Program-made: the position numbers and the translations under genes
DNA from: Escherichia coli
GTDB taxonomy: Bacteria; Pseudomonadota; Gammaproteobacteria; Enterobacterales; Enterobacteriaceae
DNA length: 64,000 nucleotides
Direction: 5' to 3' (one strand)
Assembly (NCBI RefSeq): GCF_017348835.2
Contig: NZ_CP072315.1
Shown here: one piece after another, positions 1-64,000 of the stretch
How positions within the stretch are numbered: position 1 is the stretch's first letter
Layout of the letters: each line of letters begins with the position of its first letter
The notes under the pieces: generated by a model
Databases searched by the model: none
Seen by the model: the letters and a program-made list of their open reading frames with translations, nothing else
Told to the model about the DNA's origin: nothing

Positions 1-47
1 GATATCATTACCTAATAACTTGGTGAAAGAAAATCTGTAATTTTTAG

Positions 48-425
48 TTAACTAAAATTAATAGTCTCAATACTGCTCAAGAATTCTTTTTTTACGTCCG
101 GTGTAAAAGGTATACGTTCAATGTATTTATAAAGTGTCGCAAATGTTTTGGGTTCAATGTTTCGGGAGATAATGTCATCAATCGGATCTTCGAACATATT
201 GATAAAGATATCGACATGCTGCTCTCCGCTTTCTGATGCCTTTGAAAGAAGACTGACCACTTCAATGTAGCGATTATCCTGCTCTGCAATGAACAACCAG
301 TGCCCTTCGTTAAAGGCGGGTGCAGCGCTGTAGCGTTTAACAACAATTTCTGAAAGATTATATCCTGCCTGATTCAGCAGATTATTAAAGTTGAGTTGAG
401 TTGAAATCACGTCTAACGTTTTCAT
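48..425 (-). CDS. hypothetical protein (125 aa)
   Basis: Complete ORF with AAGGAGG Shine-Dalgarno about 7 nt upstream of the ATG; no family recognised by eye. Confidence 0.5.
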   Translation of the reverse strand: MKTLDVISTQLNFNNLLNQAGYNLSEIVVKRYSAAPAFNEGHWLFIAEQDNRYIEVVSLLSKASESGEQHVDIFINMFEDPIDDIISRNIEPKTFATLYKYIERIPFTPDVKKEFLSSIETINFS

Positions 426-594
426 AAAACCTCCTTTTCATCTGTACTTATTATACTGTTACCCAACCCCCAGCTAATAACCTCCCAGCAAATTTTCAGA
501 AAAAAAACACCGCCTTTTATTTAAGATTGAACACATCCTTTTTAAATACCAACAATGATTATGAAACCACAATGTAAGTGAAGCGCCATTATGG

Positions 595-607
595 AAAAGT
601 AACTTTT
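595..607. promoter_or_regulatory. palindrome site AAAAGTAACTTTT (member of dispersed AAAGTNACTTT family)
   Basis: Exact 13-bp palindrome read directly, about 170 bp upstream of the ORF starting at 425; function inferred only from over-representation. Confidence 0.4.
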
Positions 608-832
608 GTGCAGCTCATAAATTTTATTTATTAGTTACGTTCCTTTGTCTTGTGGTCGAAGTTCATCAGGCGAGGCCTAAGAAGAATATGTGTGGTTTCA
701 GCCAATGCGGTGATCGGGCATTATAATTTGGTCGGGCTATTATACGTGGGTAAAGGTAGTGGTAGGGAGAGGATCAGGTTAAATTGCATTTTCCCGGTTG
801 CCTTCCCTGGCCTACCGGTTTCAGGTCAGACG

Positions 833-2014
833 CTAAGACCAGCGGTAATACTTAAAGTAGTCCTCATTTACAGCCAAAAACTCCCTTAAACCGTTCATTA
901 ATCCCTTTTCAAACGCTGTAACGATAAACCGGTATCCGTCCAGTGTTTCAATGTAGTAGATCCCGCCCGGTGTTATTCCAACATGCAACACCTCGGCTGT
1001 CATCATAAACTGGCCTTCCGGAAAATCATGCGACAGGTATATAAAACCCGTCGTGGCCGGTGCGGGTGTGGCATTCACTAAGACACCGTTAAACTGCTGC
1101 CCGTGCCTCGCCGGTACAAGCTCACTTCCCCTGGTTGACTTATCGAGCAGCCCCTTAACATCTTTTTGCTCTTTAGATGAGGTATAGCCCCGCACATCAC
1201 TCCCATCACCTGGGCGAGAGCCGGTGCCGACATGTGCAAGACGACGGTAAGCGCTGCGCATATTGATGTGGCAGGATGCCCCGGCTCTACCCTGAAGCCT
1301 TACGCCAAAATCTTCGCAAAGTAATAAAATCTGACGTAGCTGGTGTTCATACACGGACGCAGAAAGTGAAAGGTTGAAACTGGAAAAGGTCAGTTCTAAA
1401 ACCTTTTCCCGTTTGTCATTGAAATGTGCTTCCAGCCTGATGATTGGCTTTTCCGACATTGCAAAAGCTTTGTCCGTTGCTCTGTACCGGCATTCATCTC
1501 CGAAACATTCTTCAACAACGCTGGCTATAACCGTGTCGTGATCGCCATCTTCCGGAGCTGGCACAAAGATTTCAAATTGTGCCGGTGTCTCCGGCTCCAG
1601 CAGAACGGGATATAAACGCGGAGAATTAAGCAATGCGCATTCAGAATTAATGAGCTTAACCCAGGCGCTTTTGTCGTCCGGATCCTTAAGCTGCTGTCCA
1701 AGGTTATCGCAAAAGTCTACTATCTGACGGGTATGCTCATCCGTGACTGCACAGATCAGGTTAAGACCATGCGTGGCCATACTCAATTCCCGGGTTCGGG
1801 ACTGGGAATTGATCGACCAGGGGTTAAGTGAAAGCGAAATAGGGCTTATGGAAGGGACGACCGTCTCATTCTGCAAATCTGTAAGCTGGCAGTTCGCAGT
1901 AGGCTTCGGGGAAAGGGTACTAAATATGTAACTTGCCTGTTGTTTAGTACTGGCCTGGATATAAAACATCGCGTCCATGCTTGTATCCCGGGATGAAATT
2001 GAAAATAGCTTCAT
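833..2014 (-). CDS. hypothetical protein (393 aa), immediately downstream of higB-like gene
   Basis: ORF starts 9 nt after the higB-like stop with an AAGG RBS; no HTH or other motif recognised. Confidence 0.5.
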   Translation of the reverse strand: MKLFSISSRDTSMDAMFYIQASTKQQASYIFSTLSPKPTANCQLTDLQNETVVPSISPISLSLNPWSINSQSRTRELSMATHGLNLICAVTDEHTRQIVDFCDNLGQQLKDPDDKSAWVKLINSECALLNSPRLYPVLLEPETPAQFEIFVPAPEDGDHDTVIASVVEECFGDECRYRATDKAFAMSEKPIIRLEAHFNDKREKVLELTFSSFNLSLSASVYEHQLRQILLLCEDFGVRLQGRAGASCHINMRSAYRRLAHVGTGSRPGDGSDVRGYTSSKEQKDVKGLLDKSTRGSELVPARHGQQFNGVLVNATPAPATTGFIYLSHDFPEGQFMMTAEVLHVGITPGGIYYIETLDGYRFIVTAFEKGLMNGLREFLAVNEDYFKYYRWS

Positions 2015-2022
2015 TTTTAACC

Positions 2023-2319
2023 TTAATGGATGAGCGATTTATAGTCATGTGCTGACAAATGGACATTATGTGCGCCATCATTCCATTCAAAGAATAATCG
2101 ATACTTAGAGTTTACTCGAATGGAGGAATAACGGTTTGACGTCATTCTTAAGCGTTCATAACGCAAGCTGTTGGATAATAACTCCCGCTCACTCTGGACA
2201 TTATCCAGCGTTTCGAGTCGACACAGAATCGCGTTAATAATTTCAGAAGGAATACCTGCCGTTGTTTTTCCATTACGGAAGAACTTTTCAAGCCGTCTGT
2301 CTTTAAATGAATGGATCAT
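2023..2319 (-). CDS. higB: HigB-like type II toxin (RelE/ParE superfamily, plasmid killer family)
   Basis: N-terminal MIHSFKDRRLEKFF and C-terminal YRLFFEWNDGAHNVHL..HDY resemble HigB family signatures; GGAGG RBS upstream. Confidence 0.6.
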   Translation of the reverse strand: MIHSFKDRRLEKFFRNGKTTAGIPSEIINAILCRLETLDNVQSERELLSNSLRYERLRMTSNRYSSIRVNSKYRLFFEWNDGAHNVHLSAHDYKSLIH

Positions 2320-2368
2320 AGTTCCTCCGTAATAATTGACCTTAAAATTAAATTAAAAGGGCTTTGAA

Positions 2369-2839
2369 TTAATGAATCCCTAAAATGCGGGCGGCGACTG
2401 CCAGCTGCTTATCACTTAACTGACGCTGGTGGGTTAAAGAAGACTTAAGGCTTTCCAGAAAATTATTACTGCTGGATTGCTGGGTGATTGCATCAACCAT
2501 TTTTTGATGAGATCTGCACCATGCATTGAACGCAGAGTTGTGGGCGTTTTCAGTCCTCAAACGCTCGTTTTGCAAGGATGCTGACACTTTGCGGGCAGCT
2601 TGAGCATTAATGCGGTACAGCGCATTCAGCGTGTAAGCAGTGCGGGTCGTTTCGAGGCTGTAACCCGTGGCTTTACAAGCCATACAGCGACTTCTATAAA
2701 AATGCTTACGCTCTCCCCGACCATTGCATTTATCGCAAAGAATACGAAAAGTATATTCCGCAGTACCTTTTACAGAATCAACACAGCGGATTTTTGCGCT
2801 GGAGATTTCAATTCCACTGCGATCATAATATTTGGTCAT
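2369..2839 (-). CDS. zinc-ribbon protein (156 aa), function unknown
   Basis: Paired CxxC motifs (CDKCNGRG ... CMACKATG); GGAGG RBS upstream. Confidence 0.5.
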   Translation of the reverse strand: MTKYYDRSGIEISSAKIRCVDSVKGTAEYTFRILCDKCNGRGERKHFYRSRCMACKATGYSLETTRTAYTLNALYRINAQAARKVSASLQNERLRTENAHNSAFNAWCRSHQKMVDAITQQSSSNNFLESLKSSLTHQRQLSDKQLAVAARILGIH

Positions 2840-3105
2840 AATGTGATTCCTCCGGTTAGTTCTGGAGTAATCATGACAGAATGAATCTACTGGCTAATAA
2901 CCTGAGAGTAAATATTTTAAAAAAACATTGAGAGAGGGTCTGCAAATTTATACACGAAGGATTCAAATATAATTTTGTTTAAAAAATTAAGAGCATTCTG
3001 AAGTAAAAGTGCATCAAAAAGCATTCATGGATAAATCATGTACTGGTGCCAGCCATTTAAACGCGGGCATTGTTCCGGAGTGATTAAACGGTTTAGCATC
3101 ATAGA

Positions 3106-3132
3106 TTAAAACCAAAAGGAAGGCGTCCTTCC
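3106..3132 (-). terminator. putative rho-independent terminator downstream of Ig-like gene 1
   Basis: Perfect hairpin GGAAGG-CGT-CCTTCC followed on the minus strand by TTTTGGTTTT. Confidence 0.5.
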
Positions 3133-3273
3133 CGTCTCGGGAATATTACTTTCCCGTTTGCAATTTAAGAGCCACTTAATGAGAAAGTAATAATTAAGTC
3201 ATGCTCAACTCTACATATTACATTGAGGATGGCGTAACAGGGTACGGCATACTACCGCACCCTTCTGAAGAGC

Positions 3274-5664
3274 TTATGTTTGAGGGAATTCTATAGCAAA
3301 TGTGGCCGTGCCAGATTGACCACTTACAGCGGGAGTAACGGGATACGTGCGCTCTTCACCATTACCAAGATCCAGTGACAGCGATTTAGTTTCACCAGGC
3401 TGGACCGTAACTCCGGCAACCGTAACGCCGAACTGGGCATTTTTCTGAACAGTCAGGGTTCCGTTTAACTGTCCGGTAATGATAGAACCGTCCTGACGCC
3501 GCAACACACTGGTTCGGATGATGGCCAGCGGCGTGTTGTCCGTTGCTTTCAGTGCTACGGCTGTGGCCAGCGTCTTGAGATTATCCAGCATAATCAGATT
3601 CGCAGGCTGGTAGGTAAAATTAAGCGTTTTAGTGGTCCGGTTACCTGATTCGTCAATAGCCAGTGCCTCCAGATGATACATCTGTCCCGATTCGTCAGTG
3701 TTGGGGAAGATTCTGGGGTATTCCGGAATAAAGACATCCTTGGATAACGGCGTGAATGCCAGGGTGACCTTTTCAGAGTTAGGTCCACCAGCGAGCTGAA
3801 GCGATGTCAGGGAAGCATCCCCAGAGGCATCAGTAACGCTTATGCGAAGGTTCTCAAGCCCTTTAACCAGTTTTCCTTCTGCGTCTGCGCCATTAAAACT
3901 GAACGCGATAACCGGAAGCGTTGAGTCAATTTTCAGCGGTGCATTAAGCGTTTTGGTTCCGGTGTTTCCAACAAGATCCGTGGCAGAGACGCTAACCACC
4001 GTATAATCCCCGTCCGGTAGACCAGCGTATGAGAAGGTGGCGTTTTTGGTTTTATAATCGCTTTCACTGACGGTCACAGGCTTCAGCGTGAAAGGTTCCC
4101 CCCGGGCATTTTTAAGGGTGGCTTCGAAAACTTTGGTATCCCAGTAGCTGATGTTCCAGGCGTTGACGCGATCATTATCGGTGGCCGTCATAGTGATTGT
4201 CTTGGAGGCCTTGTTTACCTGAGCGACATTAACCACCGGTGGGTTGTTATCCCAGATAACCGTAAAATTACCAGCAAGCGCATCGAATATGCTGTCACCA
4301 TCTTTTCCCGAGTAAAGGTGCAGATACTCAAATCCTTTGTCACTGGTGTAGTTGAAGTTAACCGTCATCTCGCATGAACTTTGTCCGATAGGTATAGTGC
4401 AGAACCAGGCTGCATTTTTTACCGTTCTGAACTTTTGCACGTATGGTCGGGGTTCAGCGGTTACCTTTATGCGGCTAATGGTGGCGGTTTTAACGCTGAT
4501 TGAGGCCTGAGTTAACCACTCACTGGTATCACTCCGGTACATCTCTTTAGCCACTATCTTCGGGGCTATTTCCATCGCCGGGGCTGGAGTGAAGTTGAGG
4601 GAGTTATGATGAATTCGTCTTACTCCTCCTGCCAGAGTCTGGAATTCATGATAAGTATCCCCCACATTGGGATATATGTATTTGAAAGTATAAATATTAT
4701 AAGTGCTATCGGACGTCTGGAAATTCGAGTCCGCCCAGCCATATTTGGAACCGTTAACAGCAGTAAAGTCACTTTTTTTCCTTAATACCCGTACGGAAAT
4801 AGGGTTCTGGAAGACGGTCATGCCAGACTGATAAGTGACCCATGATCCGGTAGTGGCGTCCTGCACCTGGATGATATCGTCAGGCTTAACCCGATCAATT
4901 ACGCTTCGGCGGCTTAGTTCGATCCTGTTTCCCGCTTTGTCATAAAGGTAGATCCCCACTTTATATTCAGAGCGGTTTTCCGGTGCCAGGGCATTGCTGC
5001 TTGCGTCGGCGACTTGAACGGTTACGCTACCTTCCACTGTATTAATTTCCGCTGGCTTTTTACGCTCCACTCCAGCGGCATCGGTTATGAAATATTCAGC
5101 ATTAGCAAGCCCGGAACCTTTATCACTCAGTCCATTAAAGACCAGTGCCTGGACGCTGGCGTACTGCATACCGGCTGGTACTGAAGTGAAGATCGCTTCG
5201 CTGCCAAAGTTCCACCCGTTTCTCGTATAACTTATGGTACCCGTTGCCGGAGGCGTTCGGTCAATTGCAAGCGGGTAATCCTGCCGGGAGACCTCCTTCC
5301 CTTGCAAGTCGGTAATCACCTCTCTGAGGGTGAAGCTATCTTCTCCCATCGCTGGTACGGTCAGAGTCTTGCCGTAATAATCAAAGCCTGTCGAAGATGT
5401 GGTACGGTCATCTACGGTAACCAGGCTGCTTTTCGTGCTCCAGATGAGGCTCCCGTCACTTTTCAGCAGACTGAGCGTAATATAACGGTCCAGACCGGAA
5501 ATAACGGCAACGTCAAAGCTCGTTACCGGATTAATCCATACGGATGCAGGCGATACGGTCTTTTTAACGTTCAGGGTATCTTTAAAGCTGAATTCTGCGA
5601 TTTCAGCGGAAGCTCCTGCGCTGAAACCTGCAAATGCAATAAGCAGGGCTAGTTTGATTTTCAT
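3274..5664 (-). CDS. large secreted Ig-like/adhesin-like protein, ~800-aa paralog 1
   Basis: Start moved to the Met preceded by AGGAGA RBS (track start 5691); signal peptide MKIKLALLIAFAGFSAGASA; shares CxIPxGxxSC motif and C-terminal GLENLRI..LAGGP..NFTYQPANL module with ORFs at 9285 and 17587. Confidence 0.7.
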   Translation of the reverse strand: MKIKLALLIAFAGFSAGASAEIAEFSFKDTLNVKKTVSPASVWINPVTSFDVAVISGLDRYITLSLLKSDGSLIWSTKSSLVTVDDRTTSSTGFDYYGKTLTVPAMGEDSFTLREVITDLQGKEVSRQDYPLAIDRTPPATGTISYTRNGWNFGSEAIFTSVPAGMQYASVQALVFNGLSDKGSGLANAEYFITDAAGVERKKPAEINTVEGSVTVQVADASSNALAPENRSEYKVGIYLYDKAGNRIELSRRSVIDRVKPDDIIQVQDATTGSWVTYQSGMTVFQNPISVRVLRKKSDFTAVNGSKYGWADSNFQTSDSTYNIYTFKYIYPNVGDTYHEFQTLAGGVRRIHHNSLNFTPAPAMEIAPKIVAKEMYRSDTSEWLTQASISVKTATISRIKVTAEPRPYVQKFRTVKNAAWFCTIPIGQSSCEMTVNFNYTSDKGFEYLHLYSGKDGDSIFDALAGNFTVIWDNNPPVVNVAQVNKASKTITMTATDNDRVNAWNISYWDTKVFEATLKNARGEPFTLKPVTVSESDYKTKNATFSYAGLPDGDYTVVSVSATDLVGNTGTKTLNAPLKIDSTLPVIAFSFNGADAEGKLVKGLENLRISVTDASGDASLTSLQLAGGPNSEKVTLAFTPLSKDVFIPEYPRIFPNTDESGQMYHLEALAIDESGNRTTKTLNFTYQPANLIMLDNLKTLATAVALKATDNTPLAIIRTSVLRRQDGSIITGQLNGTLTVQKNAQFGVTVAGVTVQPGETKSLSLDLGNGEERTYPVTPAVSGQSGTATFAIEFPQT
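4765..4775. promoter_or_regulatory. palindrome site AAAGTCACTTT (dispersed family)
   Basis: 11-bp core palindrome read directly, inside Ig-like gene 1. Confidence 0.3.
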
Positions 5665-6224
5665 GGGTTGTCTCCTGATCAGGTTCCCCATGATACTTTT
5701 TCAGTGTTCGAGATCTTTTCGGGAAAATAGCTAATTTTAATGTTTTTCTTTTCTGCCCGGCGGGACCTGTTTTGTTCCATTTTTATCAGTGAATGTAATG
5801 AGACCGATTCGTCCACTGTTAACAGTGTAAAAGCGAGGTTGAAAGCCAGCTTTGAGAAGGTTTTCAATAGCTGAAAAAAAATCTTTTTTGAGCATTGGTT
5901 TCAAGATGGTTTTCCTTTTATGCCCGGTGCCGCCGGGACGGTGGCATTAAATATACGCCATGTAAGTAAATTAATTTTTACCCATTTGATTGTCAATACA
6001 AACAAAAAATAAACCATGTTTATTATTTTACCAGCGATGCTATTTTAAAGTCCGTCTAAAATAAAAAACCAAAAAGTTAAATTTGAAGCCATCCTTCCTA
6101 AATTCATTTCTTGCGCATATTAGCCCCTGCTTTAAGTATATAATTTTTGAAAAAGTTGTCTGGAGGTTATTAGCTCGTGCATCTGGATTGTTAATATAAA
6201 GCCAACACAGAAAAGGAAAACAAA

Positions 6225-6989
6225 ATGTATAAATTAGTATCTCCTCGTGAACTGACTGAGATTATTACCGGTTTACTGCTTAAACCTGAACTCCTTGGTG
6301 AGCTGGACTCACCAGAAAAGCATCGGATGTTTATGGCAGATTTAGGCCGGGTGGTGGCAGAACATTGTGGAGGTCTGGTAAACAGCGTCGTCTTGCCAGG
6401 AGCTGAAGTTACAGTGCCGGATGGGTTACCGCTTAACGGCCAGCCAGTACGTTATCTCGGAATCAAAGAGAGCATCCCTCACCTCCTTGTAGAGCCTGAT
6501 GCTTCCTTACCTTCGCTCGCTAAAAACGTCTGGATGTATGCAGATCCTGAAGGCTGGAAAGAACATTTTGGAGCTGAGGAAGACTGCCTTACTCATGAAA
6601 TGATGCAGCTGTTCCGTAAAGGTATCCAGGCTCTTCAGAAGGAGCATGATACCCCTGAAATTAGCCTCACACTTCAGGACTGGCGCCTGGAGGAGGAAAC
6701 ACTGAGAGAAGAGGACAGTCAGGCCTATCAGGTCAGCGTTACCGGCCAACATAACATCCACTGTGAAGTTGTTAACAAGGAAGGTAACCCCTGTTTTGGT
6801 GTCATGTTCGAAATCGATCAGGGTGTGCCTGCCTTACACATCAACACCGGCGGGGATATGTTGCTCCACATTCATTGCGCCCATAACGGACTCGTTCTGA
6901 CCCCTGATGCAAGCGGTCAGCGATTTGAGAAGGCTCCCGTTGACCGCTTCGCTTATAACAGCCCATCCCTGCTGTTGTCTGCCGACTAA
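6225..6989 (+). CDS. hypothetical protein (254 aa)
   Basis: Complete ORF after a long AT-rich intergenic region; no motif recognised. Confidence 0.5.
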   Translation: MYKLVSPRELTEIITGLLLKPELLGELDSPEKHRMFMADLGRVVAEHCGGLVNSVVLPGAEVTVPDGLPLNGQPVRYLGIKESIPHLLVEPDASLPSLAKNVWMYADPEGWKEHFGAEEDCLTHEMMQLFRKGIQALQKEHDTPEISLTLQDWRLEEETLREEDSQAYQVSVTGQHNIHCEVVNKEGNPCFGVMFEIDQGVPALHINTGGDMLLHIHCAHNGLVLTPDASGQRFEKAPVDRFAYNSPSLLLSAD

Positions 6990-7069
6990 CCAAGGCCAAA
7001 TCTGAATTGTCCTGTTTAAGTAACCAACCCGCTGCCGCCAGGCGGGTAAATCCTCTTAATGGAGTTTTA

Positions 7070-7831
7070 ATGCAAATCTCAACTGAAGTTCTGAACGTCT
7101 TATCTCGCTGCCGTGCTGAAGGGAACTTTCTTTTCCTGGCCGACCAGCTCGACCGCAGCATTTATGTTAAGACAAACAAAGTGCTGGAAGCTGCCGGTGG
7201 CAAATGGAACCGAAAAGAGCAGGCACATATTTTTACGGCGGATGCAGCTGAGCGTATCGAGCAAATCATTCTGACAGGTTCGGTCGACATCCCACGTGAT
7301 TTGTTCAATTTCTTCCCTACCCCTGAGAATTTAGTCACAGATATGGTTCTACGCGCTGAACCAGCTGCCGGGGAACGTGTTCTGGAGCCTGAGTTTGGTG
7401 ATGGCCGCATTCTGAAAGCCTTAAAACTGGCGGCTCCGGATGCATTGATTACCGGGATCGAATTGAACGATGAGCGATTCCTTGCAGTGAAGAACGATAG
7501 TGTCCTTAGCACAGGGGCCGAGCTGGTGCATACCGACTTTCTTGGGTACCAGCCCGATGAAACTTTTGATGTTATCGTTATGAATCCACCATTCCTTAAA
7601 CGCTCTGACGTTAAACATGTCATGCATGCCATCGCAATGCTCGCTAAGCGAGGTCGCTTACAGGCCATTCTGTCAGCTGGGGTATTGTTCCGGGAAGACA
7701 CACTGACAAAAGCGCTCAGGGAGCGAGTCAAACAACTTGGCGGACAAATTTCGCCTCTTCCGGATGATACATTTAGGGAGTCCGGAACAAAGGTCAAAAC
7801 AGCCCGCCTTGAAATTGATCTTCGCCGCTAA
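7070..7831 (+). CDS. orphan SAM-dependent N6-adenine methyltransferase (NPPF type)
   Basis: Motif I LEPEFGDGRIL and motif IV VIVMNPPF; start set at the ATG with GGAG RBS 5 nt upstream (track start 7007); no adjacent restriction endonuclease. Confidence 0.65.
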   Translation: MQISTEVLNVLSRCRAEGNFLFLADQLDRSIYVKTNKVLEAAGGKWNRKEQAHIFTADAAERIEQIILTGSVDIPRDLFNFFPTPENLVTDMVLRAEPAAGERVLEPEFGDGRILKALKLAAPDALITGIELNDERFLAVKNDSVLSTGAELVHTDFLGYQPDETFDVIVMNPPFLKRSDVKHVMHAIAMLAKRGRLQAILSAGVLFREDTLTKALRERVKQLGGQISPLPDDTFRESGTKVKTARLEIDLRR

Positions 7832-7924
7832 CTGACAAGCAACCGGAAAGAAATCTTAATACGAGTAGCCGGTTAAAGTTACCTGACCGGCTTAACTGAC
7901 TAAATCAATAAAGAGTGAACAGAA

Positions 7925-8188
7925 ATGACGCATACTGCCGTTTCTCAGGCTAATAGTGCTTTGCAGCTACCCACGCTGGAGCATGTCTACGCACTTCTGA
8001 AAGCAAATTGTAAACCTGACCGCTTTGACGGGCGTGACGGACCCGTGTGGGGCCAGGAATACTCGTGGAATCTGGCAAAAGATCGCTTACAGGATCTGGA
8101 GAAATACGGTAAGGCATATGTCTCCCGTCATGAAGACCGTATGGGGGAAGGATTTAGTTTTGGTCCTGACCTGTTAATTATTCGCTAA
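7925..8188 (+). CDS. hypothetical protein (87 aa)
   Basis: Small complete ORF co-oriented with neighbours; weak RBS. Confidence 0.4.
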   Translation: MTHTAVSQANSALQLPTLEHVYALLKANCKPDRFDGRDGPVWGQEYSWNLAKDRLQDLEKYGKAYVSRHEDRMGEGFSFGPDLLIIR

Positions 8189-8208
8189 CGCTCTTAAGGC
8201 CTGATGAT

Positions 8209-8820
8209 ATGGTAAGCACAACTGGAAAAAATATGTTTTCAAAGCCTATGACCACTTTCACACCAGAACGTATTGAACAAATTTTGGAATTTTCCGAGGG
8301 TAGTAACCCAAGCGAAGCAATGAGTCTTAGAGCTGACGAAGTTGCTGTACTGGCACGTATTGGAAAGGCAGTTATGTCGATTGCGCCTGTTTATCAGTGC
8401 GAGTTTTGCCACCATGACGCAACCGGGCAACTTCAGTGGCACTGGGAAGATGTGAACAAAGCTTTTTATGATAAATACGATCCAGACAGACGCGGAAGAC
8501 GTCGAATCCTCTATACCGCCCCGCCGATGCCTTTAGTTTCGGCTGACCTGCTTAACATGGCTTCATCTGCTATTGAAGACTTGCTCACTAACAAAGACAG
8601 AAGTGGTGCGGGAATGTGGAATGACATTCCAGAACAGCTACGACGCGCAGCAGAACTGGTAATGGATAATAGCCGGGCCGCTGAAATAGAAGCGATGCTG
8701 ATGCGTCTTTATGTAGAATGTGACACCGGTGAGCGCAGAGGCAACGGCAGTCAATCTGGCGTAGCAATGCCTTCGTGGCAAACCGTTGAAGAGGCACGTG
8801 TGTTGCTGGGGGTGAAATGA
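8209..8820 (+). CDS. hypothetical protein (203 aa)
   Basis: Complete ORF, co-oriented; no motif recognised; alternative start at Met9. Confidence 0.45.
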   Translation: MVSTTGKNMFSKPMTTFTPERIEQILEFSEGSNPSEAMSLRADEVAVLARIGKAVMSIAPVYQCEFCHHDATGQLQWHWEDVNKAFYDKYDPDRRGRRRILYTAPPMPLVSADLLNMASSAIEDLLTNKDRSGAGMWNDIPEQLRRAAELVMDNSRAAEIEAMLMRLYVECDTGERRGNGSQSGVAMPSWQTVEEARVLLGVK

Positions 8821-9284
8821 TGCAGTTCTCGCCAGGGCAGTTTGTAATTCACAACAAGAAGCGCCTTGCGGAACGAAGGTAGACGTACTGACTGAGGTTC
8901 ACTCCCCTCTCGACTGGTGGCGTAATACCGCCAGGTTTTGATTCATATATGCCGTCCGTTAACGCATTTATATCTGTCATACCTAATTTATCCTGATTCT
9001 TTTTTACACAAAGTAAAAGCATCACTTAATGCGATATGTGGATGCCGATAGTTTCAGGCTAATGTTATAAGTTTTGCAATCGTTGCCAGTTTGGATACCA
9101 CAGCAATGTCAGATGTAATTCCAAAAAGAAAGATTTACGTCCTGAACGCACAATAAGGTTTGTCGAAAGGCAAATTATAGATTTGTAATTTCGAGCACCA
9201 TATGGAGAAGTTTTTTATACTTTTACGAACATAGTGACCTTTAGGAAAAGCTTAAAATAACACCAAACCTAAAGGGGAATAAGA

Positions 9285-11705
9285 ATGAAACATCTCGCTT
9301 TTATTACTGCTGTAGCCGGACTCGGTATGTCTGTTCAGGCCCCAGCTCAGATATATGAATCGGCCTTTAAGGACACGAACGGTATTGAGATCCACGCCCC
9401 GTCTTCTCGTCTTATGCTTAATCCGGCATCACCGGTAACTTTGACACTTATTTCAGGTCTTGATCGTTTCGTTAATGTCAAAGTCACGAAAGACACTGGA
9501 ACTGTCATTCTTAATACTACGACTACACGGACGGGTGTATCAGACCGACTAACAGCTGCTGACGGTAGTGAGTTCTACGGCAAAAAAGTAACTTTGCCTG
9601 CTTTGGGTGAAGGCAAATTTGTCGTTCAGATAAACGTGTTAGATCTCAATCAGAAGCCTGTAGCGACCTATAACTATAACTGGCTAATTGATGTCACCCC
9701 TCCAGCGGCAAATGCTCTTACCGCTAATACTGGTTCTGGCTCTACCGCTGGTGACGTGTGGAAGCTTGGATTAGAGGCAACGGGGCAGTATGACTTCACC
9801 TCTTCGGGCGTAAGTGATGCAAATGGTATTGATAAGGGCCTAATATATATTTACAGGCAGGACGGTAGCCTCTACAGCACTACACAGATGCAGTATGACG
9901 TATCCGGCCAAAAGATGTACCACACTTACTCTAAGAATTCAGTTAAGGGAACCGGAATACCAGACAGCAACCTGGATGAAGACTTTACTGCAAAAGTTGT
10001 TATCTTCGATAACGCAGGTAATAGCCGAACGCTGCCAACTCAAAAATTTCGCTACGACAACACGCTGGGTGAGATGACACTGTGGGCCGTTCATGATCCA
10101 AATACGTCTTCCAGCGTCGTACCCGGGGTTTCTAATTATCCGGCTTACAAAGCCGGTATGGTCGTTAACGAAAACCCTATTCGATTAGTCTACCGGATCC
10201 CAAAATCTAACTACCGTGCTTATTCAGAAGGTGGGCTTCAGTTCATCAATCAATATTCCGCCCCCAAAGAGATAGCTGTAGACAGCACTTATGCTTATGT
10301 TGAAATGACTCTTCCCTATGGCTCAATTAATGGGGATATGGCTCGTATGGCGAACTTTGGCCAGTGGGGAGGGTATTATCCGTCATACAGCCTCGTTCTA
10401 AACCCATCTGCAAACCAAACGCCTGCATTTGCGGGTACCTGGGTAGATTTCCTCGATGATAAGGGGAACTGGGTTAAGTGGAAGGATTTTGAGAGTGTGG
10501 CTTCATCACGACTGCCAATTAAAATTTCCCGACTTCGTTTTAACGTTGAAGCCCGGCCCTTTGCACAGGAGATCGGCGGTAAGGCGACCTGCACCATTCC
10601 GGCAGGAAAAACCTCGTGTGAAGCGCCTGAGACGTTTGATATGGCCTTGGGTACCCAGGGCTACAATAGAATCCTTTACTTCGTTCGCAGCATCAGCAAT
10701 CCCATTTTGCGGTCTGAGCAATGGATTATGACACGCTGGAACAATAAACAACTGCCGGTAATAAACTCGATATCATATGACGAGACTAACAAGCAGCTGG
10801 ATGTACTGGCGTCACTTGAAGGCGATGGTAACTGGTTCGACTCGGTCTCATTGAGGGAATTTTATCTTTCCGATAAGAACACCGGTACCCGGATGTCACC
10901 AACAGGCGTAATCAAATCTCGTATCTCAGGTAACTACACGATTGCTTATGATTTATCCCGTCAGTCTGAAGGAAAATACAACGTTGAGGTCAACATCAGG
11001 GACTTCTTCCAGAACCAGACCAATAAAACTTTCGGAGAAATTGCTCTGGATAACACTCCTCCGACAGTGGCCATAACATTCGACGGAAAGCCGGTAAAAG
11101 ACGATACGGTAGTGTACGGCCTGGAGAACCTCAGGATCGCTCTGGCAGATAATCTGACAACCCCGAGGATAACCCGTCTTCAGCTCGTAGGTGGCCCCAC
11201 AGCTGATAACGTTGAGCTTACGTGGTCACCGGCAGGCAAAGATACATACATGCCTGAGTATCCGAGGCTGTTCCCAAATTTCGAACCATCTGAAAATTAT
11301 TCAATTAGCGTAACAGTTGCCGATAGTCAGTCGAATACCAAAACCTATACTCAGAAGTTCAGTTATCTACCGAATAACCTTGTGCAGTTACATAATCTAC
11401 GCACATTGTCGGTCAGTTCACCTCTCAAAACGACAGATGGCGTACCACTTGCGTACCTGTCCACTAACGTTCTGCGTAAGACAAATGGAGAAATTGCTAA
11501 AGGGGTCCAGAACGCAACGCTGACTGTGCGGAAGGATGCAGCCTTCGGTATTAAATTTAATGGGGCACAGGCGGCTCCAGGCGAGTCAGTTGAGGTGCAA
11601 ATAGATATGGGCCAGGGGGATAATCTTCTGTTACCCGTTTATCCTTCCGAAAATGGGAAAGTTGGCACCTCAGAATTCATGATTCAGATCGACGAGTTGA
11701 AGTAA
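9285..11705 (+). CDS. large secreted Ig-like/adhesin-like protein, ~800-aa paralog 2
   Basis: AGGGGAA RBS; signal peptide MKHLAFITAVAGLGMSVQA; conserved ISGLDRF, ATCTIPAGKTSC and C-terminal GLENLRI..LVGGP..FSYLPNNLVQL module shared with paralogs. Confidence 0.75.
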   Translation: MKHLAFITAVAGLGMSVQAPAQIYESAFKDTNGIEIHAPSSRLMLNPASPVTLTLISGLDRFVNVKVTKDTGTVILNTTTTRTGVSDRLTAADGSEFYGKKVTLPALGEGKFVVQINVLDLNQKPVATYNYNWLIDVTPPAANALTANTGSGSTAGDVWKLGLEATGQYDFTSSGVSDANGIDKGLIYIYRQDGSLYSTTQMQYDVSGQKMYHTYSKNSVKGTGIPDSNLDEDFTAKVVIFDNAGNSRTLPTQKFRYDNTLGEMTLWAVHDPNTSSSVVPGVSNYPAYKAGMVVNENPIRLVYRIPKSNYRAYSEGGLQFINQYSAPKEIAVDSTYAYVEMTLPYGSINGDMARMANFGQWGGYYPSYSLVLNPSANQTPAFAGTWVDFLDDKGNWVKWKDFESVASSRLPIKISRLRFNVEARPFAQEIGGKATCTIPAGKTSCEAPETFDMALGTQGYNRILYFVRSISNPILRSEQWIMTRWNNKQLPVINSISYDETNKQLDVLASLEGDGNWFDSVSLREFYLSDKNTGTRMSPTGVIKSRISGNYTIAYDLSRQSEGKYNVEVNIRDFFQNQTNKTFGEIALDNTPPTVAITFDGKPVKDDTVVYGLENLRIALADNLTTPRITRLQLVGGPTADNVELTWSPAGKDTYMPEYPRLFPNFEPSENYSISVTVADSQSNTKTYTQKFSYLPNNLVQLHNLRTLSVSSPLKTTDGVPLAYLSTNVLRKTNGEIAKGVQNATLTVRKDAAFGIKFNGAQAAPGESVEVQIDMGQGDNLLLPVYPSENGKVGTSEFMIQIDELK
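9584..9595. promoter_or_regulatory. palindrome site AAAAGTAACTTT (dispersed family)
   Basis: Read directly; the same site plus flank (AAAAGTWACTTTGCCTGCT) recurs at 34713. Confidence 0.3.
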
Positions 11706-11807
11706 CTACCCGGAGCCGACAGTAAAACTGACGGCTTCAATTTTACTGCCCTCCTCGACTCCGATCAGCCAGTACGTCTTCAGAGATTCGCAAGGAAGAA
11801 CCGAAAG

Positions 11808-11819
11808 AAAAGTTACTTT
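11808..11819. promoter_or_regulatory. palindrome site AAAAGTTACTTT (dispersed family)
   Basis: Read directly, about 100 bp downstream of Ig-like gene 2. Confidence 0.3.
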
Positions 11820-11859
11820 AATCGTACGTTTCCAGCGATGCTTTCAAAAGACAATGCAT

Positions 11860-12275
11860 ACTCGTTGATTACGACAATGGGAGTGAGTGTCGAACCCCTT
11901 GAGTAAGGATACCTGGTAAATATACAGCCCCGGGGATTCTCTTCCTTCAACCGGGGATGACAACGGGAGTGAGTCCGGCAACTCACACCTGTTGTCACTT
12001 CTCTGACATATCGTCATACGAGCTTACTCAAGCGCATCCACAAAGATGGGATCGTTTTGAATCTAAACTGGTACTGGTTAGCCAGTCACTTGCATCTACT
12101 CCCCCGTCGATATTTAAGTGACAATTGTAGTGATCTGCAATACTGGTGTCTCAGAAACACTGACGACGGTAGAGACTCAATACCCTAACCCCTGACAACA
12201 GAAGTGAGCTTAGAGGTGTTACGCTGCTGTCACCTAATGCTTGGGAATTGCCTGACTCACAACCATTGTCATCCG
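11860..12275. repeat. iteron-like inverted-repeat units (left remnant of iteron array split by the IS)
   Basis: Units such as TGACAACGGGAGTGAG...CTCACACCTGTTGTCA match the repeat family at 13990-15320. Confidence 0.5.
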
Positions 12276-13985
12276 GAGCTACTGATTAACGTTGAACCAC
12301 GGCAGCCTGGCGGCTGCAAATTGAAAACCGCCCCGGTTCGTCCTGTTGTTGCCGCACGCCCCGCAGAATATGTATGCTCTGAGGACCTGTTTTATTAAGG
12401 ACTCATCCCCTTATGTTGACCCGCAAAAGTATCGATACAGTTCTGCTCTCTGTTGGTGCTGAGAAGCTCTCACAACGAGAATGGGACTGGATGAAAATGC
12501 TCAAACCCATGGACCCACCACCTGCGATGGTGACGACCTCCATCCTGAAGCGCCGTGGCGATACAGCAGCCCTTACCCTGCTACAGGATACCGGGGTTTA
12601 ATCCATCCTCATGTTGTCCGGTTTTACTCCCCGCCCTCTGAAACGTCTGTTCACAGCCAACCAGTGCTGGACGTCCTTCCTGGATGCGGGCGGTCTGCGC
12701 GATATCGAGGTTGAAGCCGTCACCAAAATGCTGGCCTGCGGCACACGGATACTGGGTGTAAAAGAGTTCGGGTGTGATAACCCGGACTGTCAGCACGTAA
12801 AGTACCTGACCAACTCATGCGGCAGCCGTGCCTGCCCGTCCTGCGGAAAGAAGGCCACAGACCTGTGGACAGCAACACAGCTGAATCGTCTTCCTGACTG
12901 CGACTGGGTACATCTGGTCTTCACCCTGCCGGACACGCTGTGGCCGGTGTTCGAAAGCAACCGCTGGCTGCTGAATGACGTGTGCCGTCTGGCGGTGGAG
13001 AATCTGCTGTATGCCGCCCGAAAACGGGGGCTGGAACCCGGTATCTTCTGCGCCATCCACACGTATGGCCGTCGTCTCAACTGGCATCCGCATGTACATG
13101 TGTCTGTAACCTGTGGAGGTCTGAATAAGCATGGTCAGTGGAAAAAGCTGAGCTTCCTGAAAGACGCGATGCGTTCACGGTGGATGTGGAATATGCGGCA
13201 GCTGCTTCTGAAAGCGTGGTCAGAGGGGATGGCAATGCCGGAGTCGTTGTCACATATCACGACGGAATCACAGTGGAGAAGCCTGGTGCTGAAATCCGGC
13301 GGAAAATACTGGCATGTGTACATGTCGAAGAAGACAGCCGGAGGGCGGAATACGGCACGCTACCTGGGTCGTTATCTGAAGAAGCCACCAATAGCGGCTT
13401 CCCGACTGGCTCATTACAACGGAGGGGCAAGCCTGAGCTTCCGTTACCTGGACCACAAAACGGGAGAAACGGCGACGGAAACGCTGACACAGCGTGAGCT
13501 GGTCGCGAGGCTGAAACAGCACATCCCGGAGAAGTTTTTTAAGATGGTGAGGTACTTCGGGTTCCTTGCCAACCGTGTGTGTGGAGAGAAGCTGCCGCAG
13601 GTGTACCGTGCACTGGGGATGGATAAACCGGAACCAGTGGCGAAAGTGTGCTATGCACAAATGGTGAAACAGTTCCTGAGTCGTGACCCGTTCGAATGCG
13701 TGCTGTGTGGCTGCCGGATGGTATACCGCCGGGCCATTGCGGGGCTGAATGTATCAGGGCTGAAGAAAAACGCGCGGGATATCAGTCTACTGAGGTATAT
13801 GCCGGCCTGACACAGGCTAAGTGTGCCCGGGAATCGGTGAAAGTATAAAAAACAGCCTGTTACGGTATAAAAATCGACCATACAGAGAGGGAAACCACCG
13901 GAGTGGTGGGAAAAGCAGAAAGGCTCACGTGGCATAAGGCGTGGACAATGGTATCGACTGGTTTTTCAATTTCCTATACGTGAAC
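12276..13985 (+). mobile_element. IS91-family insertion sequence (about 1.7 kb, IS1294-like size); boundaries approximate
   Basis: Carries the HUH-Y2 transposase gene; flanked on both sides by the same iteron family; hairpin CCACCGGAGTGGTGG near the right end; GAACC at both junctions. Confidence 0.55.
12611..13810 (+). CDS. tnpA: IS91-family rolling-circle (HUH, Y2) transposase
   Basis: N-terminal zinc-binding cysteines (CPSCGKK), HUH motif WHPHVHVSV, paired tyrosines RYLGRYL. Confidence 0.8.
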   Translation: MLSGFTPRPLKRLFTANQCWTSFLDAGGLRDIEVEAVTKMLACGTRILGVKEFGCDNPDCQHVKYLTNSCGSRACPSCGKKATDLWTATQLNRLPDCDWVHLVFTLPDTLWPVFESNRWLLNDVCRLAVENLLYAARKRGLEPGIFCAIHTYGRRLNWHPHVHVSVTCGGLNKHGQWKKLSFLKDAMRSRWMWNMRQLLLKAWSEGMAMPESLSHITTESQWRSLVLKSGGKYWHVYMSKKTAGGRNTARYLGRYLKKPPIAASRLAHYNGGASLSFRYLDHKTGETATETLTQRELVARLKQHIPEKFFKMVRYFGFLANRVCGEKLPQVYRALGMDKPEPVAKVCYAQMVKQFLSRDPFECVLCGCRMVYRRAIAGLNVSGLKKNARDISLLRYMPA

Positions 13986-13989
13986 CGCT

Positions 13990-15320
13990 GGACTTTAATG
14001 ACAGTGGTAGTGATGGATAGGCTCATTTCCATTGTCGTCATTTTATCGGACAAGCCTCTTCGTCCTACAGGTTTAAGCTGACAATGGTAGTGATTGGATG
14101 ATCTCACTACTGTTGTCACTCAGTTCTTTGAGCGGACCCTTCCCTCGGTTGGTCGGCATTAACAACGGTAGTGACTCGATTGGCTCACTGCCATTGTCAT
14201 CGTGTAAATGACGTACCTTATCAGCTCAGCTGAAAGCAATGACAACGGTAGTGACTCTAATTGCTCACTGCCATTGTCGTCGTGTCTATTGAGAGCCTTA
14301 TCAGTGCACCTGAAAAGCAATGACAACGGTAGTGATTCTAATGGCTCACTACCGTTGTCACCGTGTGTATTGAGAGGATGGTCCACTTAACTGGACGTAT
14401 ATGACAATGGTAGTGACTTTAATAGCTCACTACCATTGTCGGTGTGTGAATTGAGAGGATGAGCAGCTCAGCTGTACGTCCATGACAATGGTAATGACTT
14501 AATGAGCTCACTACCGTTGTCACCCTGTTAATTAAGAGGCTCATCTGCTCTTCTGGAAGGCTATGACAACGGAAGTGACTTGCTGGGCTCACTGCCATTG
14601 TCGCCGTATGAATTGAGAGGATCATCCGCTCTTCTGGATGGCAATGACAACGGTAATGACTTAATAGGCTCACTACCATTGTCACCCTGTGAATTGAGAG
14701 GATGATCTGCTTAACCAGACGGCCATGACAACGGTAGTGACTTTCTGGGCTCAATACCGTTGTCACCCTGTGAGTTAAGAGGTTGACCCGCTCTACTGGA
14801 CGGCCATGACAACGGTAGTCACTTTCTGGGCTCACTACCGTTGTCGCCATATAGAATGAGAGGAGCATCAGCTCAACTGAACGGCAATGACTACAGTAAT
14901 GAGCTGGATGAAGCATAACCATTGACATCTGGCCCAACCGGAAGCCGTATTCGCCAATCCAATCGAGATTCACAATGGCCGTGACTCGCCGCATTAAGTT
15001 CCGGTGTCCTCCTAAAGCTGAACGCACACTCGGAGGACAATGACAATGCCAGTAAGGTACACATCATTACCATTGTCACTATAGCTACCAGAGAAGCCGG
15101 GATTTGAATGTCGATGGTAGTGAGTGGGTCAACTCACTGCCATTGTCACCCCGTTACGATATTTTCCGTTGGATGTACTGGCCAATGAAGTAAAGCGTAG
15201 AAACCGGGTGTTAACAGGTGACTCAGGAGAAAGCGTTGAATTTCGCAATCTCGATCTACATAGGGTGGTAGAGAACAATGACAACGGTAATGACTTTTGA
15301 CTCATTACCGTTGACGTGAA
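13990..15320. repeat. tandem array of about 16 units of ~80 bp, each containing a 15-bp-arm palindrome (TGACAACGGTAGTGA / TCACTACCGTTGTCA); putative Rep-binding iteron / incompatibility array
   Basis: Period about 80 bp read directly; inter-palindrome segments are also conserved (CCTGTGAATTGAGAGGATGA); adjacent to the rep gene. Confidence 0.65.
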
Positions 15321-15390
15321 AGAGCGGGCTGGGACTAACGAAAATCGAAGAAGTAATTTAGCACCCGGAGCCTAAACCGCCGGGTTAACT

Positions 15391-16479
15391 TTAGCTGGCG
15401 TTGCTGTTCTTTTTCTGGCTTCGAAGACTACGAATATAGCGCAGTTCTTCAGCGGTTAAATCATGGACGGTAAGAACATCATCGCCGTCAATCGGGTCAG
15501 CTGGTGGGCATAACTCACCTTCTAAAACAGAAGACCCTGAGTTCTCTTCTTCATCTTCAACCACTTCTAAAGGAGGCTGAGTATTGTTCAAATTCAGATC
15601 GGGATCCCGCTTATGAATCTGGAAGTATACTTTTCCGTCTTTCTTAATTTCGGTGTACTTGAGGTATCCTATCGATGCCAACTCTTCAAGAGCCTTTCTC
15701 ACGGTAGCATTCTGACTATTTGCTCGTGTTTTGAGGTTCAGACGATTTTTCAGCCGAGTAAGGGATATCGGTATAGGATTTGGCGGTAATGACTCTATGA
15801 ACGTATAGAGAGCCTGGGCGCTTTCCTTCTTGGCCAACTCCTTAATTGCCTTCAGCTGCATCAAAACCTTATGATCGTATTGATAGAGCTCGAAAATCTT
15901 AGGATCAACCTGAAGGACAACCTGATCTGATTCCGGGTCTAACAGGGCAGACTGTACCAGATGCGTTGTATAGACTTTGGACGAGTTATTACTGGTGAAC
16001 GACAAGGTAACGGATGCTAACCTGCGTAAGGAGGCGTCTATACGTTTTCTGGACGCTGTAGATGAGCGATAATTTTCAGGCGTACATAGCTTGAGGAATT
16101 CAGTGAATTTTAAGCTTATCGTGTCATTGTTAATCGGATGATTGGCATAGGTTCGAATGATGCCCATCCACGTCTTAAAATCTACTGACATATTAAGACG
16201 CTCACCGACAATTGAAATATTGGTGAACCCCTCGCTCTCCATTAAAGAGAGCGTCTGTAACTCTTTCGTTGCGTCAAAGCCAACCGTTTTATATTCCCGA
16301 TTTTGACGCCCCACACTCTTTGGTGATGGGACGAACAGCCCGAGCCGCATCAAAGCAATAGACTGCACCGTACGGTTGCTGTTAGGACGCAAAATGATGT
16401 CTTTACCTGATTCTTTCTCTCTAACAGAGAAAGCCCTGGTGACCAGGTCCTGCTGCTCAGTATCTTTCTCTTTAGTCAT
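15391..16479 (-). CDS. iteron-type plasmid replication initiator (RepA/RepE-like, IncHI/RepFIB-type)
   Basis: 362-aa protein paralogous to the ORF at 29890 (shared LRLxxF, TDFKxWxGII, YDHKxL, ESIGYL motifs); flanked by iterons on both sides. Confidence 0.7.
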   Translation of the reverse strand: MTKEKDTEQQDLVTRAFSVREKESGKDIILRPNSNRTVQSIALMRLGLFVPSPKSVGRQNREYKTVGFDATKELQTLSLMESEGFTNISIVGERLNMSVDFKTWMGIIRTYANHPINNDTISLKFTEFLKLCTPENYRSSTASRKRIDASLRRLASVTLSFTSNNSSKVYTTHLVQSALLDPESDQVVLQVDPKIFELYQYDHKVLMQLKAIKELAKKESAQALYTFIESLPPNPIPISLTRLKNRLNLKTRANSQNATVRKALEELASIGYLKYTEIKKDGKVYFQIHKRDPDLNLNNTQPPLEVVEDEEENSGSSVLEGELCPPADPIDGDDVLTVHDLTAEELRYIRSLRSQKKNSNAS

Positions 16480-17340
16480 AATAAGTTATCACTGAATGTG
16501 TAAACAGATTGGTGAATAGTAAGCCCCAGCGAACTCTATGTCACTGGATGGATCATTGTGATGATCCATATCTGTGCATAAGTTCTACCTAAAAAAACGA
16601 CTCCACTCATTAAAACTTGGCAAAAACTCTTTGCATACAATGACCTGCAACTCTTATCAACAACGGATCAGATCAAGTTAAAAAGATCTAATGAAAAGTC
16701 ACTACTATTGTCGCTCTGATCACTACTGATGTCAAAAAACTCATTACCAACGTTATAATAATCACTACTAATGTCAAAATAATCACTACTGTTGTCACTG
16801 ATCACGTCTCAGGCCTTGTGCCGTCTGGCCTGGAGGCAGCGGGGATCTCTTTTGATCTATCAGGAACACTAAGGTACTAATTATTGGAACTACCTTGTGG
16901 AAAATGGGGATAAATAAATGCTTAGTTCTTATACAGGTCTCAACTTGCCTCCCTGATAAAAACTGTCGTCAAAGCTAAATCACAGCCACAGGCATTTTCG
17001 GTGGATAAATTTTTGAGAAATAGAAGCATACATGCAGACTCGTGTCGCAAGTAATTGAAAGTAATGATTTATTTAAATAATGCGAGTCACCTTACCTCAC
17101 AGTGGAAGTTTAAGTCTAACCTCACTACCATTGTCACTTAAAATCATTACCAACGTCGAAATAGTCTCTACCATTGTCTTTTAAGTCACTCCCGTTGTCA
17201 CTTATGTCGCTACTGTTGTCAGTGACAATGCTCCAGCCCAGTAACCATGCGGCCTACAGCGTACCGGGATCTTCTTTGTACTCTCTGGCACCTTTGGGAT
17301 CATTTATTGGATCTACATGAGGGATAAAATCTTTTGACGA
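16480..17340. other. putative origin of replication (oriV) for the rep gene at 15391-16479
   Basis: Two clusters of five ~21-bp direct iterons (TCACTACnnTTGTCA; 16690-16800 and 17100-17230), each followed by a GATC-rich segment; AT-rich. Confidence 0.5.
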
Positions 17341-17448
17341 TTTCGTAGTGCAGTTATACCAGCGACTTAGCAAGACAAAAGCTGCAATTTAGTGACGAGT
17401 TACTAGTCTGCCCAACAAGAGCAATGCAGAGAAGATATGTGGTGAAAT

Positions 17449-17482
17449 GACCATGGTAGTGAGTCTAATCACTACCATGGTC
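17449..17482. repeat. perfect 14-bp-arm inverted repeat of iteron-like half-sites (GACCATGGTAGTGA-6nt-TCACTACCATGGTC)
   Basis: Read directly; candidate Rep-dimer operator or terminator for the upstream Ig-like gene. Confidence 0.45.
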
Positions 17483-17586
17483 CGCAGTAAGCGTTACTTA
17501 CGCAATGAACGTCGGACTGATTTGCAACAACATGGGCTACGGCGCATCAGAAGGCGGCCGTTGTGCTTCAGCAAAACAGCCCTGCT

Positions 17587-20043
17587 TTATTTTAATTCTT
17601 CAATGTTAATCATGAACTCAGATCTGCCAGTAAGGCCGGATACAGCAGGGAAAATAGGAAAGCTACGGCTGTCCCCGAGCCCCAAATCCAGTTGAAGCTC
17701 TTTGCTTTCACCTGGCATCGCAGAAACGCCATTTACAGTCACGCCGAATGCAGCGTCCTTACGGACAGTAAGCACTGCGTCCTGAAGCCCTGTAGCGATT
17801 GAACCATCCTTTTTACGCAGCTGGCTGGCATACAGAACAGCCAGAGCAGTATTGTCAGATGTTTTGAGAGAAGCATTGACAGCTAAGGTTTTCAGATTCT
17901 CTAGCCTGACGAGATTGTTTGGAAGGTAGTTAAATTCGACTGAGCTTTCTTTAACGTTGTTCATCTCATCTTTGGCCTGAACTGTGAGAGTGTATGTTTC
18001 GCCTTCATTAAGAGACGGAAAGATCTTGGGATAATTAGGTGCATACAGGTTGTTTCCCAGATTCACCCAAGACAATTCCACCGCATCAGAAACAGGGCCA
18101 CCGCGAAGAGTCATACGGCTTAAGGATGGTTTAGTTAGAGCATCGGTGAGCTGTATACGGACGTTCTCCAGCCCATATACTGTTACGTTTTTGCTGATCG
18201 GTTTTCCTTCGTAGCTAATACTTACAGATGGTGCTGTATTATCAACGACAACTGTTTGATAAGGGAGGTTACCGGTATTGTTGAATGTATCTTGGGCATT
18301 AATCACCACGTTATAACTGCCTTCTGGTACCTCTTTCATGTTGAACTCATACGTGTAGTTCCCAGACGCCATATTTCTACCTGTTTGTTTGCCGGTTACG
18401 CTTATTTCTGCGTTGTTACGGTTTTTATCTGACAACCAAACTCGATTTACATAAACATGGTCGAAATATGAACCATCTCCAGGTTGATTCACGTAAACCT
18501 GGAGAATGTTGGTGGTTTCATTGTAATCAAATCCAGTGACGGAGGGACCCAGTGTATGCCAGGCTATATTCTCCCATATAGGGGCAAAGAAGGTTGCTTC
18601 GGTGGTTGACCTTACTTCATAGCCACTATGAAGATAACCGGTAGTGCCATTTATAATATCCTGGGGCAAAGAGACGGTACAGGTTGTTGAGCCAGCTGGA
18701 ATACTGCATGTTGCTCCGCCAGTGATTTTTTGATCATATGGCCTGGCCTGTACATTGAATCGGATATTAGTAAGTTTTATAGGCATATCAGATGCCTTGA
18801 ACAGGTTCCAGTTTACGCTGTTGAACCATGTTCCATCAGCCTTTTGTCGTTCTATGGGTGAACTTCCCCAAGCCGGACTCTTTACAGAGGCAGGATCCCA
18901 GTTGAGCCAGCTGGCATACTGACCAAGATCTCCTCCAGACCATTGATATGTATTCACAGGTCTATAGTAGTTTCCATCTAAGGCACCCTGTGGCAGCTTA
19001 ACTTCCACGTAGACATAGGTGGCATCTTCGGAAAGGACCTGTACTCCGCCATAGTTATTGGTAATGCTCATGCCACCATTTCGATATGGCTTCCAGTTAG
19101 TTCTTGGGATACGTATAACCAACTTGTAGGGGTTTTCCAGCACTGTAAGGCCTCGTTTAAACGGGACGTATCCCGAAGAAATGCCGGGTACAACACTGGT
19201 GCTTACACGTGAGTCATGAACTGCAAATGGCGTAAATTCTCCCATTTGATCGTCATATAAAAACCGCTGGGGAGGAATGTTAAGCGTATTTCCTGCCAGG
19301 TCCGTAACGATGAAATTGAAGGTGAATTCTTCATCAAGATCACTTGAGGGCATGCCAGCCTGGGTGTTCATATCTTTAATCCACGGATAGAACGCACGTT
19401 TATTGGCTGTGTCATAACTCAGGTTATTGTCGGAGACCACAGAACCATTACTTCGTTTAATGACAAGACGGATCTTGTCAATTCCACTAGCATCCTCAAT
19501 ACCGTCTGCAAATATAGAAAACTGGCCACTACCGCCTCGGCCCAACTCCCAAAGTGGCCCAGAAAGTACCATGTCGTAACCTGCGTTTTGACTCGGATAA
19601 ATACTCTTATAGCGTGGAGGAGTTGTATCAACGATGAAATGATAAGTAGATGTGCTCACTACAGTCTGGCGAATATCCAGAGTTTCATTGACTACAGTAA
19701 AGGTCCCTTCTCCGAGCGCCGGTAGAACCATATCCTTTCCATAGTATTCTGTTCCATCGGCAGCAACGATACGATCTGCAACGCTCGTTTTGGTCGAGAC
19801 GGAGGAATACATAACCTTTTTATCGCTGTCTCGTGTGACCGTCACTCGCTCGTACCGATCAAGACCCGATATCAAGTTCAGAGTCAAAACACCAGCGGGA
19901 TTAAGATATGTTTGTGTTGCAGGTTTGATATTCCGAACAGCCTTATTGGTATCTGTAAATGAGTAGCTAAATACCTGAGCATGTGCCGAAGATACAGTAG
20001 CAAGGGCAGTTGCAACCATGCAGCCAATTAGAGTTTTACGCAT
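17587..20043 (-). CDS. large secreted Ig-like/adhesin-like protein, ~800-aa paralog 3
   Basis: GGAG RBS; signal peptide MRKTLIGCMVATALATVSSAHA; ATCSIPAGSTTC and C-terminal GLENVRI..LRGGP..FNYLPNNLVRLENLKTLAV module shared with paralogs. Confidence 0.75.
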   Translation of the reverse strand: MRKTLIGCMVATALATVSSAHAQVFSYSFTDTNKAVRNIKPATQTYLNPAGVLTLNLISGLDRYERVTVTRDSDKKVMYSSVSTKTSVADRIVAADGTEYYGKDMVLPALGEGTFTVVNETLDIRQTVVSTSTYHFIVDTTPPRYKSIYPSQNAGYDMVLSGPLWELGRGGSGQFSIFADGIEDASGIDKIRLVIKRSNGSVVSDNNLSYDTANKRAFYPWIKDMNTQAGMPSSDLDEEFTFNFIVTDLAGNTLNIPPQRFLYDDQMGEFTPFAVHDSRVSTSVVPGISSGYVPFKRGLTVLENPYKLVIRIPRTNWKPYRNGGMSITNNYGGVQVLSEDATYVYVEVKLPQGALDGNYYRPVNTYQWSGGDLGQYASWLNWDPASVKSPAWGSSPIERQKADGTWFNSVNWNLFKASDMPIKLTNIRFNVQARPYDQKITGGATCSIPAGSTTCTVSLPQDIINGTTGYLHSGYEVRSTTEATFFAPIWENIAWHTLGPSVTGFDYNETTNILQVYVNQPGDGSYFDHVYVNRVWLSDKNRNNAEISVTGKQTGRNMASGNYTYEFNMKEVPEGSYNVVINAQDTFNNTGNLPYQTVVVDNTAPSVSISYEGKPISKNVTVYGLENVRIQLTDALTKPSLSRMTLRGGPVSDAVELSWVNLGNNLYAPNYPKIFPSLNEGETYTLTVQAKDEMNNVKESSVEFNYLPNNLVRLENLKTLAVNASLKTSDNTALAVLYASQLRKKDGSIATGLQDAVLTVRKDAAFGVTVNGVSAMPGESKELQLDLGLGDSRSFPIFPAVSGLTGRSEFMINIEELK

Positions 20044-20198
20044 ATGATGCTCCGGGAATAGGTTATAGCCTTATTCTACGGATTCAGCCTACAAGGTCCG
20101 GTCGGATAAAGTGATAATTTGCCTGTTAAAAGAGACATCAAGTGAGAAAGCAACCAACGTACAGAATGCAAAATGGCGGCAGTGCATCTGGATGACGC

Positions 20199-20211
20199 AA
20201 AAGTAACTTTT
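20199..20211. promoter_or_regulatory. palindrome site AAAAGTAACTTTT (dispersed family)
   Basis: Exact 13-bp palindrome in the divergent promoter region between 20043 and 20416. Confidence 0.4.
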
Positions 20212-20262
20212 TGTATCCACTTTTTTGGATTTTAGCCTTCAAAATGAGTATTCAACCAATCA

Positions 20263-20275
20263 TAAAAGTAACTTT
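20263..20275. promoter_or_regulatory. palindrome site AAAAGTAACTTTT (dispersed family)
   Basis: Second exact copy 64 bp from the previous one in the same intergenic region. Confidence 0.4.
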
Positions 20276-20415
20276 TGATAGACGCTGCTCCTTTATGTTT
20301 GCCAATTGTGCTGATATGTTTGTAAATTCAAGGAAGCGAGATTTTAAAAGCATCTGTTGAGTCAAATTTATGTAAAATAACAGGGAAACCATCACTTCTA
20401 GGTTGAGGAAACCCA

Positions 20416-21042
20416 ATGTTATACATGCTCTTATGCTGTTTTCTGATGCTCAACAGTACATTCGTTATGTTCAGAGCAATGTCTGCAATAAGTAAAGGAT
20501 CCGCTAAAGAAAACCGGTCTGAAATATCGCTGATAGTCCTAGCAACACTTGGAATCGCATCACCATTCATTGTCGCAATGATTACTATTAATGAAAGTAT
20601 GACATCTAAAACAGTAACAGATTTTTCTTTGGGTGCTCAGTGGTACGGAATGGTTTCAGCGGTAGCGCTAATGGGGTTATATGCTCGACGCGTTTGGAAA
20701 GAGAAGAAGTCCTTATTTACTGGCGCTTTCCTGGCCTCTTCCTTAATGGCCTTTATTTTTACTGACAGCCTTGTTTTCGTATCCCAGAAGGACACCGGCG
20801 TTCTGGCTACTTTCGTACTCGATAAAAACGCTGGAGATATTGATTGTAGTCGCCCGGCTATGATTGTCCATTACAGTAAAGGTGTTCCAACGGACTGGCG
20901 TTGCCCAACCAGTATCATGTTGATGGCGTATTCTTCATATCCTTTTTTACCCTGGCCTGAGTATAGCCATGGTACCAGCCAGTCTCTTACGGTTGTTATT
21001 GATACATTTATGGAAAACGCTGTTAATCTCAGCCAAAAATAA
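20416..21042 (+). CDS. integral membrane protein (208 aa)
   Basis: GAGGAAA RBS; several hydrophobic segments; terminator immediately downstream. Confidence 0.55.
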   Translation: MLYMLLCCFLMLNSTFVMFRAMSAISKGSAKENRSEISLIVLATLGIASPFIVAMITINESMTSKTVTDFSLGAQWYGMVSAVALMGLYARRVWKEKKSLFTGAFLASSLMAFIFTDSLVFVSQKDTGVLATFVLDKNAGDIDCSRPAMIVHYSKGVPTDWRCPTSIMLMAYSSYPFLPWPEYSHGTSQSLTVVIDTFMENAVNLSQK

Positions 21043-21047
21043 AAAAT

Positions 21048-21070
21048 AAACCTCACTAGTGAGAGGTTTT
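21048..21070. terminator. putative bidirectional rho-independent terminator
   Basis: Imperfect hairpin AAACCTCAC-TAGT-GAGAGGTTT with T-runs on both strands, between convergent genes. Confidence 0.45.
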
Positions 21071-21099
21071 ATAAACCTGAGCCACCAATCTAATTAACT

Positions 21100-21381
21100 C
21101 TATATTTTTGTTTTAGCTTTTTTAAAGATAGACTTACCGAATAAAACAGCAATTATAGAGCAAAGGCCTGGCGTTAGGACAAAAGCTAATAATGCACTGC
21201 CAAAACTTGTCATTTCAGGCACCAGGAACCAGCTGATAGGCCACGTCAGGGCTGGTAAATTTAGCGGATCATAAAGCGCATGTAGAGCGCTTAACACACA
21301 GTAAAGTGCTAAAAAGCAAACTAGATAAACAACGATCCACATTTTAATTTGCTCAGCAATTTCAAATTTTGGACTGCCCAT
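21100..21381 (-). CDS. small membrane protein (93 aa)
   Basis: Two predicted hydrophobic helices; overlaps the upstream gene by 20 nt (operon). Confidence 0.5.
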   Translation of the reverse strand: MGSPKFEIAEQIKMWIVVYLVCFLALYCVLSALHALYDPLNLPALTWPISWFLVPEMTSFGSALLAFVLTPGLCSIIAVLFGKSIFKKAKTKI

Positions 21382-21823
21382 GCTTTACCTCAGTGGCTGA
21401 ATATTGATGGTTAATATCTTTAATCACCCGTAAGCACTTAGTGCATACCTTAGTTCGATTTGTCTGCTTGTCCAGAGTGTATTTAACTTCAAGTTGACCT
21501 CCAGCATTAAGCAAAGTGAGCATCTCATCTTCTAACACGCTTCGGTAAATGGTCTTGGCCGAGAGTGTGCCCGGTAACGAGTACTCAACATAATTGTTTG
21601 AAACTCTTACCGATTTAGGGATTTTACCACTGAGCTGGGTTTCATTCGTTGAAGGCATTACAGTTACTTTAATCACAGTTGCCGGTGACCAGAAATCCTG
21701 ATAACGCACTTTATGAATTTTATCAGCTCTAAGGCCTAACCACACATTTCCGGCGATAAGAACAATAAGCAATCCATAAACTGATCGTCGAATGTTACGC
21801 CTTTTAATCACAATGTCCCCCAT
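21362..21823 (-). CDS. membrane-anchored protein (153 aa)
   Basis: N-terminal transmembrane segment LLIVLIAGNVWLGL; same operon as neighbours. Confidence 0.5.
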   Translation of the reverse strand: MGDIVIKRRNIRRSVYGLLIVLIAGNVWLGLRADKIHKVRYQDFWSPATVIKVTVMPSTNETQLSGKIPKSVRVSNNYVEYSLPGTLSAKTIYRSVLEDEMLTLLNAGGQLEVKYTLDKQTNRTKVCTKCLRVIKDINHQYSATEVKHGQSKI

Positions 21824-21871
21824 CCCTCAAATATCATTCTAAATAACTGCACCAGGATATCATGAGCGTAA

Positions 21872-22048
21872 TTAATAGAATTCTTCATAACCGGGGTTTT
21901 CAGTTGAGTTTGCGGACTCTTTACTTTGCGGTTTCTCACCCTCTAGTTGAGTATCCCTGACAGGCTTGGATTTACCCATGCTCCTCTGAAAGGTATCCAT
22001 AACAAACTCAATATCTTCTTCTGGCAGGCTGGTGGGTTGGTTGCTCAT
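21872..22048 (-). CDS. small acidic protein (58 aa), translationally coupled; not in ORF track
   Basis: ATG overlaps the stop of the 563-aa gene (ATGA); reads MSNQPTSLPEEDIEFVMDTFQRSMGK...; below the track length cutoff. Confidence 0.35.
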   Translation of the reverse strand: MSNQPTSLPEEDIEFVMDTFQRSMGKSKPVRDTQLEGEKPQSKESANSTENPGYEEFY

Positions 22049-23736
22049 AGGACTTCCTCTTGTTGAATACGTTCGGCGTACAGGATGCGAACCGAAACGG
22101 TCGTGTTTTCAAACTCGTTCTCAAAAACGTCCATCCATTCCGTCCGGAATTCTTCCCCCAAAAGGTTATCGAGCCCCTGAAGAGATAATGGAAGAACGGC
22201 TGCTAGAGATCCCCCGGCTGCGAGATGAGATGCAGCTGCCTGGAGATGCAGCCTGGCCCGGTTATCGGCAAAAGGTGGGTTCATCACGACATAATCAAAC
22301 TTCTTCTGTTGATTAGACTTAGACCATGTGAGGAAGTCAGCTTCTGTCGTATCGTATCCCTTAGCCCGGGAGATAAGGCAATTCAAAGTATCAAGCTCGA
22401 TGCCAGTAACGATCACACCGGCAGGGAATGATTTAAGCAAATCCGCATGGCCAATATTAGGCTCCAGGAGGGTATCCCCTTCCCCTGCACCAAGCAGGGA
22501 AGATACATATTCGCTGATTCGGCAAGATGAAGGGTAAAACTGATGCGATACAATATCAGGCATCTCCCCTATCTGGCCGATGTAACGAATAACCTCACAC
22601 GGATCATAGGAAAATGTCACATCGTATTTTGTTACTGTTGCCCCTAAGAACCGAAGGGTGTCAGCGGCAACACTCGAAGATTTGCGTTCGGCGAGAGACC
22701 CTAAAGATGTCCAGCAACTCCATTTATTGTCCCCGTCATTTTTAAACATCAGTTCAGAAAGCTGCATCCGGGTATCAAAGTCGATGCACTGCTTAAGTAC
22801 AGGGAATGCCTCCAAAGATTTCTTGCTATGAGCCATACGGTCGGCAGGTAATGCCAGCGGTACGATAGCTGATAAAATATTGTTAAGCCGCTCGGCGATA
22901 TCAGGGTGGACGTCAATATGCATTGATCCATTTTTGTAAACCCTGAAACGAATACTGTTGCCATCGATGCAGATCCATTTTCTGAACCCCTCATGTTCGA
23001 CCAACGCCTCAACCAATGATTTGGTGTTATGGATCGCCTTCACCTGTTCGCCACGGAAGAATGCGCATATAACGCGGAGCTCGCTCAGCGGTGAAATGCC
23101 AGACTCTTTAAAATCCACCCTTAATTTCTGCCAGGGGTATTTAGACGGCTCGCAAACTCCGGTAGTGATCATGCGGGTGGAGAACCCAAAAGCTTTGTTT
23201 GTCTTGTGACTGCGGCTCAGAGACTGGAAGACGTCGTAAACCCTTTCTTTAATAAATTGATTGCGGTCATTAAGCAAAGCAACGACTGTGCCCACTACAG
23301 CGTCAGCTGTGAAATCAGGGATCACCTGAGGCGGCATAATATAACGGTCGGCCGTAAACTGCTTATCCCATTCGTTACGTTTGGCATCCGACATGATAGG
23401 CAAAACATCAGTGAGTGCCATAACGCATTTCCAGTATTCTGATCTCAGAGCGTTTTCTGCGAACAAAGCATCCGCTTCTGAGATGCTGTGGTTGTAGCCT
23501 GAGAGATAAGAATAAAGTTTCTGGTGATTGTGGGTTTTGAACTGGACAGCCATGAGTTTCAACAAGCAGAGTTCATCATTATAGGACTCAACAAGATCCG
23601 CGATAATGCCGAGCTCTTTGCGCATATCTGGAAGAAATGTTTCAGGAGAGCTAACCACCAGGCTATGAGAGGTTGTTAAAGCCAGTACGCTGTGACCTGC
23701 ATTATCGGGTTTAGCTTCAGAATCAAGAGATGACAT
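22045..23736 (-). CDS. two-domain protein: unknown N-terminal domain (~380 aa) fused to NPPF-type adenine methyltransferase domain
   Basis: C-terminal LEPNIGHADLL ... FDYVVMNPPF ... GGSLAAVLP is paralogous to the standalone methyltransferase at 7070-7831. Confidence 0.6.
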   Translation of the reverse strand: MSSLDSEAKPDNAGHSVLALTTSHSLVVSSPETFLPDMRKELGIIADLVESYNDELCLLKLMAVQFKTHNHQKLYSYLSGYNHSISEADALFAENALRSEYWKCVMALTDVLPIMSDAKRNEWDKQFTADRYIMPPQVIPDFTADAVVGTVVALLNDRNQFIKERVYDVFQSLSRSHKTNKAFGFSTRMITTGVCEPSKYPWQKLRVDFKESGISPLSELRVICAFFRGEQVKAIHNTKSLVEALVEHEGFRKWICIDGNSIRFRVYKNGSMHIDVHPDIAERLNNILSAIVPLALPADRMAHSKKSLEAFPVLKQCIDFDTRMQLSELMFKNDGDNKWSCWTSLGSLAERKSSSVAADTLRFLGATVTKYDVTFSYDPCEVIRYIGQIGEMPDIVSHQFYPSSCRISEYVSSLLGAGEGDTLLEPNIGHADLLKSFPAGVIVTGIELDTLNCLISRAKGYDTTEADFLTWSKSNQQKKFDYVVMNPPFADNRARLHLQAAASHLAAGGSLAAVLPLSLQGLDNLLGEEFRTEWMDVFENEFENTTVSVRILYAERIQQEEVL

Positions 23737-23983
23737 TTTACCGGTCCTTTAGAAAAAACTTTTACCAGGATAGCAACGTCGCTCAGTAACCTAATAGGTT
23801 CAGTGACACGAAAAAGTTTTTTATGTCTCTGAATAAAACTTAAAGATGTCAACTCATAGAAAGAAGCAAAAAAAAAGCCCCGCATAAACGGGGCAAGAAC
23901 GATACATGGAGGTTTAAAAAAGGCGGGCAAAAAGCCTGAATCCTTAATGACTCTGACAAAACCAGCACTTTGCCAAAAGTAAA

Positions 23984-25147
23984 TTATTCTGCGTCCGGCT
24001 GTGGGTCAGTATCCTGATCGGTCTCTTCCCCTGCCTTCTTAGCATTTTTTTTACGTGGGTATTTTGGCTTCTCACCATTAAGTTTTGCCTGACGATTCTC
24101 CGCACGGCGAAGCTGCTTGTTCTCTGATTCTGTGATCTCTTTTGAAAGATTTCTCAACATCTCCAGAGTACTGCGGTTCAACGTAATGTTGATTTCTTCG
24201 TCAGCACTTGAATCTGTCAGCTCCGGCAATTCAATATCCCCCAGTTTCTGTAATAAGCTGGTGGTGATGAGTTTGACGCCTTCTACGGCTTTTGTGGCAA
24301 TAACCGGCGGAATCCGTGCTGGCTTGAAGTCTGAAGGTCTGACTCGTACCTGACCATGTTGGGTTTTTTTCACCGTGATGCCATTCGCATCGGCCTGCTC
24401 AAGTTCTGCGATCATCTTCTTGATACGTGAAATTGCTTCTGTTTCGCCGAGCTCATCGATCAGTGAAAGCACGTTAACATACGAAATAGCGTCAGCATGA
24501 ATCCATTTCTTGATAACAACAGAACAGGTTGTCAGGCGGATAAGAGAACTGATGGTCGTCGGGCTTTTATTTTCACGTTGAGCAATTCGTTCGAGTGACC
24601 AGCCAGCAAGAGAATGTAGGCGACGATAGGACTCGCCAAGCGCAACAGGAGAAAGCGCAAGACCACGGTTACCATCAATGGTCGCGAGCTCACAGCCAAT
24701 TTCATCTTCTTTAATCTCAACGCAAAGGATTGTGATGTCATGATCTTCATCACATGCCATCATTGCGGCTTTTAAACGGCAGTGCCCCTGGCGAACAAAA
24801 GGTACCCCATCAATGACACGTACTCGGATAGGGTCTACATAGTCACCTCGAATGTAGGCATTCTTGATGTTGTAGATGTGTTCTTCAACCTCAGGGAGCT
24901 TATAGTAATCGTCACCCATTCCCATTTCGCGGGAGTTGAAGCCTGGCGTGACCTGAATTACTGAAGGGTGGATAGCCCATGCTTTCTGGTCACTTACTTC
25001 AGTACAAAGTTCAGGGTTTGCATCACGGAACTGTTTAAGCCCAGTGACGTAACGGCCTGTGCCAGTAACTACTGAAAAGGCAACATGGGCCGTTTTAAAG
25101 ACCTTGTCATTAGCTTGCTGTGTAGGTTCTGTCAGTAAAACACTCAT
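23984..25147 (-). CDS. ParB/Srx-like nuclease-domain protein (387 aa)
   Basis: N-terminal FNSRE ... VRQGHCRLKAA resembles the ParB N-terminal box; paralogous to the ORF at 28358. Confidence 0.55.
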   Translation of the reverse strand: MSVLLTEPTQQANDKVFKTAHVAFSVVTGTGRYVTGLKQFRDANPELCTEVSDQKAWAIHPSVIQVTPGFNSREMGMGDDYYKLPEVEEHIYNIKNAYIRGDYVDPIRVRVIDGVPFVRQGHCRLKAAMMACDEDHDITILCVEIKEDEIGCELATIDGNRGLALSPVALGESYRRLHSLAGWSLERIAQRENKSPTTISSLIRLTTCSVVIKKWIHADAISYVNVLSLIDELGETEAISRIKKMIAELEQADANGITVKKTQHGQVRVRPSDFKPARIPPVIATKAVEGVKLITTSLLQKLGDIELPELTDSSADEEINITLNRSTLEMLRNLSKEITESENKQLRRAENRQAKLNGEKPKYPRKKNAKKAGEETDQDTDPQPDAE

Positions 25148-25516
25148 AGGGGCTCCGTTACATTTTTCTGCTTACTTTCTGCGTAGCGGGGATACTACCG
25201 AAAAAAAAATTCATAATTTTTCGCAAAAAAGGTACTTTTTGAGCCTATTCTGATTTTTTACAAAAAAAGGTGGCTCCCCATTACTTGTGATGGCATAAAA
25301 ATCGCTTCATAAACAAATACATAAATCCAAAACATAAAGTTCAGGTATAAGTGAGGAAAAATCTTATAAATCCGAAATGCTGAAAGTCAAAACTGTGCGT
25401 CTTAAACAACTTTTTTTTGCTCCCTAAGTTATTAGTTAAAGCCCGTGGTTAGGTACGATACCAGCACCTAAATTTCTCTCTCAGGTATAGACACTTTGAC
25501 TCGACATCTCAGACAC

Positions 25517-26329
25517 ATGCCGATAATCAAATGGGCTGGTGGAAAAACGAAACTGATGCCTTTCATCAGCCATCACTACCCACACGATCATAGTTGCCGG
25601 TGGGTAGAACCCTTTATAGGCGGTGGTGCCGTTTTTCTGAACATGTTTGCACAAAATGCATTGCTTGCAGATAGCAATCCAGACTTGATCAACCTATACA
25701 GGACTATTCAAAGACAGAAAACTAACTTTATAAATCAGGTCCAAAACTTGGCGGATAAAACCTTTGTCGAAAAGGACTACTATGAGATGAGGGACCGTTT
25801 CAACAAAACCTGTATTTCTGGTCAATCGCTTCAAAGAGCGGCTTTGTTTTACTCCCTGAATCGCCTGGGCTATAACGGTATGTGCCGCTATAACTCAGAA
25901 AGAATCTATTCAGTGCCGTGGGGGAAACATACAGAACTGAAGCTTGACCTCAATAAAATAGACTACCTTTCATTTCGTCTTTCAGGTATTGAACTGATCA
26001 CCGCTGGTTTTGAGGAGACTCTGGCCGCAACCGGTGAAGGAGATCAGATTTACTGTGATCCGCCATATGACAAAACAAGCAAAACTAGTTTTGTCAGTTA
26101 CGATGGTAAACCGTTCAGCCAAAGCGACCACGTGCTGTTAGCAAATATGCTCGTTGACGCTCACAGAAAAGGCGCTGCTGTTGCGATATCAAATAGCCTG
26201 ACATCATTCACTTTGGGCCTCGATGAAGAGCGTGGATTCGTCATACACAGACTCAGCGCTTACCGATCCGTAGGAAGTAAGCCGAATACACGGAAAACGG
26301 AAACAGAAATACTGGCCGTGCTGAAATAG
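25517..26329 (+). CDS. dam: Dam-family DNA adenine methyltransferase (GATC type predicted)
   Basis: KWAGGK, EPFIGGGAVF, NRLGYNGMCRYN and DPPY motifs closely parallel E. coli Dam; ATG at 25517 (track uses TTG at 25496). Confidence 0.8.
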   Translation: MPIIKWAGGKTKLMPFISHHYPHDHSCRWVEPFIGGGAVFLNMFAQNALLADSNPDLINLYRTIQRQKTNFINQVQNLADKTFVEKDYYEMRDRFNKTCISGQSLQRAALFYSLNRLGYNGMCRYNSERIYSVPWGKHTELKLDLNKIDYLSFRLSGIELITAGFEETLAATGEGDQIYCDPPYDKTSKTSFVSYDGKPFSQSDHVLLANMLVDAHRKGAAVAISNSLTSFTLGLDEERGFVIHRLSAYRSVGSKPNTRKTETEILAVLK

Positions 26330-26337
26330 AGTAAATT

Positions 26338-27195
26338 CTAATCAACTAGGCTAATCCATTCCTCAAAAGTTAATACCTCAGGGTAAGTTCGTTGAACATA
26401 AGGTATAAACTGAAGCTCTTCTATTCTCCGGTCGCCCCTCTTTCCTTCGCAAATAAATGAAATGAGTCCTTGCTGAGAAAGGCCAGTAAGGACGCTCATA
26501 AGTCTTATATTTAGACTTTTAAGCTGTAAGTCGTTATTAATGTCCTCCACTTTATGAGAGCTCTGGCCTGAACGTTTAAGATACTCGTAAACCATGAAAT
26601 TCGAATTTCGTCGTTTTAACAATTTTTCGGTTATGCATTCCTGAATGAAGTCGCCAAGAGCATCTAAAAGCGGACTGAGAACTACCGGGAAAGTTAATGT
26701 GTAACTTTGAGAAGTTTTAGACAAAGTGAATGAGTTTAGAAAGCTAAAGTTTAGTCTCTTTTTTGAATATGGAACATAAGCGACAAGAGTAGTCGACATA
26801 ACAGTAAGTAAAGCTTCAAGATGGTTCACTGTTATTAAAGTGGTTTTATCTGTATTTCTAAGATTATGGAAATCAATAAACGCTACTCTTGAACGGCTAA
26901 GCCAATCTTGTACTTTAATGTCGATAGAAAATTGCGAGATATGATTTGAACATTCATTTTGGGTGATAGGGCATGCAGACGAAAGATGGTTATGGATTAT
27001 CATGCATAGCACAAAAAAAGGAAAACGGCAGGCTGTGGGGCATTGAAAACCGGTTAAAGAAAGCTTAGACGTTTCATATGCGCTTACCGGAAAAGTAACT
27101 TTTCTTAACGTTGGCTTTGACGATGTTCTTGCATTTTTACAAATGAAACCGAGACCCAGATCATTGTGCATTTTAAAGTCCATCTCCATCATCAC
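26338..27195 (-). CDS. hypothetical protein (285 aa)
   Basis: Complete ORF convergent with dam; no motif recognised. Confidence 0.45.
   Translation of the reverse strand: MMMEMDFKMHNDLGLGFICKNARTSSKPTLRKVTFPVSAYETSKLSLTGFQCPTACRFPFFVLCMIIHNHLSSACPITQNECSNHISQFSIDIKVQDWLSRSRVAFIDFHNLRNTDKTTLITVNHLEALLTVMSTTLVAYVPYSKKRLNFSFLNSFTLSKTSQSYTLTFPVVLSPLLDALGDFIQECITEKLLKRRNSNFMVYEYLKRSGQSSHKVEDINNDLQLKSLNIRLMSVLTGLSQQGLISFICEGKRGDRRIEELQFIPYVQRTYPEVLTFEEWISLVD
27091..27103. promoter_or_regulatory. palindrome site AAAAGTAACTTTT (dispersed family)
   Basis: Exact 13-bp palindrome with GG/C flanks, near the 5' end of the gene at 26338-27195. Confidence 0.35.
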
Positions 27196-27426
27196 CTTTT
27201 AGCCTTAACTGTATGGTATTGGTATACAAAAAATTAAAATTATAATTAATAAGATTATCATTTTTTTACAATAGAAAAGGTTCTGATAGAGGGGAATTTA
27301 AATGTAAAAGATTTATACTCGCAGATCTTTATGAGGGATAAAACCCATTGCGTAAGCAACAATATTACGTGAGTGAGTCCTAACGACAGTTAAAGTCTTG
27401 GCTCTATATTTAAGCAGCAAAAACAT

Positions 27427-28143
27427 TTAACTGTCTTGGAGTTTATTTAACTTAAAAACTGTTATTGCAGCATAATTTTTCGAATCAAATTCATAGAATT
27501 TTCTGACTTTTCCAGTCAAATGATAACGTTCACCCAATAAAATGTGATCCTGTTTATCGGCCGTTAAAGCGATCCCGTCATTTCTAACTTTACCAGTAAA
27601 TGTAAAAAAATAACTCCCTTTACTTTTTGCGTACGCGGCCCTGACTTCAGTAAATGTTAGTTCAATGCTTATGACCTGGCCGATATTGTAGCTATGTTTT
27701 AAAATTTCTTGTTCATTTTCCGGAGTTTCAGACAACATCACATCAAAAGTTGTAAAGAAACAATCCAGCTGGCGTTCTGTCAAGAAACGGTTATTGTCTA
27801 ATTGCGCCAATATACTATTAGAAAACTTAGTGTTAGCCTTTTTTGCTTTCTCAATAAGGACGTGGTTTCTGGATTTCCATGCTTCGAGTGTTGGGTTAAC
27901 ACGCAGTTCCGGAATGTTATCGAGAAAGGTAATTGGCTCTAGTGCCACTAATTTTTCAATAATGGGTCCAACTGTTTGTACCCCATGACACTTTTCACAT
28001 AAATCAGCCCCTTTGTGGCCTGTGCCCGCACATTCGTTACATTCTCTTTCGATAGGTGCATAATAATTTCCATCTCCGTTAAGTGATACATTCACTGAGG
28101 CTGGTACCATATGACCATCAAGAGTAAAGAAAAGAGATTTCAT
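27427..28143 (-). CDS. zinc-ribbon protein (238 aa), function unknown
   Basis: CNECAGTGHKGADLCEKCHG (CxxCxGxG-type) motif; last gene of operon with the ParB-like gene. Confidence 0.5.
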   Translation of the reverse strand: MKSLFFTLDGHMVPASVNVSLNGDGNYYAPIERECNECAGTGHKGADLCEKCHGVQTVGPIIEKLVALEPITFLDNIPELRVNPTLEAWKSRNHVLIEKAKKANTKFSNSILAQLDNNRFLTERQLDCFFTTFDVMLSETPENEQEILKHSYNIGQVISIELTFTEVRAAYAKSKGSYFFTFTGKVRNDGIALTADKQDHILLGERYHLTGKVRKFYEFDSKNYAAITVFKLNKLQDS

Positions 28144-28340
28144 TTTCGAAACACCTCCAAACGTGCCTCTACGATTGCTACAGCTTCTTTCACAGTTTTT
28201 TCATAGTGGTCATGCCCTTCAGGAAATTGATCAAAACGTTTACCGTGTTCTAACTCTTCCATGTTGCGTTTAAGGACTTCATGAGTTAGAAGCAAATCAC
28301 TATAATTATCGATAAGAGTCAGCTTTATAGGTTTAATCAC
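28140..28340 (-). CDS. small protein (66 aa)
   Basis: Stop overlaps the downstream gene start (operon position). Confidence 0.4.
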   Translation of the reverse strand: MIKPIKLTLIDNYSDLLLTHEVLKRNMEELEHGKRFDQFPEGHDHYEKTVKEAVAIVEARLEVFRK

Positions 28341-28357
28341 TCAACTAATCCTCGTTT

Positions 28358-29413
28358 TTAATATTCCTTAAGGAGATCTCGAATTTCCAGAAGCTCTTCT
28401 AATTTTGGTTTAGAAACAATGATTGCTGTATTTTCGTCGTTAAGTAAAGACAATAAAATATTTAGCTTTTCATCATTCAAGATTATTTGAACACCATCAT
28501 TGGAAAATATTACATTATTACTATTAACATTTTTGAACAAGTGTGCACTATCTCTACCAAATTTTAGTTCTGTTTGAGTATTCGTTATAGATTCCGTATG
28601 TGTACTTTCCACAAGCTCAAGAAATTCAGATTTTAGCCGTTCTGTTTTCTTATGCGAGAGGCGCTTAATACCCAAAGTCTTACGAGTGACTGCCGAATTT
28701 TTCTTTTCTGGTCCGCCTTTATTTAAGGTGTCTGGTCCTGCTCCAGCTGCATTGTGTTCAGGTATGCCTACAATTTTGCTCGTTGTAGTCTCAATATTCT
28801 TAACGCCAGGTAAGAAACCTTCTATATGTTTTAAAACCATTTTGTGATCGTTGGAATATTTTAACATTATTTCAATGGCGAGCGTTTTTTTGATTAGATT
28901 TAGGCTAATCAAACGTTGAAGCTCTAATGGCATATCAAGGATTTTTAGCATATTACGAATTGCGGTAGTTGATCGTTGATATCGCATTGCTAGTTCTTCA
29001 ACCGAATACCCGAGACTAACAGCATGAGCTAATGCATGAGCTTGCCCAACCGGATTTAGCCCATTGCTTCTGTTACCATCGAGGTTCTCAAGGTATTCTT
29101 CAATTTCGTTTTTATAATCGATTAGGATAACAGATAATTTTGGAATATTAGCACCTTCAGAAATTGCTAATTTTAAGCCATGAAAACGAGTATGACCTTG
29201 ACGAACTAAATATTTACCTTTTCTTTTTACGACCTTGATCATATCAACCTGCCTTCCTTCCTTAAAGGCTTGTTTGATTGACACAATCATCGACTTGACA
29301 GGTTCTTGTTCGTAACACAAATCTCCGATTACCGCCTCTCGGGGATTAAATCCCTTTTCAATTTCAACTAGATTAGTATCCACTTCAATGACTGTATGTT
29401 TGCTGTTGTTCAT
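28358..29413 (-). CDS. ParB/Srx-like nuclease-domain protein (351 aa)
   Basis: FNPRE ... YLVRQGHTRFHGLKLA ParB-box-like motif; paralog of the ORF at 23984. Confidence 0.55.
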   Translation of the reverse strand: MNNSKHTVIEVDTNLVEIEKGFNPREAVIGDLCYEQEPVKSMIVSIKQAFKEGRQVDMIKVVKRKGKYLVRQGHTRFHGLKLAISEGANIPKLSVILIDYKNEIEEYLENLDGNRSNGLNPVGQAHALAHAVSLGYSVEELAMRYQRSTTAIRNMLKILDMPLELQRLISLNLIKKTLAIEIMLKYSNDHKMVLKHIEGFLPGVKNIETTTSKIVGIPEHNAAGAGPDTLNKGGPEKKNSAVTRKTLGIKRLSHKKTERLKSEFLELVESTHTESITNTQTELKFGRDSAHLFKNVNSNNVIFSNDGVQIILNDEKLNILLSLLNDENTAIIVSKPKLEELLEIRDLLKEY

Positions 29414-29419
29414 ATCTTC

Positions 29420-29889
29420 CTCCTGTTTACTACATGATACATGAACCTCAAATTTGCCAAATAGGGCTGATACATCTAAAAGGTAAACTCAAAAAATTTG
29501 CTTAATAAAATTAAAATAAAAACTGTCTTGAATAAAACAATGATAGTAGACCCTCGTTCATTTCCGTTTGCGATCTGTAGATATTGTTAAAGGAGCGCTA
29601 TTCCTTGTTTTATATGGACTTATCATTGTTTTCAACAGGATAGATCAATTCTTTAGATCACTAAAGATCAATAGAGTTCAAGTAAAGATCACGGCATCTT
29701 TAACTCATTGATTATAGTGACTTTATGAAAGGATCCGGCATTCGGATGCATGCGAAAAGCATTTGAATGAATAAGGAAGGCATTTACTGGAATGCTTATG
29801 GCATTTAGGTTAATGCGTAAAAAGCATTTGCAAGAATATGTTATAAACAGTTTGCCAAATGAAAATCTTATCACCGACGAGTTAAGTTA
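29420..29889. other. putative oriV / rep promoter region of second replicon
   Basis: Four GATC sites within about 50 bp (29651-29700) and four ~21-bp direct repeats of type GCATTTnnnTGAATG (29735-29860) upstream of rep. Confidence 0.5.
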
Positions 29890-30765
29890 ATGATTAAAAA
29901 CAACGAGTTAATCCATCCTTTTGACGTAACCAGTAATGAATCAGGTAAGACTTATCAACTGACGCCTAACTCGTCCAAGTCGGTTCAGCCCGTGGCCCTG
30001 TTGAGATTGAGTGTATTTACCCCTGTCGGCACAAAAGAAAACCGCGACCGAAACTTTGAAGTTGATGCCTCTGATGAGCTTTCGTGTATGGAAATTGCAA
30101 GATCGGAGGGTTATGACGACATCAAGATAACTGGTGTCAAACTATCTATGTCTACCGACTTTAAGTGCTGGCTCGGGATCATCATGGCTTTCAGTAAATA
30201 TGGTTTTACTTCCGAGAAGATTACCCTGACTTTTAACGAGTTTGCGAAGATGTGTGGTATCAGTTCAACAAACATCAACAAACGAACTCGTGCGCGCTTT
30301 AAAGAGTCATTAATGAACCTTGCATCGGTAGTGCTTGCCTTCTCAGACTCTCGGAGTGGTCGGTTCACAGTAACGCATCTGGTGCAGAAGGCTATGATTG
30401 ATCCAAAAAGCGATACTGTTGAGTTGGTTGGGGATCCTTCTATGTGGGAACTGTATCGTTACGACCATAAGACATTGTTAAGCCTTCAGGTTCTATACAT
30501 TTTGGCTAAAAAAGAAGCTGCGCAATCTCTCTATATTTATTTTGAAGCAATGCCAGCTGGTACGTTGTTCGTTAATATGAAACGGTTGAGGGAAAGGTTG
30601 CTTCTTACAACCCCTATTCGTACGCAAAACCAGATAATTCGTAAAGCAATGCGGGAACTTGAATCTATCGGATATCTCGATTATCAAGAAGTTAAGAAAG
30701 GTCGCGACATACAATTTCAGATCTTCAAAAGAAGCCCTAAGCTGGCCCTCGCCAAACAAGGTTGA
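29890..30765 (+). CDS. iteron-type plasmid replication initiator, second paralog (RepFIB/RepHI-like)
   Basis: 291-aa protein paralogous to the Rep at 15391; iterons upstream and downstream. Confidence 0.7.
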   Translation: MIKNNELIHPFDVTSNESGKTYQLTPNSSKSVQPVALLRLSVFTPVGTKENRDRNFEVDASDELSCMEIARSEGYDDIKITGVKLSMSTDFKCWLGIIMAFSKYGFTSEKITLTFNEFAKMCGISSTNINKRTRARFKESLMNLASVVLAFSDSRSGRFTVTHLVQKAMIDPKSDTVELVGDPSMWELYRYDHKTLLSLQVLYILAKKEAAQSLYIYFEAMPAGTLFVNMKRLRERLLLTTPIRTQNQIIRKAMRELESIGYLDYQEVKKGRDIQFQIFKRSPKLALAKQG

Positions 30766-30874
30766 AAGCTACCAGGTATGCACTGGTTATAACATGCTGA
30801 AAAATAAGTTATTTATCAGTGCTATGCTTAGTGCTTCTTTTACTACTGGTCTTACATCTCGGCTTAATGTGCAA

Positions 30875-30887
30875 AAAAGTAACTTTT
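30875..30887. promoter_or_regulatory. palindrome site AAAAGTAACTTTT (dispersed family)
   Basis: Exact 13-bp palindrome about 110 bp downstream of rep. Confidence 0.35.
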
Positions 30888-30989
30888 CAAACGAACTCCT
30901 GACTATTCATCTGTATGCCTTTCTGGCTCAAGCGTACATGCTAGCCCATTCATTAAATGCCGTGGAGCAAGATGGTTTCGTGCGCACTC

Positions 30990-31500
30990 TATTCACGTGA
31001 ATGCCTTTTGTGGATTACGCCTCTTACATTCATACAAATGCTTTTGATGTCGGTATCCCAAAAAATCATTCATTGAAATGCTTTTGTTTGCCACTGTATC
31101 CCGAGCATAGCTATGCAGTGGTATAAAAAGGCATTTTGGTGAATGGCATTAGGTCGAATGACACACAGTACAGCTTTGTTAAGAGCGAGAATGGTCCAAG
31201 ACATCTATGACATTGGGCATCAGAAGGACTATGTGTTTGATATGAGATCAAAAAAATATCAGAAGCATCACAACTCCAATGGCATTCAAAGAAATGCCTT
31301 TGTTTTGTTAGTACACCAAACAACCCAAAATTCATGCAGTTATATCAAAGACTCATTCGCAAAAGGACTCAGCCAGAAAGCATTTGCTTAAATAGCATTG
31401 GCCAAAAGCATTCGAATGAATGATGTTCATATGGACAAGACAAAGTCCCACTCACGCCCAGAGGTGTAAAAGGCATTTAGATGAATGACGCACCGGCCGA
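30990..31500. repeat. downstream iteron cluster of second replicon (AAATGCTTTTG / AAAGGCATTT repeats)
   Basis: Multiple ~20-bp repeats read directly, inverted relative to the upstream set. Confidence 0.5.
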
Positions 31501-31659
31501 GGATTGTATGTAGTTTCTCCAACTGATAGTTGCCGAACCAGGGAGCACAGTGATATGCGGCCTTCTCAGAATCAAGAGATAGATATTAAGGGAACAAAAA
31601 AGATTAGATATGAAGCTTAGTTACCTGCCCGATATCTAGTTAGAGCTTTTCAAACCATC

Positions 31660-31672
31660 AAAAGTGACTTTT
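31660..31672. promoter_or_regulatory. palindrome site AAAAGTGACTTTT (dispersed family, central G)
   Basis: About 240 bp upstream of the pilin gene start. Confidence 0.4.
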
Positions 31673-31913
31673 ATGCTTGAGGAGTCTCATCAGCTTCAGG
31701 ATTGAGCTTAACGTAATCTTACCCCCTCCCCTCTTTCAAACTTTTACTAAGCGTTCACTGGTACTTTTCAAAGATTATGCTTTAGGCCCCTTTGCTTAAA
31801 AATTCACCAATCGCTAAACGTTAAAAAAAGGGGGTTTATGCGAACGGAAGGATCGGAATAAAAAAGTATTATTCATTCGCGTTTACGTGAACTCAAATCT
31901 ACACGGAGTAATT

Positions 31914-32267
31914 ATGGAACTTTCTTTAAATATTGGCCTTAGTGAAAAGAAATCTAACACGGCTGCACTTTTTAAAACAAAAAGCGCAAAAGTGATTTTG
32001 TTTGTTCTGCTGACCGTGCTTTTTTGCGGTCTGGCATATGCGGGTTCAGATGATGGGGCACTGGGAGATATTTGGTCATACATGAGTGAAAGTATGACTG
32101 GAGCTCCGGGCAAAATTCTGGCAGCCGCGATGTTGATCTCAAGCGTATATTTCTCTGTCCTTAAGCCTAACCCGGGCCTGGCACTGGTTTCATTATTCAT
32201 GATGCTGGTAATGGCCAACGGCGAGAAAATTATCAGCACCTTTATGGATGCTGGCGTACCGCTGTAA
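31914..32267 (+). CDS. trhA: F-type conjugative propilin (TraA/TrhA-like)
   Basis: ATG with GGAG RBS (track start is an upstream GTG); long leader ending GLAYA then a ~74-aa hydrophobic mature pilin; first gene of the T4SS cluster. Confidence 0.7.
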   Translation: MELSLNIGLSEKKSNTAALFKTKSAKVILFVLLTVLFCGLAYAGSDDGALGDIWSYMSESMTGAPGKILAAAMLISSVYFSVLKPNPGLALVSLFMMLVMANGEKIISTFMDAGVPL

Positions 32268-32317
32268 TTTATTGTTAATCATGCATGAGGGGGTTCATCC
32301 CCCTCTCTGGATTTTTA

Positions 32318-32635
32318 ATGAGTAAGCAGAACGACGTTCCTCAGCATACCTATAGATTCCCTTTCAGGATCAACATGCCTCTACTGATTTTGTTTTGGGA
32401 TGCAAAAAAAATAGGGCTTGCATTCATTCTGGTTGCATTTGGGAATATCTTCGAATGCTTCGGGTTTTCTGTTGTAGTAGCGGTTGTATATTGGATTGCG
32501 TATAACAAAGCAGCTGAGTCAGGAATAAGAGGATTGCTAAAACACAGACTCTGGTGGCTCGGTTTTTTGCCAGGTAAAGCAGTTTTTAGTAGCCGTTATT
32601 TCAACGATCCATTTATCAGAGATTTGTATTCTTGA
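32318..32635 (+). CDS. trhL: TraL/TrhL-like pilus assembly protein
   Basis: HTYRFPFRINMP and WWLGFLP motifs typical of TraL family; start uncertain (alternative ATG at 32285). Confidence 0.55.
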   Translation: MSKQNDVPQHTYRFPFRINMPLLILFWDAKKIGLAFILVAFGNIFECFGFSVVVAVVYWIAYNKAAESGIRGLLKHRLWWLGFLPGKAVFSSRYFNDPFIRDLYS

Positions 32636-32646
32636 TGGAGCTATGA

Positions 32647-33435
32647 ATGAAAATGCTAAGTGGCATTAACATCCCTTTTTTCAAAAAATCTAAAAAGGAT
32701 GAAAACGGTGATCTTGAACAGTCATACGTAAAGAAAGATGAAAGTGCTAAGGGACGTTTTTTGGACATTAAAAAACGATTTAGCCCACAAGCTGAAGCGT
32801 CAGGTGCTGGAATTACATACAGCGCCCTGATTAATCGTGATACAAAACTTATCCGCATTAATACTGTTTCAATAGCCGTCATTGGGTTATTGGTTGCAAA
32901 GATTCTTTTTTTCACTGACCCAGTGACGATTGTTACCCCTCCAAACATGAATGAAGAGATCACGGTTGTTGGTAACAAAGCATCGGAATCTTATAAAACA
33001 CAATGGGCTCTCTTTTTTAGTACCCTTTTAGGGAATATTAATCCAACTAATATTTCCTTTGTGACGGCCTATGTCCTCGATGCCCTTTCACCTGAACTAC
33101 AGGCTAAAACGAGTGAGTCTTTACAGGAGCAGATAAATATCATGCAGGCTCGTGGTGTTGAGCAGACCTTTAAGCCTAATGATATTTACTTTGATCCAAA
33201 AAATGACATGGTCTATGTCTGGGGTACCAAAACGACTCGACTTGTAAATGTTCCGGACAAAACTGAATCATCGAAATGGACTTATGAATGGGTTCTCGGG
33301 ATGAAAAATGGTCGCCCAAGAATTGCATATGTAAATCAATATTCCGGAACACCGAATATTAAAAAAATTACGATAAACGGCAAAGAGCAACTGGCAACGC
33401 TGGATAATCCGCCACCGTCTACAGGTAACAAGTGA
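32647..33435 (+). CDS. trhE: TraE/TrhE-like T4SS inner-membrane protein
   Basis: GGAG RBS; single N-terminal TM helix then periplasmic domain; position between traL and traK homologs. Confidence 0.6.
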   Translation: MKMLSGINIPFFKKSKKDENGDLEQSYVKKDESAKGRFLDIKKRFSPQAEASGAGITYSALINRDTKLIRINTVSIAVIGLLVAKILFFTDPVTIVTPPNMNEEITVVGNKASESYKTQWALFFSTLLGNINPTNISFVTAYVLDALSPELQAKTSESLQEQINIMQARGVEQTFKPNDIYFDPKNDMVYVWGTKTTRLVNVPDKTESSKWTYEWVLGMKNGRPRIAYVNQYSGTPNIKKITINGKEQLATLDNPPPSTGNK

Positions 33436-34706
33436 TGATTAAAAAAAAGGGCTTAGGGTTCAACGCAATTACCGCATTGATCATGCTCACGACTTCGAAC
33501 TGCGTAATCGCTGAAGAATACCAATTGCCAGCAACAATTAATAACCCGGTTGTAATGCCAGTTGGTGCTGACGGATTTCAGAATGGAGCTGCAAAAGCCA
33601 TTATTCCGGGTCAAGCTGGTTCTGAACAGTCAGGTGCACAAACAAACCTTAGTGAAGCCGGTAATGCGCAGGGACAAAAACCTACAACTGATCTCCCTAC
33701 CGTGCAACTTTCCCCAGCCAGCAATGCTTCGCCTGCGGTAAGCGCTATTACTGGAGCATTATCAAATAATCCTAGTCTCCCCGGATTTGACGCACAGACC
33801 CGCTCTGGTGCAATTGATAGCTATGGGAGACCAACAGGTACCTCTTCCCAGCAGAATGCAACCAATGCGACCGCCACGTCAAAAGCCGATGAACTTTATG
33901 TCGAAGCTCGTAACCGATATAAAGAAGTTCAGCGTGTAAATGTGCCGCCTGGTGGGAATGTGGTACTGCCAGTTTCACGAGGACTTCAAAACAGAATATC
34001 GACCAGCTTCAAGAATGCTTCTGTCAGCACTTCTACCCCTGCTGAAGAGGCAAGCATATTTGTTAATGGTGGCGATGTCTTTATTTCAACTAATACCGAT
34101 AAACCAATCGGGATTATGTTGTCGGAAGATCAGGTACCTGAATCGACCTATAACCTGACCCTGGTACCGCTTGATGTTCCCGGTGCGATGATTTCAGTTA
34201 CTACATCTTTAAGCCCATCTATGCAAGCCAAACGTGAAACCTCATTGGATAAGCAAAACTATGAGGAAATGTTGGCCCGCTCCCAGTCAGAAGAACTGGC
34301 TCCATCGGATCCAAAACAAGACGATCATAAACAAAGAATCATTGATTTATTGACTCCTGTGGCTCTTGGTGAGGTCCCTTCAGGATTCAGTTTACAACAG
34401 GACCGACTTTCTCGTATTCCTGCGTCAGAGCAGTCCCCATGTAACTTTAATATGTATGCAAAGCTCGGTCAGAGACTGGTTGGCTCACGTGAACTTATTG
34501 ATGTAATTCTTGTGAAAAACGATAAACCATACGGTCAAATCGTTGCTGATCAGCAGTGTATGGCAGAAGGCGTTATTGCAAGTGCTTTATTTGATAAAGC
34601 ATACCTGCAACCGGGAGAAGAAACAGAGCTTTACATAGTCCGGGATAAATTGTTCAAGGAACGCGAGGCCCGGGTTACAACCAGACCAAGTCTAATCAGA
34701 AAATAA
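33432..34706 (+). CDS. trhK: TraK/TrhK-like T4SS protein (VirB9-like)
   Basis: ATGA overlap with upstream gene; signal peptide; conserved position in F-like gene order. Confidence 0.6.
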   Translation: MMIKKKGLGFNAITALIMLTTSNCVIAEEYQLPATINNPVVMPVGADGFQNGAAKAIIPGQAGSEQSGAQTNLSEAGNAQGQKPTTDLPTVQLSPASNASPAVSAITGALSNNPSLPGFDAQTRSGAIDSYGRPTGTSSQQNATNATATSKADELYVEARNRYKEVQRVNVPPGGNVVLPVSRGLQNRISTSFKNASVSTSTPAEEASIFVNGGDVFISTNTDKPIGIMLSEDQVPESTYNLTLVPLDVPGAMISVTTSLSPSMQAKRETSLDKQNYEEMLARSQSEELAPSDPKQDDHKQRIIDLLTPVALGEVPSGFSLQQDRLSRIPASEQSPCNFNMYAKLGQRLVGSRELIDVILVKNDKPYGQIVADQQCMAEGVIASALFDKAYLQPGEETELYIVRDKLFKEREARVTTRPSLIRK

Positions 34707-34707
34707 T

Positions 34708-35169
34708 ATGGGAAAAGTTACTTTGCCTGCTCTGCTTGGGGCCACCGTGATTGGTTTTGTCGTATTTGCTTTAACCAGCTTTTACTACAGGTCAGAATAT
34801 ATACCAAAAAGGAGTGTATTAATCGTTCCGGACGCACCCATTAGTATCGAAGATGGCAGTAACGCTTTTCCCGTTCAGACAGTAATAATGAACGATCCAA
34901 CTCTTATTGATAAATTTGTAGGAGAGGACAATATTAATGAGGAGAATGCTTTTGACTATCACAAAAGTAACGTTTTGGAACCTAATTACAAACATGAAAT
35001 ATCTAGAACGAGCCAGATAGATAAAGCTGAAATGAATCATCCATCTGTTCGTGAAAACTGGGCCAGAGCAGGTGATCCCTATATCGTTCCTCAGATGTCT
35101 GACAGCGAACGAAATCTAAAAATTAAACGATTCCAGAAACCTACAAGTGGAGCTAATCATGGACATTAA
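34708..35169 (+). CDS. membrane-anchored protein (153 aa) within T4SS operon
   Basis: N-terminal TM segment; palindrome site overlaps codons 2-6. Confidence 0.5.
   Translation: MGKVTLPALLGATVIGFVVFALTSFYYRSEYIPKRSVLIVPDAPISIEDGSNAFPVQTVIMNDPTLIDKFVGEDNINEENAFDYHKSNVLEPNYKHEISRTSQIDKAEMNHPSVRENWARAGDPYIVPQMSDSERNLKIKRFQKPTSGANHGH
34713..34724. promoter_or_regulatory. palindrome site AAAAGTTACTTT (dispersed family)
   Basis: Read directly at the 5' end of the ORF at 34708. Confidence 0.35.
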
Positions 35170-36514
35170 AAAGGCCTGGGAAAATAAGACCGTCAGACTT
35201 TCTGTTATTGGCGCTCTGCTGGTAGTGATTGTTTATATTATTAGCCAGTCTATTTTTTCCACACCAGTTAAGAAAGAAAAGAAAACACAGAAAAAAGACA
35301 TGCAGACCAATTTGTTGTTAGATGATTCGCAAATGAACAAATTGAGTAATGAAGAAAGCCAGAAAGTATATAAGGAAATGGTTAAGCAAAACCGACTTGA
35401 TCAAAATGCGGCGAAAGAGGACCGCGAAAAAGCAGAAAAAGCCCAACAGGAAACTAAAGCCCAAGTTGCAAGTTTAACTTCTCAACTTCAGCAACTGTCT
35501 CAGCAAATTAATGATATGCAGACTAATCGAAACGGCAATCGTAACTTGGATGCTGGTAGTTCGCGTAAAACGATTAATGAGCAGGCACCGGCAGCTCCTT
35601 ATCAGCTTAATGCTAATGCGCCGATTAATGGCGTAAACCCTAATTACGCGTCTATCACACCTACGCGTAATAGCCCGATGAGAACAATCACACAAAGTTC
35701 CATTAAGACTAATGGTACCGATGGTGTCATTCAGGTTATGCCCGTGTCTGAAAACAGAATCAAGGAAGGCAGAGAGGTCATTGCAGGAGATAAAGCGCCT
35801 ACTCGGACTGTACGAGGTGATGGTACTGCGCCAGTTGATAGCAAAGCGCGGCATGCTGCCCGAAAAGATGAAATGTTTCTTCCGGCAACATCTATTATCA
35901 CTGGTGTTCTGATTACCGGGCTTGAAGCGCCTACAAGCCTTTCTTCCAAATCAGAACCAATGCCAGTAACAATGCGTATTAAAAAAGATGTCATCATGCC
36001 CAATAATTTCACCATGGATTTGCGTGACTGTAACCTTCTGGGTTCAGCTGTTGGTGATTTGGCGTCACAGCGTGCTTACATACGTGCCACTTCTATCTCT
36101 TGTGTTAATTCAAAAGGGAAAGCTTTTGACGTAAAACTGGAAGCATATGCTGTAAGTGAAAATGACGGAAAAAATGGGATCCGAGGCACGCTTATCAGCC
36201 GAAATGGTAACGCAATTGCAGGAGCTGCATTTGCCGGTGGACTTTCTTCACTTGCCGGTAGCTTAAGCCCCAGTAAGGTATCTTCACTTAACATCGACCC
36301 TAATTCACAGGCTCAGTATCAGTCCCCTAATTTTGGTGCACTTGGGGCATTAGCCGGGGCTGGTGCAGCTCAAGGTGGCCTTAATCGACTCGTCGATTAC
36401 TACACCGCAATTGCAGAACAACAGTGGCCAATCGTAGAAATTAGCCCTGGCCGAGCTATTACATTTGTCGTTCAGACCGGAACTACAATTCCAACGAATC
36501 TGACCAGTCGCTGA
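35159..36514 (+). CDS. trhB: TraB/TrhB-like T4SS protein (VirB10-like)
   Basis: ATG with GGAG RBS (track start is upstream GTG); N-terminal TM, coiled-coil/Pro-rich region and C-terminal VirB10-like domain. Confidence 0.7.
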   Translation: MDIKKAWENKTVRLSVIGALLVVIVYIISQSIFSTPVKKEKKTQKKDMQTNLLLDDSQMNKLSNEESQKVYKEMVKQNRLDQNAAKEDREKAEKAQQETKAQVASLTSQLQQLSQQINDMQTNRNGNRNLDAGSSRKTINEQAPAAPYQLNANAPINGVNPNYASITPTRNSPMRTITQSSIKTNGTDGVIQVMPVSENRIKEGREVIAGDKAPTRTVRGDGTAPVDSKARHAARKDEMFLPATSIITGVLITGLEAPTSLSSKSEPMPVTMRIKKDVIMPNNFTMDLRDCNLLGSAVGDLASQRAYIRATSISCVNSKGKAFDVKLEAYAVSENDGKNGIRGTLISRNGNAIAGAAFAGGLSSLAGSLSPSKVSSLNIDPNSQAQYQSPNFGALGALAGAGAAQGGLNRLVDYYTAIAEQQWPIVEISPGRAITFVVQTGTTIPTNLTSR

Positions 36515-36521
36515 GGTTTAA

Positions 36522-37004
36522 ATGGATAGTTTAGAAAAAAAAGAATCGACTGAATCAGCTGGACCTGAAATCACTAAAAAAATGGTGCGAGAAAGGACAA
36601 CAAAAAAAATTACCTTCGAAATTGATATTGAAAAAATATTGAAGTATTTATTTTTCTTCGCCTTTGCCGTTTTGGTCATTATTTATGGTTATAAAGGCTT
36701 TATGAATGTTTACGATTACTTCAATAAACAATCACAGCCTTCGTACAAGATTGCAGTGCTTGACATGCCTGAATTACGTAAGGAATTTTTCAAGCATCAC
36801 GGAGGCCGTACTGCTGACAATGATAGAACTCAATTCGAAGAATATTTCAGAACATTAATGAAGATCTACCGTGACCGTGGCTATTTAATTATTGATGCAA
36901 CGCTTGCCGTTACTGTACCGGATAGTGTTGAAATCGTCACTTATATGGAACTTGAAGATAGCTCTGAAGCGGTACAATCAAGTTCTTATAATGCAAAGAA
37001 GTAG
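36522..37004 (+). CDS. membrane protein (160 aa) within T4SS operon
   Basis: Central TM segment YLFFFAFAVLVIIYGY; co-oriented. Confidence 0.5.
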   Translation: MDSLEKKESTESAGPEITKKMVRERTTKKITFEIDIEKILKYLFFFAFAVLVIIYGYKGFMNVYDYFNKQSQPSYKIAVLDMPELRKEFFKHHGGRTADNDRTQFEEYFRTLMKIYRDRGYLIIDATLAVTVPDSVEIVTYMELEDSSEAVQSSSYNAKK

Positions 37005-37017
37005 AGGGCACCCAATA

Positions 37018-37875
37018 GTGAAAAAGTTACTTTTCCCTTTAATGGCGGCTTTCGCCATTATGGCGAATACGGTCACTTATGCTTCAGAGCAGGTCCTAAC
37101 TAATAGTGATGCTGCTGCGTTAATGGCAAAGGCAAAGGAAGGCGGCGTTTCACCCAGTCAGATCTCGGGTGCGTTATCAAAAATGAAAGGATATAAACCT
37201 AAGGATGCCATATACATTCCTTCTGGTGGGCTATACCTCTTTCAGGACGAGCGTTCGCAGCTAATGGCAGTAACGACCGATGGCCGATACTCCCTTACTG
37301 GGGGAAGCCTTGTTGATGTAATTAAACGTAAACCTGTTCTGACTGTAGAAGAAATCAGAAATTCCTATTTTATTAGTCTTGATGAGGCCCCCTTCCCTCT
37401 GGAAACTGTAGCGTCCATTCATCTGGGAAATTCAAAGCTTAAGAGACAAGCAGCCATTTTCTTAACACTTGATTGTGACGGTTGCATGGAACTTGTTAAG
37501 AAATTTTATGCAGATCGGGACAAGTATCGGATAGATATTGTTTTAGTTCCCTCACCCGGTGAGCCAAAAGAAGAGCTTAGAAGGCTCTGGTGTAGTAAAG
37601 AAAAAGGAAAAATAAACAACCTCGATATTCTTCGTTGGCTAATGGGAAGCAAATCCGACATTGAAAAAAGATTGCTCTCTCAAAAAGAAGCAGAAGAATG
37701 TCCGGCGGAACCTTTGGTAGCGTCATTGATGCTCGCAGGAATTTATAAATTGCAGGGTGTACCTTCAGTTGTCAGACAGGATGGTTTGGCTGGTAATGGC
37801 ATTCCAAAAGATTTCGACTACTGGTTGAACCAAAGCGTTGAACCTCTCTTAAAAAATCCATTTGAGACAAATTAA
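37018..37875 (+). CDS. periplasmic thioredoxin-fold thiol:disulfide interchange protein (DsbC/TrbB-like)
   Basis: GTG start with signal peptide VKKLLFPLMAAFAIMANTVTYA; CDGC active-site-like motif; the track start at 36892 would overlap the upstream gene by more than 100 nt. Confidence 0.55.
   Translation: MKKLLFPLMAAFAIMANTVTYASEQVLTNSDAAALMAKAKEGGVSPSQISGALSKMKGYKPKDAIYIPSGGLYLFQDERSQLMAVTTDGRYSLTGGSLVDVIKRKPVLTVEEIRNSYFISLDEAPFPLETVASIHLGNSKLKRQAAIFLTLDCDGCMELVKKFYADRDKYRIDIVLVPSPGEPKEELRRLWCSKEKGKINNLDILRWLMGSKSDIEKRLLSQKEAEECPAEPLVASLMLAGIYKLQGVPSVVRQDGLAGNGIPKDFDYWLNQSVEPLLKNPFETN
37022..37034. promoter_or_regulatory. palindrome site AAAAGTTACTTTT (dispersed family)
   Basis: Read directly at the start of the DsbC-like gene. 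Confidence 0.35.
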
Positions 37876-37884
37876 GGCTAGTTT

Positions 37885-38835
37885 ATGAACATCAAAAGAT
37901 TGGTACTCAGTGCTCTGGTTGTAGGTACATCCTCATATCTTACGGGGTGCTCCATCGGGAGTTCCGAATCCGAATGTCCAGGCATTGAAAAGGGCGTTAT
38001 CTGTAAAGGTCCTCGCGAAGTTATGGAGTTAACTAATAATCGAGATGATCTGTCTGCACTTGCGGGGGAAGAGTCGGAATCGGGAAAGGAGAAATCGGCT
38101 GTCAATGACAGCCGTTATCCAACTGAAATTAGCCCTCCAGGGGAAGTCAAATATCCACAGTCTACAACCCTTAAAAATCAGCCTGTGGCTTATTCAAAAA
38201 CCGAAATTAAGCCAGTTGGTCAGTTACCTGTCATGTACGATAAAACTTTAAAAATGGGTGCCCCTACTTCATCCATTGGACCACGGCCTATTTCTGGTGT
38301 ACCGGTTAATTCAAACGTAAGGATGACTAGCAGTTATAGCACTGCCTCTTCAGCTGGTAACCCTTTCGTTCATCCGGCTGCGGAAGTCGTTAAACAAACA
38401 AGCTATCCGGTTTCTGCTGGAAATGCACCACGCTACGTTGCACCTAATTCTGATATCAGCCCTGGCAAGGATATGTACTCTCTTTACAATGGCCAGCCCG
38501 TTAACCCTACTCTCAACACTGGGCAGATCCAGCAATACCGTTCGCAAGGTTATAAACAAGCTGTAGTGGCTCCTGAACCACTTGCTGTTCTGCAACAGGG
38601 GAAAGTAATGAGAATTACTTTTGCACCTTATACCGATGATAACGATGCGCTTAATCTTCCCGGCTACGTTTATGTCAACGTAAAACCGCAAACATGGATT
38701 GCTGGCAAGAATTCGACCTCAAACCCAGCTCGCATAGTTCCTTTAGAAGTACAGGATGCGGCCCGGGAAAATATGCAGCAGCAACAAAAAGCAACTAAAG
38801 CTGTCTCTTCGAACGGCATTGTTAGACAACTGTAA
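37885..38835 (+). CDS. trhV: TraV/TrhV-like outer-membrane lipoprotein
   Basis: Lipobox LTGC after signal peptide; position before the traC homolog. Confidence 0.6.
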   Translation: MNIKRLVLSALVVGTSSYLTGCSIGSSESECPGIEKGVICKGPREVMELTNNRDDLSALAGEESESGKEKSAVNDSRYPTEISPPGEVKYPQSTTLKNQPVAYSKTEIKPVGQLPVMYDKTLKMGAPTSSIGPRPISGVPVNSNVRMTSSYSTASSAGNPFVHPAAEVVKQTSYPVSAGNAPRYVAPNSDISPGKDMYSLYNGQPVNPTLNTGQIQQYRSQGYKQAVVAPEPLAVLQQGKVMRITFAPYTDDNDALNLPGYVYVNVKPQTWIAGKNSTSNPARIVPLEVQDAARENMQQQQKATKAVSSNGIVRQL

Positions 38836-38843
38836 GGTCAAAT

Positions 38844-41525
38844 ATGGAAGCTATCAATAATTACAATAGCGGTTTAAATCGCCATCAATTAGGTGGGTTT
38901 ATCCCTGTTTACGATCAATTAGCAGGGACTCACTATTTTTTGATTGATGGCAACAGATTAGGGTTTATGTTTATCTGTAATCCATCACCTGGAGTTTTTG
39001 ATAATCAGCAAGATGTTCTTGCTGAAATGTTCAAAATGGATTTTCCTACAGATACTGTCTGTCAAATATCTCTGACTGCATTGCCAGACTTGACTTTACA
39101 GCTTAGTGCTTGGTCAGCTGTGCGAGGTGGGCGTATGACTGGGAACGATAAGCTTAAAGCAGATCTGCTTAATGGTTATCAGTTGGACTACTACGACAGA
39201 AGTATGCATAAGCCTTTAAAACCTGATCATGATAACCTTATGTTGAGGGATTTTCAGGTATGGATCTCGCTATCGATTCCTTTACAGTCTGCCCTTCCTA
39301 CCGAGCTGGAACATTCGCGTATCGATTCACTTTACTCTGAACTTGTAAGTAAGTTAATTACGATTGGACTGCATCCGATTAAGGTCGATGCAGAAAACTG
39401 GCTCTATTGTATAGATAAGGTCGTAAACCCCGGAAAGAACTCTCGGTGGGCTGAAGGTTTTATAGACGTTAACACTATGAAAAGGCTTAATGAACAAGTT
39501 AACGTTCCCGGCCGTAAGTATACAGTCACAGAAAATCATTTCTCATCAGTCACACAAAGTGACGACGAATCTGAGCATCGTTACTTCAAACAACTTTCCG
39601 TTGTAAAGTTTCCTGAATACGTCAATTTCGGTTGTATGTATGAGTTAGTAGTTAACTGGATGCATGGACGTAAGACAATTTTCAGCCCATTTATGATCAC
39701 TCAGACTGTTCAGTTTGCCGATCCGCTCAAGTTGTCAAAAGAAAACGTCCGCTACAAAGCAATCACTAATAAACAGGCAAGTATACCTTCAGTTGTCACA
39801 TTCTGCCCTCGCCTGCGGGATATGGATAATGACTACATGGCCGTAACTCGCGAGCTTGAGGATGGCGCAAAGCTTTTAAGAGGGTATCTTACTTTCACTG
39901 TTATGGGTAGTAATGCCAATTCTGTGCAGACAGCAGCTAACGATCTCAAATCCTTTTACCTCGAAAGCCGGGTCAAAGTAGCAGATGATTCCTTTATCGT
40001 TTTCCCGTCATTTATGTCATGTCTGCCAATGTGCAATGACCCAAAGACAATTTTCGACCTTGACCGATCCGAAGTAGTGAGCAACACCGGAGCGGCTCAT
40101 ATGACGCCGATCTTTGGGCCCTGGAAAGGTAATACAGATAGACCAGTACTGAGTTTAGTTTCTCGTGAAGGTCAACTCATGGGACTTGATATTTTCAAGA
40201 CTTCTGCAAGCTATAACATGGTTATTGGTGCAACGTCAGGTGCAGGCAAGTCATTCTGGACAGCATATCTAATCAATAACTATCTTGGAGCTGGACCGCG
40301 ATCTAATAACCTCGTTCATTATCGCTCAACATTTAAGCATTTTTTAGAAAACGAATACCCAGATGATGATCCTGATGGTGCTCAAGTTTTTGTAGTGGAC
40401 GTGGGGCGTTCTTACCAGGGGATTGCGGAACAATATACAAACAGTCAATTTATTGATTTCGGTAAAACCCCTGACTTCACCCTAAATCCCTTTGCCTTCC
40501 TAACTGACATCACTGTTAACGACGATGTATTTAACGAAGCACCTGAATTTACCGGTGAATCAACTTCAAACGATGCAGAAAAAGACAAAGTTGCTCAGAC
40601 CATAATGGTTCTGAATCAGCTAAAAATTATGGCTTCAGAGAAAGGCCTTATCGATGATTATCAACAATCAGTGATGCTTCAGCTTATTGCAGAAGAGTAC
40701 CAGGAATCCAGAAAATCAGGTCGGACCGGTTCAATAACCGGCTTTGCTCTGCGTTGCAAGAAGCATGAAGACAAACGTATAAAGGATATTGGGGAGCAAC
40801 TCGGAGCATGGTGCGAAGGTGGAATTTATGGGCACCGGTTTACCGATACGTTGCCTCCAATCAACTTCGACAGCAGATTTATTGTTTTGGAACTGGAGGA
40901 GCTAAAAGGCACCCCCCACCTTCAGACAGTTGTTTTAATGTCTATCATTCAGGCTGCTCAGCATGCAATGTTCATCAAAAAAGATGGGCGTCGTCGCTTG
41001 TTCATCCTAGATGAAGCTTGGGAGTACATTCGTCCTGATAATTCATCAGGTGCCGGAAATCAATCAAACCAATTCTTCTCTTCCTTCCTCGAAGCGGCAT
41101 GGCGTAGGTTCAGGAAAACAAACTGCGCTGGCATCTGTATCACACAGTCGTTTGAAGATTATTTTACTTCTTCTGTTGGCCGGGCCCTGACTGCTAACTC
41201 GCCTTGGAAGATAATCATGAAACAAGAAAAAGAAAGCATTGAAGCAATGAAGGCTAATAAATATTTTTCTACTTCAGATGCAGAATATGAACGAATGAAA
41301 AATATTCGTACAGTCAAAAAGGTGTTTTCAGAGATGTTAGTCAGGTTCGAAAACTTCCAAGAGATCTGTCGGTTATACGTAGACCGGAAAATGGAGCTTT
41401 GTTTTACTACGGATAGTGCTGACAGGAGTAAATTATGGGAAATTCAAAGCCGCGAGAATTGTAGCTATGGCGAGGCAATAGAAATTCTCTATGCTCAAGA
41501 AGTAGCAGCGGGTTTGGCCGCGTAG
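38844..41525 (+). CDS. trhC: TraC/TrhC-like T4SS ATPase (VirB4 family)
   Basis: 893 aa; Walker A GATSGAGKS; Walker B-like LFILDEAWEY. Confidence 0.8.
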   Translation: MEAINNYNSGLNRHQLGGFIPVYDQLAGTHYFLIDGNRLGFMFICNPSPGVFDNQQDVLAEMFKMDFPTDTVCQISLTALPDLTLQLSAWSAVRGGRMTGNDKLKADLLNGYQLDYYDRSMHKPLKPDHDNLMLRDFQVWISLSIPLQSALPTELEHSRIDSLYSELVSKLITIGLHPIKVDAENWLYCIDKVVNPGKNSRWAEGFIDVNTMKRLNEQVNVPGRKYTVTENHFSSVTQSDDESEHRYFKQLSVVKFPEYVNFGCMYELVVNWMHGRKTIFSPFMITQTVQFADPLKLSKENVRYKAITNKQASIPSVVTFCPRLRDMDNDYMAVTRELEDGAKLLRGYLTFTVMGSNANSVQTAANDLKSFYLESRVKVADDSFIVFPSFMSCLPMCNDPKTIFDLDRSEVVSNTGAAHMTPIFGPWKGNTDRPVLSLVSREGQLMGLDIFKTSASYNMVIGATSGAGKSFWTAYLINNYLGAGPRSNNLVHYRSTFKHFLENEYPDDDPDGAQVFVVDVGRSYQGIAEQYTNSQFIDFGKTPDFTLNPFAFLTDITVNDDVFNEAPEFTGESTSNDAEKDKVAQTIMVLNQLKIMASEKGLIDDYQQSVMLQLIAEEYQESRKSGRTGSITGFALRCKKHEDKRIKDIGEQLGAWCEGGIYGHRFTDTLPPINFDSRFIVLELEELKGTPHLQTVVLMSIIQAAQHAMFIKKDGRRRLFILDEAWEYIRPDNSSGAGNQSNQFFSSFLEAAWRRFRKTNCAGICITQSFEDYFTSSVGRALTANSPWKIIMKQEKESIEAMKANKYFSTSDAEYERMKNIRTVKKVFSEMLVRFENFQEICRLYVDRKMELCFTTDSADRSKLWEIQSRENCSYGEAIEILYAQEVAAGLAA

Positions 41526-41553
41526 AGTAAATATCTTCAAGCAAAAACAATTA

Positions 41554-41585
41554 AACCAGATGTCTCATAAGAATCTGGTTTTTTA
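41554..41585 (+). terminator. rho-independent terminator after trhC
   Basis: Hairpin AACCAGAT-11nt-ATCTGGTT followed by TTTTTT. Confidence 0.6.
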
Positions 41586-41949
41586 TTGTATGCCTTAAGT
41601 AAACAAATGAGGTTATGACTTAATGAGTTCATCACTGTGCTGCAAATTTTGGTTTTATAATTAATATGGCTTAAAAACAGTGACATAATTACAAATCGCA
41701 TTTAGGTTGTGTACGCATTAAGTAAACAAAATTTATAACATCAATACTGACTTTATAAGATGAAATTCACGTAAATTACATTTTTGTTTACCAAAGGTAA
41801 TCAAAGGAGCGCGGCATTATTAGTGAAAACAGATCACTGGTGTCATATTGCATACAAAACTTAATATCCTTTAATCATTCTTCTAAAAGTTTAATATTAA
41901 CGCTTTGGTTTATGAAAATTTATCCAATTTGCTCACCGAAGACTTTTAA

Positions 41950-44900
41950 CTTATTTAACCCCCTTTATCGCCAATCTGTGATTTTCTAATGTTAGCCTAC
42001 AGTTCTAGGGCCCTTGCTCCCATGATGCGAATCCTTCCACCTAATAAAGATTAACGCCTCATTCCTGTATGCCGGTCTTACGACGCCAGTGCACGGACAA
42101 TTTTTGGTCATCACAAGGCCAGGCGGGAGATTTAATCAGGGCGTGGTGTTCCTTAGCAGCAGCTGCGGCACTGTAAGCCGAAGGCGGAATTAACTCCTTT
42201 ATCGCCATCTGGGGACGTCATTAGGGGTACCCCTTTTAACTTGCTCAGGACCATTAAGCTAAAATTCCGGATAGTGATTGACGTAAGATTTAGGCTAAGC
42301 AGGTAAAGTGATCCCCGCTCCCGGGGTGACCACTTTATACAAAAGGCCGATCGGAAGATTGTCCTTAGGGAAATATTCCTTTAACACAGCACGGGCACTT
42401 ACTGCCGCTGCCGGATTTAACCCCCTTAATCGCCAAACTGGGGTACTGTCCTGATGCTGGCCTTCAGTTCTGGGCTGGGTGGCTATCACTTCCTCCCATA
42501 ATGCGAAATGTAACTGCTGATACAGATTAACGTCATATTCCTGCGTGCCGGTCTGCCAACACCAGTGCACGGGCTTTTTTCGGTCATCACATTACCGGGC
42601 AGGAGATTTTATCAGGGCGTGGTGTGACTGAGCAGAAGCTGGGGCACTGTCAGCAGCTTGCAGATTTAACCCCCTTAATCGCCAAACTGGGATTCTGGTC
42701 TGATATTGACCTTCCGTGCTGGGCGGGGTTCGGTTTGCTAACACTTACTCCCATGATACGAAATGTGCCTGCTGATACAGATTAAAATCACATTACTGCA
42801 TACCGGTCTGCCGACACCGGTGCATGGGCGATTTCCGACGATCTCAAGAACATATGGGAGATTATATCAGGGAGAGTAGTATGCCTGAGCAGCATCTGAA
42901 GGCACTGTCAGCCGCTGTCAGATTTAACCCCCTTAATCGCCAAACTGGTGTTCTGTCCTCATGCAGGCCTTCAGTTCTGAGCTGGGTTGCTATCACTTGC
43001 TCCCATAATGCGAAATGTACCTGCTGATACAAATTAACGTCGTATTCCTGTATGCCGGTCTGCCGACACCAGTGCTCGGGCTATTTTCGGTCCTAACAAG
43101 ACCTGGCGAGAGATTTAATCAGGGCGTGGTGTGACTGAGCAGCAGCTGGGGCACTGTTATCCGCTTGCAGATTTAACCCCCTTAATCGCCACACTGGGGT
43201 TCAGTCCTGATAGTGTCCTTCCGTCCTGGGCTCGGTTGCTAACACTTGCTCCCATTGCGCCTGCTGATACAGATTAAAGTCACATTACTGCATACCGATC
43301 TGCCGACTCCGGTGCATGGCTTTTTCCGATAATCACAAGGACGGACGGGTGATTTTATCGTTGCATAGTATGTCTGAGCAGCATCAGAAGGCTCTGTCAG
43401 CCACTGGCAGATTTAACCCCCTTAATCTCCAAACTGGGATCAGTCCTGATAGTGTCCTTCCGTCCTGGGCAGGGTTGCTAACACTTGCTCCCATGATACG
43501 AAATGCGCCAGCTGATACAGATTAACGTCTCATTACTCCATGCCGGTCTGCCGAAACTGGTGCATAGCTTTTTTCGATATTCGCATGAACAGACGCTTGA
43601 TTTTTTCAGGTTGTAATATACCTGAGCAGCATCTGAAGGCACTTTCAGTCGCTGTCAGATTTAACCCCCTTAATCGCCAATCTGGGATTTTCTGATGTTA
43701 ACCTACAGTTCAAGGCCCTTGCTCCCATGATGCGAACCTTGCAACCTGATAAAGATTTAAGCTTCATTCCTGTATGCCGGTCTTACGACTCTAGTGCACG
43801 GGGACTATTTTCGGTCATAATAAGACCTGGCGGGAGATTTAATCAGGCGTGGTGTGACTGAGCAGAAGCTGGGGCACTGTCAGCCGCTGGCAGATTAAAA
43901 CCCTTTATTCGCCATCTCAAGACGTCATTATGGGTAGTCCTTTTAACTTTCTAAGGACCATTAAGCTTAAACTCCGTTTAGAGAATGACGTAAGATTTAG
44001 GCTAAGCAGGTTAAGTGATCCCCGCTCCCGGGTTGAACACTTTATTCATCGTACGAGCGAAAGATTGTCCTTCGGGAAATATTTCTTATACACCGCTCGG
44101 GCACTTACAGCCACTGGCGGATTTAACCCCCTTAATCGCCAAACTGGGGTACTGTCCTGATGCTGGCCTTCAGTTCTGGGCTGGGTGGCTATCACTTGCT
44201 CCCCTAATGCGAAATGTGTCTGTTAATACAGATTAACGTCATTTTCCTGCGTGCCGGTCTGCCGACACCAGTGCACGGCCTTTTTTCGGTCATTACATTA
44301 CCGGGCAGGAGATTTTATCAGGGCGTGGTGTTACTGAGCAGGAGCTGGGGCACTATCAGCAGCTTGCATATTTAACTCCCTTAATCGCCAAACTGGTGTT
44401 CTGTCCTCATGCTGGCCTTCAGTTCTGGGCTGGGTTGCTATCTCTTGCTCCCATAATGCGAAATGTATCTGCTGATACAGATTAACGTCATATTCCTGTA
44501 TGCCGGTCTGCCGACACCAGTGCTTGGGCTATTTTCGGTCATAACAAGACCTGGCGAGAGATTTACTCAGGGCGTGGTGTGACTGAGCAGCAGCTGGGGC
44601 ACTGTCATCCGCTTGCAAATTTAACCCCCTTAATCGCCAAACTTGGGTTTTGTCCTGATGCTGGCCTTCCGTTCTGGGCGGGGTTGCTATCACTTGCTCC
44701 CATCATGCGAAAAGTGCCTGCTGATACAGATTAACGTCATATTCCTTCATGCCGGTCTGCCGACACAAATGCACGGGCTTTTTTCGGTCCTTACAATACC
44801 GGGCAGGAGATTTAATCAGGGCGTGGTGTGACTGAGCAGCAGCTAGGACACTGTCAGCCGCTGGCAGATTTAACCCCCTTAATCGCCACACTGGGGTTGC

Positions 44901-45000
44901 CTCCTGAAGTTGGGTTTCAGTTCTGGGCTAGGTTGCTAACTCTGCTCCCATAATTCGTAGTGGGCCTACTCAAGAGATTAACACCTCATATCTTTAGACT
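41950..45000. repeat. tandem array of about 13 diverged direct repeats of ~235-257 bp (at least three unit subtypes, higher-order duplication)
   Basis: Anchor CAGATTTAACCCCCTTAATCGCCAAACTGGG recurs at about 41955, 42416, 42664, 42921, 43171, 43411, 43660, 44121, 44371, 44620, 44868; every unit contains TCGCCA and ATTTAAC. Confidence 0.8.
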
Positions 45001-45361
45001 GGACTGACGACAACGATTCACAGTTAGGAAACGTAAATCAGCACACCGGTGAGATAGATTTTAGGGTCTAAGCAAGAAATAGGGTAGGCGTGAAGATTCA
45101 TTAATGGAGCTCATAACGTCAAAGCGTAGAGAAGTCGACAAGAATCGTGGTTTAAAAAGAATGAGCATTAGGTATGGACTAGAGAGTCTGAGCTCTCATC
45201 TGCAAGTTAAGCTCACAAAAAATCATAAAAAAGTAAACAAACATTAGCTTAGGATTGAAACAAAGGATAGAATTGTACGTATAACAATGAAATGGACGCA
45301 TTATGCGTAAAGTTTACATATATGCGTAAAAGTCGGTTTTCAGTGCAAAAAGGTCATAACC

Positions 45362-46615
45362 ATGAATTTACTTGAAAAGATCGCCCTCGTTGGTCAGCGC
45401 ATGAAAAGCGAGCAGATTTCTCTTAAGGAATCTCTGATGGCTTCATCAAGAGTATCTGTTTCTGATGATAGTGTTGATGGTGTTGATAGACTGATCTACA
45501 ACCACTGTTTAAATAAAAAAAATCTCTCTGATTTTTTTGGGAAGTCACGAGTAACGTTCAATAAAATACTTTCGGACTTAGAAGAAAAAGAAGTTGTTGG
45601 TGCACCTATTTATCAAAACAAAAATCATCTTTACACCCGCTGGGATGTTCAAAAAATAATGGATGCCCTGGGTTATCCCAAGTACCGCGATCATTACTTT
45701 AGCAGAGCTATTGTTACTCAGAATCATAAAGGCGGTACAGGGAAAAGCACTACATCTGTAGCTTTAGCAGTAGCAGCTGCTTTAGATCTACAACTGAATG
45801 CACGTGTATTAATGATCGAATGGGACCCACAAGGTTCGATTGGAAGCAGCATGATTCAAAGTGTCTCAGAAGATGATGTCTTCCTTACAGCAATTGATGC
45901 AATCCTTGGAATTTATGAAGAAAATTCTGAGTATAAAAAATATTTAGATTCAGGATTCTCTGAAGAAGAAATCATCACTAATATGCCTTTTTCAACGCAT
46001 CTGCCAAACTTGGACGTGATAACGGCATTTCCGACAGATGCTCGTTTTAAAGATAAATACTGGCAATGTTCTAGAGAAGAACGAACGTCTTTGTTACTAC
46101 GTTTCAAGGAAGTTATCTTACCGGTACTGAAGCAGAACTATGATTTGATTATTATAGACACTCCACCTGAAGATTCACCTTTGATCTGGGCTGCTGACGA
46201 AGCGGCCGATGGGATTCTTGTCGCAGTGTCACCACGTGAATATGATTACGCCTCTACTACAGACTTCATGCTTACAATAAGTGAAAGGTTTAAACAATCA
46301 CCAAGTAAGGGCGATAATTTAAAATGGTTCAAAGTTCTTGCTGTCAATGTTGATGACAAAAGTCCATATGAAAGAATAGTTTTGGATAAATTAATCAGAA
46401 CTGTTCAGGACCTTTTGATGTCCGCTAACATAAAAAATTCTGAAGCATTTAAGGCAGCTGCTTCCAAAGGGCGTACAGTGCTTGATATCAAAAAATCAGA
46501 GGAACTTTGTTCCGCAAAGCAACTTGATGTCGCAGAAGAATCTGTATTACAGGTATATCAACAATTTATAAATGAAATAAAAAGTTTTTCAGCTAAGCAA
46601 GGAGTTAACGCATGA
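45362..46615 (+). CDS. parA: type Ia partition ATPase ParA (SopA/P1 ParA-like, with N-terminal extension)
   Basis: Deviant Walker A KGGTGKST; 417 aa. Confidence 0.8.
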   Translation: MNLLEKIALVGQRMKSEQISLKESLMASSRVSVSDDSVDGVDRLIYNHCLNKKNLSDFFGKSRVTFNKILSDLEEKEVVGAPIYQNKNHLYTRWDVQKIMDALGYPKYRDHYFSRAIVTQNHKGGTGKSTTSVALAVAAALDLQLNARVLMIEWDPQGSIGSSMIQSVSEDDVFLTAIDAILGIYEENSEYKKYLDSGFSEEEIITNMPFSTHLPNLDVITAFPTDARFKDKYWQCSREERTSLLLRFKEVILPVLKQNYDLIIIDTPPEDSPLIWAADEAADGILVAVSPREYDYASTTDFMLTISERFKQSPSKGDNLKWFKVLAVNVDDKSPYERIVLDKLIRTVQDLLMSANIKNSEAFKAAASKGRTVLDIKKSEELCSAKQLDVAEESVLQVYQQFINEIKSFSAKQGVNA

Positions 46616-47616
46616 GCGATGAGCAACATATCGGGAATGATAAATCTCGATATTTAAACGCACCAAAGCGGACAGAAGTCGGTCACCGTTCAGGTCTTGC
46701 GGGTTTGAAAACAGCACCTCGCATAAAAAAGTTATTCACTCTTCATAAGGGCCGAAGACTTGAAGCGGAACATGTGATTGTTCCAGCCCAGAGAGTGGAG
46801 AAGGAGACCTTAGTCCATCCAGCAAACCCACGAAATCAAGAAGCCCTTACAGATTATTCTGTTAGAGATATTCTTAAGCAGATTGAAGAAAGAGGGGTCG
46901 ATACCGAAGGGATCGCTGTAAAAAGAGATGGGGTTTATTTATTAATAGAAGGAAGTCGCAGACGTTTCTGCTGTATAAAGGCAGAAAAGGATCTCCCCCT
47001 GTGGGTACTACCGGATGAACTAACCGAAGATGATATAAATTCAATTATATCCGCAGCACAAACATCTCGAAAATTTTCATATAGAGAAGTTGGGTTTCAA
47101 TTTATCAAGAAAATGGAAGAAAAGGGATTTTCTACTAATGAAGAACTCGCAGCATATCTTGGGATTAGTCATGTATCGGTAGCCAAAAGAATCCAGGCGG
47201 CACGTATTGACGAAACATTGATCTCTTTATTCCCGGATTATGAAGGAATACCGAACTCCTATTATAGTCGCTTGTCTCGTTTACAGAAATATGTGCAAAA
47301 AAATCTATTTCCTTTAGATGAAGTAATAGATAATGTTAAAGAGGAAACAAAAGATTTAGACATTGGAGATCTCCAAGTTGCCCAAAAAGTTGTAATGGAG
47401 AAAATCACACAATCTGTGGAAAGTGTTTGTGAAAAATCTTATTCCACAAAATGGGAAACAAGTGATCTTATTACTTTTGATAACAAAGATAAGTATGCAA
47501 GAATCAGTAAAAACAATACTGGAAGAAAAATTCGCATTGAATTCAATAGGATAAGTGCGGGTTTTATTAAGGAGCTAGAGGAGTTCATAAAAGAAAAATT
47601 AAAAGTATCAGAATAA
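46612..47616 (+). CDS. parB: partition protein ParB (centromere-binding)
   Basis: ATGA overlap with parA; ParB box-like LLIEGSRRRF; 334 aa. Confidence 0.7.
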   Translation: MSDEQHIGNDKSRYLNAPKRTEVGHRSGLAGLKTAPRIKKLFTLHKGRRLEAEHVIVPAQRVEKETLVHPANPRNQEALTDYSVRDILKQIEERGVDTEGIAVKRDGVYLLIEGSRRRFCCIKAEKDLPLWVLPDELTEDDINSIISAAQTSRKFSYREVGFQFIKKMEEKGFSTNEELAAYLGISHVSVAKRIQAARIDETLISLFPDYEGIPNSYYSRLSRLQKYVQKNLFPLDEVIDNVKEETKDLDIGDLQVAQKVVMEKITQSVESVCEKSYSTKWETSDLITFDNKDKYARISKNNTGRKIRIEFNRISAGFIKELEEFIKEKLKVSE

Positions 47617-47621
47617 ATATT

Positions 47622-47646
47622 GAACTGCATCTTTATGATGCAGTTC
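47622..47646. terminator. perfect 10-bp-stem hairpin between convergent parB and downstream operon
   Basis: GAACTGCATC-TTTAT-GATGCAGTTC; AT-rich flanks. Confidence 0.4.
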
Positions 47647-47677
47647 ATATGATTTATATTTTTAATTTCTTGTTATA

Positions 47678-48067
47678 TTAATATGGGGTGTGCGCAGGTT
47701 CAGACATATAAGGTCTTAGTTCTATATGAACAGAAGCGCCATTCCCATCATTTACTACGTTTAAAGGTGCTTTGCCCGGCAATGACATAGTTGCAACGTC
47801 AGGTCCAGAAACAGCAAAATTATTTTCTGCTGAAGGCATTACTGTAAAAATCTTTATAGCAACATTTTCATGTCTAAATAAAGAAATCCCAAAAGTAGAA
47901 CCAGCTTCGGTATTGCTCACGTCCACAACCACAGGGGTTTTTCCTAGATATTCATTAGTTAGTATGTTTTTTACTAATGCCCCTTCCGGGACAGTATAGA
48001 TACGGTATGGATATGCTAAAACTGAGTGACAAAAACATAATAAAATAACAATTAATGTTTTTTTCAT
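47678..48067 (-). CDS. secreted protein (129 aa)
   Basis: Signal peptide MKKTLIVILLCFCHSVLA; last gene of the four-gene operon. Confidence 0.5.
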   Translation of the reverse strand: MKKTLIVILLCFCHSVLAYPYRIYTVPEGALVKNILTNEYLGKTPVVVDVSNTEAGSTFGISLFRHENVAIKIFTVMPSAENNFAVSGPDVATMSLPGKAPLNVVNDGNGASVHIELRPYMSEPAHTPY

Positions 48068-48585
48068 AGATTATCCTCATTCAAAAATAAAAGATATAAC
48101 TCTTGAAAATCGTGGTTATTAATTAGGTCCGCTTTTCCGGGAAAATCGTAACTAACAGAAAATAAAAGAGAAAGAGAATCTTTTCCTTTTGCTTTGGGAG
48201 AGATTCTGCTAAAAGCACGGTTAATAAACATAAGTTGATCTTCATTGTTGAAGCAAAGTCCAAGCATTCCAACCGTAGGAACTACGAATGTGCTTACGCT
48301 GCCTGGGGGCAAAAGTTGCTTACTACGGGCATTGTAAGCACAACGACTACCACCTAGCGTTAGGCCTGAAAGCTCAATAAAACTTCTGGTTCCATTCTTG
48401 GCGACAAGCCAAACATCAGTTCCTGAACTTTCGACACGTAAAGTAACTTTTCCGTCAGTAAAGGCCTCACTTTTATTGTATAGAATAGGGTCAAAACCAA
48501 CTGTCGGGAGTTCTTCGATTTTACTTTCTACTGACTGACAACCAGTCAGTAATGCAAACAATAAAAGTGTGATAACTTTAATCAT
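48064..48585 (-). CDS. lipoprotein (173 aa)
   Basis: Lipobox LLTGC; start/stop overlaps with neighbours. Confidence 0.55.
   Translation of the reverse strand: MIKVITLLLFALLTGCQSVESKIEELPTVGFDPILYNKSEAFTDGKVTLRVESSGTDVWLVAKNGTRSFIELSGLTLGGSRCAYNARSKQLLPPGSVSTFVVPTVGMLGLCFNNEDQLMFINRAFSRISPKAKGKDSLSLLFSVSYDFPGKADLINNHDFQELYLLFLNEDNL
48440..48451. promoter_or_regulatory. palindrome site AAAGTAACTTTT (dispersed family)
   Basis: Read directly, inside the lipoprotein gene. Confidence 0.3.
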
Positions 48586-49414
48586 CCCGCTTCCTTAGAT
48601 TGTTTTTGGCGCTGGTTATAAAAGATAATGATTCACCGGGGTAGAGAATTGTTTCTTTCGTCCAATAACGATAACCACCGAGGATATCTTTTCTTTTCTC
48701 AATATAAACCGGTTCAGAAAATTCTAAATGTTGATATTTCGGAAGAGATAAGATTTTATATTTTACTTGTCCAACTAAGAGGTAATTCTTCTCTTTAGGA
48801 TTGATGGTTACTGAATTACCAACACTTTGAGGTATGTTAAGTTTTTTTATATTTAGATCAGAATCGTCAGGAACGGACACTTGATCATTAGATGTCTTTC
48901 CGGGAAGAGTAAACCCTTTACCCTGATCCGGTCCAAAGATGGCAATTACATCTTTGTTGTTTCTTGTGATCGAAACGATAGCCTGAAGGGGCGTATTAGC
49001 AAGGTCATTTATAAACGATATAGTTATACTTGATTTAGGCTCGACCCAAATAATGCTTTTTCCGGATGTGCCTTCGCTTAATGCAATTTTTTCATTTAGT
49101 AAGATTTTATTTTTGGCAATGATATTATACTCAAGTTTCGGTATCACCATAAAAAGTGATTCTTTATTTGAAACATTCATGATTTCTAAGAAATTGGTTT
49201 TGGTCATGCTGGTCTTTAGAACAGGCCTATATTTACCATTTATAAACCACCTTCCGTTTATAAGCTCCGCTTTAGCAGATATAAGTGAATCACTTTTCTG
49301 AGCGGCAGAAGAAAAAGCATCTTTTCTTTGCTCTTTCTCTTGATGTGGTGCAGCTGCTGCGTGAAGATGCAAAAGTAATGTTGAAATTGAGATAATCTTC
49401 CATTTTATCTTCAT
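48578..49414 (-). CDS. secreted protein (278 aa)
   Basis: Signal peptide; overlaps both neighbours. Confidence 0.5.
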   Translation of the reverse strand: MKIKWKIISISTLLLHLHAAAAPHQEKEQRKDAFSSAAQKSDSLISAKAELINGRWFINGKYRPVLKTSMTKTNFLEIMNVSNKESLFMVIPKLEYNIIAKNKILLNEKIALSEGTSGKSIIWVEPKSSITISFINDLANTPLQAIVSITRNNKDVIAIFGPDQGKGFTLPGKTSNDQVSVPDDSDLNIKKLNIPQSVGNSVTINPKEKNYLLVGQVKYKILSLPKYQHLEFSEPVYIEKRKDILGGYRYWTKETILYPGESLSFITSAKNNLRKRDD

Positions 49415-50358
49415 CTTGTTACCTCAATGTTGTTTTCAATCGAATCGAGTTCTAACGGATAGGTTTTAAGTGAATAAAACTTGTTTGTTGTTTGTATTAG
49501 CTGATGACACAATAAAACTGGATTGTTCTTCATGATTATTTCTACTAATGTAAGTGCTGGTGAGTCAGTTGGCGGTATACCCGGAGCAACTATTACCTGG
49601 TCTTCTAATTTTGACATATAGAGTGATCCAGTATTTATATGTAAACAATTACCGATCAGTACTGGAAGATTGTTTTGAGTACGACCATGGGCTTTTCGAA
49701 TGCTGTTTACAGGATTCCTACCTAGGACCATAAGGTTGACGTCATTTATCATCATTGGTATTACGGCATGGTCCATACCGAATAGAAACTGGCTCTGAAA
49801 AATATTCACATTGGCATAGTTGAATGCTTGAAGCGCATTATAAGTATCAGTGAATGATGTGCGGATAGGGGCGTAATCAGAAGGGCAAACCCCAATTTTT
49901 ATATCGCCTTTGAGTAAAATCTGCATCATCGTACCAAGCTGGGTATTAAGAAGTTTTTTTACCTCTTCCTCTAAATAGTAACGATTTACAGCTTTATGCC
50001 ACTTTCCGCCCATTACACACCATCTCTCATTGAGGTATGTGCTGGGGTAAAATGTTCTCCGGTCTTTGTTTAATGGTAACAATTTTTTTAACATTTCTTC
50101 TCCGGCTCCGGCAGCTGAGAAATGCCTCACAAAACGTCCATCGAAAAAGCCACTGTTTATCGCCTTCATCAACTCTATGGGTTCCGGCCCATAGTCAAAC
50201 AAATTTCCAGTAGAGAAAATTACTATCTCTTCTTCTGGCTTTGTAACTGATTGAATCAAGTTGCACAGCGCAGAGTAATGTCCATGAGGATCTGCCAGAA
50301 AGAAAATCCTTCCCGAGAAGTTTGTAAGGTCTATAGTTTGGACGTGCTCAGCTGCCAT
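49411..50358 (-). CDS. calcineurin-like metallophosphoesterase-fold protein (degenerate motifs), 315 aa
   Basis: FFLADPHGHY (GDxHG-like) and GNLFDYG (GDxxDRG-like) motifs; first gene of the operon. Confidence 0.45.
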   Translation of the reverse strand: MAAEHVQTIDLTNFSGRIFFLADPHGHYSALCNLIQSVTKPEEEIVIFSTGNLFDYGPEPIELMKAINSGFFDGRFVRHFSAAGAGEEMLKKLLPLNKDRRTFYPSTYLNERWCVMGGKWHKAVNRYYLEEEVKKLLNTQLGTMMQILLKGDIKIGVCPSDYAPIRTSFTDTYNALQAFNYANVNIFQSQFLFGMDHAVIPMMINDVNLMVLGRNPVNSIRKAHGRTQNNLPVLIGNCLHINTGSLYMSKLEDQVIVAPGIPPTDSPALTLVEIIMKNNPVLLCHQLIQTTNKFYSLKTYPLELDSIENNIEVTR

Positions 50359-50513
50359 AAATTCCTCTACGTATGTTTACATCGATGATACGGTATTTCG
50401 AGCTATGATTTTTTTACATAAAGGCGTCATTTTGGATTCTAAGCCTAAGGACCTTTGTTACTTACTGGTAAAGGCTCCAGTCCTGGCTCTCAAACAGTTC
50501 ATACTTAGGATGC

Positions 50514-50524
50514 AAAGTAACTTT
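50514..50524. promoter_or_regulatory. palindrome site AAAGTAACTTT (dispersed family)
   Basis: About 200 bp upstream of parM in the divergent promoter region. Confidence 0.4.
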
Positions 50525-50721
50525 CTGATTATAATTGGCTCCTTTATAAACATGTTTACTTCATGAATACAGGATATTTAACGGTAATGTATTTAAAATG
50601 GAAGGATGCTGAAATAACATAGAGTTACGTATTTTTTTAATAGTGTTGATGTTGATAATAGGTCACCATTAATGTATAAAGTTAATATCTAATATGGTCC
50701 TATTAATAAAAGAGAGTTTTT

Positions 50722-51759
50722 ATGGCTGAACTATTAAAATCTGAAAGTCCTGTTTCACAATCATTGCAGGATATCACTGAAGCTTTAAAAATCGTTGTCG
50801 ATGATGGAAGTAAAGCTGCAAAACTGGTTTGTCTTAATGAAAGAAACGAATTAGTTCCCTTGCTCACACAAAATAGTTTTGTTCCAGATTTCCGTGTTCG
50901 CCATGAGGGTCTCAATCCTTTTAACTATCTTATTGATGGGCTGGAAAGGTTTTCGCATCACAGCGAATCTAGTAACTCACTGGAATCGACTGATGTATCT
51001 CACCAATACGATGAAATTAGCCGGTTAAATGTTCACCATGCACTTCATGCTTCTGGTTTAGTTCCTCAGGATGTTCACCTCTTTGTTACTTTACCTCTTA
51101 GCCAGTTCTATACTGCTTTAGGGGAAACGAATATTGAAAATATTCAGAGAAAAAAAGATAACCTGATGAAACCAGTTGAGCGTTATCTTGACGGTAAACG
51201 CTATTCTTTCAACGTTTTGTCTGTGACTGTTTTCCCTGAATCTTTACCAGCTGTGACCCGGGCAGATGAAATTGAGGATATTGCTTCATTTGAATCAAGT
51301 TTGGTAATTGATCTTGGTGGTACTACTCTTGATGTTGCAAGTATTACTGGGCAATTAGAACAGATTTCGAAAGTAAAAGGTTTTGACCGTATTGGTTGTT
51401 CTATTGTTTACGATGAGATCAGCAGGTATCTTGAATCTGAGAAACTGAATACGAGTAATGCTTACATTCATCATCTTGTTGATAATCGTCATGATAAATC
51501 AGCTTTGAAGGTTGCAGAGGACAAGCGTGACGGTGTTTTTGATGCGGTAAACTCTGCGGTACAGAAGTTGCAAAGTAAAGTAATCAGAGCGGTTACACAA
51601 GTCGAAGAGAGGCCTCATAATGTTTTCCTTGTTGGGGGAGGTTCATATCTCATCGAAACAGCTATTCGTAAACATTTTGAAACGGCTAAAGTTATCATGG
51701 TAGACAATCCGCAGTTCGCATTATCTTTGGCAATTGCTGATACTATTTATTCAGAATAA
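50722..51759 (+). CDS. parM: type II partition actin-like ATPase ParM/StbA
   Basis: AAAGAGAG RBS; phosphate-1 motif VVDDGSKAAKL, VIDLGGTTLDV, VFLVGGGSYLI. Confidence 0.75.
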   Translation: MAELLKSESPVSQSLQDITEALKIVVDDGSKAAKLVCLNERNELVPLLTQNSFVPDFRVRHEGLNPFNYLIDGLERFSHHSESSNSLESTDVSHQYDEISRLNVHHALHASGLVPQDVHLFVTLPLSQFYTALGETNIENIQRKKDNLMKPVERYLDGKRYSFNVLSVTVFPESLPAVTRADEIEDIASFESSLVIDLGGTTLDVASITGQLEQISKVKGFDRIGCSIVYDEISRYLESEKLNTSNAYIHHLVDNRHDKSALKVAEDKRDGVFDAVNSAVQKLQSKVIRAVTQVEERPHNVFLVGGGSYLIETAIRKHFETAKVIMVDNPQFALSLAIADTIYSE

Positions 51760-51770
51760 TGAGCTAGAAC

Positions 51771-52409
51771 ATGGCTAAAAACCCTATCTCAAATAAGGCA
51801 GATAACGACCGGATTCAGATCCGGTCTTTCTGGATATCCGAAAGAAAAGCACCCTATGTTTATAGTTTCTTGAAAAAAACAGAACTTTCTCATAGGGGTG
51901 ACCAACTGGATTTAATTAGGTCGGCTATTAGTACCGGGTTGGTATTGAATAATTTATTTCCTGACTTGGCAAATTTTATAAATGGTTTAAACGAAAGATT
52001 AACACTTGCAGATCTTAATAGGTTTCTGAATGATGGAAATACTATAGATACTGAACCTAAGCCTCCTATTAATGTATTGCTAGAGAATGTCTTAGATCAA
52101 AAGTTTAAGGAGTATTTAACACCTCTACAATTAGATAATTCAAAGCAGGATTCTGTTTCTGTAAAAGAAACCTTCCTTGTACAAAAGGAGCATGCCTGCT
52201 TTGGTGTGAAGATTGAAAATGAGGGAAGCGATACCTCTATACCATCTGAAAGCCCACTTTCTTCAGATGCATCCAAAATTTCAAAAGAAAAGTCCATTTC
52301 CGCTGTGGTGCCAGTGCTAGAAAAAGTATCGGATGAAAATCAAACCGCCTCCATAAGCATAAAATCTAAAGCTAAGGCAAACAAGCGACTGGCAACTTTG
52401 GCAAGATAG
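51771..52409 (+). CDS. parR: putative ParR/StbB-like partition adaptor
   Basis: Immediately downstream of parM; identity inferred from position only. Confidence 0.45.
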   Translation: MAKNPISNKADNDRIQIRSFWISERKAPYVYSFLKKTELSHRGDQLDLIRSAISTGLVLNNLFPDLANFINGLNERLTLADLNRFLNDGNTIDTEPKPPINVLLENVLDQKFKEYLTPLQLDNSKQDSVSVKETFLVQKEHACFGVKIENEGSDTSIPSESPLSSDASKISKEKSISAVVPVLEKVSDENQTASISIKSKAKANKRLATLAR

Positions 52410-52457
52410 GTGAGAGACAGTACAATCGACTTCTGAGTTCCAACTTGTCTTACCAGG

Positions 52458-52487
52458 AAAGCCAGCATACTTGCTGGCCTTTTTTTT
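52458..52487 (+). terminator. rho-independent terminator after parMR
   Basis: Hairpin GCCAGCA-TACT-TGCTGGC followed by TTTTTTTT. Confidence 0.65.
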
Positions 52488-52812
52488 GTTATAATAATTT
52501 CAGGCTTCACCTGGGTATGTAAAATTACTGTTAATGAAACGGTATTTTAGGTTAATTTGGGTGCTGTTACAGGAAGTGCGGATTTTTCCTAAATTTGTAA
52601 AAAACCTAAGAATTATCTTAATAAATCTGGTACTTAATTATTATTTTACTTATAAAGTCTCTGTGCTTTAATGGTTATGTAAGGATTTTTTGATACCCTT
52701 ATACCCGATGGACCTAAGGTCACTGACAACGATGTTCATGTAGAATCTTCGTTTCTGTAATCCCTTTTGTTCTTGTCCCAAATGTTTGATTATTATAATA
52801 AAGGCTGATCGA

Positions 52813-53265
52813 ATGCTATCTCGCAACTCACTAATACATGGTTTACGCCGAGACCAGTTAATCGGAGTTCTGACTATTTCAGAGTTTCCGGTAGTTATGG
52901 TAGAAAGCCACTTCATTCAGTCTGAGGTTATGGGAATAAAACCCGTAATTTTTAATATTGATGAGCTTCTTGTTTCTATATCCCCAATTTCCTCTCTTAA
53001 GTTCGATTGGGAGTGGGCCCCAGTTGATACAATACTCATTGAAGTTATCATTCCACCTGTAGAGTCAGACCTTGTAAGTGCAGAAAATGACTTCCTCCGT
53101 GATTCTGGTATCGGCCATATCCAGTGCGAGCCTGGCGGAGCATCAATACGACGTACAGTTACCTTCGTTGGTGGAATAACCGCTGATAACTTACTGTATC
53201 AGTTGAGGCTTATGTGCGTAAGTGCGTTAAAACTTTTAGGAGAGGAACTGGGGGATGAAGTCTAA
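52813..53265 (+). CDS. hypothetical protein (150 aa)
   Basis: ATG with AAGG RBS (track start 52786); no motif recognised. Confidence 0.45.
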   Translation: MLSRNSLIHGLRRDQLIGVLTISEFPVVMVESHFIQSEVMGIKPVIFNIDELLVSISPISSLKFDWEWAPVDTILIEVIIPPVESDLVSAENDFLRDSGIGHIQCEPGGASIRRTVTFVGGITADNLLYQLRLMCVSALKLLGEELGDEV

Positions 53266-53680
53266 GATTAGATATGTTTTATCTGGTTTTGTTGTGATAT
53301 GTGCATTTGCTGGAGTTTATAAAATCCTAAACAATGTTCCGGTTAAACCTGACCTTTTGGACTTCACTGGAAACACATTTAAAAAGACATCACTCTTCCT
53401 GCCATGTGATAAAAGCTCGCCTTCTTTAAACATTAAAATTGCTGATAACGAGAAAATCGTGATCAACGGCATCGCTTCAAAAGTAACTTTTGTTGAAAAG
53501 GCTGACCCCGTCAAAAGCCCTGGTTTTTGTGATGATCTTGATCTAAACAATTCTCGCCTTGTACATACGGCATCTTACAGCATGGTGATTTCTGAAACCA
53601 AAACAGGATATACACTCTCAAATTTCAAGCATCTTGCCGATGATGAATCATTAGGTGGTATGTGGTTTTATCAAAAGTGA
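53255..53680 (+). CDS. membrane-anchored or secreted protein (141 aa)
   Basis: GGAG RBS; N-terminal hydrophobic segment. Confidence 0.5.
   Translation: MKSKIRYVLSGFVVICAFAGVYKILNNVPVKPDLLDFTGNTFKKTSLFLPCDKSSPSLNIKIADNEKIVINGIASKVTFVEKADPVKSPGFCDDLDLNNSRLVHTASYSMVISETKTGYTLSNFKHLADDESLGGMWFYQK
53479..53491. promoter_or_regulatory. palindrome site AAAAGTAACTTTT (dispersed family)
   Basis: Exact 13-bp palindrome inside the ORF at 53255-53680. Confidence 0.3.
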
Positions 53681-54243
53681 CTTTTTATATGGCAACTTCA
53701 GACTTCTCTCTTAAAAACCATAATGTAAAAGCTTTTGGTCAGGATGCAGCACTTGTCATTGAGATGAACAATGAAGATGTTAGCTCATCAAAACCTTCAC
53801 CTTTTTCAAATGAGATTGATAATTATTATCTTACATTGCACGTCGCTCCGAGGAACGCCAAAAAAGATTATGACTGGGGCTCAAACCGTTCTGTACTTCT
53901 AAAATTGTCGACGAATGAAGTTATGCAGATGGCATCTGTATTTCTTAGAATCATGCATACTTTAAAAATTGATAAGAGGAAAACCTCACATCATGGCCAC
54001 GTCGTATACAAAAATATAAGCGTTACCCCAAACGAGAGGGGCGGTTTGTTGTTATCAGCAGGGATAGTTCCAGTCGATAAAGACGGCTTAAAACCCTTCA
54101 TGCACATGGTCCCCGTCTCACAAATGGACTGCGTTAAAATTGGCCTCTACATACTTGGATATCTTGCTCAAAAAACGCCTTGGGTAAGCTCCGAGTCTAT
54201 AATTACCGCGCTTCGCTTATCTGAAGCCAAGAATTCAAAATAG
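53662..54243 (+). CDS. hypothetical protein (193 aa)
   Basis: GTG start with AGGTGG RBS; alternative ATG at 53689. Confidence 0.45.
   Translation: MVLSKVTFYMATSDFSLKNHNVKAFGQDAALVIEMNNEDVSSSKPSPFSNEIDNYYLTLHVAPRNAKKDYDWGSNRSVLLKLSTNEVMQMASVFLRIMHTLKIDKRKTSHHGHVVYKNISVTPNERGGLLLSAGIVPVDKDGLKPFMHMVPVSQMDCVKIGLYILGYLAQKTPWVSSESIITALRLSEAKNSK
53673..53685. promoter_or_regulatory. palindrome site AAAAGTGACTTTT (dispersed family, central G)
   Basis: Read directly at the start of the ORF at 53662. Confidence 0.35.
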
Positions 54244-54362
54244 CGTATTAACATACGGAATACATGGAAAAATACAGGTTTTTTTAAATGTTATACGAAC
54301 GGATATTTCTGTTTTTCATCGTAAAGTGAGTTTAATTTTGCTCAGAAAAACAGGTATTCGTC

Positions 54363-57300
54363 ATGAGAAAATCAGGTTTAGGTTTAGCCCTGTTGTTTTC
54401 TTTAATTGCTCCGATTAAAGCGGTCTATGCCGAAGCGATTATGATTTCAGGAAAGCTACAGGCTGATTTGCCAGCCGTATCCTTTGACCCGGGGCCGGGC
54501 GACTTTGTTGCATACGTTAATTCTAACACTATCACTGCCTCAGGTGCAGGCACAGCCTGTAATGTAACGGTTGATGATCGAGCGACTTCCTCTGTTGATA
54601 ACCTCGTTTGTTTTTTTGAGTGGTTACCCAATACCTTGGGATTTACTTCTAACGGTTTCACTCTTTCAGGCGTTCCCAACACCACCGGTGATTTAAAACT
54701 ACCTTACAAGATTTCTTACTTCTCTGGTTCTGAACGGAAAAAAGTTGAAATAGTAAAAGGTGAATATTCAATCAAAAGTGTGGCACCGGTAAAACCTACT
54801 ATCACCGGTCTTAAATCATCCCTGAACGGATTAGTCTATGACGGCTTTTCTTTCAAATCGTATTTAAAGGATGAAGCGATCAAAGATATCGCTGTTTCTG
54901 TTGAGCCCCGCAATTATATTCAATACATCTCAATAGGTTCAGGCTCCGCCTGTGAAGTTCCTATTGGCGGAACTTCCTGTACCATTGAAGTTGGAAGCAT
55001 TAAGGCCAGTGATACAGATGAACTTTTGGGTTCACGTGATATCACAATTACAGCAAACTCTAAGAATAATTATTTCGCACCTCCTGAATCCAAAAAGCTT
55101 GTTGTTAACTGGGATTATCGGCCTCCTGTAGTAGACCATACACTTTGGAATTTTACCGATGAGGCTAAAACAATCAAAGTAGGTGGCCAGGACATCTATA
55201 CCGGAGCCAAAACCGTTGCTGTGGCCGTTAAGGTACCCCAGCAAGAAACAGAAGGTGAATGGTGGCTCCCAACAGCTATGTCGCTCACTATGACTCCGGA
55301 TGGCGTGTTTAAACCGACGACTAAAGTGACTTTAGATGATGGCACTGAGATTGATTTCAAACAGTCCTGGGCAACCCCTTTACGTAGAACTTTACAGCCG
55401 GTAAGTGGACCTCAAAAAGTCGGTGATGAGTACCTCTATATCTTCGACTTAACGGATCTTATAAACGGGTCCTACGCAGCGACTTTTACAGTAGAAAATA
55501 CGAGCAAAAACTCTTCTACGTACACTGAGCCTGAAAGCAAACTGATGCTGTCTGATAACCCAACGCTTATGGTTCTCAAAGATGGGCAGGTATTAACTAA
55601 ACGAGCACCCGTATACTTCCTGAACGAGATTATCGTTGCAGCTTTCCAGGGGCAGGCTGGGGTTGCTGACATAAAATCAGTAACAATAGACAACAAAGTA
55701 GTTTCGTTAACACCTACAAATTATAGAGGTATTTACTACCTGCCGGTTGGAGACGATTTAGCAGTTAATTCGGATCACGAGATTACTGTGGTGGCTGAAA
55801 ACCTTTATGGAAAAAACGTTAATTTCAGTACCGTTTTCACTTATCAACCTACTGGATTCACTCTCAAGAATCTGGAAAAAAACGTAACTCTTTACTCGCG
55901 TGTACGTCAGTATACGGACCTGCTTAGTCAAACAGCTGGTGATAAATGCACTCTGTTTACCACAGAGGAAAATGCGAATGCTTACCTCGCCTGGTATGGG
56001 GAAAAATCAGATGTTACAGCATGCTACCCTCAGTGGAACAATGTCCCTGATGGGTTGGAGTTCTATTTTAAAGGACGTACCCCGGGTCTAACTGGATTCT
56101 TTAATAAAACAGGTGAGAATCTGCTCGACTATCAAGTCTATATGATTAACGGGAAGGGCTCTAAAGCGGTATCCGCAAGGAATCGCCGTACTCTGACCAC
56201 ACAATTACCATACAACCCGATCATCTCTTACAAAAAGAATAAAGTCATAGCTGGCATCAATCCGAACACTGCTCTGGCTTATACGACCGGGGGGGAGGCC
56301 GCTCGAATATTAGCGAAGGTGGTACCAGCTGACGTTACGATGATCGTCTCTCAAAACGGCTCTGAGGCTGTCAAAACGTCATTTAAAAATCGTTCCTCAA
56401 ACAACGATGCAACGACCTTTGTACAAAGGGTTAAGGTTGCTGCTGCACCATTGTGGACAAAGAACGTCTTTGACATAGCTGTAGAATACTCAAAGGATCC
56501 AGAATTAAGAACTACAGACACACTCAACGTATATACGGTGCCTGATTTCAATATTCGAGCATCGATGGAAGTGGATGACAGAAAAACAGCCACATCTCTT
56601 GAAGTGCCCTTAAAGGTAACAGTGGGGCGTTATAACAACTCCACACGTAAAAGTGCATTTGACCGTAAAACAATGGGAGAATGGGACGTCACGATATACT
56701 CGCAAAAAAGTGTATACGGCAAAGATCCAGAAACAGGCCGTTATAAAACTACATACGAAAGAACTGCGCTGACTGAAGCATTGCCGGTCAATGATGCGGG
56801 CATTGTCGAAACCAAGATTAAAATTGAAAATATGGATCTGGGTAATATGCGTCTGGTTGGTGTGGCTAAGGTCAGATCGCCATTCTCTGATTTTGAAATG
56901 AAACGTGAGACCAGTGCTGTAGGCATTCGAATCTATAAAGGTGAGGAACTGGAGGGTAACCTGTCGAAAAGCCTTATTATCGGAAGGATCCCACTTAGTA
57001 CTCTGGTAAGCTTCAAATCTGCCAGTACTGCTAACTCTGACGCACTTGCCCCCACCGAATGGCAGCAGTCCTCTGATAATGGTCAAACCTGGAATATGCT
57101 TTCCGACATGACCGGAAAGAGAAGTGTAAGTATCAAAAAGACAGAAGTAGGAAAGTGGCTTTATAGGGCAAAAATGACCAATAAATTCACATCTAAGGTT
57201 TCCTACACAGATGCCTTAACGGTAGTTACCTACAAGCAGCCTAAGCTCAGTATAGATGTGACAGACATTCTTCAGGGCTCAGATGTACCTGTAACCCTGC

Positions 57301-58667
57301 TTGATAACGATGAGCCTATACCAGCAGGCACCGCTGAGGTTCTCTGGTCAGAGGATAAAGTCAACTGGGTGCAGGGAGATACAACTTACACTGTGGCTTC
57401 AGCTGATACCCTACCGTCTACGATTTATGCCCGGATGCGTTACCTTGATTCCGATGAACTGGCAGAGGAGTCTTCATGGAAGGAAACGTCTGCTCGGTTG
57501 GCAGCCGCAAAACCCAAGCGCCTTTCTGTCTCGGTAACGGGGGTTTCTAAGGTAGAGGTTGGTCAAAAAGTTACTTTGGAAGGTAAGTTCACGAACCCTA
57601 ACAGTAAGTACCAGAATGGTAATAACGTAGTTGAAGAATGGAAAACACCGGATGGCCAGACATTTAAAGGCTCTACACTGTCTGTTACCCTTACTGAGCA
57701 AATGTTGGATAAACAGGGATATGCTGCTTTTGAATACAGTGCATGGTTAGCGGACAATAAGGAGAATACGGTTTCTACCCGTAGAGTTTCTGTCAAATCG
57801 TGGGTTTATAAATTCCCCGAAATGAAAATAAGCTCCAAACTTAAATACGACATGGCACCGACCACCCTACGCGTTGCGTTGAGCGGTATTAAGGATGGAG
57901 ACTATCCTGGTGTTACTTATTCCCGAGAATGGATTTACGACAAAGAGAATCTGGTAATCACTAAAGATGAAGGTGACACCAAAGAATTTACAATTGAAAA
58001 TCCTGGCAAATATACATTGATGGTTGTTTTCAAAGATAACCGCAACAATGAACAGCGTATCGAAAATACCTTTGTTGTCGATGAACAAACGCCAATGAAC
58101 GTTGAGATGACACCCAAGTTCTCTAACAAATATATGAGAGCTCCACTCGATGTAACCTTAAGGTCAAACATCAAGCTATCTCATTCGGCGGACTCGATAG
58201 ATACGGTCACATACAAGGTGAACGGTGAGGTAATACCCAGCGGCAAAAATTATTGGGCTCAACTGATTTCGGGTTTAAAAGAAAAGAAATACGAGATCAC
58301 AATTGATGTTGTTAGTAAACTTGGACAGAGAGGTTCAGCATCTGTTGAGTTTGATGTCGTTAAAAACGCAGTGCCTAATTGTACATTGAGCTACACGGAA
58401 ACCAACCTAAGCTGGAGCTTTACCAATAAATGTGATGATACTGATGGAAAAATGGTTAGATATGAATGGTTCATCAACGGCGAATTAAGGAACGTTTTCG
58501 GTAGTACGGCTACACTTTCTAAAAACCTTAACCGTGGTAAGCAGGACATAAAAGTAATTGCTTATGATGATAGTGGAGACTTTGCAACGCAGCACGTGAC
58601 AGTTTTCGGACCGGCTGAAGAGGCAAGTAAGTCTGAAAACACTGTATCAATACCAAGCAGTGAGTAA
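54363..58667 (+). CDS. very large secreted Ig-like/adhesin-like protein (1434 aa)
   Basis: Signal peptide MRKSGLGLALLFSLIAPIKAVYA; Thr/Ser/Val/Asn-rich repeated modules; shares the CxxPxGGTSC motif with the three ~800-aa paralogs; strong terminator downstream. Confidence 0.75.
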   Translation: MRKSGLGLALLFSLIAPIKAVYAEAIMISGKLQADLPAVSFDPGPGDFVAYVNSNTITASGAGTACNVTVDDRATSSVDNLVCFFEWLPNTLGFTSNGFTLSGVPNTTGDLKLPYKISYFSGSERKKVEIVKGEYSIKSVAPVKPTITGLKSSLNGLVYDGFSFKSYLKDEAIKDIAVSVEPRNYIQYISIGSGSACEVPIGGTSCTIEVGSIKASDTDELLGSRDITITANSKNNYFAPPESKKLVVNWDYRPPVVDHTLWNFTDEAKTIKVGGQDIYTGAKTVAVAVKVPQQETEGEWWLPTAMSLTMTPDGVFKPTTKVTLDDGTEIDFKQSWATPLRRTLQPVSGPQKVGDEYLYIFDLTDLINGSYAATFTVENTSKNSSTYTEPESKLMLSDNPTLMVLKDGQVLTKRAPVYFLNEIIVAAFQGQAGVADIKSVTIDNKVVSLTPTNYRGIYYLPVGDDLAVNSDHEITVVAENLYGKNVNFSTVFTYQPTGFTLKNLEKNVTLYSRVRQYTDLLSQTAGDKCTLFTTEENANAYLAWYGEKSDVTACYPQWNNVPDGLEFYFKGRTPGLTGFFNKTGENLLDYQVYMINGKGSKAVSARNRRTLTTQLPYNPIISYKKNKVIAGINPNTALAYTTGGEAARILAKVVPADVTMIVSQNGSEAVKTSFKNRSSNNDATTFVQRVKVAAAPLWTKNVFDIAVEYSKDPELRTTDTLNVYTVPDFNIRASMEVDDRKTATSLEVPLKVTVGRYNNSTRKSAFDRKTMGEWDVTIYSQKSVYGKDPETGRYKTTYERTALTEALPVNDAGIVETKIKIENMDLGNMRLVGVAKVRSPFSDFEMKRETSAVGIRIYKGEELEGNLSKSLIIGRIPLSTLVSFKSASTANSDALAPTEWQQSSDNGQTWNMLSDMTGKRSVSIKKTEVGKWLYRAKMTNKFTSKVSYTDALTVVTYKQPKLSIDVTDILQGSDVPVTLLDNDEPIPAGTAEVLWSEDKVNWVQGDTTYTVASADTLPSTIYARMRYLDSDELAEESSWKETSARLAAAKPKRLSVSVTGVSKVEVGQKVTLEGKFTNPNSKYQNGNNVVEEWKTPDGQTFKGSTLSVTLTEQMLDKQGYAAFEYSAWLADNKENTVSTRRVSVKSWVYKFPEMKISSKLKYDMAPTTLRVALSGIKDGDYPGVTYSREWIYDKENLVITKDEGDTKEFTIENPGKYTLMVVFKDNRNNEQRIENTFVVDEQTPMNVEMTPKFSNKYMRAPLDVTLRSNIKLSHSADSIDTVTYKVNGEVIPSGKNYWAQLISGLKEKKYEITIDVVSKLGQRGSASVEFDVVKNAVPNCTLSYTETNLSWSFTNKCDDTDGKMVRYEWFINGELRNVFGSTATLSKNLNRGKQDIKVIAYDDSGDFATQHVTVFGPAEEASKSENTVSIPSSE
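55323..55333. promoter_or_regulatory. palindrome site AAAGTGACTTT (dispersed family)
   Basis: Read directly, inside the 1434-aa gene. Confidence 0.25.
57566..57577. promoter_or_regulatory. palindrome site AAAAGTTACTTT (dispersed family)
   Basis: Read directly, inside the 1434-aa gene. Confidence 0.25.
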
Positions 58668-58682
58668 TAAATTTTTAAATAT

Positions 58683-58712
58683 AAAGCCGGGACATTTTGT
58701 CCCGGCTTTTTT
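58683..58712 (+). terminator. rho-independent terminator after the 1434-aa gene
   Basis: Hairpin AAGCCGGGAC-ATTTT-GTCCCGGCTT followed by TTTTTT. Confidence 0.7.
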
Positions 58713-58749
58713 ATGCCCAACAATTGGACCTTTGAAAAATTAATACCGG

Positions 58750-58760
58750 AAAGTAACTTT
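58750..58760. promoter_or_regulatory. palindrome site AAAGTAACTTT (dispersed family)
   Basis: About 190 bp upstream of the peptidase gene. Confidence 0.4.
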
Positions 58761-58944
58761 GCTACAAAGGTATCTTTCATGGCCGCTAACAAGGCTGCGT
58801 CTACATGCTGAGAAATTAACATCCTTATAGGTTAATATTAGGTTAGTTTGCAGACTTCCGAGCGTTGAAAAACATGGATAATAGTTACTTGGATAGAGGT
58901 GTATCTACTTAGTAAAAATATTCTTCAGTGCTAGTGAGAAAAAT

Positions 58945-59457
58945 ATGAGCGACTACATACCTAAAAAGAGAGGGCTGCTTATACTGGATTGGTATGTCCC
59001 CATTAATATTTTATTGCTGATTCTCGTTATGTGTGTCTTTTTCACCCGTTATACATTTGGATACGGTTTATTGAATGGGTGCCTGCCTGCTGATTTTTAT
59101 ATGATTGATCATTCGGATAAAACTATTAAAACTGGTGAACTCATAGCTTTCAACATGCCGAAATCGGTTCGTTTTATCCCAGAAAATGAACGAGTCATAA
59201 AAATTGTTGCCGGTGTGGGCGGTGACAAACTCAAAGTAACAATGGATGGGGTTTATAACGGGGACAAATTTTTTGAAGCTAATGCACGTCGTATTTCAAA
59301 GAAATACAGTATTCCGTCCATTTTGATTGAAAAAGAATTGATAATTCCTGAAGGCGAAGTTTTCCTAATTGGGCAAACCGATCACTCATGGGATTCCCGT
59401 TTTTGGGGAACAGTAAAGCTGAATTCAGTAATTGGGAAAACATATGCGATCTTTTAA
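58945..59457 (+). CDS. trhP: TraF(RP4)-type signal peptidase I-like pilin-processing peptidase (TrhP-like)
   Basis: 170 aa with N-terminal TM segment and S26-like C-terminal region; position before traW/traU homologs. Confidence 0.6.
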   Translation: MSDYIPKKRGLLILDWYVPINILLLILVMCVFFTRYTFGYGLLNGCLPADFYMIDHSDKTIKTGELIAFNMPKSVRFIPENERVIKIVAGVGGDKLKVTMDGVYNGDKFFEANARRISKKYSIPSILIEKELIIPEGEVFLIGQTDHSWDSRFWGTVKLNSVIGKTYAIF

Positions 59458-60955
59458 TGTAAATAAAAAATATTTACCAATACTTCCTGGACTTGCGTTA
59501 TGTGCAGTTTTAAGTAATACAAATGCAAGCACTGAGTATCAACATGATGCTGACCTAATCGCTCAGCAAGCAAAAGGGCTTGGCGCTCAGGCTAAAGGTG
59601 CACAGCAGCCAGATGGGGCTCTTAGCCTTGATGCTACGCTAAATTCACCAGATGTGCAGAAGTACATTGCGCAAGCTGAAGCACTCAAAAAAAACCAGGA
59701 CCTGAGCAGGCAAACAAACCGTGGTTACGTGCCCGGTATGAATGCGGATAGTGTTCAAGCAGTTATAGACCATACCCAGGCTATAAGGGCCCAAAGTAAT
59801 AACTCTGATGCTGTCAACGATATAATTAGAAGACGTGATGAAATTCAGGAAAACGCCAGCCTTAATGAAGCGGCTCTGAAAGCTGTGGAAAATAAGCCGG
59901 AAGTCATGCGAGGACAATCTAAAAATATCGAAAAATTGTTTGGTTCCTCGGGCATCACAGCTGCTGACTTCGAAAGAAAAATGGATAGCACACGTGAAGA
60001 AGCACTATCAACTGAAAATGGTATAACGATCTTTGCTTCATTTAGCTTACCGGATTATGTACTGGAAGACCTTTTACGTACGGCCTCAGAGCATAAAGCT
60101 CGTGTAGTTTTCAATGGTCTAAAGAAAGGAACTACTCGGCTACCAGAGACACAGGCAGCAATAAACCAAATGATTGTCAAAGGAAAATTTGAATCTCCTT
60201 TGATTACAATTGATCCTGATAGCTTCAGTCAGTATCAAGTAACTCAAGTACCGACAATTATTTCTCGGGAGCAAGCTCGTTTTGCAAAAATGGTAGGGTC
60301 CTTCAACGTTGAGTTTTTTCAGCGAGAACTTGCTAAAAAACCCGATCAGGACATTTTTCCTGTTGCTGGTACGATTTATCCCGTTGAAGAAAAGAGCATC
60401 ATTAAAGAACTGGAAGAACGCGCACAAAAATATGACTGGGAAGGTGCAAAAAAAAGGGCCGTTGCGGACACCTGGAAAAATCAATGGATGGTCGATCTCC
60501 CTCCTGCCCAGGAACACAAAGAATTTTTAATTGACCCTACAGTGAGGGTCACTCAGGACGTAAAAGATAAGCAGGGCCGTGTAATAGCTTCCGCCGGTGA
60601 GTTGATTAATCCACTTTCGAGATTTCCTCAAAACCTGACGATGATAATTTTCGATCCACTCAATCCGGGCCAGCTGGTATGGGCTGAGCAGCAGTATCGA
60701 CAACGTCTGGGTAGTGGAAAAGTAATGCCAATGTTTACCCGTATCCAAAAAGATAATGGATGGGATCACCTAAATGATTTACGTGAAAAATTTAACGGTA
60801 AGGTGTTTAAAGTAAACGAACAGATTATCTCACGCTTTCAGATTAAAAATACACCTGCGCTTATAACTACTGACCAAGATAAATTCCGGATCACCCTGTT
60901 TAGCGAGGCAGAAGTCCGTGGAATCGGAGCCCCAAATCTTTCAGAGGAAAAATAA
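59444..60955 (+). CDS. trhW: TraW/TrhW-like pilus assembly protein (503 aa)
   Basis: ATG start with signal peptide MRSFNVNKKYLPILPGLALCAVLSNTNA (track uses upstream TTG); position in conserved W-U-N order. Confidence 0.5.
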   Translation: MRSFNVNKKYLPILPGLALCAVLSNTNASTEYQHDADLIAQQAKGLGAQAKGAQQPDGALSLDATLNSPDVQKYIAQAEALKKNQDLSRQTNRGYVPGMNADSVQAVIDHTQAIRAQSNNSDAVNDIIRRRDEIQENASLNEAALKAVENKPEVMRGQSKNIEKLFGSSGITAADFERKMDSTREEALSTENGITIFASFSLPDYVLEDLLRTASEHKARVVFNGLKKGTTRLPETQAAINQMIVKGKFESPLITIDPDSFSQYQVTQVPTIISREQARFAKMVGSFNVEFFQRELAKKPDQDIFPVAGTIYPVEEKSIIKELEERAQKYDWEGAKKRAVADTWKNQWMVDLPPAQEHKEFLIDPTVRVTQDVKDKQGRVIASAGELINPLSRFPQNLTMIIFDPLNPGQLVWAEQQYRQRLGSGKVMPMFTRIQKDNGWDHLNDLREKFNGKVFKVNEQIISRFQIKNTPALITTDQDKFRITLFSEAEVRGIGAPNLSEEK

Positions 60956-60956
60956 T

Positions 60957-61091
60957 ATGAAACTCGGATTTATTATAGGCGCTCTCTTTGCAACATGGCT
61001 GACGCTAAATTATCCGGACCAGATGAGAAGTTATTTTACCAAAGCCGTCGACTATATCGAAAGTGTTGCAACATTTATTACATCCAAGTGA
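60957..61091 (+). CDS. small hydrophobic protein (44 aa), not in ORF track
   Basis: GAGGAAA RBS 8 nt upstream; reads MKLGFIIGALFATWLTLNYPDQMRSYFTKAVDYIESVATFITSK; fills the trhW-trhU gap. Confidence 0.3.
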   Translation: MKLGFIIGALFATWLTLNYPDQMRSYFTKAVDYIESVATFITSK

Positions 61092-61093
61092 GC

Positions 61094-62155
61094 ATGATGG
61101 TGAAAAAATTCAAAAAGTTACTTTTAGAGTTCATTGTAGCAGTTATGCTTTCGCTTTCTATACCTGGTATGGCTATGGCAGCAGATGCTGGAGTCCCTGG
61201 GGCTATGTGTCAGTCAGCTGGAGTGTGGCAGGGCTTGATTAAGAATATCTGTTGGAGCTGCATTTTTCCCATGAGGATAATGGGCATAGGGGCTGCTCCA
61301 GAAGGCGCTGCACCTTCACGTCCGGGTTGCTACTGCACAGATCAGAACGGCGTACCGGAAATAGGTTGGCAATTGAGCTTCTTTCAGCCGGTGAAGATTG
61401 TAGAAGTTGTAAAGAGCCCCTGGTGCAGCCCCTTTCTTGAAGGCACGATGCTTCAAAAATCGCAGTTTGATATTGGTAAAAGCAACACTAATCAGCCAAT
61501 GACAGCAACTGAAGCCGGATTTTACGATGTTCATCTTTGGGAGTTCCCAATCATGACAATGCTCAAATTACTGATTATTGGCGAGTGCACTGCTGAACCC
61601 TATATAGATGCCAGCCTGACCTATATAAGCGAAGTGGACCCTATGTGGGAAAGTGATCTGCTTACACTCGTCCTGAATCCCGAGGCAGTAGTTTTTGCAA
61701 ACCCAATTGCCTCAATGGTGTGCGCTGCTGACTGTGTAGCAGTAACAGCAGGAAAGGATAATCTCGCTGCATACTTTTGTGCCGGATGCGATGGCAACCT
61801 TTACCCATTAACCGGCCACATTTACGCAAATGATGACGCTGTAAGGACGAGTTCACTGATTACCCAGCGTCTTCTGACAAAACTACATCGCCAAGGCATG
61901 CTGATGCGAACGATGGGAGCAGACGCAATGTGTGAGAAAACGTGGGAATACTTTACACCACGTTCCCAGTATCGGCTTTCAATGCTTTTCCCTACTCCTG
62001 AGGCGAAGGGACCGGATTGCTGTCATCGTCTTGGTGATTCGGTACACGACTGGTCAACCCTTAAAGGTGGGCGCAAAAAAATAGGCAACGATAATTATGT
62101 CTATATGTTGTGGCGTTACAATGACTGTTGTGTTCGCTACGTTCCAGGCGTTTGA
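61094..62155 (+). CDS. trhU: TraU/TrhU-like pilus assembly protein (Cys-rich, secreted)
   Basis: Start at internal ATG (MMVKKFKK...) 2 nt after the small ORF stop; signal peptide; many conserved cysteines. Confidence 0.65.
   Translation: MMVKKFKKLLLEFIVAVMLSLSIPGMAMAADAGVPGAMCQSAGVWQGLIKNICWSCIFPMRIMGIGAAPEGAAPSRPGCYCTDQNGVPEIGWQLSFFQPVKIVEVVKSPWCSPFLEGTMLQKSQFDIGKSNTNQPMTATEAGFYDVHLWEFPIMTMLKLLIIGECTAEPYIDASLTYISEVDPMWESDLLTLVLNPEAVVFANPIASMVCAADCVAVTAGKDNLAAYFCAGCDGNLYPLTGHIYANDDAVRTSSLITQRLLTKLHRQGMLMRTMGADAMCEKTWEYFTPRSQYRLSMLFPTPEAKGPDCCHRLGDSVHDWSTLKGGRKKIGNDNYVYMLWRYNDCCVRYVPGV
61113..61125. promoter_or_regulatory. palindrome site AAAAGTTACTTTT (dispersed family)
   Basis: Exact 13-bp palindrome at the 5' end of trhU. 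Confidence 0.35.
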
Positions 62156-62173
62156 TTTCTAAGGAGAAAATAA

Positions 62174-64000
62174 GTGAAACTTAGAAAAACAATCACCTCA
62201 GCGATTATTGCATCAATGGTTGCCAATACTATGAGTTGGGCTTTTTATGTCACACTCATAAACATGGTAATGACACCACGTGTTTACGCTGCTGACGCTA
62301 TATTTGACCAGCTCGAAAATAATTTTAACCTTGCAAATCCTAACGCAAATCGCAATGCAACCACCAGTGCTCAGGACATTGTGGAGAAATACAAGAACGC
62401 GGATTCAGGCGAGAATGTCAGTGGGAAGATCACCGAGAAATACGTGGGTAAAGCCGAATCCGCTAATCTTAATCTCGGGAAGTATGGGGCAGGGAACTCT
62501 AATGAAAGTGTCATGAAAAATGCCGCATCCGATGGAAAGTCTATTGGTAGCGCCGTACAACTGCCGAGTATGTCTGGAGGGACAATCAATTCAAACTACA
62601 CCAAGGAAGGGGCAAAGCTGCTCTCTCGTGATGCTAATGGCAACATTGGTATAAGCAGTAATCCCAATACTACTCCTGGAACCAAAACAAATACGGGAGA
62701 GATTTTCAGCTCAGAGCAAAAGCACAGCGATATAAAGTTCAACGCCGCAGATCGTTATGGGGATGAGGATGGCTTTGTTAACGATATAAAGAATCGGAAA
62801 AGCCAGTTATTTGATGCTCAAAGTTATGATGGCGTTGCCTACCGCACCCTCGTAAATGCTAACAAGGACAACCCGGCATCGTCTGTAAAGCCTAACGATC
62901 CCATGTTTACTGCGGGGAGAAATGAGATAACCAATGCTGTTGCTGGTACTGGAAACTGGCTTCAGAACTGTAATGTTGAGACCTCCAAAAAAACAGTAAC
63001 CACACACTATCCTGATTACAAAGAGTTCTACTGTAACTCGCCTAAGCAAGATAACTTCAGCAGCTGCACGATAACTCGTGACTTCTCTGTTCCTGTATAC
63101 ATTTCAGGCGGAAACGGAGACATGTCGATGTGCGGCGATAATTGTGTGCGTATATGGTTTGGTCGCCGTGATGACAACTACTGGAGTGACGGGGTATTTG
63201 ATAACGAACTGACATTAAAATTCCATCCGGATGCAAAATTGGCCTCAGCAAAGATTGTTAACGCGGAGTGGGATGACCACATGCGGGTAACACTTGATGG
63301 CACGCAGATTTTTGCTCACATAGATGGTGCATATCGAGAAAGTGACTATCCGGCTCCAAAGGGATCTTGGGAGTTAAAAAAATCGTGGAAACTCGACAAA
63401 GTATACGATGTAACTGAAAAGGTCAGAAAATCAGTTTATGAAGAACCTGATCGTGAAGTGACAATGGCATCCAGAGTCTGGGTTGGTGGGGGAGGTGAAG
63501 GGTACTTTGAGGTTGAGCTGACGTTTGAAAATATGAAGCTCGAAGATAAGCACGTCCAGGAACCAGCTGGTTGTTACGATGCTGTACAAACACCAAATAC
63601 ATTCTGCCGTTTCGATCGGTTTAAAGATATGGATGTTGGCACGAAGCGGCTTCCGGAAAGCGTGCTTTCTATGGCAAAGCCGCTGTATGAAGGCGATAAA
63701 GGCTTTCTTACCTGGAAGACTAACCTTGAAGGCTATTTTTGTGATCCATTGGCTAAAGACAAGATTTGCTCTTATGACGCCAGTGGGAAAATTATGAAAG
63801 ACGCTAATGGAAAGGACCTCTGTTACAACTACGAAGAAATTAAGAGTATGCCTGATGCATGTAGTTCTTATAAAAATGATGCAGCATGTGTACTCGATAA
63901 ACAAACATGTGCAGAGGGTTGGTTCGATGAGGGCACTAACAGCTGCTACATGTATGAACAGAAATACACCTGTGACAGAGGTAAGGATGTAGTTCGTGAG
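62174..64000 (+). CDS. trhN: TraN/TrhN-like mating-pair stabilisation protein, 5' part (truncated by window end)
   Basis: GTG start 7 nt after AAGGAG RBS; open frame of 609 codons to the window edge with no stop, so absent from the ORF track; Cys-rich C-terminal part. Confidence 0.6.
   Translation, partial: MKLRKTITSAIIASMVANTMSWAFYVTLINMVMTPRVYAADAIFDQLENNFNLANPNANRNATTSAQDIVEKYKNADSGENVSGKITEKYVGKAESANLNLGKYGAGNSNESVMKNAASDGKSIGSAVQLPSMSGGTINSNYTKEGAKLLSRDANGNIGISSNPNTTPGTKTNTGEIFSSEQKHSDIKFNAADRYGDEDGFVNDIKNRKSQLFDAQSYDGVAYRTLVNANKDNPASSVKPNDPMFTAGRNEITNAVAGTGNWLQNCNVETSKKTVTTHYPDYKEFYCNSPKQDNFSSCTITRDFSVPVYISGGNGDMSMCGDNCVRIWFGRRDDNYWSDGVFDNELTLKFHPDAKLASAKIVNAEWDDHMRVTLDGTQIFAHIDGAYRESDYPAPKGSWELKKSWKLDKVYDVTEKVRKSVYEEPDREVTMASRVWVGGGGEGYFEVELTFENMKLEDKHVQEPAGCYDAVQTPNTFCRFDRFKDMDVGTKRLPESVLSMAKPLYEGDKGFLTWKTNLEGYFCDPLAKDKICSYDASGKIMKDANGKDLCYNYEEIKSMPDACSSYKNDAACVLDKQTCAEGWFDEGTNSCYMYEQKYTCDRGKDVVRE

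What the first reader, a model, noticed from the sequence alone, without database searches (positions are those of the whole stretch)
17449..17482. Perfect 14-bp-arm palindrome of iteron-like half-sites with an embedded CCATGG
GACCATGGTAGTGA-6nt-TCACTACCATGGTC lies about 1 kb from the rep gene and about 100 bp downstream of Ig-like gene 3. It could be a Rep-dimer operator, a handcuffing site or a terminator; its perfection contrasts with the degenerate array units.
Basis: seen in the sequence. Interest (0 to 1): 0.3.

Follow-up and report, generated by a model that had tools for sequence, protein, structure and literature searches.

The report
Inverted iteron pair beside RepHI2 origin
A perfect 34-bp palindrome next to the replication origin of an IncHI2 resistance plasmid consists of two head-to-head copies of the replication initiator's binding motif, so it is most likely an extra, dispensable docking site for that protein: an ordinary accessory of a known replicon.

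Summary
The palindrome is real and sits exactly where stated: GACCATGGTAGTGA (17449-17462), GTCTAA, TCACTACCATGGTC (17469-17482). The window is an IncHI2 (R478-type) plasmid. Each arm is a full 14-bp core of the RepHI2 iteron (consensus TCACTACCATTGTC), matching at 13 of 14 positions. The two cores lie head to head, as in the inverted pairs inside the known 81-bp "long iterons" downstream of repHI2, but the spacer is 6 nt, not 10. Both arms carry a G at a position where 43 other sites have only T or C. It is not the rep operator: it lies 970 bp from the rep start, beyond both origin iteron arrays. It is a weak terminator candidate: the hairpin is -25 kcal/mol but no U-run follows. It does not match the iterons of the second replicon.

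A natural plasmid that lost 6.6 kb including the palindrome is still a complete conjugative plasmid, so the site is dispensable. All IncHI2 copies found are identical, but background diversity is too low for that to mean anything. Relatives with 85-88% identical Rep lack it at this position.

Best reading: an auxiliary RepHI2-binding site contributing to titration or looping control, and perhaps a barrier at the origin's edge. Binding is untested. It is a new member of a known kind, of low interest.

The parts
17449..17462 (-). Left arm: RepHI2 iteron core in reverse orientation (reads TCACTACCATGGTC on the minus strand)
   Evidence: It matches the consensus TCACTACCATTGTC at 13 of 14 positions. 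The G at position 11 is unique among 43 sites.
17463..17468 (.). 6-nt asymmetric spacer GTCTAA. The array pairs have a 10-nt spacer.
17469..17482 (+). Right arm: RepHI2 iteron core TCACTACCATGGTC
17118..17224 (+). Origin iteron array 2: five direct 21-22-bp iterons with cores at 17122, 17144, 17165, 17186 and 17207
17226..17335 (.). GATC-containing conserved origin block, copy 2. It is part of a ~423-bp tandem duplication. Homology with the 85-88% relatives ends here.
   Evidence: (families D6, D11)
16695..16800 (+). Origin iteron array 1: five direct 21-bp iterons. Neighbouring iterons create a sigma70-like promoter (16735..16707) that points at rep.
16803..17010 (.). GATC block copy 1, DnaA-box-like sites (16896-16913 and 17000-17008) and the moderately AT-rich (about 52-68% A+T) stretch between the two iteron arrays. 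This is the likely origin core.
   Evidence: The layout is conserved in the relative L001.
15391..16479 (-). repHI2, a Rep3-class initiator with two winged-helix domains (WH1 and WH2)
   Evidence: Annotated repHI2 in 1,100+ plasmids. It is 50-60% identical to proteins that hit Pfam Rep3_N and Rep3_C. The predicted model matches RctB and RepE.
15282..15313 (-). Inverted iteron pair just after the rep stop codon (12-bp perfect arms, 8-nt spacer), called terminator-like
   Evidence: Equivalent post-rep iteron palindromes occur in RepFIB, Morganella, Xenorhabdus and Pantoea relatives.
13944..15147 (.). Array of ~81-bp 'long iterons', each with a head-to-head iteron pair (GACAAYGGTAGTGA-10 nt-TCACTACCRTTGTC). 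This is the presumed control locus.
   Evidence: Literature on R478 as cited in PMC4980987 and PMC8490738.
11873..12298 (.). Left end of the same array of iteron-like sites, cut off from the rest by an IS91-family insertion (~12299-13977)
17587..20043 (-). Ig-like domain gene (DUF4165 + Big_3), transcribed towards the palindrome, the origin and rep

Best explanation
The palindrome is a solitary pair of RepHI2 iteron cores in head-to-head orientation, lying about 115 bp outside the second copy of the origin.

Proposed mechanism:
- RepHI2, a Rep3-type initiator with two winged-helix domains, binds each arm. Two monomers are more likely than one dimer of fixed geometry.
- The bound protein removes a little initiator from the pool (titration).
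- It can also pair, through Rep-Rep contacts, with Rep on the origin iterons about 230-330 bp away or on the 81-bp repeat array about 2.1-3.5 kb away.
- This adds to the looping or handcuffing type of negative control that the large downstream array presumably provides.
- Because it faces the 3' end of the Ig-like gene, the Rep-loaded, hairpin-prone site may also hinder transcription from running into the origin.

Shown here: sequence identity to the iterons, the architecture, the position, the fold class of Rep, and dispensability.

Inferred: Rep binding, pairing, and any effect on copy number or transcription.
For: - Each arm matches the 14-bp iteron core at 13 of 14 positions. All 9 positions at which one base is found in at least 39 of the 43 sites, other than position 11, match.
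- The head-to-head arrangement is that of the ~14 inverted pairs in the 81-bp array downstream of rep, and the left flank AATGAC is shared.
- The only three perfect inverted repeats of 14 bp or more in the window are iteron pairs, against zero in simulations.
- The motif is confined to the replicon: 41 of 43 matches lie in 11873-17482.
- The iterons of the second replicon are unrelated.
- RepHI2 belongs to the Rep3 WH1-WH2 class. Of 30 family members, 27 hit Rep3_N and 18 hit Rep3_C. The model matches RctB domains 2-3 and the RepE dimer-operator structure 2z9o. In this class, binding to both iterons and inverted repeats, control loci and handcuffing are documented (PMC13028717; PMC4857107).
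- Solitary perfect iteron palindromes recur at replicon edges in relatives and track each lineage's own iteron sequence.
- The spacer between cores varies from 6 to about 19 nt across the family. This fits independent binding to each arm better than a single dimer geometry.
Against: - No binding data exist.
- Both arms carry G at position 11, where the 43 other sites in the window have T (39) or C (4). Relatives show one G among ~39 matched sites (the same site recurs in a second plasmid of that lineage). Affinity for Rep could therefore be reduced or altered.
- The spacer is 6 nt, not the canonical 10.
- Two cores among about 45 can have only a small titration effect.
- The 85-88% relatives have the same origin layout but no such site beyond array 2.
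- A natural deletion of 16929-23570 leaves a complete 200-kb plasmid typed as conjugative. That plasmid keeps a second replicon, so this says little about RepHI2 control.
- Invariance across 1,122 plasmids, 4 genomes and 6 metagenome contigs is uninformative. The flanks differ at only 13 of 3,171 positions.
Confidence: 0.5

Rival explanations
1. It is a transcription terminator or 3'-end hairpin for the Ig-like gene. It acts at the RNA level, stops or stabilises the transcript, and keeps RNA polymerase out of the origin. The iteron sequence would merely be the raw material from which the hairpin was built.
For: - It lies 104 nt downstream of the stop codon, on the same strand.
- It is the strongest hairpin between the gene and the origin: -25.1 kcal/mol, z = -6.8.
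- No canonical terminator is found elsewhere in 16300-17800.
- The analogous iteron palindrome after rep (15313..15282) is called terminator-like. The Morganella relative's post-rep palindrome is followed by TTTTAT.
- Perfect symmetry with variable loop length across the family fits selection on a hairpin.
Against: - The tail is AUUUCACCAC, with only 3 U, and the scan does not call it.
- On the plus strand the tail is CGCAGUAAG.
- Stem GC content is only 50%.
- The perfect palindromes in L003, L007 and L105 also lack U-runs, so termination is not the common theme.
- There is no Rfam match.
Confidence: 0.2
2. It has no selected function. It is a stray iteron pair created by duplication, inversion or template switching at the edge of a repeat-rich replicon. 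It stays perfect because it is recent, or because hairpin-templated repair homogenises the arms.
For: - It is absent at this position from the nearest relatives, which have the same origin layout.
- It is dispensable in a natural deletion.
- IncHI2 diversity is too low to show constraint.
- The same odd base (G11) in both arms is what copying one arm from the other would give.
- The region is a hot spot for rearrangement, with an IS91-family insertion and variable unit number in the array.
Against: - Most array pairs with the same hairpin potential are imperfect: 2 of ~14 are perfect. All three solitary palindromes seen are perfect, including two related ones that differ by compensatory changes in both arms. 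This hints at constraint on the solitary sites.
- Even a neutral iteron pair would still bind Rep if the sequence is competent.
Confidence: 0.2
3. It is the operator of repHI2: a Rep dimer binds the inverted repeat and represses rep transcription, as in F (repE) or pPS10 (repA).
For: - It is an inverted repeat that shares sequence with the iterons.
- Rep is of the RepE class.
- Dimer binding to operators is documented for that class.
Against: - It lies 970 bp from the rep start, with two iteron arrays and the origin in between.
- No promoter-like site lies at the palindrome.
- Promoter-like sites that point at rep lie at 16544..16516 and inside iteron array 1.
- The arms are whole iteron cores, not the partial iteron of F or pPS10 operators (that comparison is from memory).
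- rep survives intact in a plasmid that lacks the site.
Confidence: 0.03
4. It is a site for another protein: the second initiator encoded at 29890-30765, or a tyrosine recombinase (the 14-6-14 layout resembles a Xer or lox-type core site).
For: - Arms around a 6-nt asymmetric spacer is the layout of recombinase core sites.
- Tyrosine recombinase genes sit next to rep in RepFIB-type relatives.
Against: - The arms are the RepHI2 iteron.
- The second replicon's repeats are of the AAAAGCATTTGAATGAAT type and unrelated.
- There is no resemblance to the XerC and XerD arms of dif or cer (consensus from memory).
- ACCATGGT occurs nowhere else in the window.
Confidence: 0.02

Closest known systems
81-bp 'long iterons' of the RepHI2A replicon of R478 (Page et al. 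2001; Gilmour et al. 2004, as cited in PMC4980987 and PMC8490738)
   Same: Same plasmid family and the same 14-bp core. Two cores lie head to head, and the AATGAC left flank is shared.
   Different: - Solitary rather than tandem.
- Spacer 6 nt rather than 10.
- No homology to the other ~40 bp of the unit.
- It lies on the opposite side of rep and the origin.
- G at core position 11 in both arms.
Rep-dimer operators of Rep3 plasmids (F repE operator, PDB 2z9o; pPS10 repA operator)
   Same: An inverted repeat built from iteron sequence, and an initiator of the same WH1-WH2 fold class.
   Different: - It does not overlap the rep promoter and lies 970 bp away.
- The arms are full iteron cores, not a partial iteron.
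- The distance between the putative outer TGACCA hexamers (30 bp) is much larger than I recall for F (from memory).
- Dimer binding is untested.
Control iteron loci outside the origin (F incC; P1 incA)
   Same: Initiator-binding repeats outside the origin that lower copy number by titration and looping or handcuffing (PMC13028717). The RepHI2 81-bp array plus this palindrome would be the analogue.
   Different: - Those loci hold 5-9 iterons. This site holds only two cores and is a perfect palindrome.
- Any effect on copy number is untested.
pSC101 IR-1 (a RepA-binding inverted repeat next to the iterons, distinct from the promoter-overlapping IR-2) - from memory
   Same: An iteron-related inverted repeat near the origin that is not the rep promoter operator.
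   Different: A different Rep lineage and sequence. IR-1 abuts the iterons, whereas this site is ~225 bp from them. The comparison rests on recollection and was not tested here.
39-mer negative-control sites of Vibrio cholerae chromosome 2 (RctB)
   Same: The best structural match of the RepHI2 model is RctB domains 2-3. RctB has a second class of binding site that restrains initiation (abstract of PMC3401445).
   Different: 39-mers are a distinct sequence class from the 12-mer iterons. Here the site is simply two iteron cores.
Post-rep iteron palindromes of RepFIB-family replicons (seen here in E. coli RepFIB, Morganella, Xenorhabdus, Pantoea, and RepHI2 itself at 15282-15313)
   Same: Perfect head-to-head pairs of the lineage's own iteron, located just after a gene's 3' end.
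   Different: Those follow rep itself, and some have T-rich tails. This one follows an unrelated Ig-like gene on the far side of the origin and has no U-run.

Membership tests
RepHI2 iteron (initiator-binding site of this replicon) | Matches the 14-bp core TCACTACYRTTGTC | tested here: met
   13 of 14 positions in each arm. All 9 positions at which one base is found in at least 39 of the 43 sites, other than position 11, match.
RepHI2 iteron (initiator-binding site of this replicon) | Pyrimidine (T, rarely C) at core position 11 | tested here: not met
   G in both arms. The 43 other sites in the window have T (39), C (4), G (0). Relatives show one G11 site (L001 1165-1178; the same site in another plasmid of that lineage, L003 3638).
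RepHI2 iteron (initiator-binding site of this replicon) | Bound by RepHI2 | not testable with these tools
   Needs EMSA, footprinting or ChIP.
Inverted pair of the 81-bp long iterons | Two cores head to head, with the TCAC ends facing each other | tested here: met
Inverted pair of the 81-bp long iterons | 10-nt spacer (start-to-start 24) | tested here: not met
   The spacer is 6 nt (start-to-start 20). Eleven of the array pairs have 24.
Inverted pair of the 81-bp long iterons | Embedded in a tandem ~81-bp unit with a conserved right-hand part (..GTGTGAATTGAGAGGAT..) | tested here: not met
   Alignment to 14 units shows matches only in the cores and the AATGAC flank. It is solitary.
Rep-dimer operator of Rep3 plasmids (F repE, pPS10 repA) | Inverted repeat sharing sequence with the iterons | tested here: met
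Rep-dimer operator of Rep3 plasmids (F repE, pPS10 repA) | Overlaps the promoter of the rep gene | tested here: not met
   It lies 970 bp from the rep ATG. No promoter-like site is at the palindrome; candidates lie at 16544..16516 and 16735..16707.
Rep-dimer operator of Rep3 plasmids (F repE, pPS10 repA) | Initiator has the WH1-WH2 (Rep3) fold | tested here: met
   Homologues at 50-60% identity hit Rep3_N (27 of 30) and Rep3_C (18 of 30). The model matches RctB and RepE 2z9o. RepHI2 itself is below the Pfam threshold.
Rep-dimer operator of Rep3 plasmids (F repE, pPS10 repA) | Bound by Rep dimers and represses transcription | not testable with these tools
   Needs biochemistry and reporter fusions.
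Intrinsic (Rho-independent) terminator | Stable stem-loop downstream of a gene on the same strand | tested here: met
   14-bp stem, 6-nt loop, -25.1 kcal/mol, 104 nt after the stop codon.
Intrinsic (Rho-independent) terminator | U-rich tract directly after the stem | tested here: not met
   The tail is AUUUCACCAC on the minus strand and CGCAGUAAGC on the plus strand. It is not listed by the terminator scan.
Tyrosine-recombinase core site (Xer/dif/cer type) | Inverted arms around a 6-8-nt central region | tested here: met
   14-6-14 layout.
Tyrosine-recombinase core site (Xer/dif/cer type) | Arms resemble recombinase-binding consensus rather than another protein's site | tested here: not met
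   The arms are the RepHI2 iteron. There is no likeness to the dif XerC and XerD arms (consensus from memory).

The most novel reading that the evidence does not exclude
Perfectly symmetric iteron palindromes may be a distinct class of site in RepHI2/RepFIB-type replicons. Examples are the one at 17449-17482, the one after rep, and the HNH-adjacent ones in relatives. They would be kept symmetric by compensatory change and would work as extruded hairpins or cruciforms. For example, a hairpin stem could rebuild a double-stranded iteron on single-stranded DNA (lagging strand, or the strand entering by conjugation), letting Rep load there. Alternatively, a Rep-clamped hairpin could act as a factor-dependent barrier that insulates the origin from transcription of the neighbouring Ig-like gene.
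Probability: 0.08. Interest if true: 0.55.

Novelty: new member of a known kind. Interest (0 to 1): 0.2.

Why it matters
IncHI2 plasmids are major carriers of mcr and other resistance genes (background in PMC6764697). How their copy number is controlled is little studied beyond the original cloning of RepHI2A. If the palindrome binds RepHI2, it is one more element of that control circuit. It would also be a compact, perfectly symmetric probe for asking whether this initiator binds inverted sites as monomers or as dimers. On its own, though, it is a small and dispensable accessory. Its main value is in completing the map of the replicon: two origin iteron arrays, a post-rep palindrome, the 81-bp array, and this outlying pair.

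Tried and rejected
1. Operator of rep. Rejected on position and the absence of a promoter.
2. Site for the second initiator (29890-30765). Rejected because its repeats are unrelated.
3. Relic of a whole 81-bp unit. Rejected because there is no homology outside the cores.
4. Known RNA family. None found in 11000-21000 at E<=1.
5. Conservation test within IncHI2. Uninformative: there are only two haplotypes, with 13 differences in 3,171 bp and none in the 34 bp. All 1,122 plasmids, 4 genomes and 6 metagenome contigs carry the identical palindrome.
6. Search of 100,044 species genomes for GGTAGTGA-N6-TCACTACC. It gave 93 hits, about the chance number. Only the 4 IncHI2-bearing genomes have iterons around the hit, so no divergent orthologue was found.
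7. Orthologous position in 85-88% Rep relatives. There is no palindrome; homology ends at window ~17330 and a small gene follows.
8. Small ORF 17447-17695 that starts in the palindrome. It has no family hit, runs antisense to the Ig-like gene's 3' end, and is unrelated by eye to the 82-aa gene at the equivalent place in relatives. Treated as spurious.
9. Direct family assignment of RepHI2. Pfam, NCBIfam and PDB sequence searches gave nothing. It was resolved only through homologues and a structure model.
10. The primary papers on RepHI2A (Page 2001; Gilmour 2004) are not held. I therefore cannot say whether they mention this palindrome.

Full report
**What the window is.** The stretch 15300-17700 is at least 99% identical to 1,121 plasmids in PLSDB, from Escherichia, Salmonella, Enterobacter, Citrobacter and Klebsiella. 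They are typed IncHI2A and annotated [quoted passage not shown] flanked by "Ig-like domain-containing protein". The window is therefore an IncHI2 (R478-type) resistance plasmid, and the finding lies in its RepHI2 replicon.

**The observation.** The sequence read gives GACCATGGTAGTGA at 17449-17462, GTCTAA at 17463-17468 and TCACTACCATGGTC at 17469-17482. The repeat finder reports 14-nt arms, 100% complementary, 6 nt apart (I5).
- repHI2 is the minus-strand ORF 16479..15391, so the palindrome starts 970 bp from the rep start codon.
- The 818-aa Ig-like gene (DUF4165, Big_3_2, Big_3_3) is 20043..17587 on the minus strand, so the palindrome ends 104 nt past its stop codon.
- Perfect inverted repeats with arms of 14 bp or more and loops up to 20 nt number three in the window and zero in 30 Markov simulations.
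- ACCATGGT occurs only in the two arms.

**Anatomy of the replicon.** The core TCACTACCATGGTC matches 43 places in the window within three mismatches, against 3.6 expected. Forty-one of them lie between 11873 and 17482. They fall into four groups.
- **Origin arrays.** Two arrays of five direct 21-bp iterons lie upstream of rep, at 16695-16800 and 17118-17224. Each is followed by a ~100-bp GATC-containing block. Together they form a ~423-bp tandem duplication. DnaA-box-like sequences (16896-16913, 17000-17008) and moderately AT-rich (about 52-68% A+T) DNA lie between the arrays.
- **Post-rep pair.** A head-to-head pair lies 75 nt after the rep stop codon at 15282-15313. The terminator scan calls it.
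- **Long array.** A long array of ~81-bp units spans 13944-15147. Each unit holds a head-to-head pair, GACAAYGGTAGTGA-10 nt-TCACTACCRTTGTC. The array continues at 11873-12298 on the far side of an IS91-family insertion, which is absent from pSTM6-275.
- **The solitary palindrome** at 17449-17482.

The 81-bp units are the published "long iterons" of R478. PMC4980987 describes iterons of "up to even 76-bp". [quoted passage not shown] Both cite Page 2001 and Gilmour 2004, which I could not read.

**How the palindrome compares with the other sites.** I tabulated 43 sites.
- Positions 1, 2, 5, 7, 12, 13 and 14 are (near-)invariant; position 3 is A in 39 of 43; position 9 is A or G; position 11 is T in 39, C in 4 and G in none.
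- Both arms of the palindrome are consensus everywhere except position 11, where both have G. That change creates CCATGG.
- Aligned with 14 array units, the palindrome shares only the two cores and the AATGAC left flank. Its spacer is 4 nt shorter, and the other ~40 bp of the unit are unrelated.
- It is therefore not a decayed 81-bp unit. It is a free-standing pair with non-canonical spacing.
- Its perfection is not unique: units at 14321-14360 and 14403-14440 are equally perfect.

**The protein.**
- RepHI2 gives no hit in Pfam, NCBIfam or PDB sequence searches.
- It is 50-62% identical to hundreds of RepFIB-type "RepB family" initiators.
- Of a 30-member alignment, 27 members hit Rep3_N (WH1) and 18 hit Rep3_C (WH2).
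- An AlphaFold model (mean pLDDT 69) matches RctB domains 2-3 (E 4e-7) and the RepE dimer-operator complex 2z9o (E 5e-4).
- RepHI2 is therefore a tandem winged-helix initiator. In this class, monomers bind iterons, dimers bind inverted repeats at the rep operator, and iteron-bound protein pairs DNA (handcuffing or looping) (PMC13028717; PMC4857107).

**Is it the rep operator? No.**
- Both origin arrays lie between the palindrome and rep.
- The promoter scan finds nothing at the palindrome. It finds sites pointing at rep at 16544..16516 and inside array 1 at 16735..16707, where neighbouring iterons supply the -35 and -10 hexamers.

**Is it a terminator? Weakly.**
- As RNA on the Ig-gene strand it folds into a -25.1 kcal/mol hairpin, better than all 200 shuffles.
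- No canonical terminator is found between the gene and the origin.
- The tail, however, is AUUUCACC and the scan does not list the palindrome.
- The idea is not empty, because iteron palindromes directly after rep occur in RepHI2 (called terminator-like) and in four RepFIB-type relatives. Some of those have T-rich tails: TTTTAT in the Morganella relative and CTTATATT in E. coli RepFIB. Others have none, such as Pantoea.

**Is it a site for something else? No.**
- The second Rep3 paralogue at 29890-30765 (43% identical) has unrelated repeats.
- The 14-6-14 layout recalls a recombinase core site, but the arms are the RepHI2 iteron.

**Comparative evidence.**
- Within IncHI2 there are essentially two haplotypes. 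They differ at 13 of 3,171 positions around the origin, none in the palindrome.
- All 1,122 plasmids, 4 species genomes and 6 metagenome contigs that hold the flanks have the identical 34 bp. This says nothing about constraint.
- Relatives with 85-88% identical Rep have the same layout: rep, five iterons, a moderately AT-rich stretch, five iterons, GATC block. These are the Citrobacter-type plasmids L001 and L003 and a Logan contig, L007. Homology stops at window ~17330, a small gene follows, and there is no iteron-like sequence beyond.
- A scan of 100,044 species genomes for the spacer-6 pair found only IncHI2 plasmids above chance. The palindrome is therefore specific to IncHI2 proper.
- These relatives do carry one solitary perfect iteron palindrome of their own. 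It is tail to tail, with 18-bp arms, about 70 bp upstream of an HNH endonuclease gene at the far end of the long array.
- Between L007 and L003 that palindrome differs at two positions (CCA versus CTG), changed in both arms, within poorly conserved flanks. Solitary palindromes thus stay perfect, whereas only 2 of ~14 array pairs are perfect.
- The spacer between cores across the family ranges from 6 to about 19 nt, in both orientations. That argues against one fixed dimer geometry. It fits independent binding to each arm, or selection on a hairpin.

**Natural experiments.**
- In pSI102-1, the same IS91-family element sits at GTTC 16925-16928, between array 1 and the rest of the origin, and everything else is retained.
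- In p22C057LT1, the IS is at the same point and is followed directly by window 23571. Array 2, the palindrome and the Ig-like gene are gone. The record is nonetheless a complete circular 200,586-bp plasmid typed conjugative, IncHI2A plus rep_cluster_1088.
- The palindrome is therefore dispensable for maintenance, at least when the second replicon is present.

**Verdict.**
- The most likely identity is an auxiliary RepHI2-binding site made of two inverted iteron cores at the outer edge of the origin (confidence about 0.5 that it binds Rep and contributes, modestly, to titration, looping or barrier functions).
- A purely RNA-level terminator or hairpin role (0.2) and a neutral by-product (0.2) remain open. 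These readings are not mutually exclusive.
- The rep-operator reading is rejected.
- It is a new member of a known kind, namely iteron-derived inverted repeats of Rep3 plasmids, in a long-sequenced plasmid family. It is of low general interest.
- The more interesting thread is the family-wide habit of keeping perfect iteron palindromes at gene ends around the replicon. That lies outside the finding and is recorded under things noticed.

Noticed in passing
window 12299-13977 (transposase ORF 12611-13810); also L005 and L006: An IS91-family (IS1294-like) element interrupts the 81-bp long-iteron array. The identical IS sits at GTTC 16925-16928 inside the origin in pSI102-1. In p22C057LT1 it sits at the same point and is accompanied by a 6.6-kb deletion (16929-23570). 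The RepHI2 replicon seems to be a recurrent target for this IS.
   Followed up: partly
window 16695-16913 and 17118-17335: The origin is a ~423-bp tandem duplication of [five 21-bp iterons + GATC-rich block + DnaA-box-like sequence]. The same two-array layout is kept in relatives with 85-88% identical Rep.
   Followed up: partly
window 17234-17315: This block is 79-85% identical to a stretch just upstream of Rep3 initiator genes in many IncFIB-type E. coli and Klebsiella plasmids (e.g. p15WZ-82_Vir, L106 2501-2566). It is probably a conserved origin core shared across the family.
   Followed up: partly
window 16735..16707 and 17201..17173 (minus strand): Adjacent iterons at 21-bp spacing generate sigma70-like promoters (TTGACA-17-GACAAT) pointing towards rep. 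Rep binding to the origin iterons could thereby repress rep, as in P1 (P1 comparison from memory).
   Followed up: no
window 15282-15313; L101 3507-3543; L102 8053-8089; L103 8014-8053; L105 8129-8168: A perfect head-to-head palindrome made of the lineage's own iteron lies right after the rep stop codon in RepHI2, E. coli RepFIB, and Morganella, Xenorhabdus and Pantoea relatives. Some have T-rich tails and look like rep terminators that are also Rep sites.
   Followed up: partly
L007 9280-9325; L003 5257-5300: Relatives with 85-88% identical Rep carry a solitary perfect tail-to-tail iteron palindrome (18-bp arms) about 70 bp upstream of an HNH endonuclease gene. The two lineages differ at two positions, changed in both arms (compensatory).
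   Followed up: partly
window 29890-30765 and 30860-31500: A second Rep3-type initiator gene (43% identical to RepHI2; presumably the RepHI1A(R478)-type replicon) has its own, unrelated repeats (CATTCATNNAAATGCTTTT type) in both orientations.
   Followed up: partly
window 15391-16479: RepHI2 and its 85-88% relatives fall below every Pfam and NCBIfam model and PDB sequence search, although 27 of 30 family members hit Rep3_N. The named NCBI product is evidently assigned by another route.
   Followed up: yes
L102, L103, L104: Rep proteins 53-60% identical to RepHI2 sit on ~100-kb elements. These encode ribonucleotide reductase, DNA polymerase III alpha, RecA, gp32-like and SbcCD-like proteins, which makes them look like SSU5-type phage-plasmids.
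   Followed up: no
window 16548-16569: A 9-bp-arm palindrome, ATGGATCAT-TGTG-ATGATCCAT, carries two GATC sites and abuts the -35 of the candidate rep promoter (16544..16516). It could be a Dam- or SeqA-sensitive element or the real operator.
   Followed up: no
window 14419-15027 and 17447-17695: Two ORFs look spurious. The 202-aa ORF lies entirely inside the repeat array. The 82-aa ORF starts in the palindrome (ATGACCATGG) and runs antisense into the Ig-like gene.
   Followed up: partly
window 9285-11705 (+) and 17587-20043 (-): Two of the three ~800-aa Ig-like (DUF4165/Big_3) genes are transcribed convergently towards the RepHI2 replicon from either side. The simple scan finds no canonical terminator after either.
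   Followed up: partly

What the first reader, a model, noticed from the sequence alone, without database searches (positions are those of the whole stretch)
22045..26329. Cluster of orphan methyltransferases and ParB-like genes: likely anti-restriction or anti-defence island
The window encodes three adenine-methyltransferase domains with no cognate nuclease nearby: a Dam-like DPPY enzyme (25517-26329) and two paralogous NPPF-type domains, one standalone (7070-7831) and one fused to a ~380-aa N-terminal domain (22045-23736). Two ParB/Srx-like paralogs and zinc-ribbon proteins sit among them. Such combinations are typical of plasmid regions that protect incoming DNA from host restriction. The methyltransferase specificities and the role of the fused N-terminal domain are unknown.
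Basis: partly seen in the sequence, partly recalled or inferred. Interest (0 to 1): 0.55.

Follow-up and report, generated by a model that had tools for sequence, protein, structure and literature searches.

The report
IncHI plasmid methyltransferase and ParB-like backbone module
This is a conserved, already-annotated block of IncHI2 resistance plasmids that encodes three DNA adenine methyltransferases and two ParB-like DNA-binding proteins; it probably pre-methylates the plasmid and is tied to the transfer regulon, but it is not a classic leading-region anti-defence island and its function is untested.

Summary
The window is IncHI2 (R478-like) plasmid backbone. It encodes a Dam-family enzyme (25517-26329), a DUF4942 + gamma-class NPPF methyltransferase (22045-23736), a small paralogous NPPF methyltransferase (7070-7831) and two paralogous ParB-like proteins (23984-25147, 28358-29413).

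The region is at least 95% identical in 1,117 plasmid records. The gene order is kept in IncHI1 R27 (R0037-R0044) and in two more distant plasmid lineages.

The anti-restriction reading is only partly supported.
- In R478 the block lies 72-80 kb from oriT, so it is not the leading region.
- No known anti-restriction gene or ssDNA-promoter hairpin was found.
- A published SMRT methylome of a strain carrying all three genes shows no extra m6A motif.
- Deleting the R27 homologues did not reduce plasmid stability.

Published R27 arrays show R0037-R0042 induced 3- to 19-fold when transfer is derepressed. R0043, the DUF4942 enzyme, is barely induced.

GATC clusters sit upstream of both replication genes. 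A 13-bp palindrome, AAAAGTNACTTTT, marks this block and the transfer promoters.

The DUF4942 region has no structural relative outside its own family.

Ordinary in kind, uncharacterised in function.

The parts
28358..29413 (-). ParB-like protein 2 (351 aa; homologue of R27 R0037). First gene of a tightly packed three-gene unit transcribed divergently from the RepB-type rep gene.
   Evidence: HTH_ParB E 1.4e-5; phrog_1033 ParB-like E 1.9e-25; TIGR00180 34 bits, below cutoff; paralogue of ParB1; R0037 induced 4.2-fold in the R27 htdA mutant.
28140..28340 (-). 66-aa protein (R0038 homologue). 17-nt gap after ParB2 and 4-nt overlap with the zinc-finger gene.
   Evidence: ORF; conserved position in R27, L006 and L015; R0038 induced 7-fold in the htdA mutant.
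27427..28143 (-). DnaJ-type CxxCxGxG zinc-finger protein (238 aa; R0039 homologue).
   Evidence: Weak NCBIfam matches to the anti-TRAP and DnaJ zinc-finger regions; RefSeq name 'zinc finger-like domain-containing protein'; R0039 induced 5-fold.
26338..27195 (-). Protein of unknown family (277-285 aa; R0040 homologue), convergent with Dam across an 8-bp gap. The C-terminus looks like a winged helix by eye.
   Evidence: No hit in NCBIfam, PHROGs, PADLOC, Pfam or the PDB; only 14 clusters found, the named members in enterobacterial hosts and syntenic homologues in the IncHI-like loci L006 and L015; R0040 is the most strongly induced gene of the block (18.6-fold).
25517..26329 (+). Dam-family DNA N6-adenine methyltransferase (270 aa, DPPY; R0041 homologue). 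The only gene of the block on the + strand.
   Evidence: TIGR00571 221 bits against a cutoff of 115; 135 bits to E. coli Dam and 125 bits to DpnM. The residues I recall as the GATC-contacting ones of E. coli Dam (K9, Y119, N120, R124, P134) are conserved in the alignment, and L122 is replaced by M.
25227..25239 (.). Copy of the 13-bp palindrome (AAAAGTACCTTTT, one mismatch) in the Dam/ParB1 divergent promoter region, about 80 bp upstream of ParB1.
   Evidence: It is the only block conserved between IncHI1 and IncHI2 in this intergenic region, and the motif is also present in L006 and L015.
23984..25147 (-). ParB-like protein 1 (387 aa; homologue of R27 R0042 'partition protein').
   Evidence: HTH_ParB E 1.7e-4; phrog_1033 E 3.3e-28; weak PDB matches to Spo0J, ParB and Noc covering box II and the HTH; R0042 is very highly transcribed and induced at 25 C and in the htdA mutant.
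23877..23894 (-). Intrinsic-terminator-like hairpin (GCCCCGTTTATGCGGGGC followed by T9) between ParB1 and the DUF4942 methyltransferase gene.
   Evidence: Consistent with R27 signals of 20,561 for R0042 against 326 for R0043.
22045..23736 (-). DUF4942 + gamma-class NPPF N6-adenine methyltransferase (563 aa; R0043 homologue). Layout: disordered residues 1-35, DUF4942 region about 36-300, small alpha/beta subdomain 315-393, methyltransferase core 395-560 with no C-terminal target-recognition domain.
21872..22048 (-). 58-aa protein (R0044 homologue); its start overlaps the methyltransferase stop by 4 nt.
   Evidence: A small ORF follows the methyltransferase in R27, L015 and R478.
7070..7831 (+). 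Stand-alone small NPPF gamma-class methyltransferase (253 aa), paralogue of the C-terminal 215 aa of the 563-aa protein.
   Evidence: PDB sequence hits at E below 0.01 are only M.TaqI (1.2e-6) and the DNA adenine methyltransferase 7vru. Its domain also occurs inside giant phage and plasmid proteins (phrog_9133, 15406, 11358). At least 99% identical in 1,046 plasmids.
29572..29735 (.). Cluster of six GATC sites directly upstream of the RepB/TrfA-type rep gene (29890-30765), in the intergenic region shared with ParB2.
16551..16857 (.). Cluster of nine GATC sites directly upstream of repHI2 (15391-16479, - strand).
   Evidence: The same arrangement occurs at both R27 replicons.
27091..27103 (.). 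Perfect copy of the palindrome AAAAGTAACTTTT inside the 5' coding part (RKVTFP) of the R0040 homologue.

Best explanation
This is the IncHI-family backbone block that R27 numbers R0037-R0044. It lies between the two IncHI replicons and next to the Tra2 mating-pair genes.

It is not one operon and not one machine. It has several transcription units:
- ParB2, a 66-aa protein and the zinc-finger protein;
- the R0040 homologue;
- Dam;
- ParB1, with a terminator-like hairpin downstream;
- the DUF4942 methyltransferase with a 58-aa protein.

Most likely mechanism (inferred, not shown):
- The methyltransferases are stand-alone DNA N6-adenine enzymes that modify the plasmid's own DNA in the cell that carries it. 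Dam acts at GATC. The two gamma-class NPPF enzymes lack a conventional target-recognition domain. They probably act with low or unusual specificity, on single-stranded or replicating DNA, or only when induced.
- Dam, both ParB-likes, the zinc-finger protein and the R0040 homologue are switched on together with the transfer genes in the donor.
- The transferred strand would therefore leave already methylated. It would become a hemimethylated duplex, which is resistant to restriction, in the new host.
- This is protection by prior modification in the donor, not zygotic induction from a leading region.
- Dam additionally keeps the GATC clusters in front of both rep genes methylated.
- The ParB-like proteins are DNA-binding proteins that serve regulation or DNA handling during transfer. 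They are not anti-restriction factors.
For: - Domain assignments.
- The same gene order holds in IncHI1, IncHI2 and two more distant lineages, always next to the trhA-trhC operon.
- R27 arrays (PMC7366339 supplement), htdA mutant against wild type at 25 C: R0037 4.2x, R0038 7x, R0039 5x, R0040 18.6x, R0041 (Dam) 7.8x, R0042 3.35x, R0045 8.35x, but R0043 only 1.5x.
- A second R27 pair, partition protein R0153 and cytosine methylase R0154, is induced 11- to 16-fold.
- The palindrome AAAAGTNACTTTT occurs at about 18 sites in the window against 0.29 expected. It lies upstream of the trhA operon, htdT, the htdA region, ParB1 and the Ig-like gene. It is conserved at orthologous places in R27 and occurs around oriT in R478.
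- A terminator-like hairpin lies between ParB1 and the methyltransferase gene.
- The DUF4942 enzyme family is carried by phages, phage-plasmids and plasmids, including a prophage early operon just upstream of the replication initiator.
- No defence or restriction partner was detected.
- The only two GATC clusters in the window sit upstream of the two rep genes. The same holds in R27.
- R27 deletions covering the block did not significantly reduce plasmid stability, so it is accessory rather than a maintenance function.
Against: - No methylation activity or specificity has been shown for any of the three proteins.
- The SMRT methylome of S. Senftenberg ATCC 43845, whose IncHI2 plasmid carries all three genes, reported only GATC plus five motifs that the authors assigned to MTase ORFs whose locus-tag numbers lie below those of the plasmid. 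The two NPPF enzymes therefore leave no detectable sequence-specific mark in growing cells.
- The usual hosts already have Dam, so a GATC enzyme adds little protection there.
- The DUF4942 enzyme itself is not part of the transfer regulon in R27 (1.5-fold).
- The best structural match of the NPPF core is an rRNA m6A enzyme, METTL5, so an RNA target is not excluded.
- The unknown protein convergent with Dam could be a nuclease.
- The R27 expression data come from IncHI1 and are transferred to IncHI2 by homology and by the shared palindrome only.
Confidence: 0.45

Rival explanations
1. Dam is mainly a replication or regulatory methyltransferase for the plasmid's own replicons. It keeps the GATC clusters upstream of repHI2 and of the RepB-type rep gene methylated, so that initiation or rep expression is timed as at oriC and P1 oriR. 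Restriction protection would be incidental.
For: - The only two places in 64 kb with at least 5 GATC per 200 bp lie immediately upstream of the two rep genes (16551-16857 and 29572-29735).
- The same holds for both R27 replicons, making four of four.
- The dam gene lies between the two replicons.
- GATC is not avoided in the window: 217 observed against 240 expected.
Against: - R27 lacking R0037-R0042, which includes dam, was as stable as wild type in E. coli MG1655. Host Dam could compensate, so this is weak evidence.
- About one such cluster per window is expected by chance (0.92 in shuffles). The argument therefore rests on their position and conservation.
- In R27, dam is induced with the transfer genes rather than with rep.
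Confidence: 0.3
2. The ParB-like proteins are the functional core. They would be KorB-like plasmid-wide regulators or DNA clamps that bind the 13-bp palindrome AAAAGTNACTTTT and coordinate transfer, replication and accessory genes. Alternatively they would deliver plasmid DNA to the transfer apparatus. On this reading the methyltransferases are merely neighbours.
For: - Both have a ParB-type HTH and a partly conserved box II, QGH(C/T)R against GERR.
- The palindrome occurs at 10 perfect and about 18 near-perfect sites in 64 kb against 0.29 expected. It is often intergenic, and one copy sits upstream of ParB1 itself in four lineages.
- The R27 homologue R0042 is among the most strongly transcribed plasmid genes.
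- ParB1 homologues occur beside Tra2 and an Ig-like gene in Klebsiella IncHI1B plasmids that lack both methyltransferases.
- From my own knowledge, KorB of RK2 binds a 13-bp palindrome at 12 sites.
- HerB of the F plasmid shows that orphan ParB-likes can be regulators (PMC13370423).
Against: - Nothing links the palindrome to these proteins rather than to TrhR, TrhY or HtdA.
- The palindrome does not vary between lineages, so co-variation could not be tested.
- Box II and box III are degenerate, so CTP binding is uncertain.
Confidence: 0.25
3. Dam and the convergent 277-285-aa protein form a Type II restriction-modification or addiction pair specific for GATC. On this reading Dam is not an orphan.
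For: - The two genes converge tail to tail with an 8-bp gap, and this is conserved in R27, L006 and L015.
- The partner has no detectable family, as is common for restriction enzymes.
Against: - No clear PD-(D/E)xK, HNH or GIY-YIG motif is evident in the alignment, and the C-terminus looks like a winged-helix DNA-binding domain.
- In R27 the putative nuclease is induced more strongly than the methylase (18.6x against 7.8x).
- Insertion sequences sit between the two genes in many IncHI2 plasmids without apparent harm.
- R27 Del1, which removes both genes, was obtained readily.
Confidence: 0.07
4. The two NPPF enzymes do not protect double-stranded plasmid DNA in a sequence-specific way. They would methylate RNA (METTL5- or Erm-like). 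Or they would act only on single-stranded DNA during transfer or replication, as M.EcoGIX does, with little sequence specificity.
For: - No extra m6A motif appears in a strain carrying both genes.
- Neither protein has a conventional target-recognition domain after motif IV.
- The same domain is embedded in giant phage and plasmid proteins.
- Single-strand-specific plasmid methyltransferases exist (PMC7736820).
Against: - By sequence the best solved relatives are DNA enzymes. For the small paralogue only M.TaqI and 7vru score below E 0.01. For the family profile the best hits are 7vru, M.TaqI and then Erm.
- Low expression in growing cells could equally explain the missing motif. The R27 signal for R0043 is 217-394 units.
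Confidence: 0.2

Closest known systems
Orphan Dam-family methyltransferases of phages and plasmids (E. coli Dam, DpnM, T4 Dam)
   Same: Alpha-class motif order and DPPY. It passes the TIGR00571 cutoff. The GATC-contacting residues I recall for E. coli Dam are conserved. No recognisable nuclease partner is present.
   Different: It is plasmid-borne, sits between two replicons whose control regions carry GATC clusters, and in R27 is induced with the transfer genes. Specificity is untested. An unknown protein lies convergent to it.
Leading-region anti-defence islands of conjugative plasmids (Samuel et al., Nature 2024, PMC11541004)
   Same: Orphan methyltransferases and ParB-like genes on a conjugative plasmid, mostly in one orientation, with a plausible role in surviving entry into a new host.
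   Different: It is 72-80 kb from oriT in R478. It has no ArdA, KlcA, PsiB or SSB gene and no Frpo-type hairpin. In R27 expression is under the donor transfer regulon (HtdA) rather than known to be zygotic.
M.EcoGIX / M.BceJIII plasmid single-strand-specific methyltransferases (PMC7736820)
   Same: Plasmid-borne adenine methyltransferases linked to conjugation and to protection of incoming DNA. A missing or unusual motif in ordinary methylomes would fit.
   Different: Here the methyltransferases are alpha-class and gamma-class enzymes encoded apart from the ParB-like genes, with a terminator-like hairpin between ParB1 and the DUF4942 gene. From my own recollection, M.EcoGIX-type enzymes are single ParB-domain fusions of another methyltransferase class; I did not check this here. 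M.EcoGIX lies in a leading region; this block does not.
M.TaqI-type gamma-class N6-adenine DNA methyltransferases and the methyltransferase modules of giant 'polyvalent' phage and plasmid proteins
   Different: No C-terminal target-recognition domain. Instead there is an N-terminal region of about 395 aa (DUF4942 plus a small subdomain) with no structural relative outside its own family.
KorB of IncP plasmids and HerB (YfjB) of F: orphan ParB-family regulators
   Same: ParB-type N-terminal domain plus HTH without an adjacent ParA. High expression. A 13-bp palindrome is spread over the plasmid, as KorB operators are.
   Different: Binding to the palindrome and CTP binding are untested. Similarity to solved ParB proteins is marginal (E about 0.03). 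The C-terminal halves are unrelated to known ParB dimerisation domains by sequence.

Membership tests
Dam family (TIGR00571) DNA N6-adenine methyltransferase | Whole-protein score above the curated family cutoff | tested here: met
   221.4 bits against a cutoff of 114.85.
Dam family (TIGR00571) DNA N6-adenine methyltransferase | Catalytic DPPY motif and the GATC-contacting residues of E. coli Dam | tested here: met
   DPPY in the translation. K9, Y119, N120, R124 and P134 are conserved and L122 is M in the alignment to 2g1p. The list of contact residues is from my own knowledge of the E. coli Dam structure.
Dam family (TIGR00571) DNA N6-adenine methyltransferase | Methylation of GATC | not testable with these tools
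   GATC is 99.7% methylated in a strain carrying the plasmid, but the host dam gene explains that.
Gamma-class N6-adenine DNA methyltransferase (M.TaqI-like) | Motif order X, then I, then IV, with (N/D)PP(F/Y) | tested here: met
   HQFYPTP, then LEPNIGHADLL, then VVMNPPF in the 563-aa protein; FFPTP, then LEPEFGDG, then MNPPF in the 253-aa protein.
Gamma-class N6-adenine DNA methyltransferase (M.TaqI-like) | Rossmann-type fold closest to N6-adenine enzymes | tested here: met
Gamma-class N6-adenine DNA methyltransferase (M.TaqI-like) | C-terminal target-recognition domain | tested here: not met
   Both proteins end about 50-70 residues after motif IV.
Gamma-class N6-adenine DNA methyltransferase (M.TaqI-like) | DNA substrate and a defined recognition sequence | tested here: inconclusive
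   No additional motif in the published methylome of a carrier strain.
ParB/Spo0J/KorB family | ParB-type helix-turn-helix domain | tested here: met
   PF17762 E 1.7e-4 for ParB1 and 1.4e-5 for ParB2; phrog_1033 E 1e-25 to 1e-28.
ParB/Spo0J/KorB family | N-terminal CTP-binding motifs (box II GERRxRA, box III ENxQR) | tested here: inconclusive
   Box II is QGHCRLKA in ParB1 and QGHTRFHG in ParB2. Box III is IDGNR and ENLDGNR. TIGR00180 scores 32-34 bits against a cutoff of 58.
ParB/Spo0J/KorB family | Adjacent ParA partner and a centromere (partition function) | tested here: not met
   No ParA is adjacent. The plasmid's ParA/ParB and ParM modules lie at 45362-47616 and 50722-52409. R27 Del1, which removes both ParB-likes, did not significantly reduce stability.
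Leading-region anti-defence island | Position next to oriT on the first-transferred side | tested here: not met
   In R478 oriT and mobI lie at about 190.4-191.2 kb and the cluster at 266.9-274.3 kb. The window contains no relaxase gene. The direction of transfer is not known.
Leading-region anti-defence island | Known anti-defence genes (ArdA, KlcA/ArdB, ArdC, PsiB, SSB, anti-CRISPR) | tested here: not met
   None among the ten proteins scanned against NCBIfam, PHROGs and PADLOC. No dedicated anti-defence library was available.
Leading-region anti-defence island | Single-strand promoters (Frpo-type hairpins) upstream of the genes | tested here: inconclusive
   ssDNA folding z-scores of +0.9, -2.6, -1.0 and -2.2 for the four intergenic regions, with no long promoter hairpin. 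No Rfam hit in the window. Only one strand was folded.
ParB-methyltransferase fusion (M.EcoGIX type) | ParB domain and methyltransferase in one polypeptide | tested here: not met
   The genes are separate, with a terminator-like hairpin between them. Longer homologues of the DUF4942 enzyme show no ParB match in their N-terminal extensions.
Type II restriction-modification system | Cognate restriction endonuclease next to the methyltransferase | tested here: inconclusive
   No recognisable nuclease. The unknown proteins at 26338-27195 (convergent with Dam) and 6225-6989 (upstream of the small methyltransferase) have no detectable family.
Methylation-linked defence systems in PADLOC (MADS, BREX-like) | Methyltransferase accompanied by the other system components | tested here: not met
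   Only weak matches of the methyltransferase core to mad2 (E 8.7e-7 and 3.7e-14). No other component among the neighbours.

The most novel reading that the evidence does not exclude
Two linked ideas remain open.

1. The two orphan ParB-like proteins could be the IncHI counterpart of KorB. They would be nucleotide-switched DNA clamps that recognise the plasmid-wide 13-bp palindrome AAAAGTNACTTTT and tie together the transfer operons, both replicons and the methyltransferase genes.

2. The DUF4942 region could be a new kind of substrate-recognition module. It would direct a gamma-class adenine methyltransferase that lacks a target-recognition domain to single-stranded or replicating DNA, which would explain why no motif appears in ordinary methylomes.
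Probability: 0.12. Interest if true: 0.6.

Novelty: new member of a known kind. Interest (0 to 1): 0.33.

Why it matters
IncHI2 plasmids carry mcr-1, ESBL and carbapenemase genes through E. coli, Salmonella and Enterobacter. How they establish in restriction-proficient hosts is not known.

If this block pre-methylates the plasmid in donors that are primed for transfer, it would show a route to restriction evasion that does not depend on the leading region. It would also offer a target for limiting spread.

The DUF4942 methyltransferases form a large family carried by mobile elements (864 clusters at 50% identity with E below 1e-30). No experimental data exist for them, and the N-terminal fold has no structural relative outside the family itself.

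As it stands, the finding is a correct reading of already-annotated genes. The functional hypothesis is generic and untested.

Tried and rejected
- **Rfam scan of the whole window:** no hit.
- **PADLOC scan:** only generic methyltransferase models matched, so this is not a defence system.
- **ParB domain fused to longer DUF4942 homologues (P0143, P0109, P0043):** none found.
- **Conserved partner gene of the DUF4942 enzyme outside IncHI plasmids:** the neighbours are a phage replication initiator, unknown PHROGs and a 584-aa protein without matches. None is ParB-like.
- **Fold of the N-terminal region:**
  - A separate AlphaFold model was built (pLDDT 81.7, pTM 0.76).
  - AFDB50 returned only members of the same family.
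- **The R0040 homologue as a restriction enzyme:** Pfam, a profile search of the PDB and a homologue search all gave nothing. Neither shown nor excluded.
- **Frpo-like single-strand promoters:** folding of four intergenic regions showed nothing convincing.
- **Literature:**
  - 'DUF4942' appears in four papers, none functional.
  - No paper in the library connects TrhR, TrhY or HtdA with a palindrome.
  - No methylome study assigns a motif to these genes.
- **Direction of transfer from oriT:** could not be determined.
- **Degenerate motif I as a sign of inactivity:** I considered whether LEPNIGHADLL, with A where most homologues have G, marks an inactive enzyme. I rejected this because the active M.TaqI has LEPACAHGPFL at the same place.

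Full report
**What the window is.**
The 6 kb around the finding is at least 95% identical to 1,117 plasmid records from Escherichia, Salmonella, Enterobacter and Klebsiella. Most are conjugative plasmids of 190-370 kb. Annotated examples (pD90-1; R478) identify it as IncHI2 backbone.

The window map, left to right, is as follows.
- Ig-like protein genes, a small methyltransferase gene and an IS91-family insertion.
- repHI2 at 15391-16479.
- A third Ig-like gene.
- The block of interest.
- A RepB/TrfA-type rep gene at 29890-30765.
- The Tra2 mating-pair operon (trhL, E, K, B, V, C).
- The ParA/ParB and ParM partition modules, htdA and the RSP gene.

**Check of the observation.**
- Dam (25517-26329, +) passes the curated Dam-family model at 221 bits against a cutoff of 115. 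It has DPPY. It aligns over its full length with E. coli Dam (135 bits) and DpnM (125 bits).
- In that alignment K9, Y119, N120, R124 and P134 are conserved and L122 is replaced by M. I recall these as the GATC-contacting residues of E. coli Dam, so GATC specificity is likely. This is inferred.
- The 563-aa protein (22045-23736, -) has Pfam DUF4942 at residues 96-290 (E 1.7e-21) and a C-terminal methyltransferase core with VVMNPPF.
- The 253-aa protein (7070-7831, +) has MNPPF. It is paralogous to residues 348-515 of the larger protein (27% identity, E 5e-12).
- The two ParB-like proteins are paralogues (30% identity, E 4e-22).
- They carry the ParB HTH domain. They align weakly with solved ParB, Spo0J and Noc proteins across box II and the HTH (E about 0.03).
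- A DnaJ-type zinc-finger protein lies at 27427-28143.

It concerns conserved genes, not chance ORFs.

**What kind of methyltransferases the NPPF proteins are.**
- The motif order is FYPTP, then LEPxxGxG-like, then NPPF. That is the gamma class.
- By sequence, the small paralogue's only solved relatives below E 0.01 are M.TaqI (1.2e-6) and a DNA adenine methyltransferase, 7vru.
- The family profile of the large protein hits 7vru, M.TaqI and then Erm at about 1e-4.
- All of these are N6-adenine enzymes. Most act on DNA and some on rRNA.
- Neither protein has the C-terminal target-recognition domain of M.TaqI-type enzymes.
- PHROG scans show the same core inside giant phage and plasmid proteins of 1,259-3,925 aa.

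**The N-terminal region.**
- A separate model of residues 30-398, built on 27 diverse homologues, is confident (pLDDT 81.7, pTM 0.76).
- In AFDB50 it matches only members of its own family.
- The family is large. A profile search of 1.84 billion representatives found 864 clusters below E 1e-30. At least 150 of them have the full-length architecture of 500-600 aa.
- Members occur in several kinds of mobile element:
  - IncHI1 plasmids, at 70% identity;
  - SSU5-like phage-plasmids of about 110 kb, at 30% identity;
  - a lambdoid prophage, directly between cII and the replication initiator;
  - an element carrying a type IV CRISPR system;
  - SRL- and CP4-type genomic islands.
- No conserved partner gene appears outside IncHI plasmids.
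- The role of DUF4942 stays unknown. Because the enzyme lacks a conventional recognition domain, substrate recognition is the most economical guess.

**The block is a conserved IncHI module.**
The same order of genes is found in R27 as R0037-R0045, between RepHI1A and RepHI1B. It is also found in two metagenomic plasmids whose DUF4942 enzymes are only 54% and 47% identical. In every case it lies next to the trhA-trhC operon. The order is:
- ParB2;
- a small ORF;
- the zinc-finger protein;
- an unknown protein of about 275 aa;
- Dam, on the opposite strand;
- ParB1;
- the DUF4942 methyltransferase;
- a small ORF;
- an Ig-like protein.

The parts are separable, however.
- Klebsiella IncHI1B/FIB plasmids keep a ParB1 homologue and the Ig-like gene beside Tra2 but lack both methyltransferases.
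- The small NPPF enzyme is essentially confined to IncHI2.
- A strong terminator-like hairpin (23877-23894) separates ParB1 from the DUF4942 gene.
- IncC plasmids, which also have a MOBH relaxase, carry a 30%-identical ParB-like gene in one string with a site-specific DNA methyltransferase. The association of ParB-like and methyltransferase genes therefore recurs loosely in this plasmid group.

**Position relative to oriT.**
In R478 the Tra1 region, with mobI, the MobH relaxase and the oriT-containing intergenic region, lies at about 190-195 kb. The block lies at 266.9-274.3 kb of a 274.8-kb circle. It is therefore 72-80 kb from oriT in one direction and about 190 kb in the other. The window itself has no relaxase gene. 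This does not meet the positional definition of a leading region (PMC11541004). I could not determine the direction of transfer.

**Published experiments on the R27 homologues.**
- Microarrays (PMC7366339) show R0042 (ParB1) as one of the most strongly transcribed plasmid genes. It is 2.7-fold higher at the permissive 25 C than at 37 C.
- In the derepressed htdA mutant at 25 C the fold changes were: R0037 4.2, R0038 7.0, R0039 5.0, R0040 18.6, R0041 (Dam) 7.8, R0042 3.35 and R0045 (Ig-like) 8.35. R0043, the DUF4942 enzyme, changed only 1.5-fold.
- A second R27 pair, partition protein R0153 and cytosine methylase R0154, rose 11- to 16-fold.
- The authors list R0042 and R0153 among genes induced under all conditions that promote conjugation.
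- In a deletion scan of R27 (PMC4853401), Del1 (40,355-46,955) removes R0037-R0042 and the start of R0043. Del2 removes the remainder of R0043 together with R0044 and R0045.
- Both deletions were obtained, and only deletion 16 significantly reduced stability. The block is therefore not needed for maintenance in E. coli MG1655.
- Transfer into restricting recipients was not tested.

**A published methylome.**
S. Senftenberg ATCC 43845 carries an IncHI2 plasmid with all three methyltransferase genes. SMRT sequencing reported GATC plus five other m6A motifs. The authors assigned all of them to MTase ORFs whose locus-tag numbers lie below those of the plasmid.

The two NPPF enzymes therefore leave no detectable sequence-specific mark in growing cells. 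Possible reasons are:
- low expression;
- low specificity;
- action on single-stranded DNA only;
- a substrate other than DNA.

**Sequence features found here.**
- *GATC clusters.* Only two places in the window have at least 5 GATC per 200 bp.
  - One has nine sites at 16551-16857, just upstream of repHI2.
  - The other has six sites at 29572-29735, just upstream of the RepB-type rep gene and shared with the ParB2 promoter region.
  - R27 has the same arrangement at both of its replicons.
  - About one such cluster per window is expected by chance, so the weight lies in the position and the four-of-four conservation.
  - This ties Dam methylation to replicon control.
- *Palindrome.* The 13-bp palindrome AAAAGTNACTTTT occurs at 10 perfect and about 18 near-perfect sites in the window, against 0.29 expected.
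  - Sites lie upstream of the trhA operon, before htdT, in the htdA region, in the divergent region before the third Ig-like gene, about 80 bp upstream of ParB1, and inside the conserved 5' coding part of the R0040 homologue.
  - The motif recurs at orthologous places in R27, around oriT and Tra1 in R478, and in the two distant lineages.
  - Upstream of ParB1 it is the only block conserved between IncHI1 and IncHI2.
  - Together with the R27 arrays, this makes it likely that the IncHI2 block also belongs to the transfer regulon.
  - Which protein binds the motif is unknown. I found no description of it in the searchable literature.
- *Single-strand promoters.* ssDNA folding of four intergenic regions gave no Frpo-like promoter hairpin.

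**Interpretation.**
The block is better described as a transfer-associated DNA-modification and DNA-binding module of the IncHI backbone than as a leading-region anti-defence island.

The most likely working model is inferred. Dam, and possibly the NPPF enzymes, modify the plasmid in the host. Dam, both ParB-likes, the zinc-finger protein and the R0040 homologue are raised when the donor becomes transfer-proficient. The strand that leaves is then already methylated and yields a hemimethylated, restriction-resistant duplex in the recipient. Dam also services the GATC clusters of both replicons. The ParB-like proteins more probably act in regulation or DNA handling. Precedents are KorB, which I cite from my own knowledge, and HerB (YfjB) of F (PMC13370423).

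Confidence in this model is moderate (0.45), for two reasons.
- No activity has been measured.
- The methylome result and the weak regulation of R0043 both count against a simple protective role for the NPPF enzymes.

**Rivals.**
- Dam as a replication or regulatory enzyme (0.30). This can hold together with the main model.
- The ParB-likes as KorB-like regulators of the palindrome (0.25). This can also hold together with the main model.
- The NPPF enzymes acting on RNA, or only on single-stranded DNA (0.20).
- Dam plus the convergent unknown protein as a restriction-modification pair (0.07).

**Novelty and interest.**
- The exact sequence is in more than a thousand public records with the same annotations.
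- The R27 homologues have been listed as adenine methylase, restriction methylase and partition protein in the R27 gene tables.
- Suggesting that plasmid orphan methyltransferases counter restriction is a standard idea.
- Less ordinary points are:
  - the large, unstudied DUF4942 family, whose N-terminal region has no structural relative outside the family;
  - membership of the block in the transfer regulon;
  - the plasmid-wide palindrome;
  - the GATC clusters at both replicons.
- I rate it a new (uncharacterised) member of a known kind, with interest 0.33.

Noticed in passing
window 595, 4764, 9584, 11808, 20199, 20264, 25227, 27091, 30875, 31660, 34713, 34963, 37022, 48439, 53479, 53673, 57566, 61113 (13-bp sites): The palindrome AAAAGTNACTTTT is hugely over-represented: 10 perfect and about 18 near-perfect sites against 0.29 expected. 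Many sites lie in promoter regions of transfer operons and of the block. It is conserved in R27, R478 (including the oriT region) and two distant lineages. It is probably the operator of a plasmid-wide regulator. I found no description of it in the searchable literature.
   Followed up: partly
window 16551-16857 and 29572-29735; R27 locus L013 15401-15710 and 30241-30630: GATC clusters (nine and six sites) lie immediately upstream of both replication initiator genes. They are conserved at both R27 replicons. This suggests Dam- and SeqA-type control of IncHI replication.
   Followed up: partly
window 12611-13810: An IS91-family transposase gene (399 aa, local GC 0.53) is inserted between the second Ig-like gene and repHI2. 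It is absent from R478 and pD90-1 at this place.
   Followed up: partly
window 26329-26338 (the junction between the 3' ends of Dam and the R0040 homologue): Many otherwise identical IncHI2 plasmids match the 6-kb query in two pieces, with an insertion sequence in between (IS2, IS1203, IS903B, ISApl1, ISVsa5, IS91, ISEcp1 with CTX-M). In pSSE-ATCC-43845 an IS903B sits exactly between Dam and the R0040 homologue. This may be an insertion hotspot.
   Followed up: no
window 3274-5691 (-), 9285-11705 (+), 17587-20043 (-): Three paralogous Ig-like (DUF4165/Big_3) proteins of about 805-818 aa surround the replicons and the block. The R27 counterpart of the third (R0045) is induced 8-fold in the htdA mutant. 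Related Ig-like proteins are reported to be needed for IncHI conjugation.
   Followed up: no
R27 locus L013 13882, 13925, 13968: Three one-mismatch copies of the palindrome, spaced exactly 43 bp apart, lie downstream of the RepHI1A gene. The arrangement resembles iterons.
   Followed up: no
R478 (NC_005211) 212-250 kb, locus L003 1-25000 and L005 37000-49000; overlaps window 1-5000: To the right of the relaxase operon lies a long run of small same-strand genes. It includes a Hok toxin, DUF957, DUF3085, an HNH protein, a 794-aa PAPS-reductase-family protein and another site-specific DNA methyltransferase. It looks more like a leading-region or anti-defence stretch than the block under study.
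   Followed up: no
window 6225-6989 (+): A 254-aa protein with no match in NCBIfam, PHROGs or PADLOC lies 80 nt upstream of, and co-oriented with, the small NPPF methyltransferase. A possible partner, not examined further.
   Followed up: no
IncC plasmid NZ_CP029118.1, locus L018 6950-10167: IncC plasmids carry a ParB-like gene 30% identical to ParB1 in one gene string with a 415-aa site-specific DNA methyltransferase. A further N-6 DNA methylase lies next to the ParA/KorB partition genes. Pairing of ParB-like and methyltransferase genes thus recurs in plasmids with MOBH relaxases.
   Followed up: no
window 2369-2839 (-): A second small protein (156 aa) with a DnaJ-type zinc-finger match, next to a RelE/ParE toxin gene annotated in pD90-1.
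   Followed up: no

What the first reader, a model, noticed from the sequence alone, without database searches (positions are those of the whole stretch)
27427..29413. ParB-like nuclease-domain gene in an operon with a 66-aa ORF and a zinc-ribbon protein
The ParB/Srx-like gene at 28358-29413 is followed by overlapping small and zinc-ribbon genes, and a paralogous ParB-like gene (23984-25147) lies 3 kb away. Orphan ParB-like proteins on plasmids may act as nucleases, regulators or anti-defence factors. They are also the best candidates for binding the dispersed palindrome.
Basis: inference. Interest (0 to 1): 0.45.

Follow-up and report, generated by a model that had tools for sequence, protein, structure and literature searches.

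The report
Orphan ParB-like operon, IncHI plasmid
A three-gene operon kept by most of the IncHI family of large resistance plasmids encodes a ParB-type DNA-binding protein that has no partition partner, a tiny helical protein and a zinc-ribbon/OB-fold protein; in plasmid R27 it is switched on with the conjugation genes. Its job is untested, but it looks most like the KorB/BisD class of plasmid DNA-clamp regulators, not a nuclease.

Summary
On the minus strand of this IncHI2 backbone, ParB1 (28358-29413), a 66-aa ORF (28140-28340) and a zinc-ribbon protein (27427-28143) form a tightly coupled operon. A true paralogue, ParB2, lies at 23984-25147. The operon is conserved beside the Tra2 transfer genes in seven lineages.

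ParB1 has a ParB/Srx N-domain with Box I/II/III-like motifs, a ParB HTH and its own C-terminal domain. It has no ParA partner. Pfam's "ParB-like nuclease" model is not detected in any family member. The zinc-ribbon protein ends in an OB fold like those of single-strand-DNA binders.

Published R27 microarray data show the orthologues R0037-R0041 induced 4-19x in the conjugation-derepressed htdA mutant at 25 C.

The palindrome AAAAGTNACTTTT is real: 10 copies against 0.01 expected here, and 26 and 42 perfect copies in two whole plasmids. It is invariant in all eight lineages, enriched between genes, and clustered upstream of the orphan ParB-like genes. ParB1's recognition helix is equally invariant, but ParB1's own promoter lacks a site. 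An IncHI1B/FIB plasmid without ParB1 keeps the palindrome.

The binder is unresolved among ParB1, ParB2, ParB3 and the partition ParB. Verdict: a new, uncharacterised member of the orphan ParB-fold regulators. Interest is moderate.

The parts
28358..29413 (-). ParB1: orphan ParB-fold protein, 351 aa. It has an N-terminal ParB/Srx domain (GFNPRE, GHTRFHG, ENL), a ParB HTH (recognition helix TAIRNMLKIL), a disordered linker at 204-239 and a family-specific C-terminal domain. It is the orthologue of R27 R0037.
28140..28340 (-). 66-aa ORF with a GTG start, translationally coupled to both neighbours. It is conserved at 34-50% identity in four lineages (invariant G33, R35, F36, D37, G42, H43). Orthologue of R27 R0038. 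It matches no known family.
27427..28143 (-). 238-aa protein with an N-terminal DnaJ-type zinc ribbon (CxxCxGxG, then CxxCxG; the window copy reads CEKCHGVQ), a helical middle part and a C-terminal OB fold. Orthologue of R27 R0039.
29414..29889 (.). Intergenic region shared with the divergent repHIA gene. It contains conserved AAATGC repeats and four TGATCT (GATC) repeats. It has no palindrome with up to 2 mismatches. The block ATGTATCATGTA just upstream of the ParB1 ribosome-binding site is conserved with R27.
26338..27195 (-). Conserved 285-aa neighbour, orthologue of R27 R0040. It matches no family. It probably has its own promoter, and it carries a palindrome 68-101 nt into its coding sequence.
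27091..27103 (.). Perfect palindrome AAAAGTAACTTTT inside the 5' end of the R0040-like gene. R27 has a site at the same position.
25496..26329 (+). Orphan Dam-family adenine methyltransferase, orthologue of R27 R0041. It is part of the conserved block.
25227..25239 (.). One-mismatch palindrome AAAAGGTACTTTT, 80 nt upstream of the ParB2 start codon. A site at this position (90-131 nt upstream) is seen in four other lineages, and farther upstream (370-399 nt) in two more.
23984..25147 (-). ParB2: paralogous orphan ParB-fold protein, 387 aa, orthologue of R27 R0042. It has a variable recognition helix and a conserved N-terminal GRxVxGLKQF motif.
22045..23736 (-). DUF4942/N6-adenine methyltransferase downstream of ParB2, orthologue of R27 R0043.
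30875..30887 (.). Perfect palindrome just downstream of repHIA. It is the nearest site on the upstream side of the ParB1 operon.
31660..31672 (.). Perfect palindrome about 215 nt upstream of trhA, the first gene of the Tra2 pilus operon. A site at this position is conserved in R27 and in the IncHI1B/FIB plasmids.
46612..47616 (+). Context only: the plasmid's true type-Ia partition ParB, with ParA at 45362-46615. It is the main rival candidate for binding the palindrome.

Best explanation
ParB1 is an orphan member of the ParB NTP-switch fold that has nothing to do with partition. It is a sequence-specific DNA-binding protein.

I propose that it acts as a KorB/BisD-type DNA clamp or regulator during the conjugation programme of IncHI plasmids. 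The co-translated 66-aa helical protein and the zinc-ribbon/OB-fold protein would be its partners.

Shown here:
- The fold, the retained Box I/II/III-like motifs and the invariant recognition helix.
- The absence of a ParA partner and of a ParA-contact peptide.
- The deep conservation of the three-gene unit beside Tra2.

Shown by others, in R27: the operon is nearly silent in the wild type and is induced 4-7x only when conjugation is derepressed at 25 C.

Inferred:
- ParB1 binds an NTP and clamps DNA.
- Its loading site or operator is the family-wide 13-bp palindrome AAAAGTNACTTTT, which has the 6-N-6 layout of the KorB operator. I put this step alone at about 0.35.
- It would share this site with the paralogues ParB2 and ParB3.
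- The OB-fold partner links it to single-stranded or newly transferred DNA.
For: Fold and motifs:
- The AF2 model has pLDDT about 90 over residues 11-200.
- Foldseek best matches are Noc, KorB (8qa9, TM 0.62-0.64), ParB-CDP and Spo0J.
- The family profile hits Noc, Spo0J and KorB sequences at E 4e-10 to 1e-4.
- G73, R76 (GxxRxxA position), E109, N110 (aligned to the canonical Box III EN) and GFNPRE are invariant in six lineages.

Orphan status:
- ParB1 starts directly at the first strand of the domain.
- The ParA/ParB and ParM/ParR systems lie elsewhere.

Operon conservation.

Regulation: R27 R0037, R0038 and R0039 rise 4.2x, 7.0x and 5.0x in drR27 at 25 C and do not change at 37 C (PMC7366339 Table S4).

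Palindrome:
- It is far above chance.
- It is the top palindrome in all eight lineages.
- R27 has 26 perfect copies, 14 of them intergenic against 20% intergenic DNA, p=1.7e-4.
- It sits 80-131 nt upstream of ParB2 in five lineages and upstream of ParB3 in both plasmids that have it. Six and eight sites cluster upstream of the two orphan ParB-like operons of the IncHI1B/FIB plasmid.
- ParB1's helix T(A/T)IRNxLKI..MP is invariant down to 38% overall identity. ParB3 has a similar helix.
- In L020 and L002 a site lies 156-227 nt upstream of the first gene of the ParB1 operon.

Precedents for orphan ParB-fold regulators on mobile elements: BisD (PMC12409273), HerB (PMC13370423) and the survey of orphan ParBs.

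Against: - There is no biochemical or genetic evidence for any step.
- Box II deviates from GERRxRA. It reads GHCRxxA, and GHTRFHG in this window. Nucleotide specificity cannot be predicted from sequence (section title).
- ParB1's own promoter has no palindrome in IncHI2 or IncHI1.
- The IncHI1B/FIB plasmids lack ParB1 and the 66-aa gene, yet they have the highest palindrome density.
- ParB1 is weakly expressed (about 100 AU), whereas ParB2 is among the highest-expressed genes of R27.
- Many non-tra genes of R27 are also induced in drR27, so co-induction is weak evidence of a role in conjugation.
- The block lies about 60 kb from the oriT region (mobI at 107.7-108.1 kb in R27), so it is not a leading-region gene set.
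- The intergenic enrichment of the palindrome could partly reflect AT-rich intergenic DNA.
Confidence: 0.4

Rival explanations
1. The palindrome belongs to another protein. It could be a dispersed parS of the type-Ia partition ParB (46612-47616), as in IncC plasmids, or the operator of HtdA or TrhR/TrhY. ParB1 would then have a different, unidentified target, for example the repHIA origin region next to it.
For: - IncC plasmids carry 14 dispersed palindromic parS sites bound by their partition ParB (PMC10954446). I saw the same core 7 times in 40 kb of an IncC locus.
- The partition ParB is present in all three lineages compared, and its HTH segment KR(I/V)QAA is invariant.
- A site lies 600-960 bp downstream of parB in three lineages.
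- ParB1's promoter has no site.
- Conserved sites lie upstream of trhA, htdT and the Ig-like rsp-type genes, all of which belong to the HtdA regulon.
Against: - There is no cluster of sites at parAB. Instead a 249-bp x 10.5 array without palindromes lies upstream of parA.
- Clusters lie at the orphan ParB-like genes instead.
- The 6-N-6 layout matches the operators of KorB-type HTH_ParB proteins. This point rests on my own knowledge.
Confidence: 0.25
2. The operon is a DNA-processing or establishment module. The OB-fold/zinc-ribbon protein would coat or mark transferred single-stranded DNA. ParB1 would organise the double-stranded product, or recruit priming or replication at repHIA, in the donor or the new host.
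For: - The OB fold resembles SSB, RPA, PriB, LEF-3 and MCM-N, and its zinc ribbon resembles those of primases.
- Induction occurs only in conjugation-permissive conditions.
- In IncHI1 and IncHI2 the operon is adjacent to and divergent from repHIA.
- The related ParB-like gene of phage 9NA lies in the replication module, near the primase, helicase and methyltransferase genes.
Against: - repHIA is absent next to ParB1 in L002, L004, L019 and L020.
- The operon is far from oriT.
Confidence: 0.15
3. The operon is a helper for self-methylation or anti-restriction. The ParB-like proteins would load on plasmid DNA and guide or stimulate the neighbouring orphan methyltransferases (Dam, and the DUF4942 methyltransferase) so that the plasmid is protected before or after transfer.
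For: - Members of this ParB-like family repeatedly sit next to methyltransferases: ParB2 with the DUF4942 methyltransferase, ParB1 near Dam, an IncC orphan ParB-like gene near a site-specific methyltransferase, and phage 9NA gp81 near gp78.
- Dam (R0041) is co-induced 7.8x.
Against: - There is no PADLOC or anti-defence hit for ParB1, the 66-aa ORF or the zinc-ribbon protein.
- The DUF4942 methyltransferase R0043 is not co-induced (1.5x).
- The IncHI1B/FIB ParB2-like operon has no adjacent methyltransferase.
- The block is not in the leading region.
Confidence: 0.1
4. ParB1 is a nuclease of the ParB/Srx superfamily, of the Osa type, or an extra partition protein for the RepHIA replicon.
For: - The ParB/Srx fold includes some DNases. 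Sulfiredoxin structures appear among weak Foldseek hits.
- In IncHI1 and IncHI2 the gene lies next to repHIA.
Against: - PF02195 is not detected.
- A full ParB HTH with an invariant recognition helix argues for site-specific binding.
- There is no ParA partner, no N-terminal ParA-contact peptide and no adjacent centromere-like repeat.
- Two complete partition systems already exist on the plasmid.
Confidence: 0.05

Closest known systems
KorB of IncP plasmid RK2 (ParB-family global repressor and CTP clamp)
   Same: - Both have the ParB N-domain plus HTH_ParB fold. KorB structures 8qa9 and 8qa8 are among the best matches.
- Both plasmids carry many copies of a 13-bp 6-N-6 palindrome, partly in promoters. 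The KorB operator TTTAGCSGCTAAA is quoted from my own knowledge.
- Both have a small co-encoded protein.
   Different: - KorB is also the partition ParB and has a ParA partner (IncC). ParB1 has none.
- The KorB C-terminal domain was not detected, and PF08535 KorB appeared in only 1 of 21 members at E=0.02.
- The 66-aa protein has no similarity to KorA.
- Binding of ParB1 to the palindrome is untested.
BisD of ICEclc (ParB-like CTP clamp that activates transfer-competence promoters together with BisC)
   Same: - Both are orphan ParB-like proteins on a MOBH-type conjugative element.
- Both carry an extra domain absent from ParB.
- Both work, or are encoded, with a small partner and are tied to the transfer programme (PMC12409273).
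   Different: - BisD loads at two bisS sites, whereas IncHI plasmids have 26-42 palindromes.
- IncHI already has the known activators TrhR and TrhY.
HerB (YfjB) of the F plasmid (leading-region ParB-like CTP-binding protein that reprograms host transcription)
   Same: Both are orphan plasmid ParB-like proteins with a CTP-type pocket, an HTH and a novel dimerisation domain, and both are expressed around conjugation (PMC13370423).
   Different: - HerB is roughly 650 aa (structured residues reach at least 625), is encoded in the leading region, is induced zygotically, and binds the host chromosome without a clear motif.
- ParB1 is 351 aa, is not in the leading region, and its recognition helix is invariant.
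Canonical ParB/Spo0J and Noc
   Same: The fold is the same. The recognition helix aligns as TAIRNxLKIL against STIANKLRLL, and the Box III EN residues align.
   Different: ParB1 has no ParA, no ParA-contact peptide and a different C-terminal domain. Its Box II is GHCR rather than GERR.
IncC partition ParB with 14 dispersed parS sites
   Same: Both are large MOBH plasmids with one palindrome scattered over the backbone (seen).
   Different: In IncC the binder is the partition ParB. IncC also has an orphan ParB2-type protein (31% identity) whose function is unknown.
Phage ParB-like family phrog_1033 (for example Salmonella phage 9NA gp81)
   Same: This is the best family-level match: ParB1 E=1.9e-25 and ParB2 E=3.3e-28. 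The homologues occur in virulent phages that have no need for partition, next to a DNA methyltransferase.
   Different: The phage proteins are shorter, their function is unknown, and they have no partner like the zinc-ribbon protein.
OB-fold ssDNA-binding proteins with zinc modules (LEF-3, RPA70 DBD-C, MCM N-domain, phage SSBs)
   Same: The C-terminal domain of the zinc-ribbon protein is an OB fold, with an N-terminal Cys4 zinc ribbon.

Membership tests
ParB/Srx (ParB-CTPase) fold superfamily | N-terminal ParB/Srx alpha-beta domain | tested here: met
   The AF2 model has pLDDT about 90 over residues 11-200. Foldseek matches KorB, Noc, ParB and Spo0J over about 200 columns, and sulfiredoxin weakly. 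The profile search of PDB sequences aligns from residue 44. Pfam PF02195 itself is not detected.
ParB/Srx (ParB-CTPase) fold superfamily | Box II GxxRxxA phosphate-binding motif | tested here: inconclusive
   G73 and R76 are invariant. The family consensus is GHCRxxA, but the window copy reads GHTRFHG, and the first Arg of GERR is Cys or Thr.
ParB/Srx (ParB-CTPase) fold superfamily | Box I (xPR) and Box III (EN...R) motifs | tested here: met
   GFNPRE is invariant. E109 and N110 are invariant and aligned by HMMER to the ENL of Noc and Spo0J, with a 3-residue insertion. ParB2 lacks the EN residues.
ParB/Srx (ParB-CTPase) fold superfamily | Binds and hydrolyses CTP (or another NTP) | not testable with these tools
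   This needs DRaCALA or ITC and a hydrolysis assay. [quoted passage not shown]
Partition ParB (ParABS) | Adjacent ParA ATPase gene | tested here: not met
   The operon is ParB1, the 66-aa ORF and the zinc-ribbon gene. ParA/ParB and ParM/ParR lie 16-23 kb away.
Partition ParB (ParABS) | N-terminal ParA-activating peptide | tested here: not met
   ParB1 has only 5 residues before the first strand of the domain.
Partition ParB (ParABS) | Centromere repeats next to the gene | tested here: not met
   There is no palindrome with up to 2 mismatches and no tandem array in 27427-29889.
KorB-type global regulator | Many palindromic operators on the plasmid, partly in promoters | tested here: met
   This holds for the plasmid, not yet for ParB1. 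R27 has 26 perfect sites, 54% of them intergenic.
KorB-type global regulator | The protein binds those operators | not testable with these tools
   The only support is indirect: an invariant recognition helix and sites upstream of the paralogues.
KorB-type global regulator | KorB C-terminal dimerisation domain and a KorA partner | tested here: not met
   Pfam finds no KorB_C. The 66-aa protein matches no family.
ParB-like nuclease (Pfam PF02195 label; Osa-type DNase) | Match to PF02195, or nuclease activity | tested here: not met
   PF02195 is absent at E<=1 in all 21 members. Activity was not testable.
Known anti-phage defence proteins (PADLOC) | Match to a PADLOC model | tested here: not met
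   There are no hits for ParB1, the 66-aa ORF, the zinc-ribbon protein or ParB2. Only the DUF4942 methyltransferase hits methyltransferase models.
DnaJ-type zinc ribbon plus OB-fold ssDNA-binding proteins (for the 238-aa protein) | Two CxxCxGxG-type units; OB barrel | tested here: met
DnaJ-type zinc ribbon plus OB-fold ssDNA-binding proteins (for the 238-aa protein) | Binds single-stranded DNA | not testable with these tools
   This needs EMSA or fluorescence anisotropy with ssDNA.

The most novel reading that the evidence does not exclude
IncHI plasmids run a plasmid-wide ParB-clamp regulon that has not been described. Up to three orphan ParB-fold paralogues (ParB1, ParB2, ParB3) would load at 26-42 copies of one invariant 13-bp palindrome and spread over the backbone. 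ParB1, with its 66-aa partner and a zinc-ribbon/OB-fold protein, would be the conjugation-specific arm. It would couple the transfer programme to transcription, methylation or handling of the transferred DNA. This would be a multi-paralogue elaboration of the KorB/BisD principle.
Probability: 0.2. Interest if true: 0.7.

Novelty: new member of a known kind. Interest (0 to 1): 0.45.

Why it matters
IncHI1 and IncHI2 plasmids carry multidrug resistance in typhoid Salmonella. In the plasmid collection searched here, this backbone includes an mcr-1 plasmid (pEGY1-MCR-1). According to the R27 deletion study, two thirds of R27's ORFs have no known relative.

This operon is a conserved backbone unit that in R27 is induced with the conjugation genes. 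It belongs to the fast-growing class of orphan ParB-fold switches on mobile elements (KorB, BisD, HerB).

If ParB1 or its paralogues read the invariant palindrome, that would give IncHI plasmids a global control layer that could be tested directly by ChIP-seq, EMSA and deletions. It might also be a target for limiting plasmid spread. If not, ParB1 is one more hypothetical DNA-binding protein.

Tried and rejected
- Two scans of genome contigs with ParB-like alignments. The first chose a poor pattern and found nothing. The last scan returned only three identical IncHI2 loci and one IncHI1B-like locus, so there was no new diversity for a covariation test.
- A covariation test between helix and palindrome is impossible, because the palindrome is identical in all eight lineages.
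- Consensus promoter and terminator scans around the operon and the palindromes were uninformative.
- Rfam found nothing in the window.
- PADLOC found nothing for the operon proteins.
- Full-text searches for the palindrome sequence, and for IncHI together with ParB-like, found no description of either.
- The afdb50 fold library was unavailable.
- I first concluded that IncHI1B/FIB plasmids have no protein with a ParB1-type recognition helix. A whole-plasmid tblastn then found ParB3, whose helix is similar, so I softened that argument.
- I first took R27 'R0153 partition protein' for a third ParB-fold gene. By its position next to the cytosine methylase it is more likely the thermonuclease-type gene. 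The real third paralogue is at R27 92336-93541.
- The 285-aa neighbour is not detectably related to RepHIA or to the 254-aa protein at the same position in IncHI1B/FIB.
- Inverted repeats in the 249-bp array upstream of parA gave no clear centromere motif.
Full report
**Where the window comes from.** The region 27000-30000 is 100% identical to hundreds of IncHI2 plasmids of Salmonella, E. coli and Enterobacter (1114 PLSDB records). In the RefSeq annotation the finding lies between repHI2 and the trfA-like repHIA gene, next to the Tra2 transfer operon (trhA, L, E, K, B, V, C). The three genes are annotated 'hypothetical', 'hypothetical' and 'zinc finger-like'. The window also holds the plasmid's true partition systems: type-Ia ParA/ParB at 45362-47616 and ParM/ParR at 50722-52409.

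On the minus strand, ParB1 (28358-29413, 351 aa) has an AGGAGG ribosome-binding site. The 66-aa ORF (28140-28340, GTG start) begins 17 nt after its stop codon. The 238-aa ORF (27427-28143) overlaps the end of the small ORF by ATGA. No terminator-like site is predicted on that strand. ParB2 (23984-25147) is a real paralogue, with 30% identity over 174 aa and E=4e-22. ParB1 shows no significant similarity to the partition ParB (E=0.16).

**The genes are real and the unit is old.**
- The order ParB1, small ORF, zinc-ribbon gene, a gene of about 260-295 aa, Dam on the opposite strand, then ParB2 recurs beside Tra2 in seven lineages. A DUF4942 methyltransferase follows ParB2 in the four lineages where that stretch could be checked.
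- The lineages are IncHI2, IncHI1 (R27), a Lelliottia plasmid (L004), and metagenomic lineages L002, L019 and L020/L021.
- ParB1 identity falls to 38% and zinc-ribbon protein identity to 23% across them.
- The 66-aa protein is conserved at 34-50% identity, with invariant G33, R35, F36, D37, G42 and H43.
- In PLSDB, ParB1 at >=80% coverage (1377 records), its HTH segment (1393) and the zinc-ribbon protein (1393) occur in essentially the same IncHI2 and IncHI1 records.

**What ParB1 is.**
- Pfam reports only HTH_ParB. TIGR00180 (parB_part) covers residues 6-179 but scores below its cutoff.
- The family profile hits Noc, Spo0J, ParB and KorB chains in the PDB, with E from 4e-10 to 1e-3.
- The AF2 model is confident for residues 11-200. 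It has a disordered linker at 204-239 and a moderately confident alpha/beta C-terminal domain.
- Foldseek gives Noc, KorB (8qa9, TM 0.62-0.64), ParB-CDP/CTPgS and Spo0J as best matches, with sulfiredoxin further down.
- Across six lineages the invariant residues include GFNPRE, G73 and R76 (the GxxRxxA position), and E109 and N110. HMMER aligns E109-N110 to the ENL of Box III in Noc and Spo0J.
- Box II deviates from the canonical GERR. It reads GHCR, or GHTRFHG in this window. NTP binding is therefore plausible, but it is not established.
- PF02195, the 'ParB-like nuclease' model, is not found in any of 21 family members even at E<=1.
- ParB1 has no N-terminal extension that could contact a ParA.
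- The best family-level match for both paralogues is phrog_1033. Its members occur in virulent phages such as 9NA, where the gene sits in the replication module near a methyltransferase.

**What the partners are.**
- The 238-aa protein has four conserved cysteines in a DnaJ-type CxxCxGxG arrangement, a helical middle part and a C-terminal beta-barrel.
- The viral structure library returns phage proteins of similar size. A few of them are annotated as SSB.
- The family is small even in a 1.8-billion-protein search (24 hits).
- The 66-aa protein and the 285-aa neighbour match no known family.

**Expression.** The gene order in R27 fixes the orthologues as R0037 (ParB1), R0038, R0039 (annotated 'zinc-finger protein'), R0040, R0041 (dam), R0042 (ParB2) and R0043.

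Values from Table S4 of PMC7366339, for drR27 (the htdA-derepressed mutant) against R27 at 25 C:

| Gene | Product | R27 (AU) | drR27 (AU) | Fold change |
|---|---|---|---|---|
| R0037 | ParB1 | 100 | 426 | 4.2x |
| R0038 | 66-aa protein | 48 | 334 | 7.0x |
| R0039 | zinc-ribbon protein | 166 | 835 | 5.0x |
| R0040 | 285-aa neighbour | 168 | 3113 | 18.6x |
| R0041 | Dam | 80 | 624 | 7.8x |

- None of these five genes is induced at 37 C.
- R0042 (ParB2) is one of the most highly expressed genes on the plasmid: 6132 AU in R27 and 20561 AU in drR27.
- The authors list R0042 among the genes induced under all conditions that promote conjugation.
- The operon is AT-rich (36-38% GC against about 44% for the window). 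This fits silencing at 37 C, but that link is my inference.

**The palindrome.**
- AAAAGTNACTTTT occurs 10 times in the window against 0.01 expected. With one mismatch the count is 18 against 0.73.
- The core AAAGTNACTTT is by far the most frequent palindrome in every IncHI-like locus examined.
- Whole R27 has 26 perfect copies and 50 with up to one mismatch. They are spread over the backbone, and none lie in the Tn10 or tricarballylate-utilisation (tcu) insertions.
- Of the 26 perfect copies in R27, 14 are intergenic, although only 20% of the plasmid is intergenic (p=1.7e-4).
- A whole IncHI1B/FIB plasmid has 42 perfect copies and 85 core copies.
- Site positions are conserved between IncHI1 and IncHI2: upstream of trhA, upstream of htdT, downstream of repHIA, in the 5' end of the R0040 gene, upstream of the Ig-like gene, and 80-90 nt upstream of ParB2.
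- I found no description of this element in the searchable literature.

**Who binds the palindrome? Evidence for the orphan ParB-like proteins.**
- A site lies 80-131 nt upstream of ParB2 in five lineages, and 370-400 nt upstream in two more. At the observed site density, the chance of a site in a given 130-nt stretch is about 0.04. This estimate is my own, from the counts.
- In the IncHI1B/FIB plasmid, eight sites lie in the 2.7 kb upstream of the operon that runs from the zinc-ribbon-like gene through the 254-aa gene to the ParB2-like gene.
- In the same plasmid, six perfect sites lie in the 870 bp upstream of a third orphan paralogue, ParB3. R27 ParB3 (92336-93541) has sites 106 and 224 nt upstream.
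- ParB1's recognition helix, T(A/T)IRNxLKI..MP, is invariant. ParB2's helix is variable. ParB3's helix resembles that of ParB1.

**Who binds the palindrome? Evidence against ParB1 in particular.**
- No site occurs in its own promoter region in IncHI2 or IncHI1.
- ParB1 is absent from IncHI1B/FIB plasmids.
- ParB1 is weakly expressed.

**Who binds the palindrome? Evidence for the partition ParB.**
- In IncC plasmids the analogous dispersed palindrome is proven to be the parS of the partition ParB. I saw the same palindrome in an IncC locus.
- The IncHI partition ParB has a conserved HTH.

The binder therefore cannot be assigned from sequence alone.

**Comparison with known systems.** ParB1 is a member of the ParB-CTPase-fold superfamily by fold and motifs. 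It fails the defining features of a partition ParB: it has no ParA, no ParA-contact peptide and no adjacent centromere. It works most like the orphan ParB-fold regulators of mobile elements:
- KorB, a global repressor with a 13-bp 6-N-6 operator.
- BisD, a CTP clamp that activates ICEclc transfer promoters together with BisC.
- HerB/YfjB of the F plasmid.

Such orphan proteins are now recognised as common on mobile elements. What is particular here is threefold: the conserved operon with a 66-aa protein and a zinc-ribbon/OB-fold protein; up to three paralogues on one plasmid; and the very abundant, invariant palindrome.

**Verdict.** ParB1 is a new, uncharacterised member of a known kind. The most likely mechanism is a KorB/BisD-like site-specific DNA clamp or regulator that acts in the conjugation programme. 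I hold this at about 0.4, and the palindrome link for ParB1 itself at about 0.35. Interest is 0.45.

Noticed in passing
window 595, 20199, 20264, 27091, 30875, 31660, 37022, 53479, 53673, 61113 (perfect copies); whole R27 and NZ_CP054978 (L022-L025): The 13-bp palindrome AAAAGTNACTTTT is a cis element found across the IncHI family. R27 has 26 perfect copies and an IncHI1B/FIB plasmid has 42. It is invariant in eight lineages, enriched in intergenic DNA, and missing from resistance insertions. Two perfect copies lie in the mobI-proximal oriT region of R27 (108335 and 108820). I found no description of it in the searchable literature.
   Followed up: yes
R27 92336-93541 (L015 27336-28541); L022 20988-22229: A third orphan ParB-like paralogue, 'ParB3' (401-413 aa), occurs in IncHI1 and IncHI1B/FIB plasmids but not in this window. 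Its recognition helix resembles that of ParB1. It has 2 to 6 perfect palindromes immediately upstream.
   Followed up: partly
window 42404-44982: A tandem array of 249-bp units (10.5 copies, 71% matches, GC about 0.49) fills the apparently gene-free 3.8 kb between trhC and parA. It contains no copy of the palindrome. It might be the Par1 centromere or incompatibility region, or a degenerate repeat-protein gene.
   Followed up: partly
window 14155-14902, 16719-16797, 17163-17221: An 81-bp x 9.3 tandem array and two sets of 21-bp repeats flank repHI2 (15391-16479). They are probably iterons or copy-control repeats.
   Followed up: no
window 29640-29700 and 29740-29870: Four TGATCT (GATC) repeats and several AAATGC repeats in the repHIA-ParB1 intergenic region are conserved with R27. 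They look like RepHIA origin or promoter elements carrying Dam sites, next to a plasmid-borne dam gene.
   Followed up: partly
L009 18882-18980 (R27 38881-38979): Three copies of the variant AAAAGGCACTTTT, spaced exactly 43 bp apart, lie inside an annotated 92-aa 'hypothetical' ORF (R0035, not expressed) between trhA and repHIA. This may be a binding array rather than a gene.
   Followed up: no
window 23984-25147 (ParB2 residues 28-45): ParB2 orthologues share an N-terminal motif, GRxVxGLKQFRDxN, with invariant G31, F40, N44 and C48. It is absent from ParB1. It is faintly reminiscent of ParA-contact peptides. ParB2 is also extremely highly expressed in R27.
   Followed up: no
L007 18245-18927 and 21418-21939; L025 5045-5713: In IncHI1B/FIB plasmids a zinc-ribbon-like gene precedes a 254-aa gene and the ParB2-like gene. 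It appears split in pKpnB199 but is intact (222 aa) in NZ_CP054978. A shorter zinc-ribbon paralogue without the OB domain, annotated 'YuiA family', lies just downstream of ParB2.
   Followed up: partly
L008 (IncC plasmid pECO17386): The palindrome TTCACATGTGAA occurs 7 times in 40 kb. This is the published IncC parS core (PMC10954446). The same plasmid carries an orphan ParB2-type protein (312 aa, 31% identity to ParB2) upstream of a DNA methyltransferase.
   Followed up: yes
proteins P0053 (3759 aa), P0054 (2115 aa), P0058 (1697 aa): The helical middle part of the zinc-ribbon protein (residues about 111-166, motif FLTxRQL) matches 6-11 repeated stretches in giant proteins of unknown origin.
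   Followed up: no
window 26001-30000: The ParB1 operon and its neighbours have 36-38% GC, against about 44% for the window. That composition would be expected to attract H-NS.
   Followed up: no
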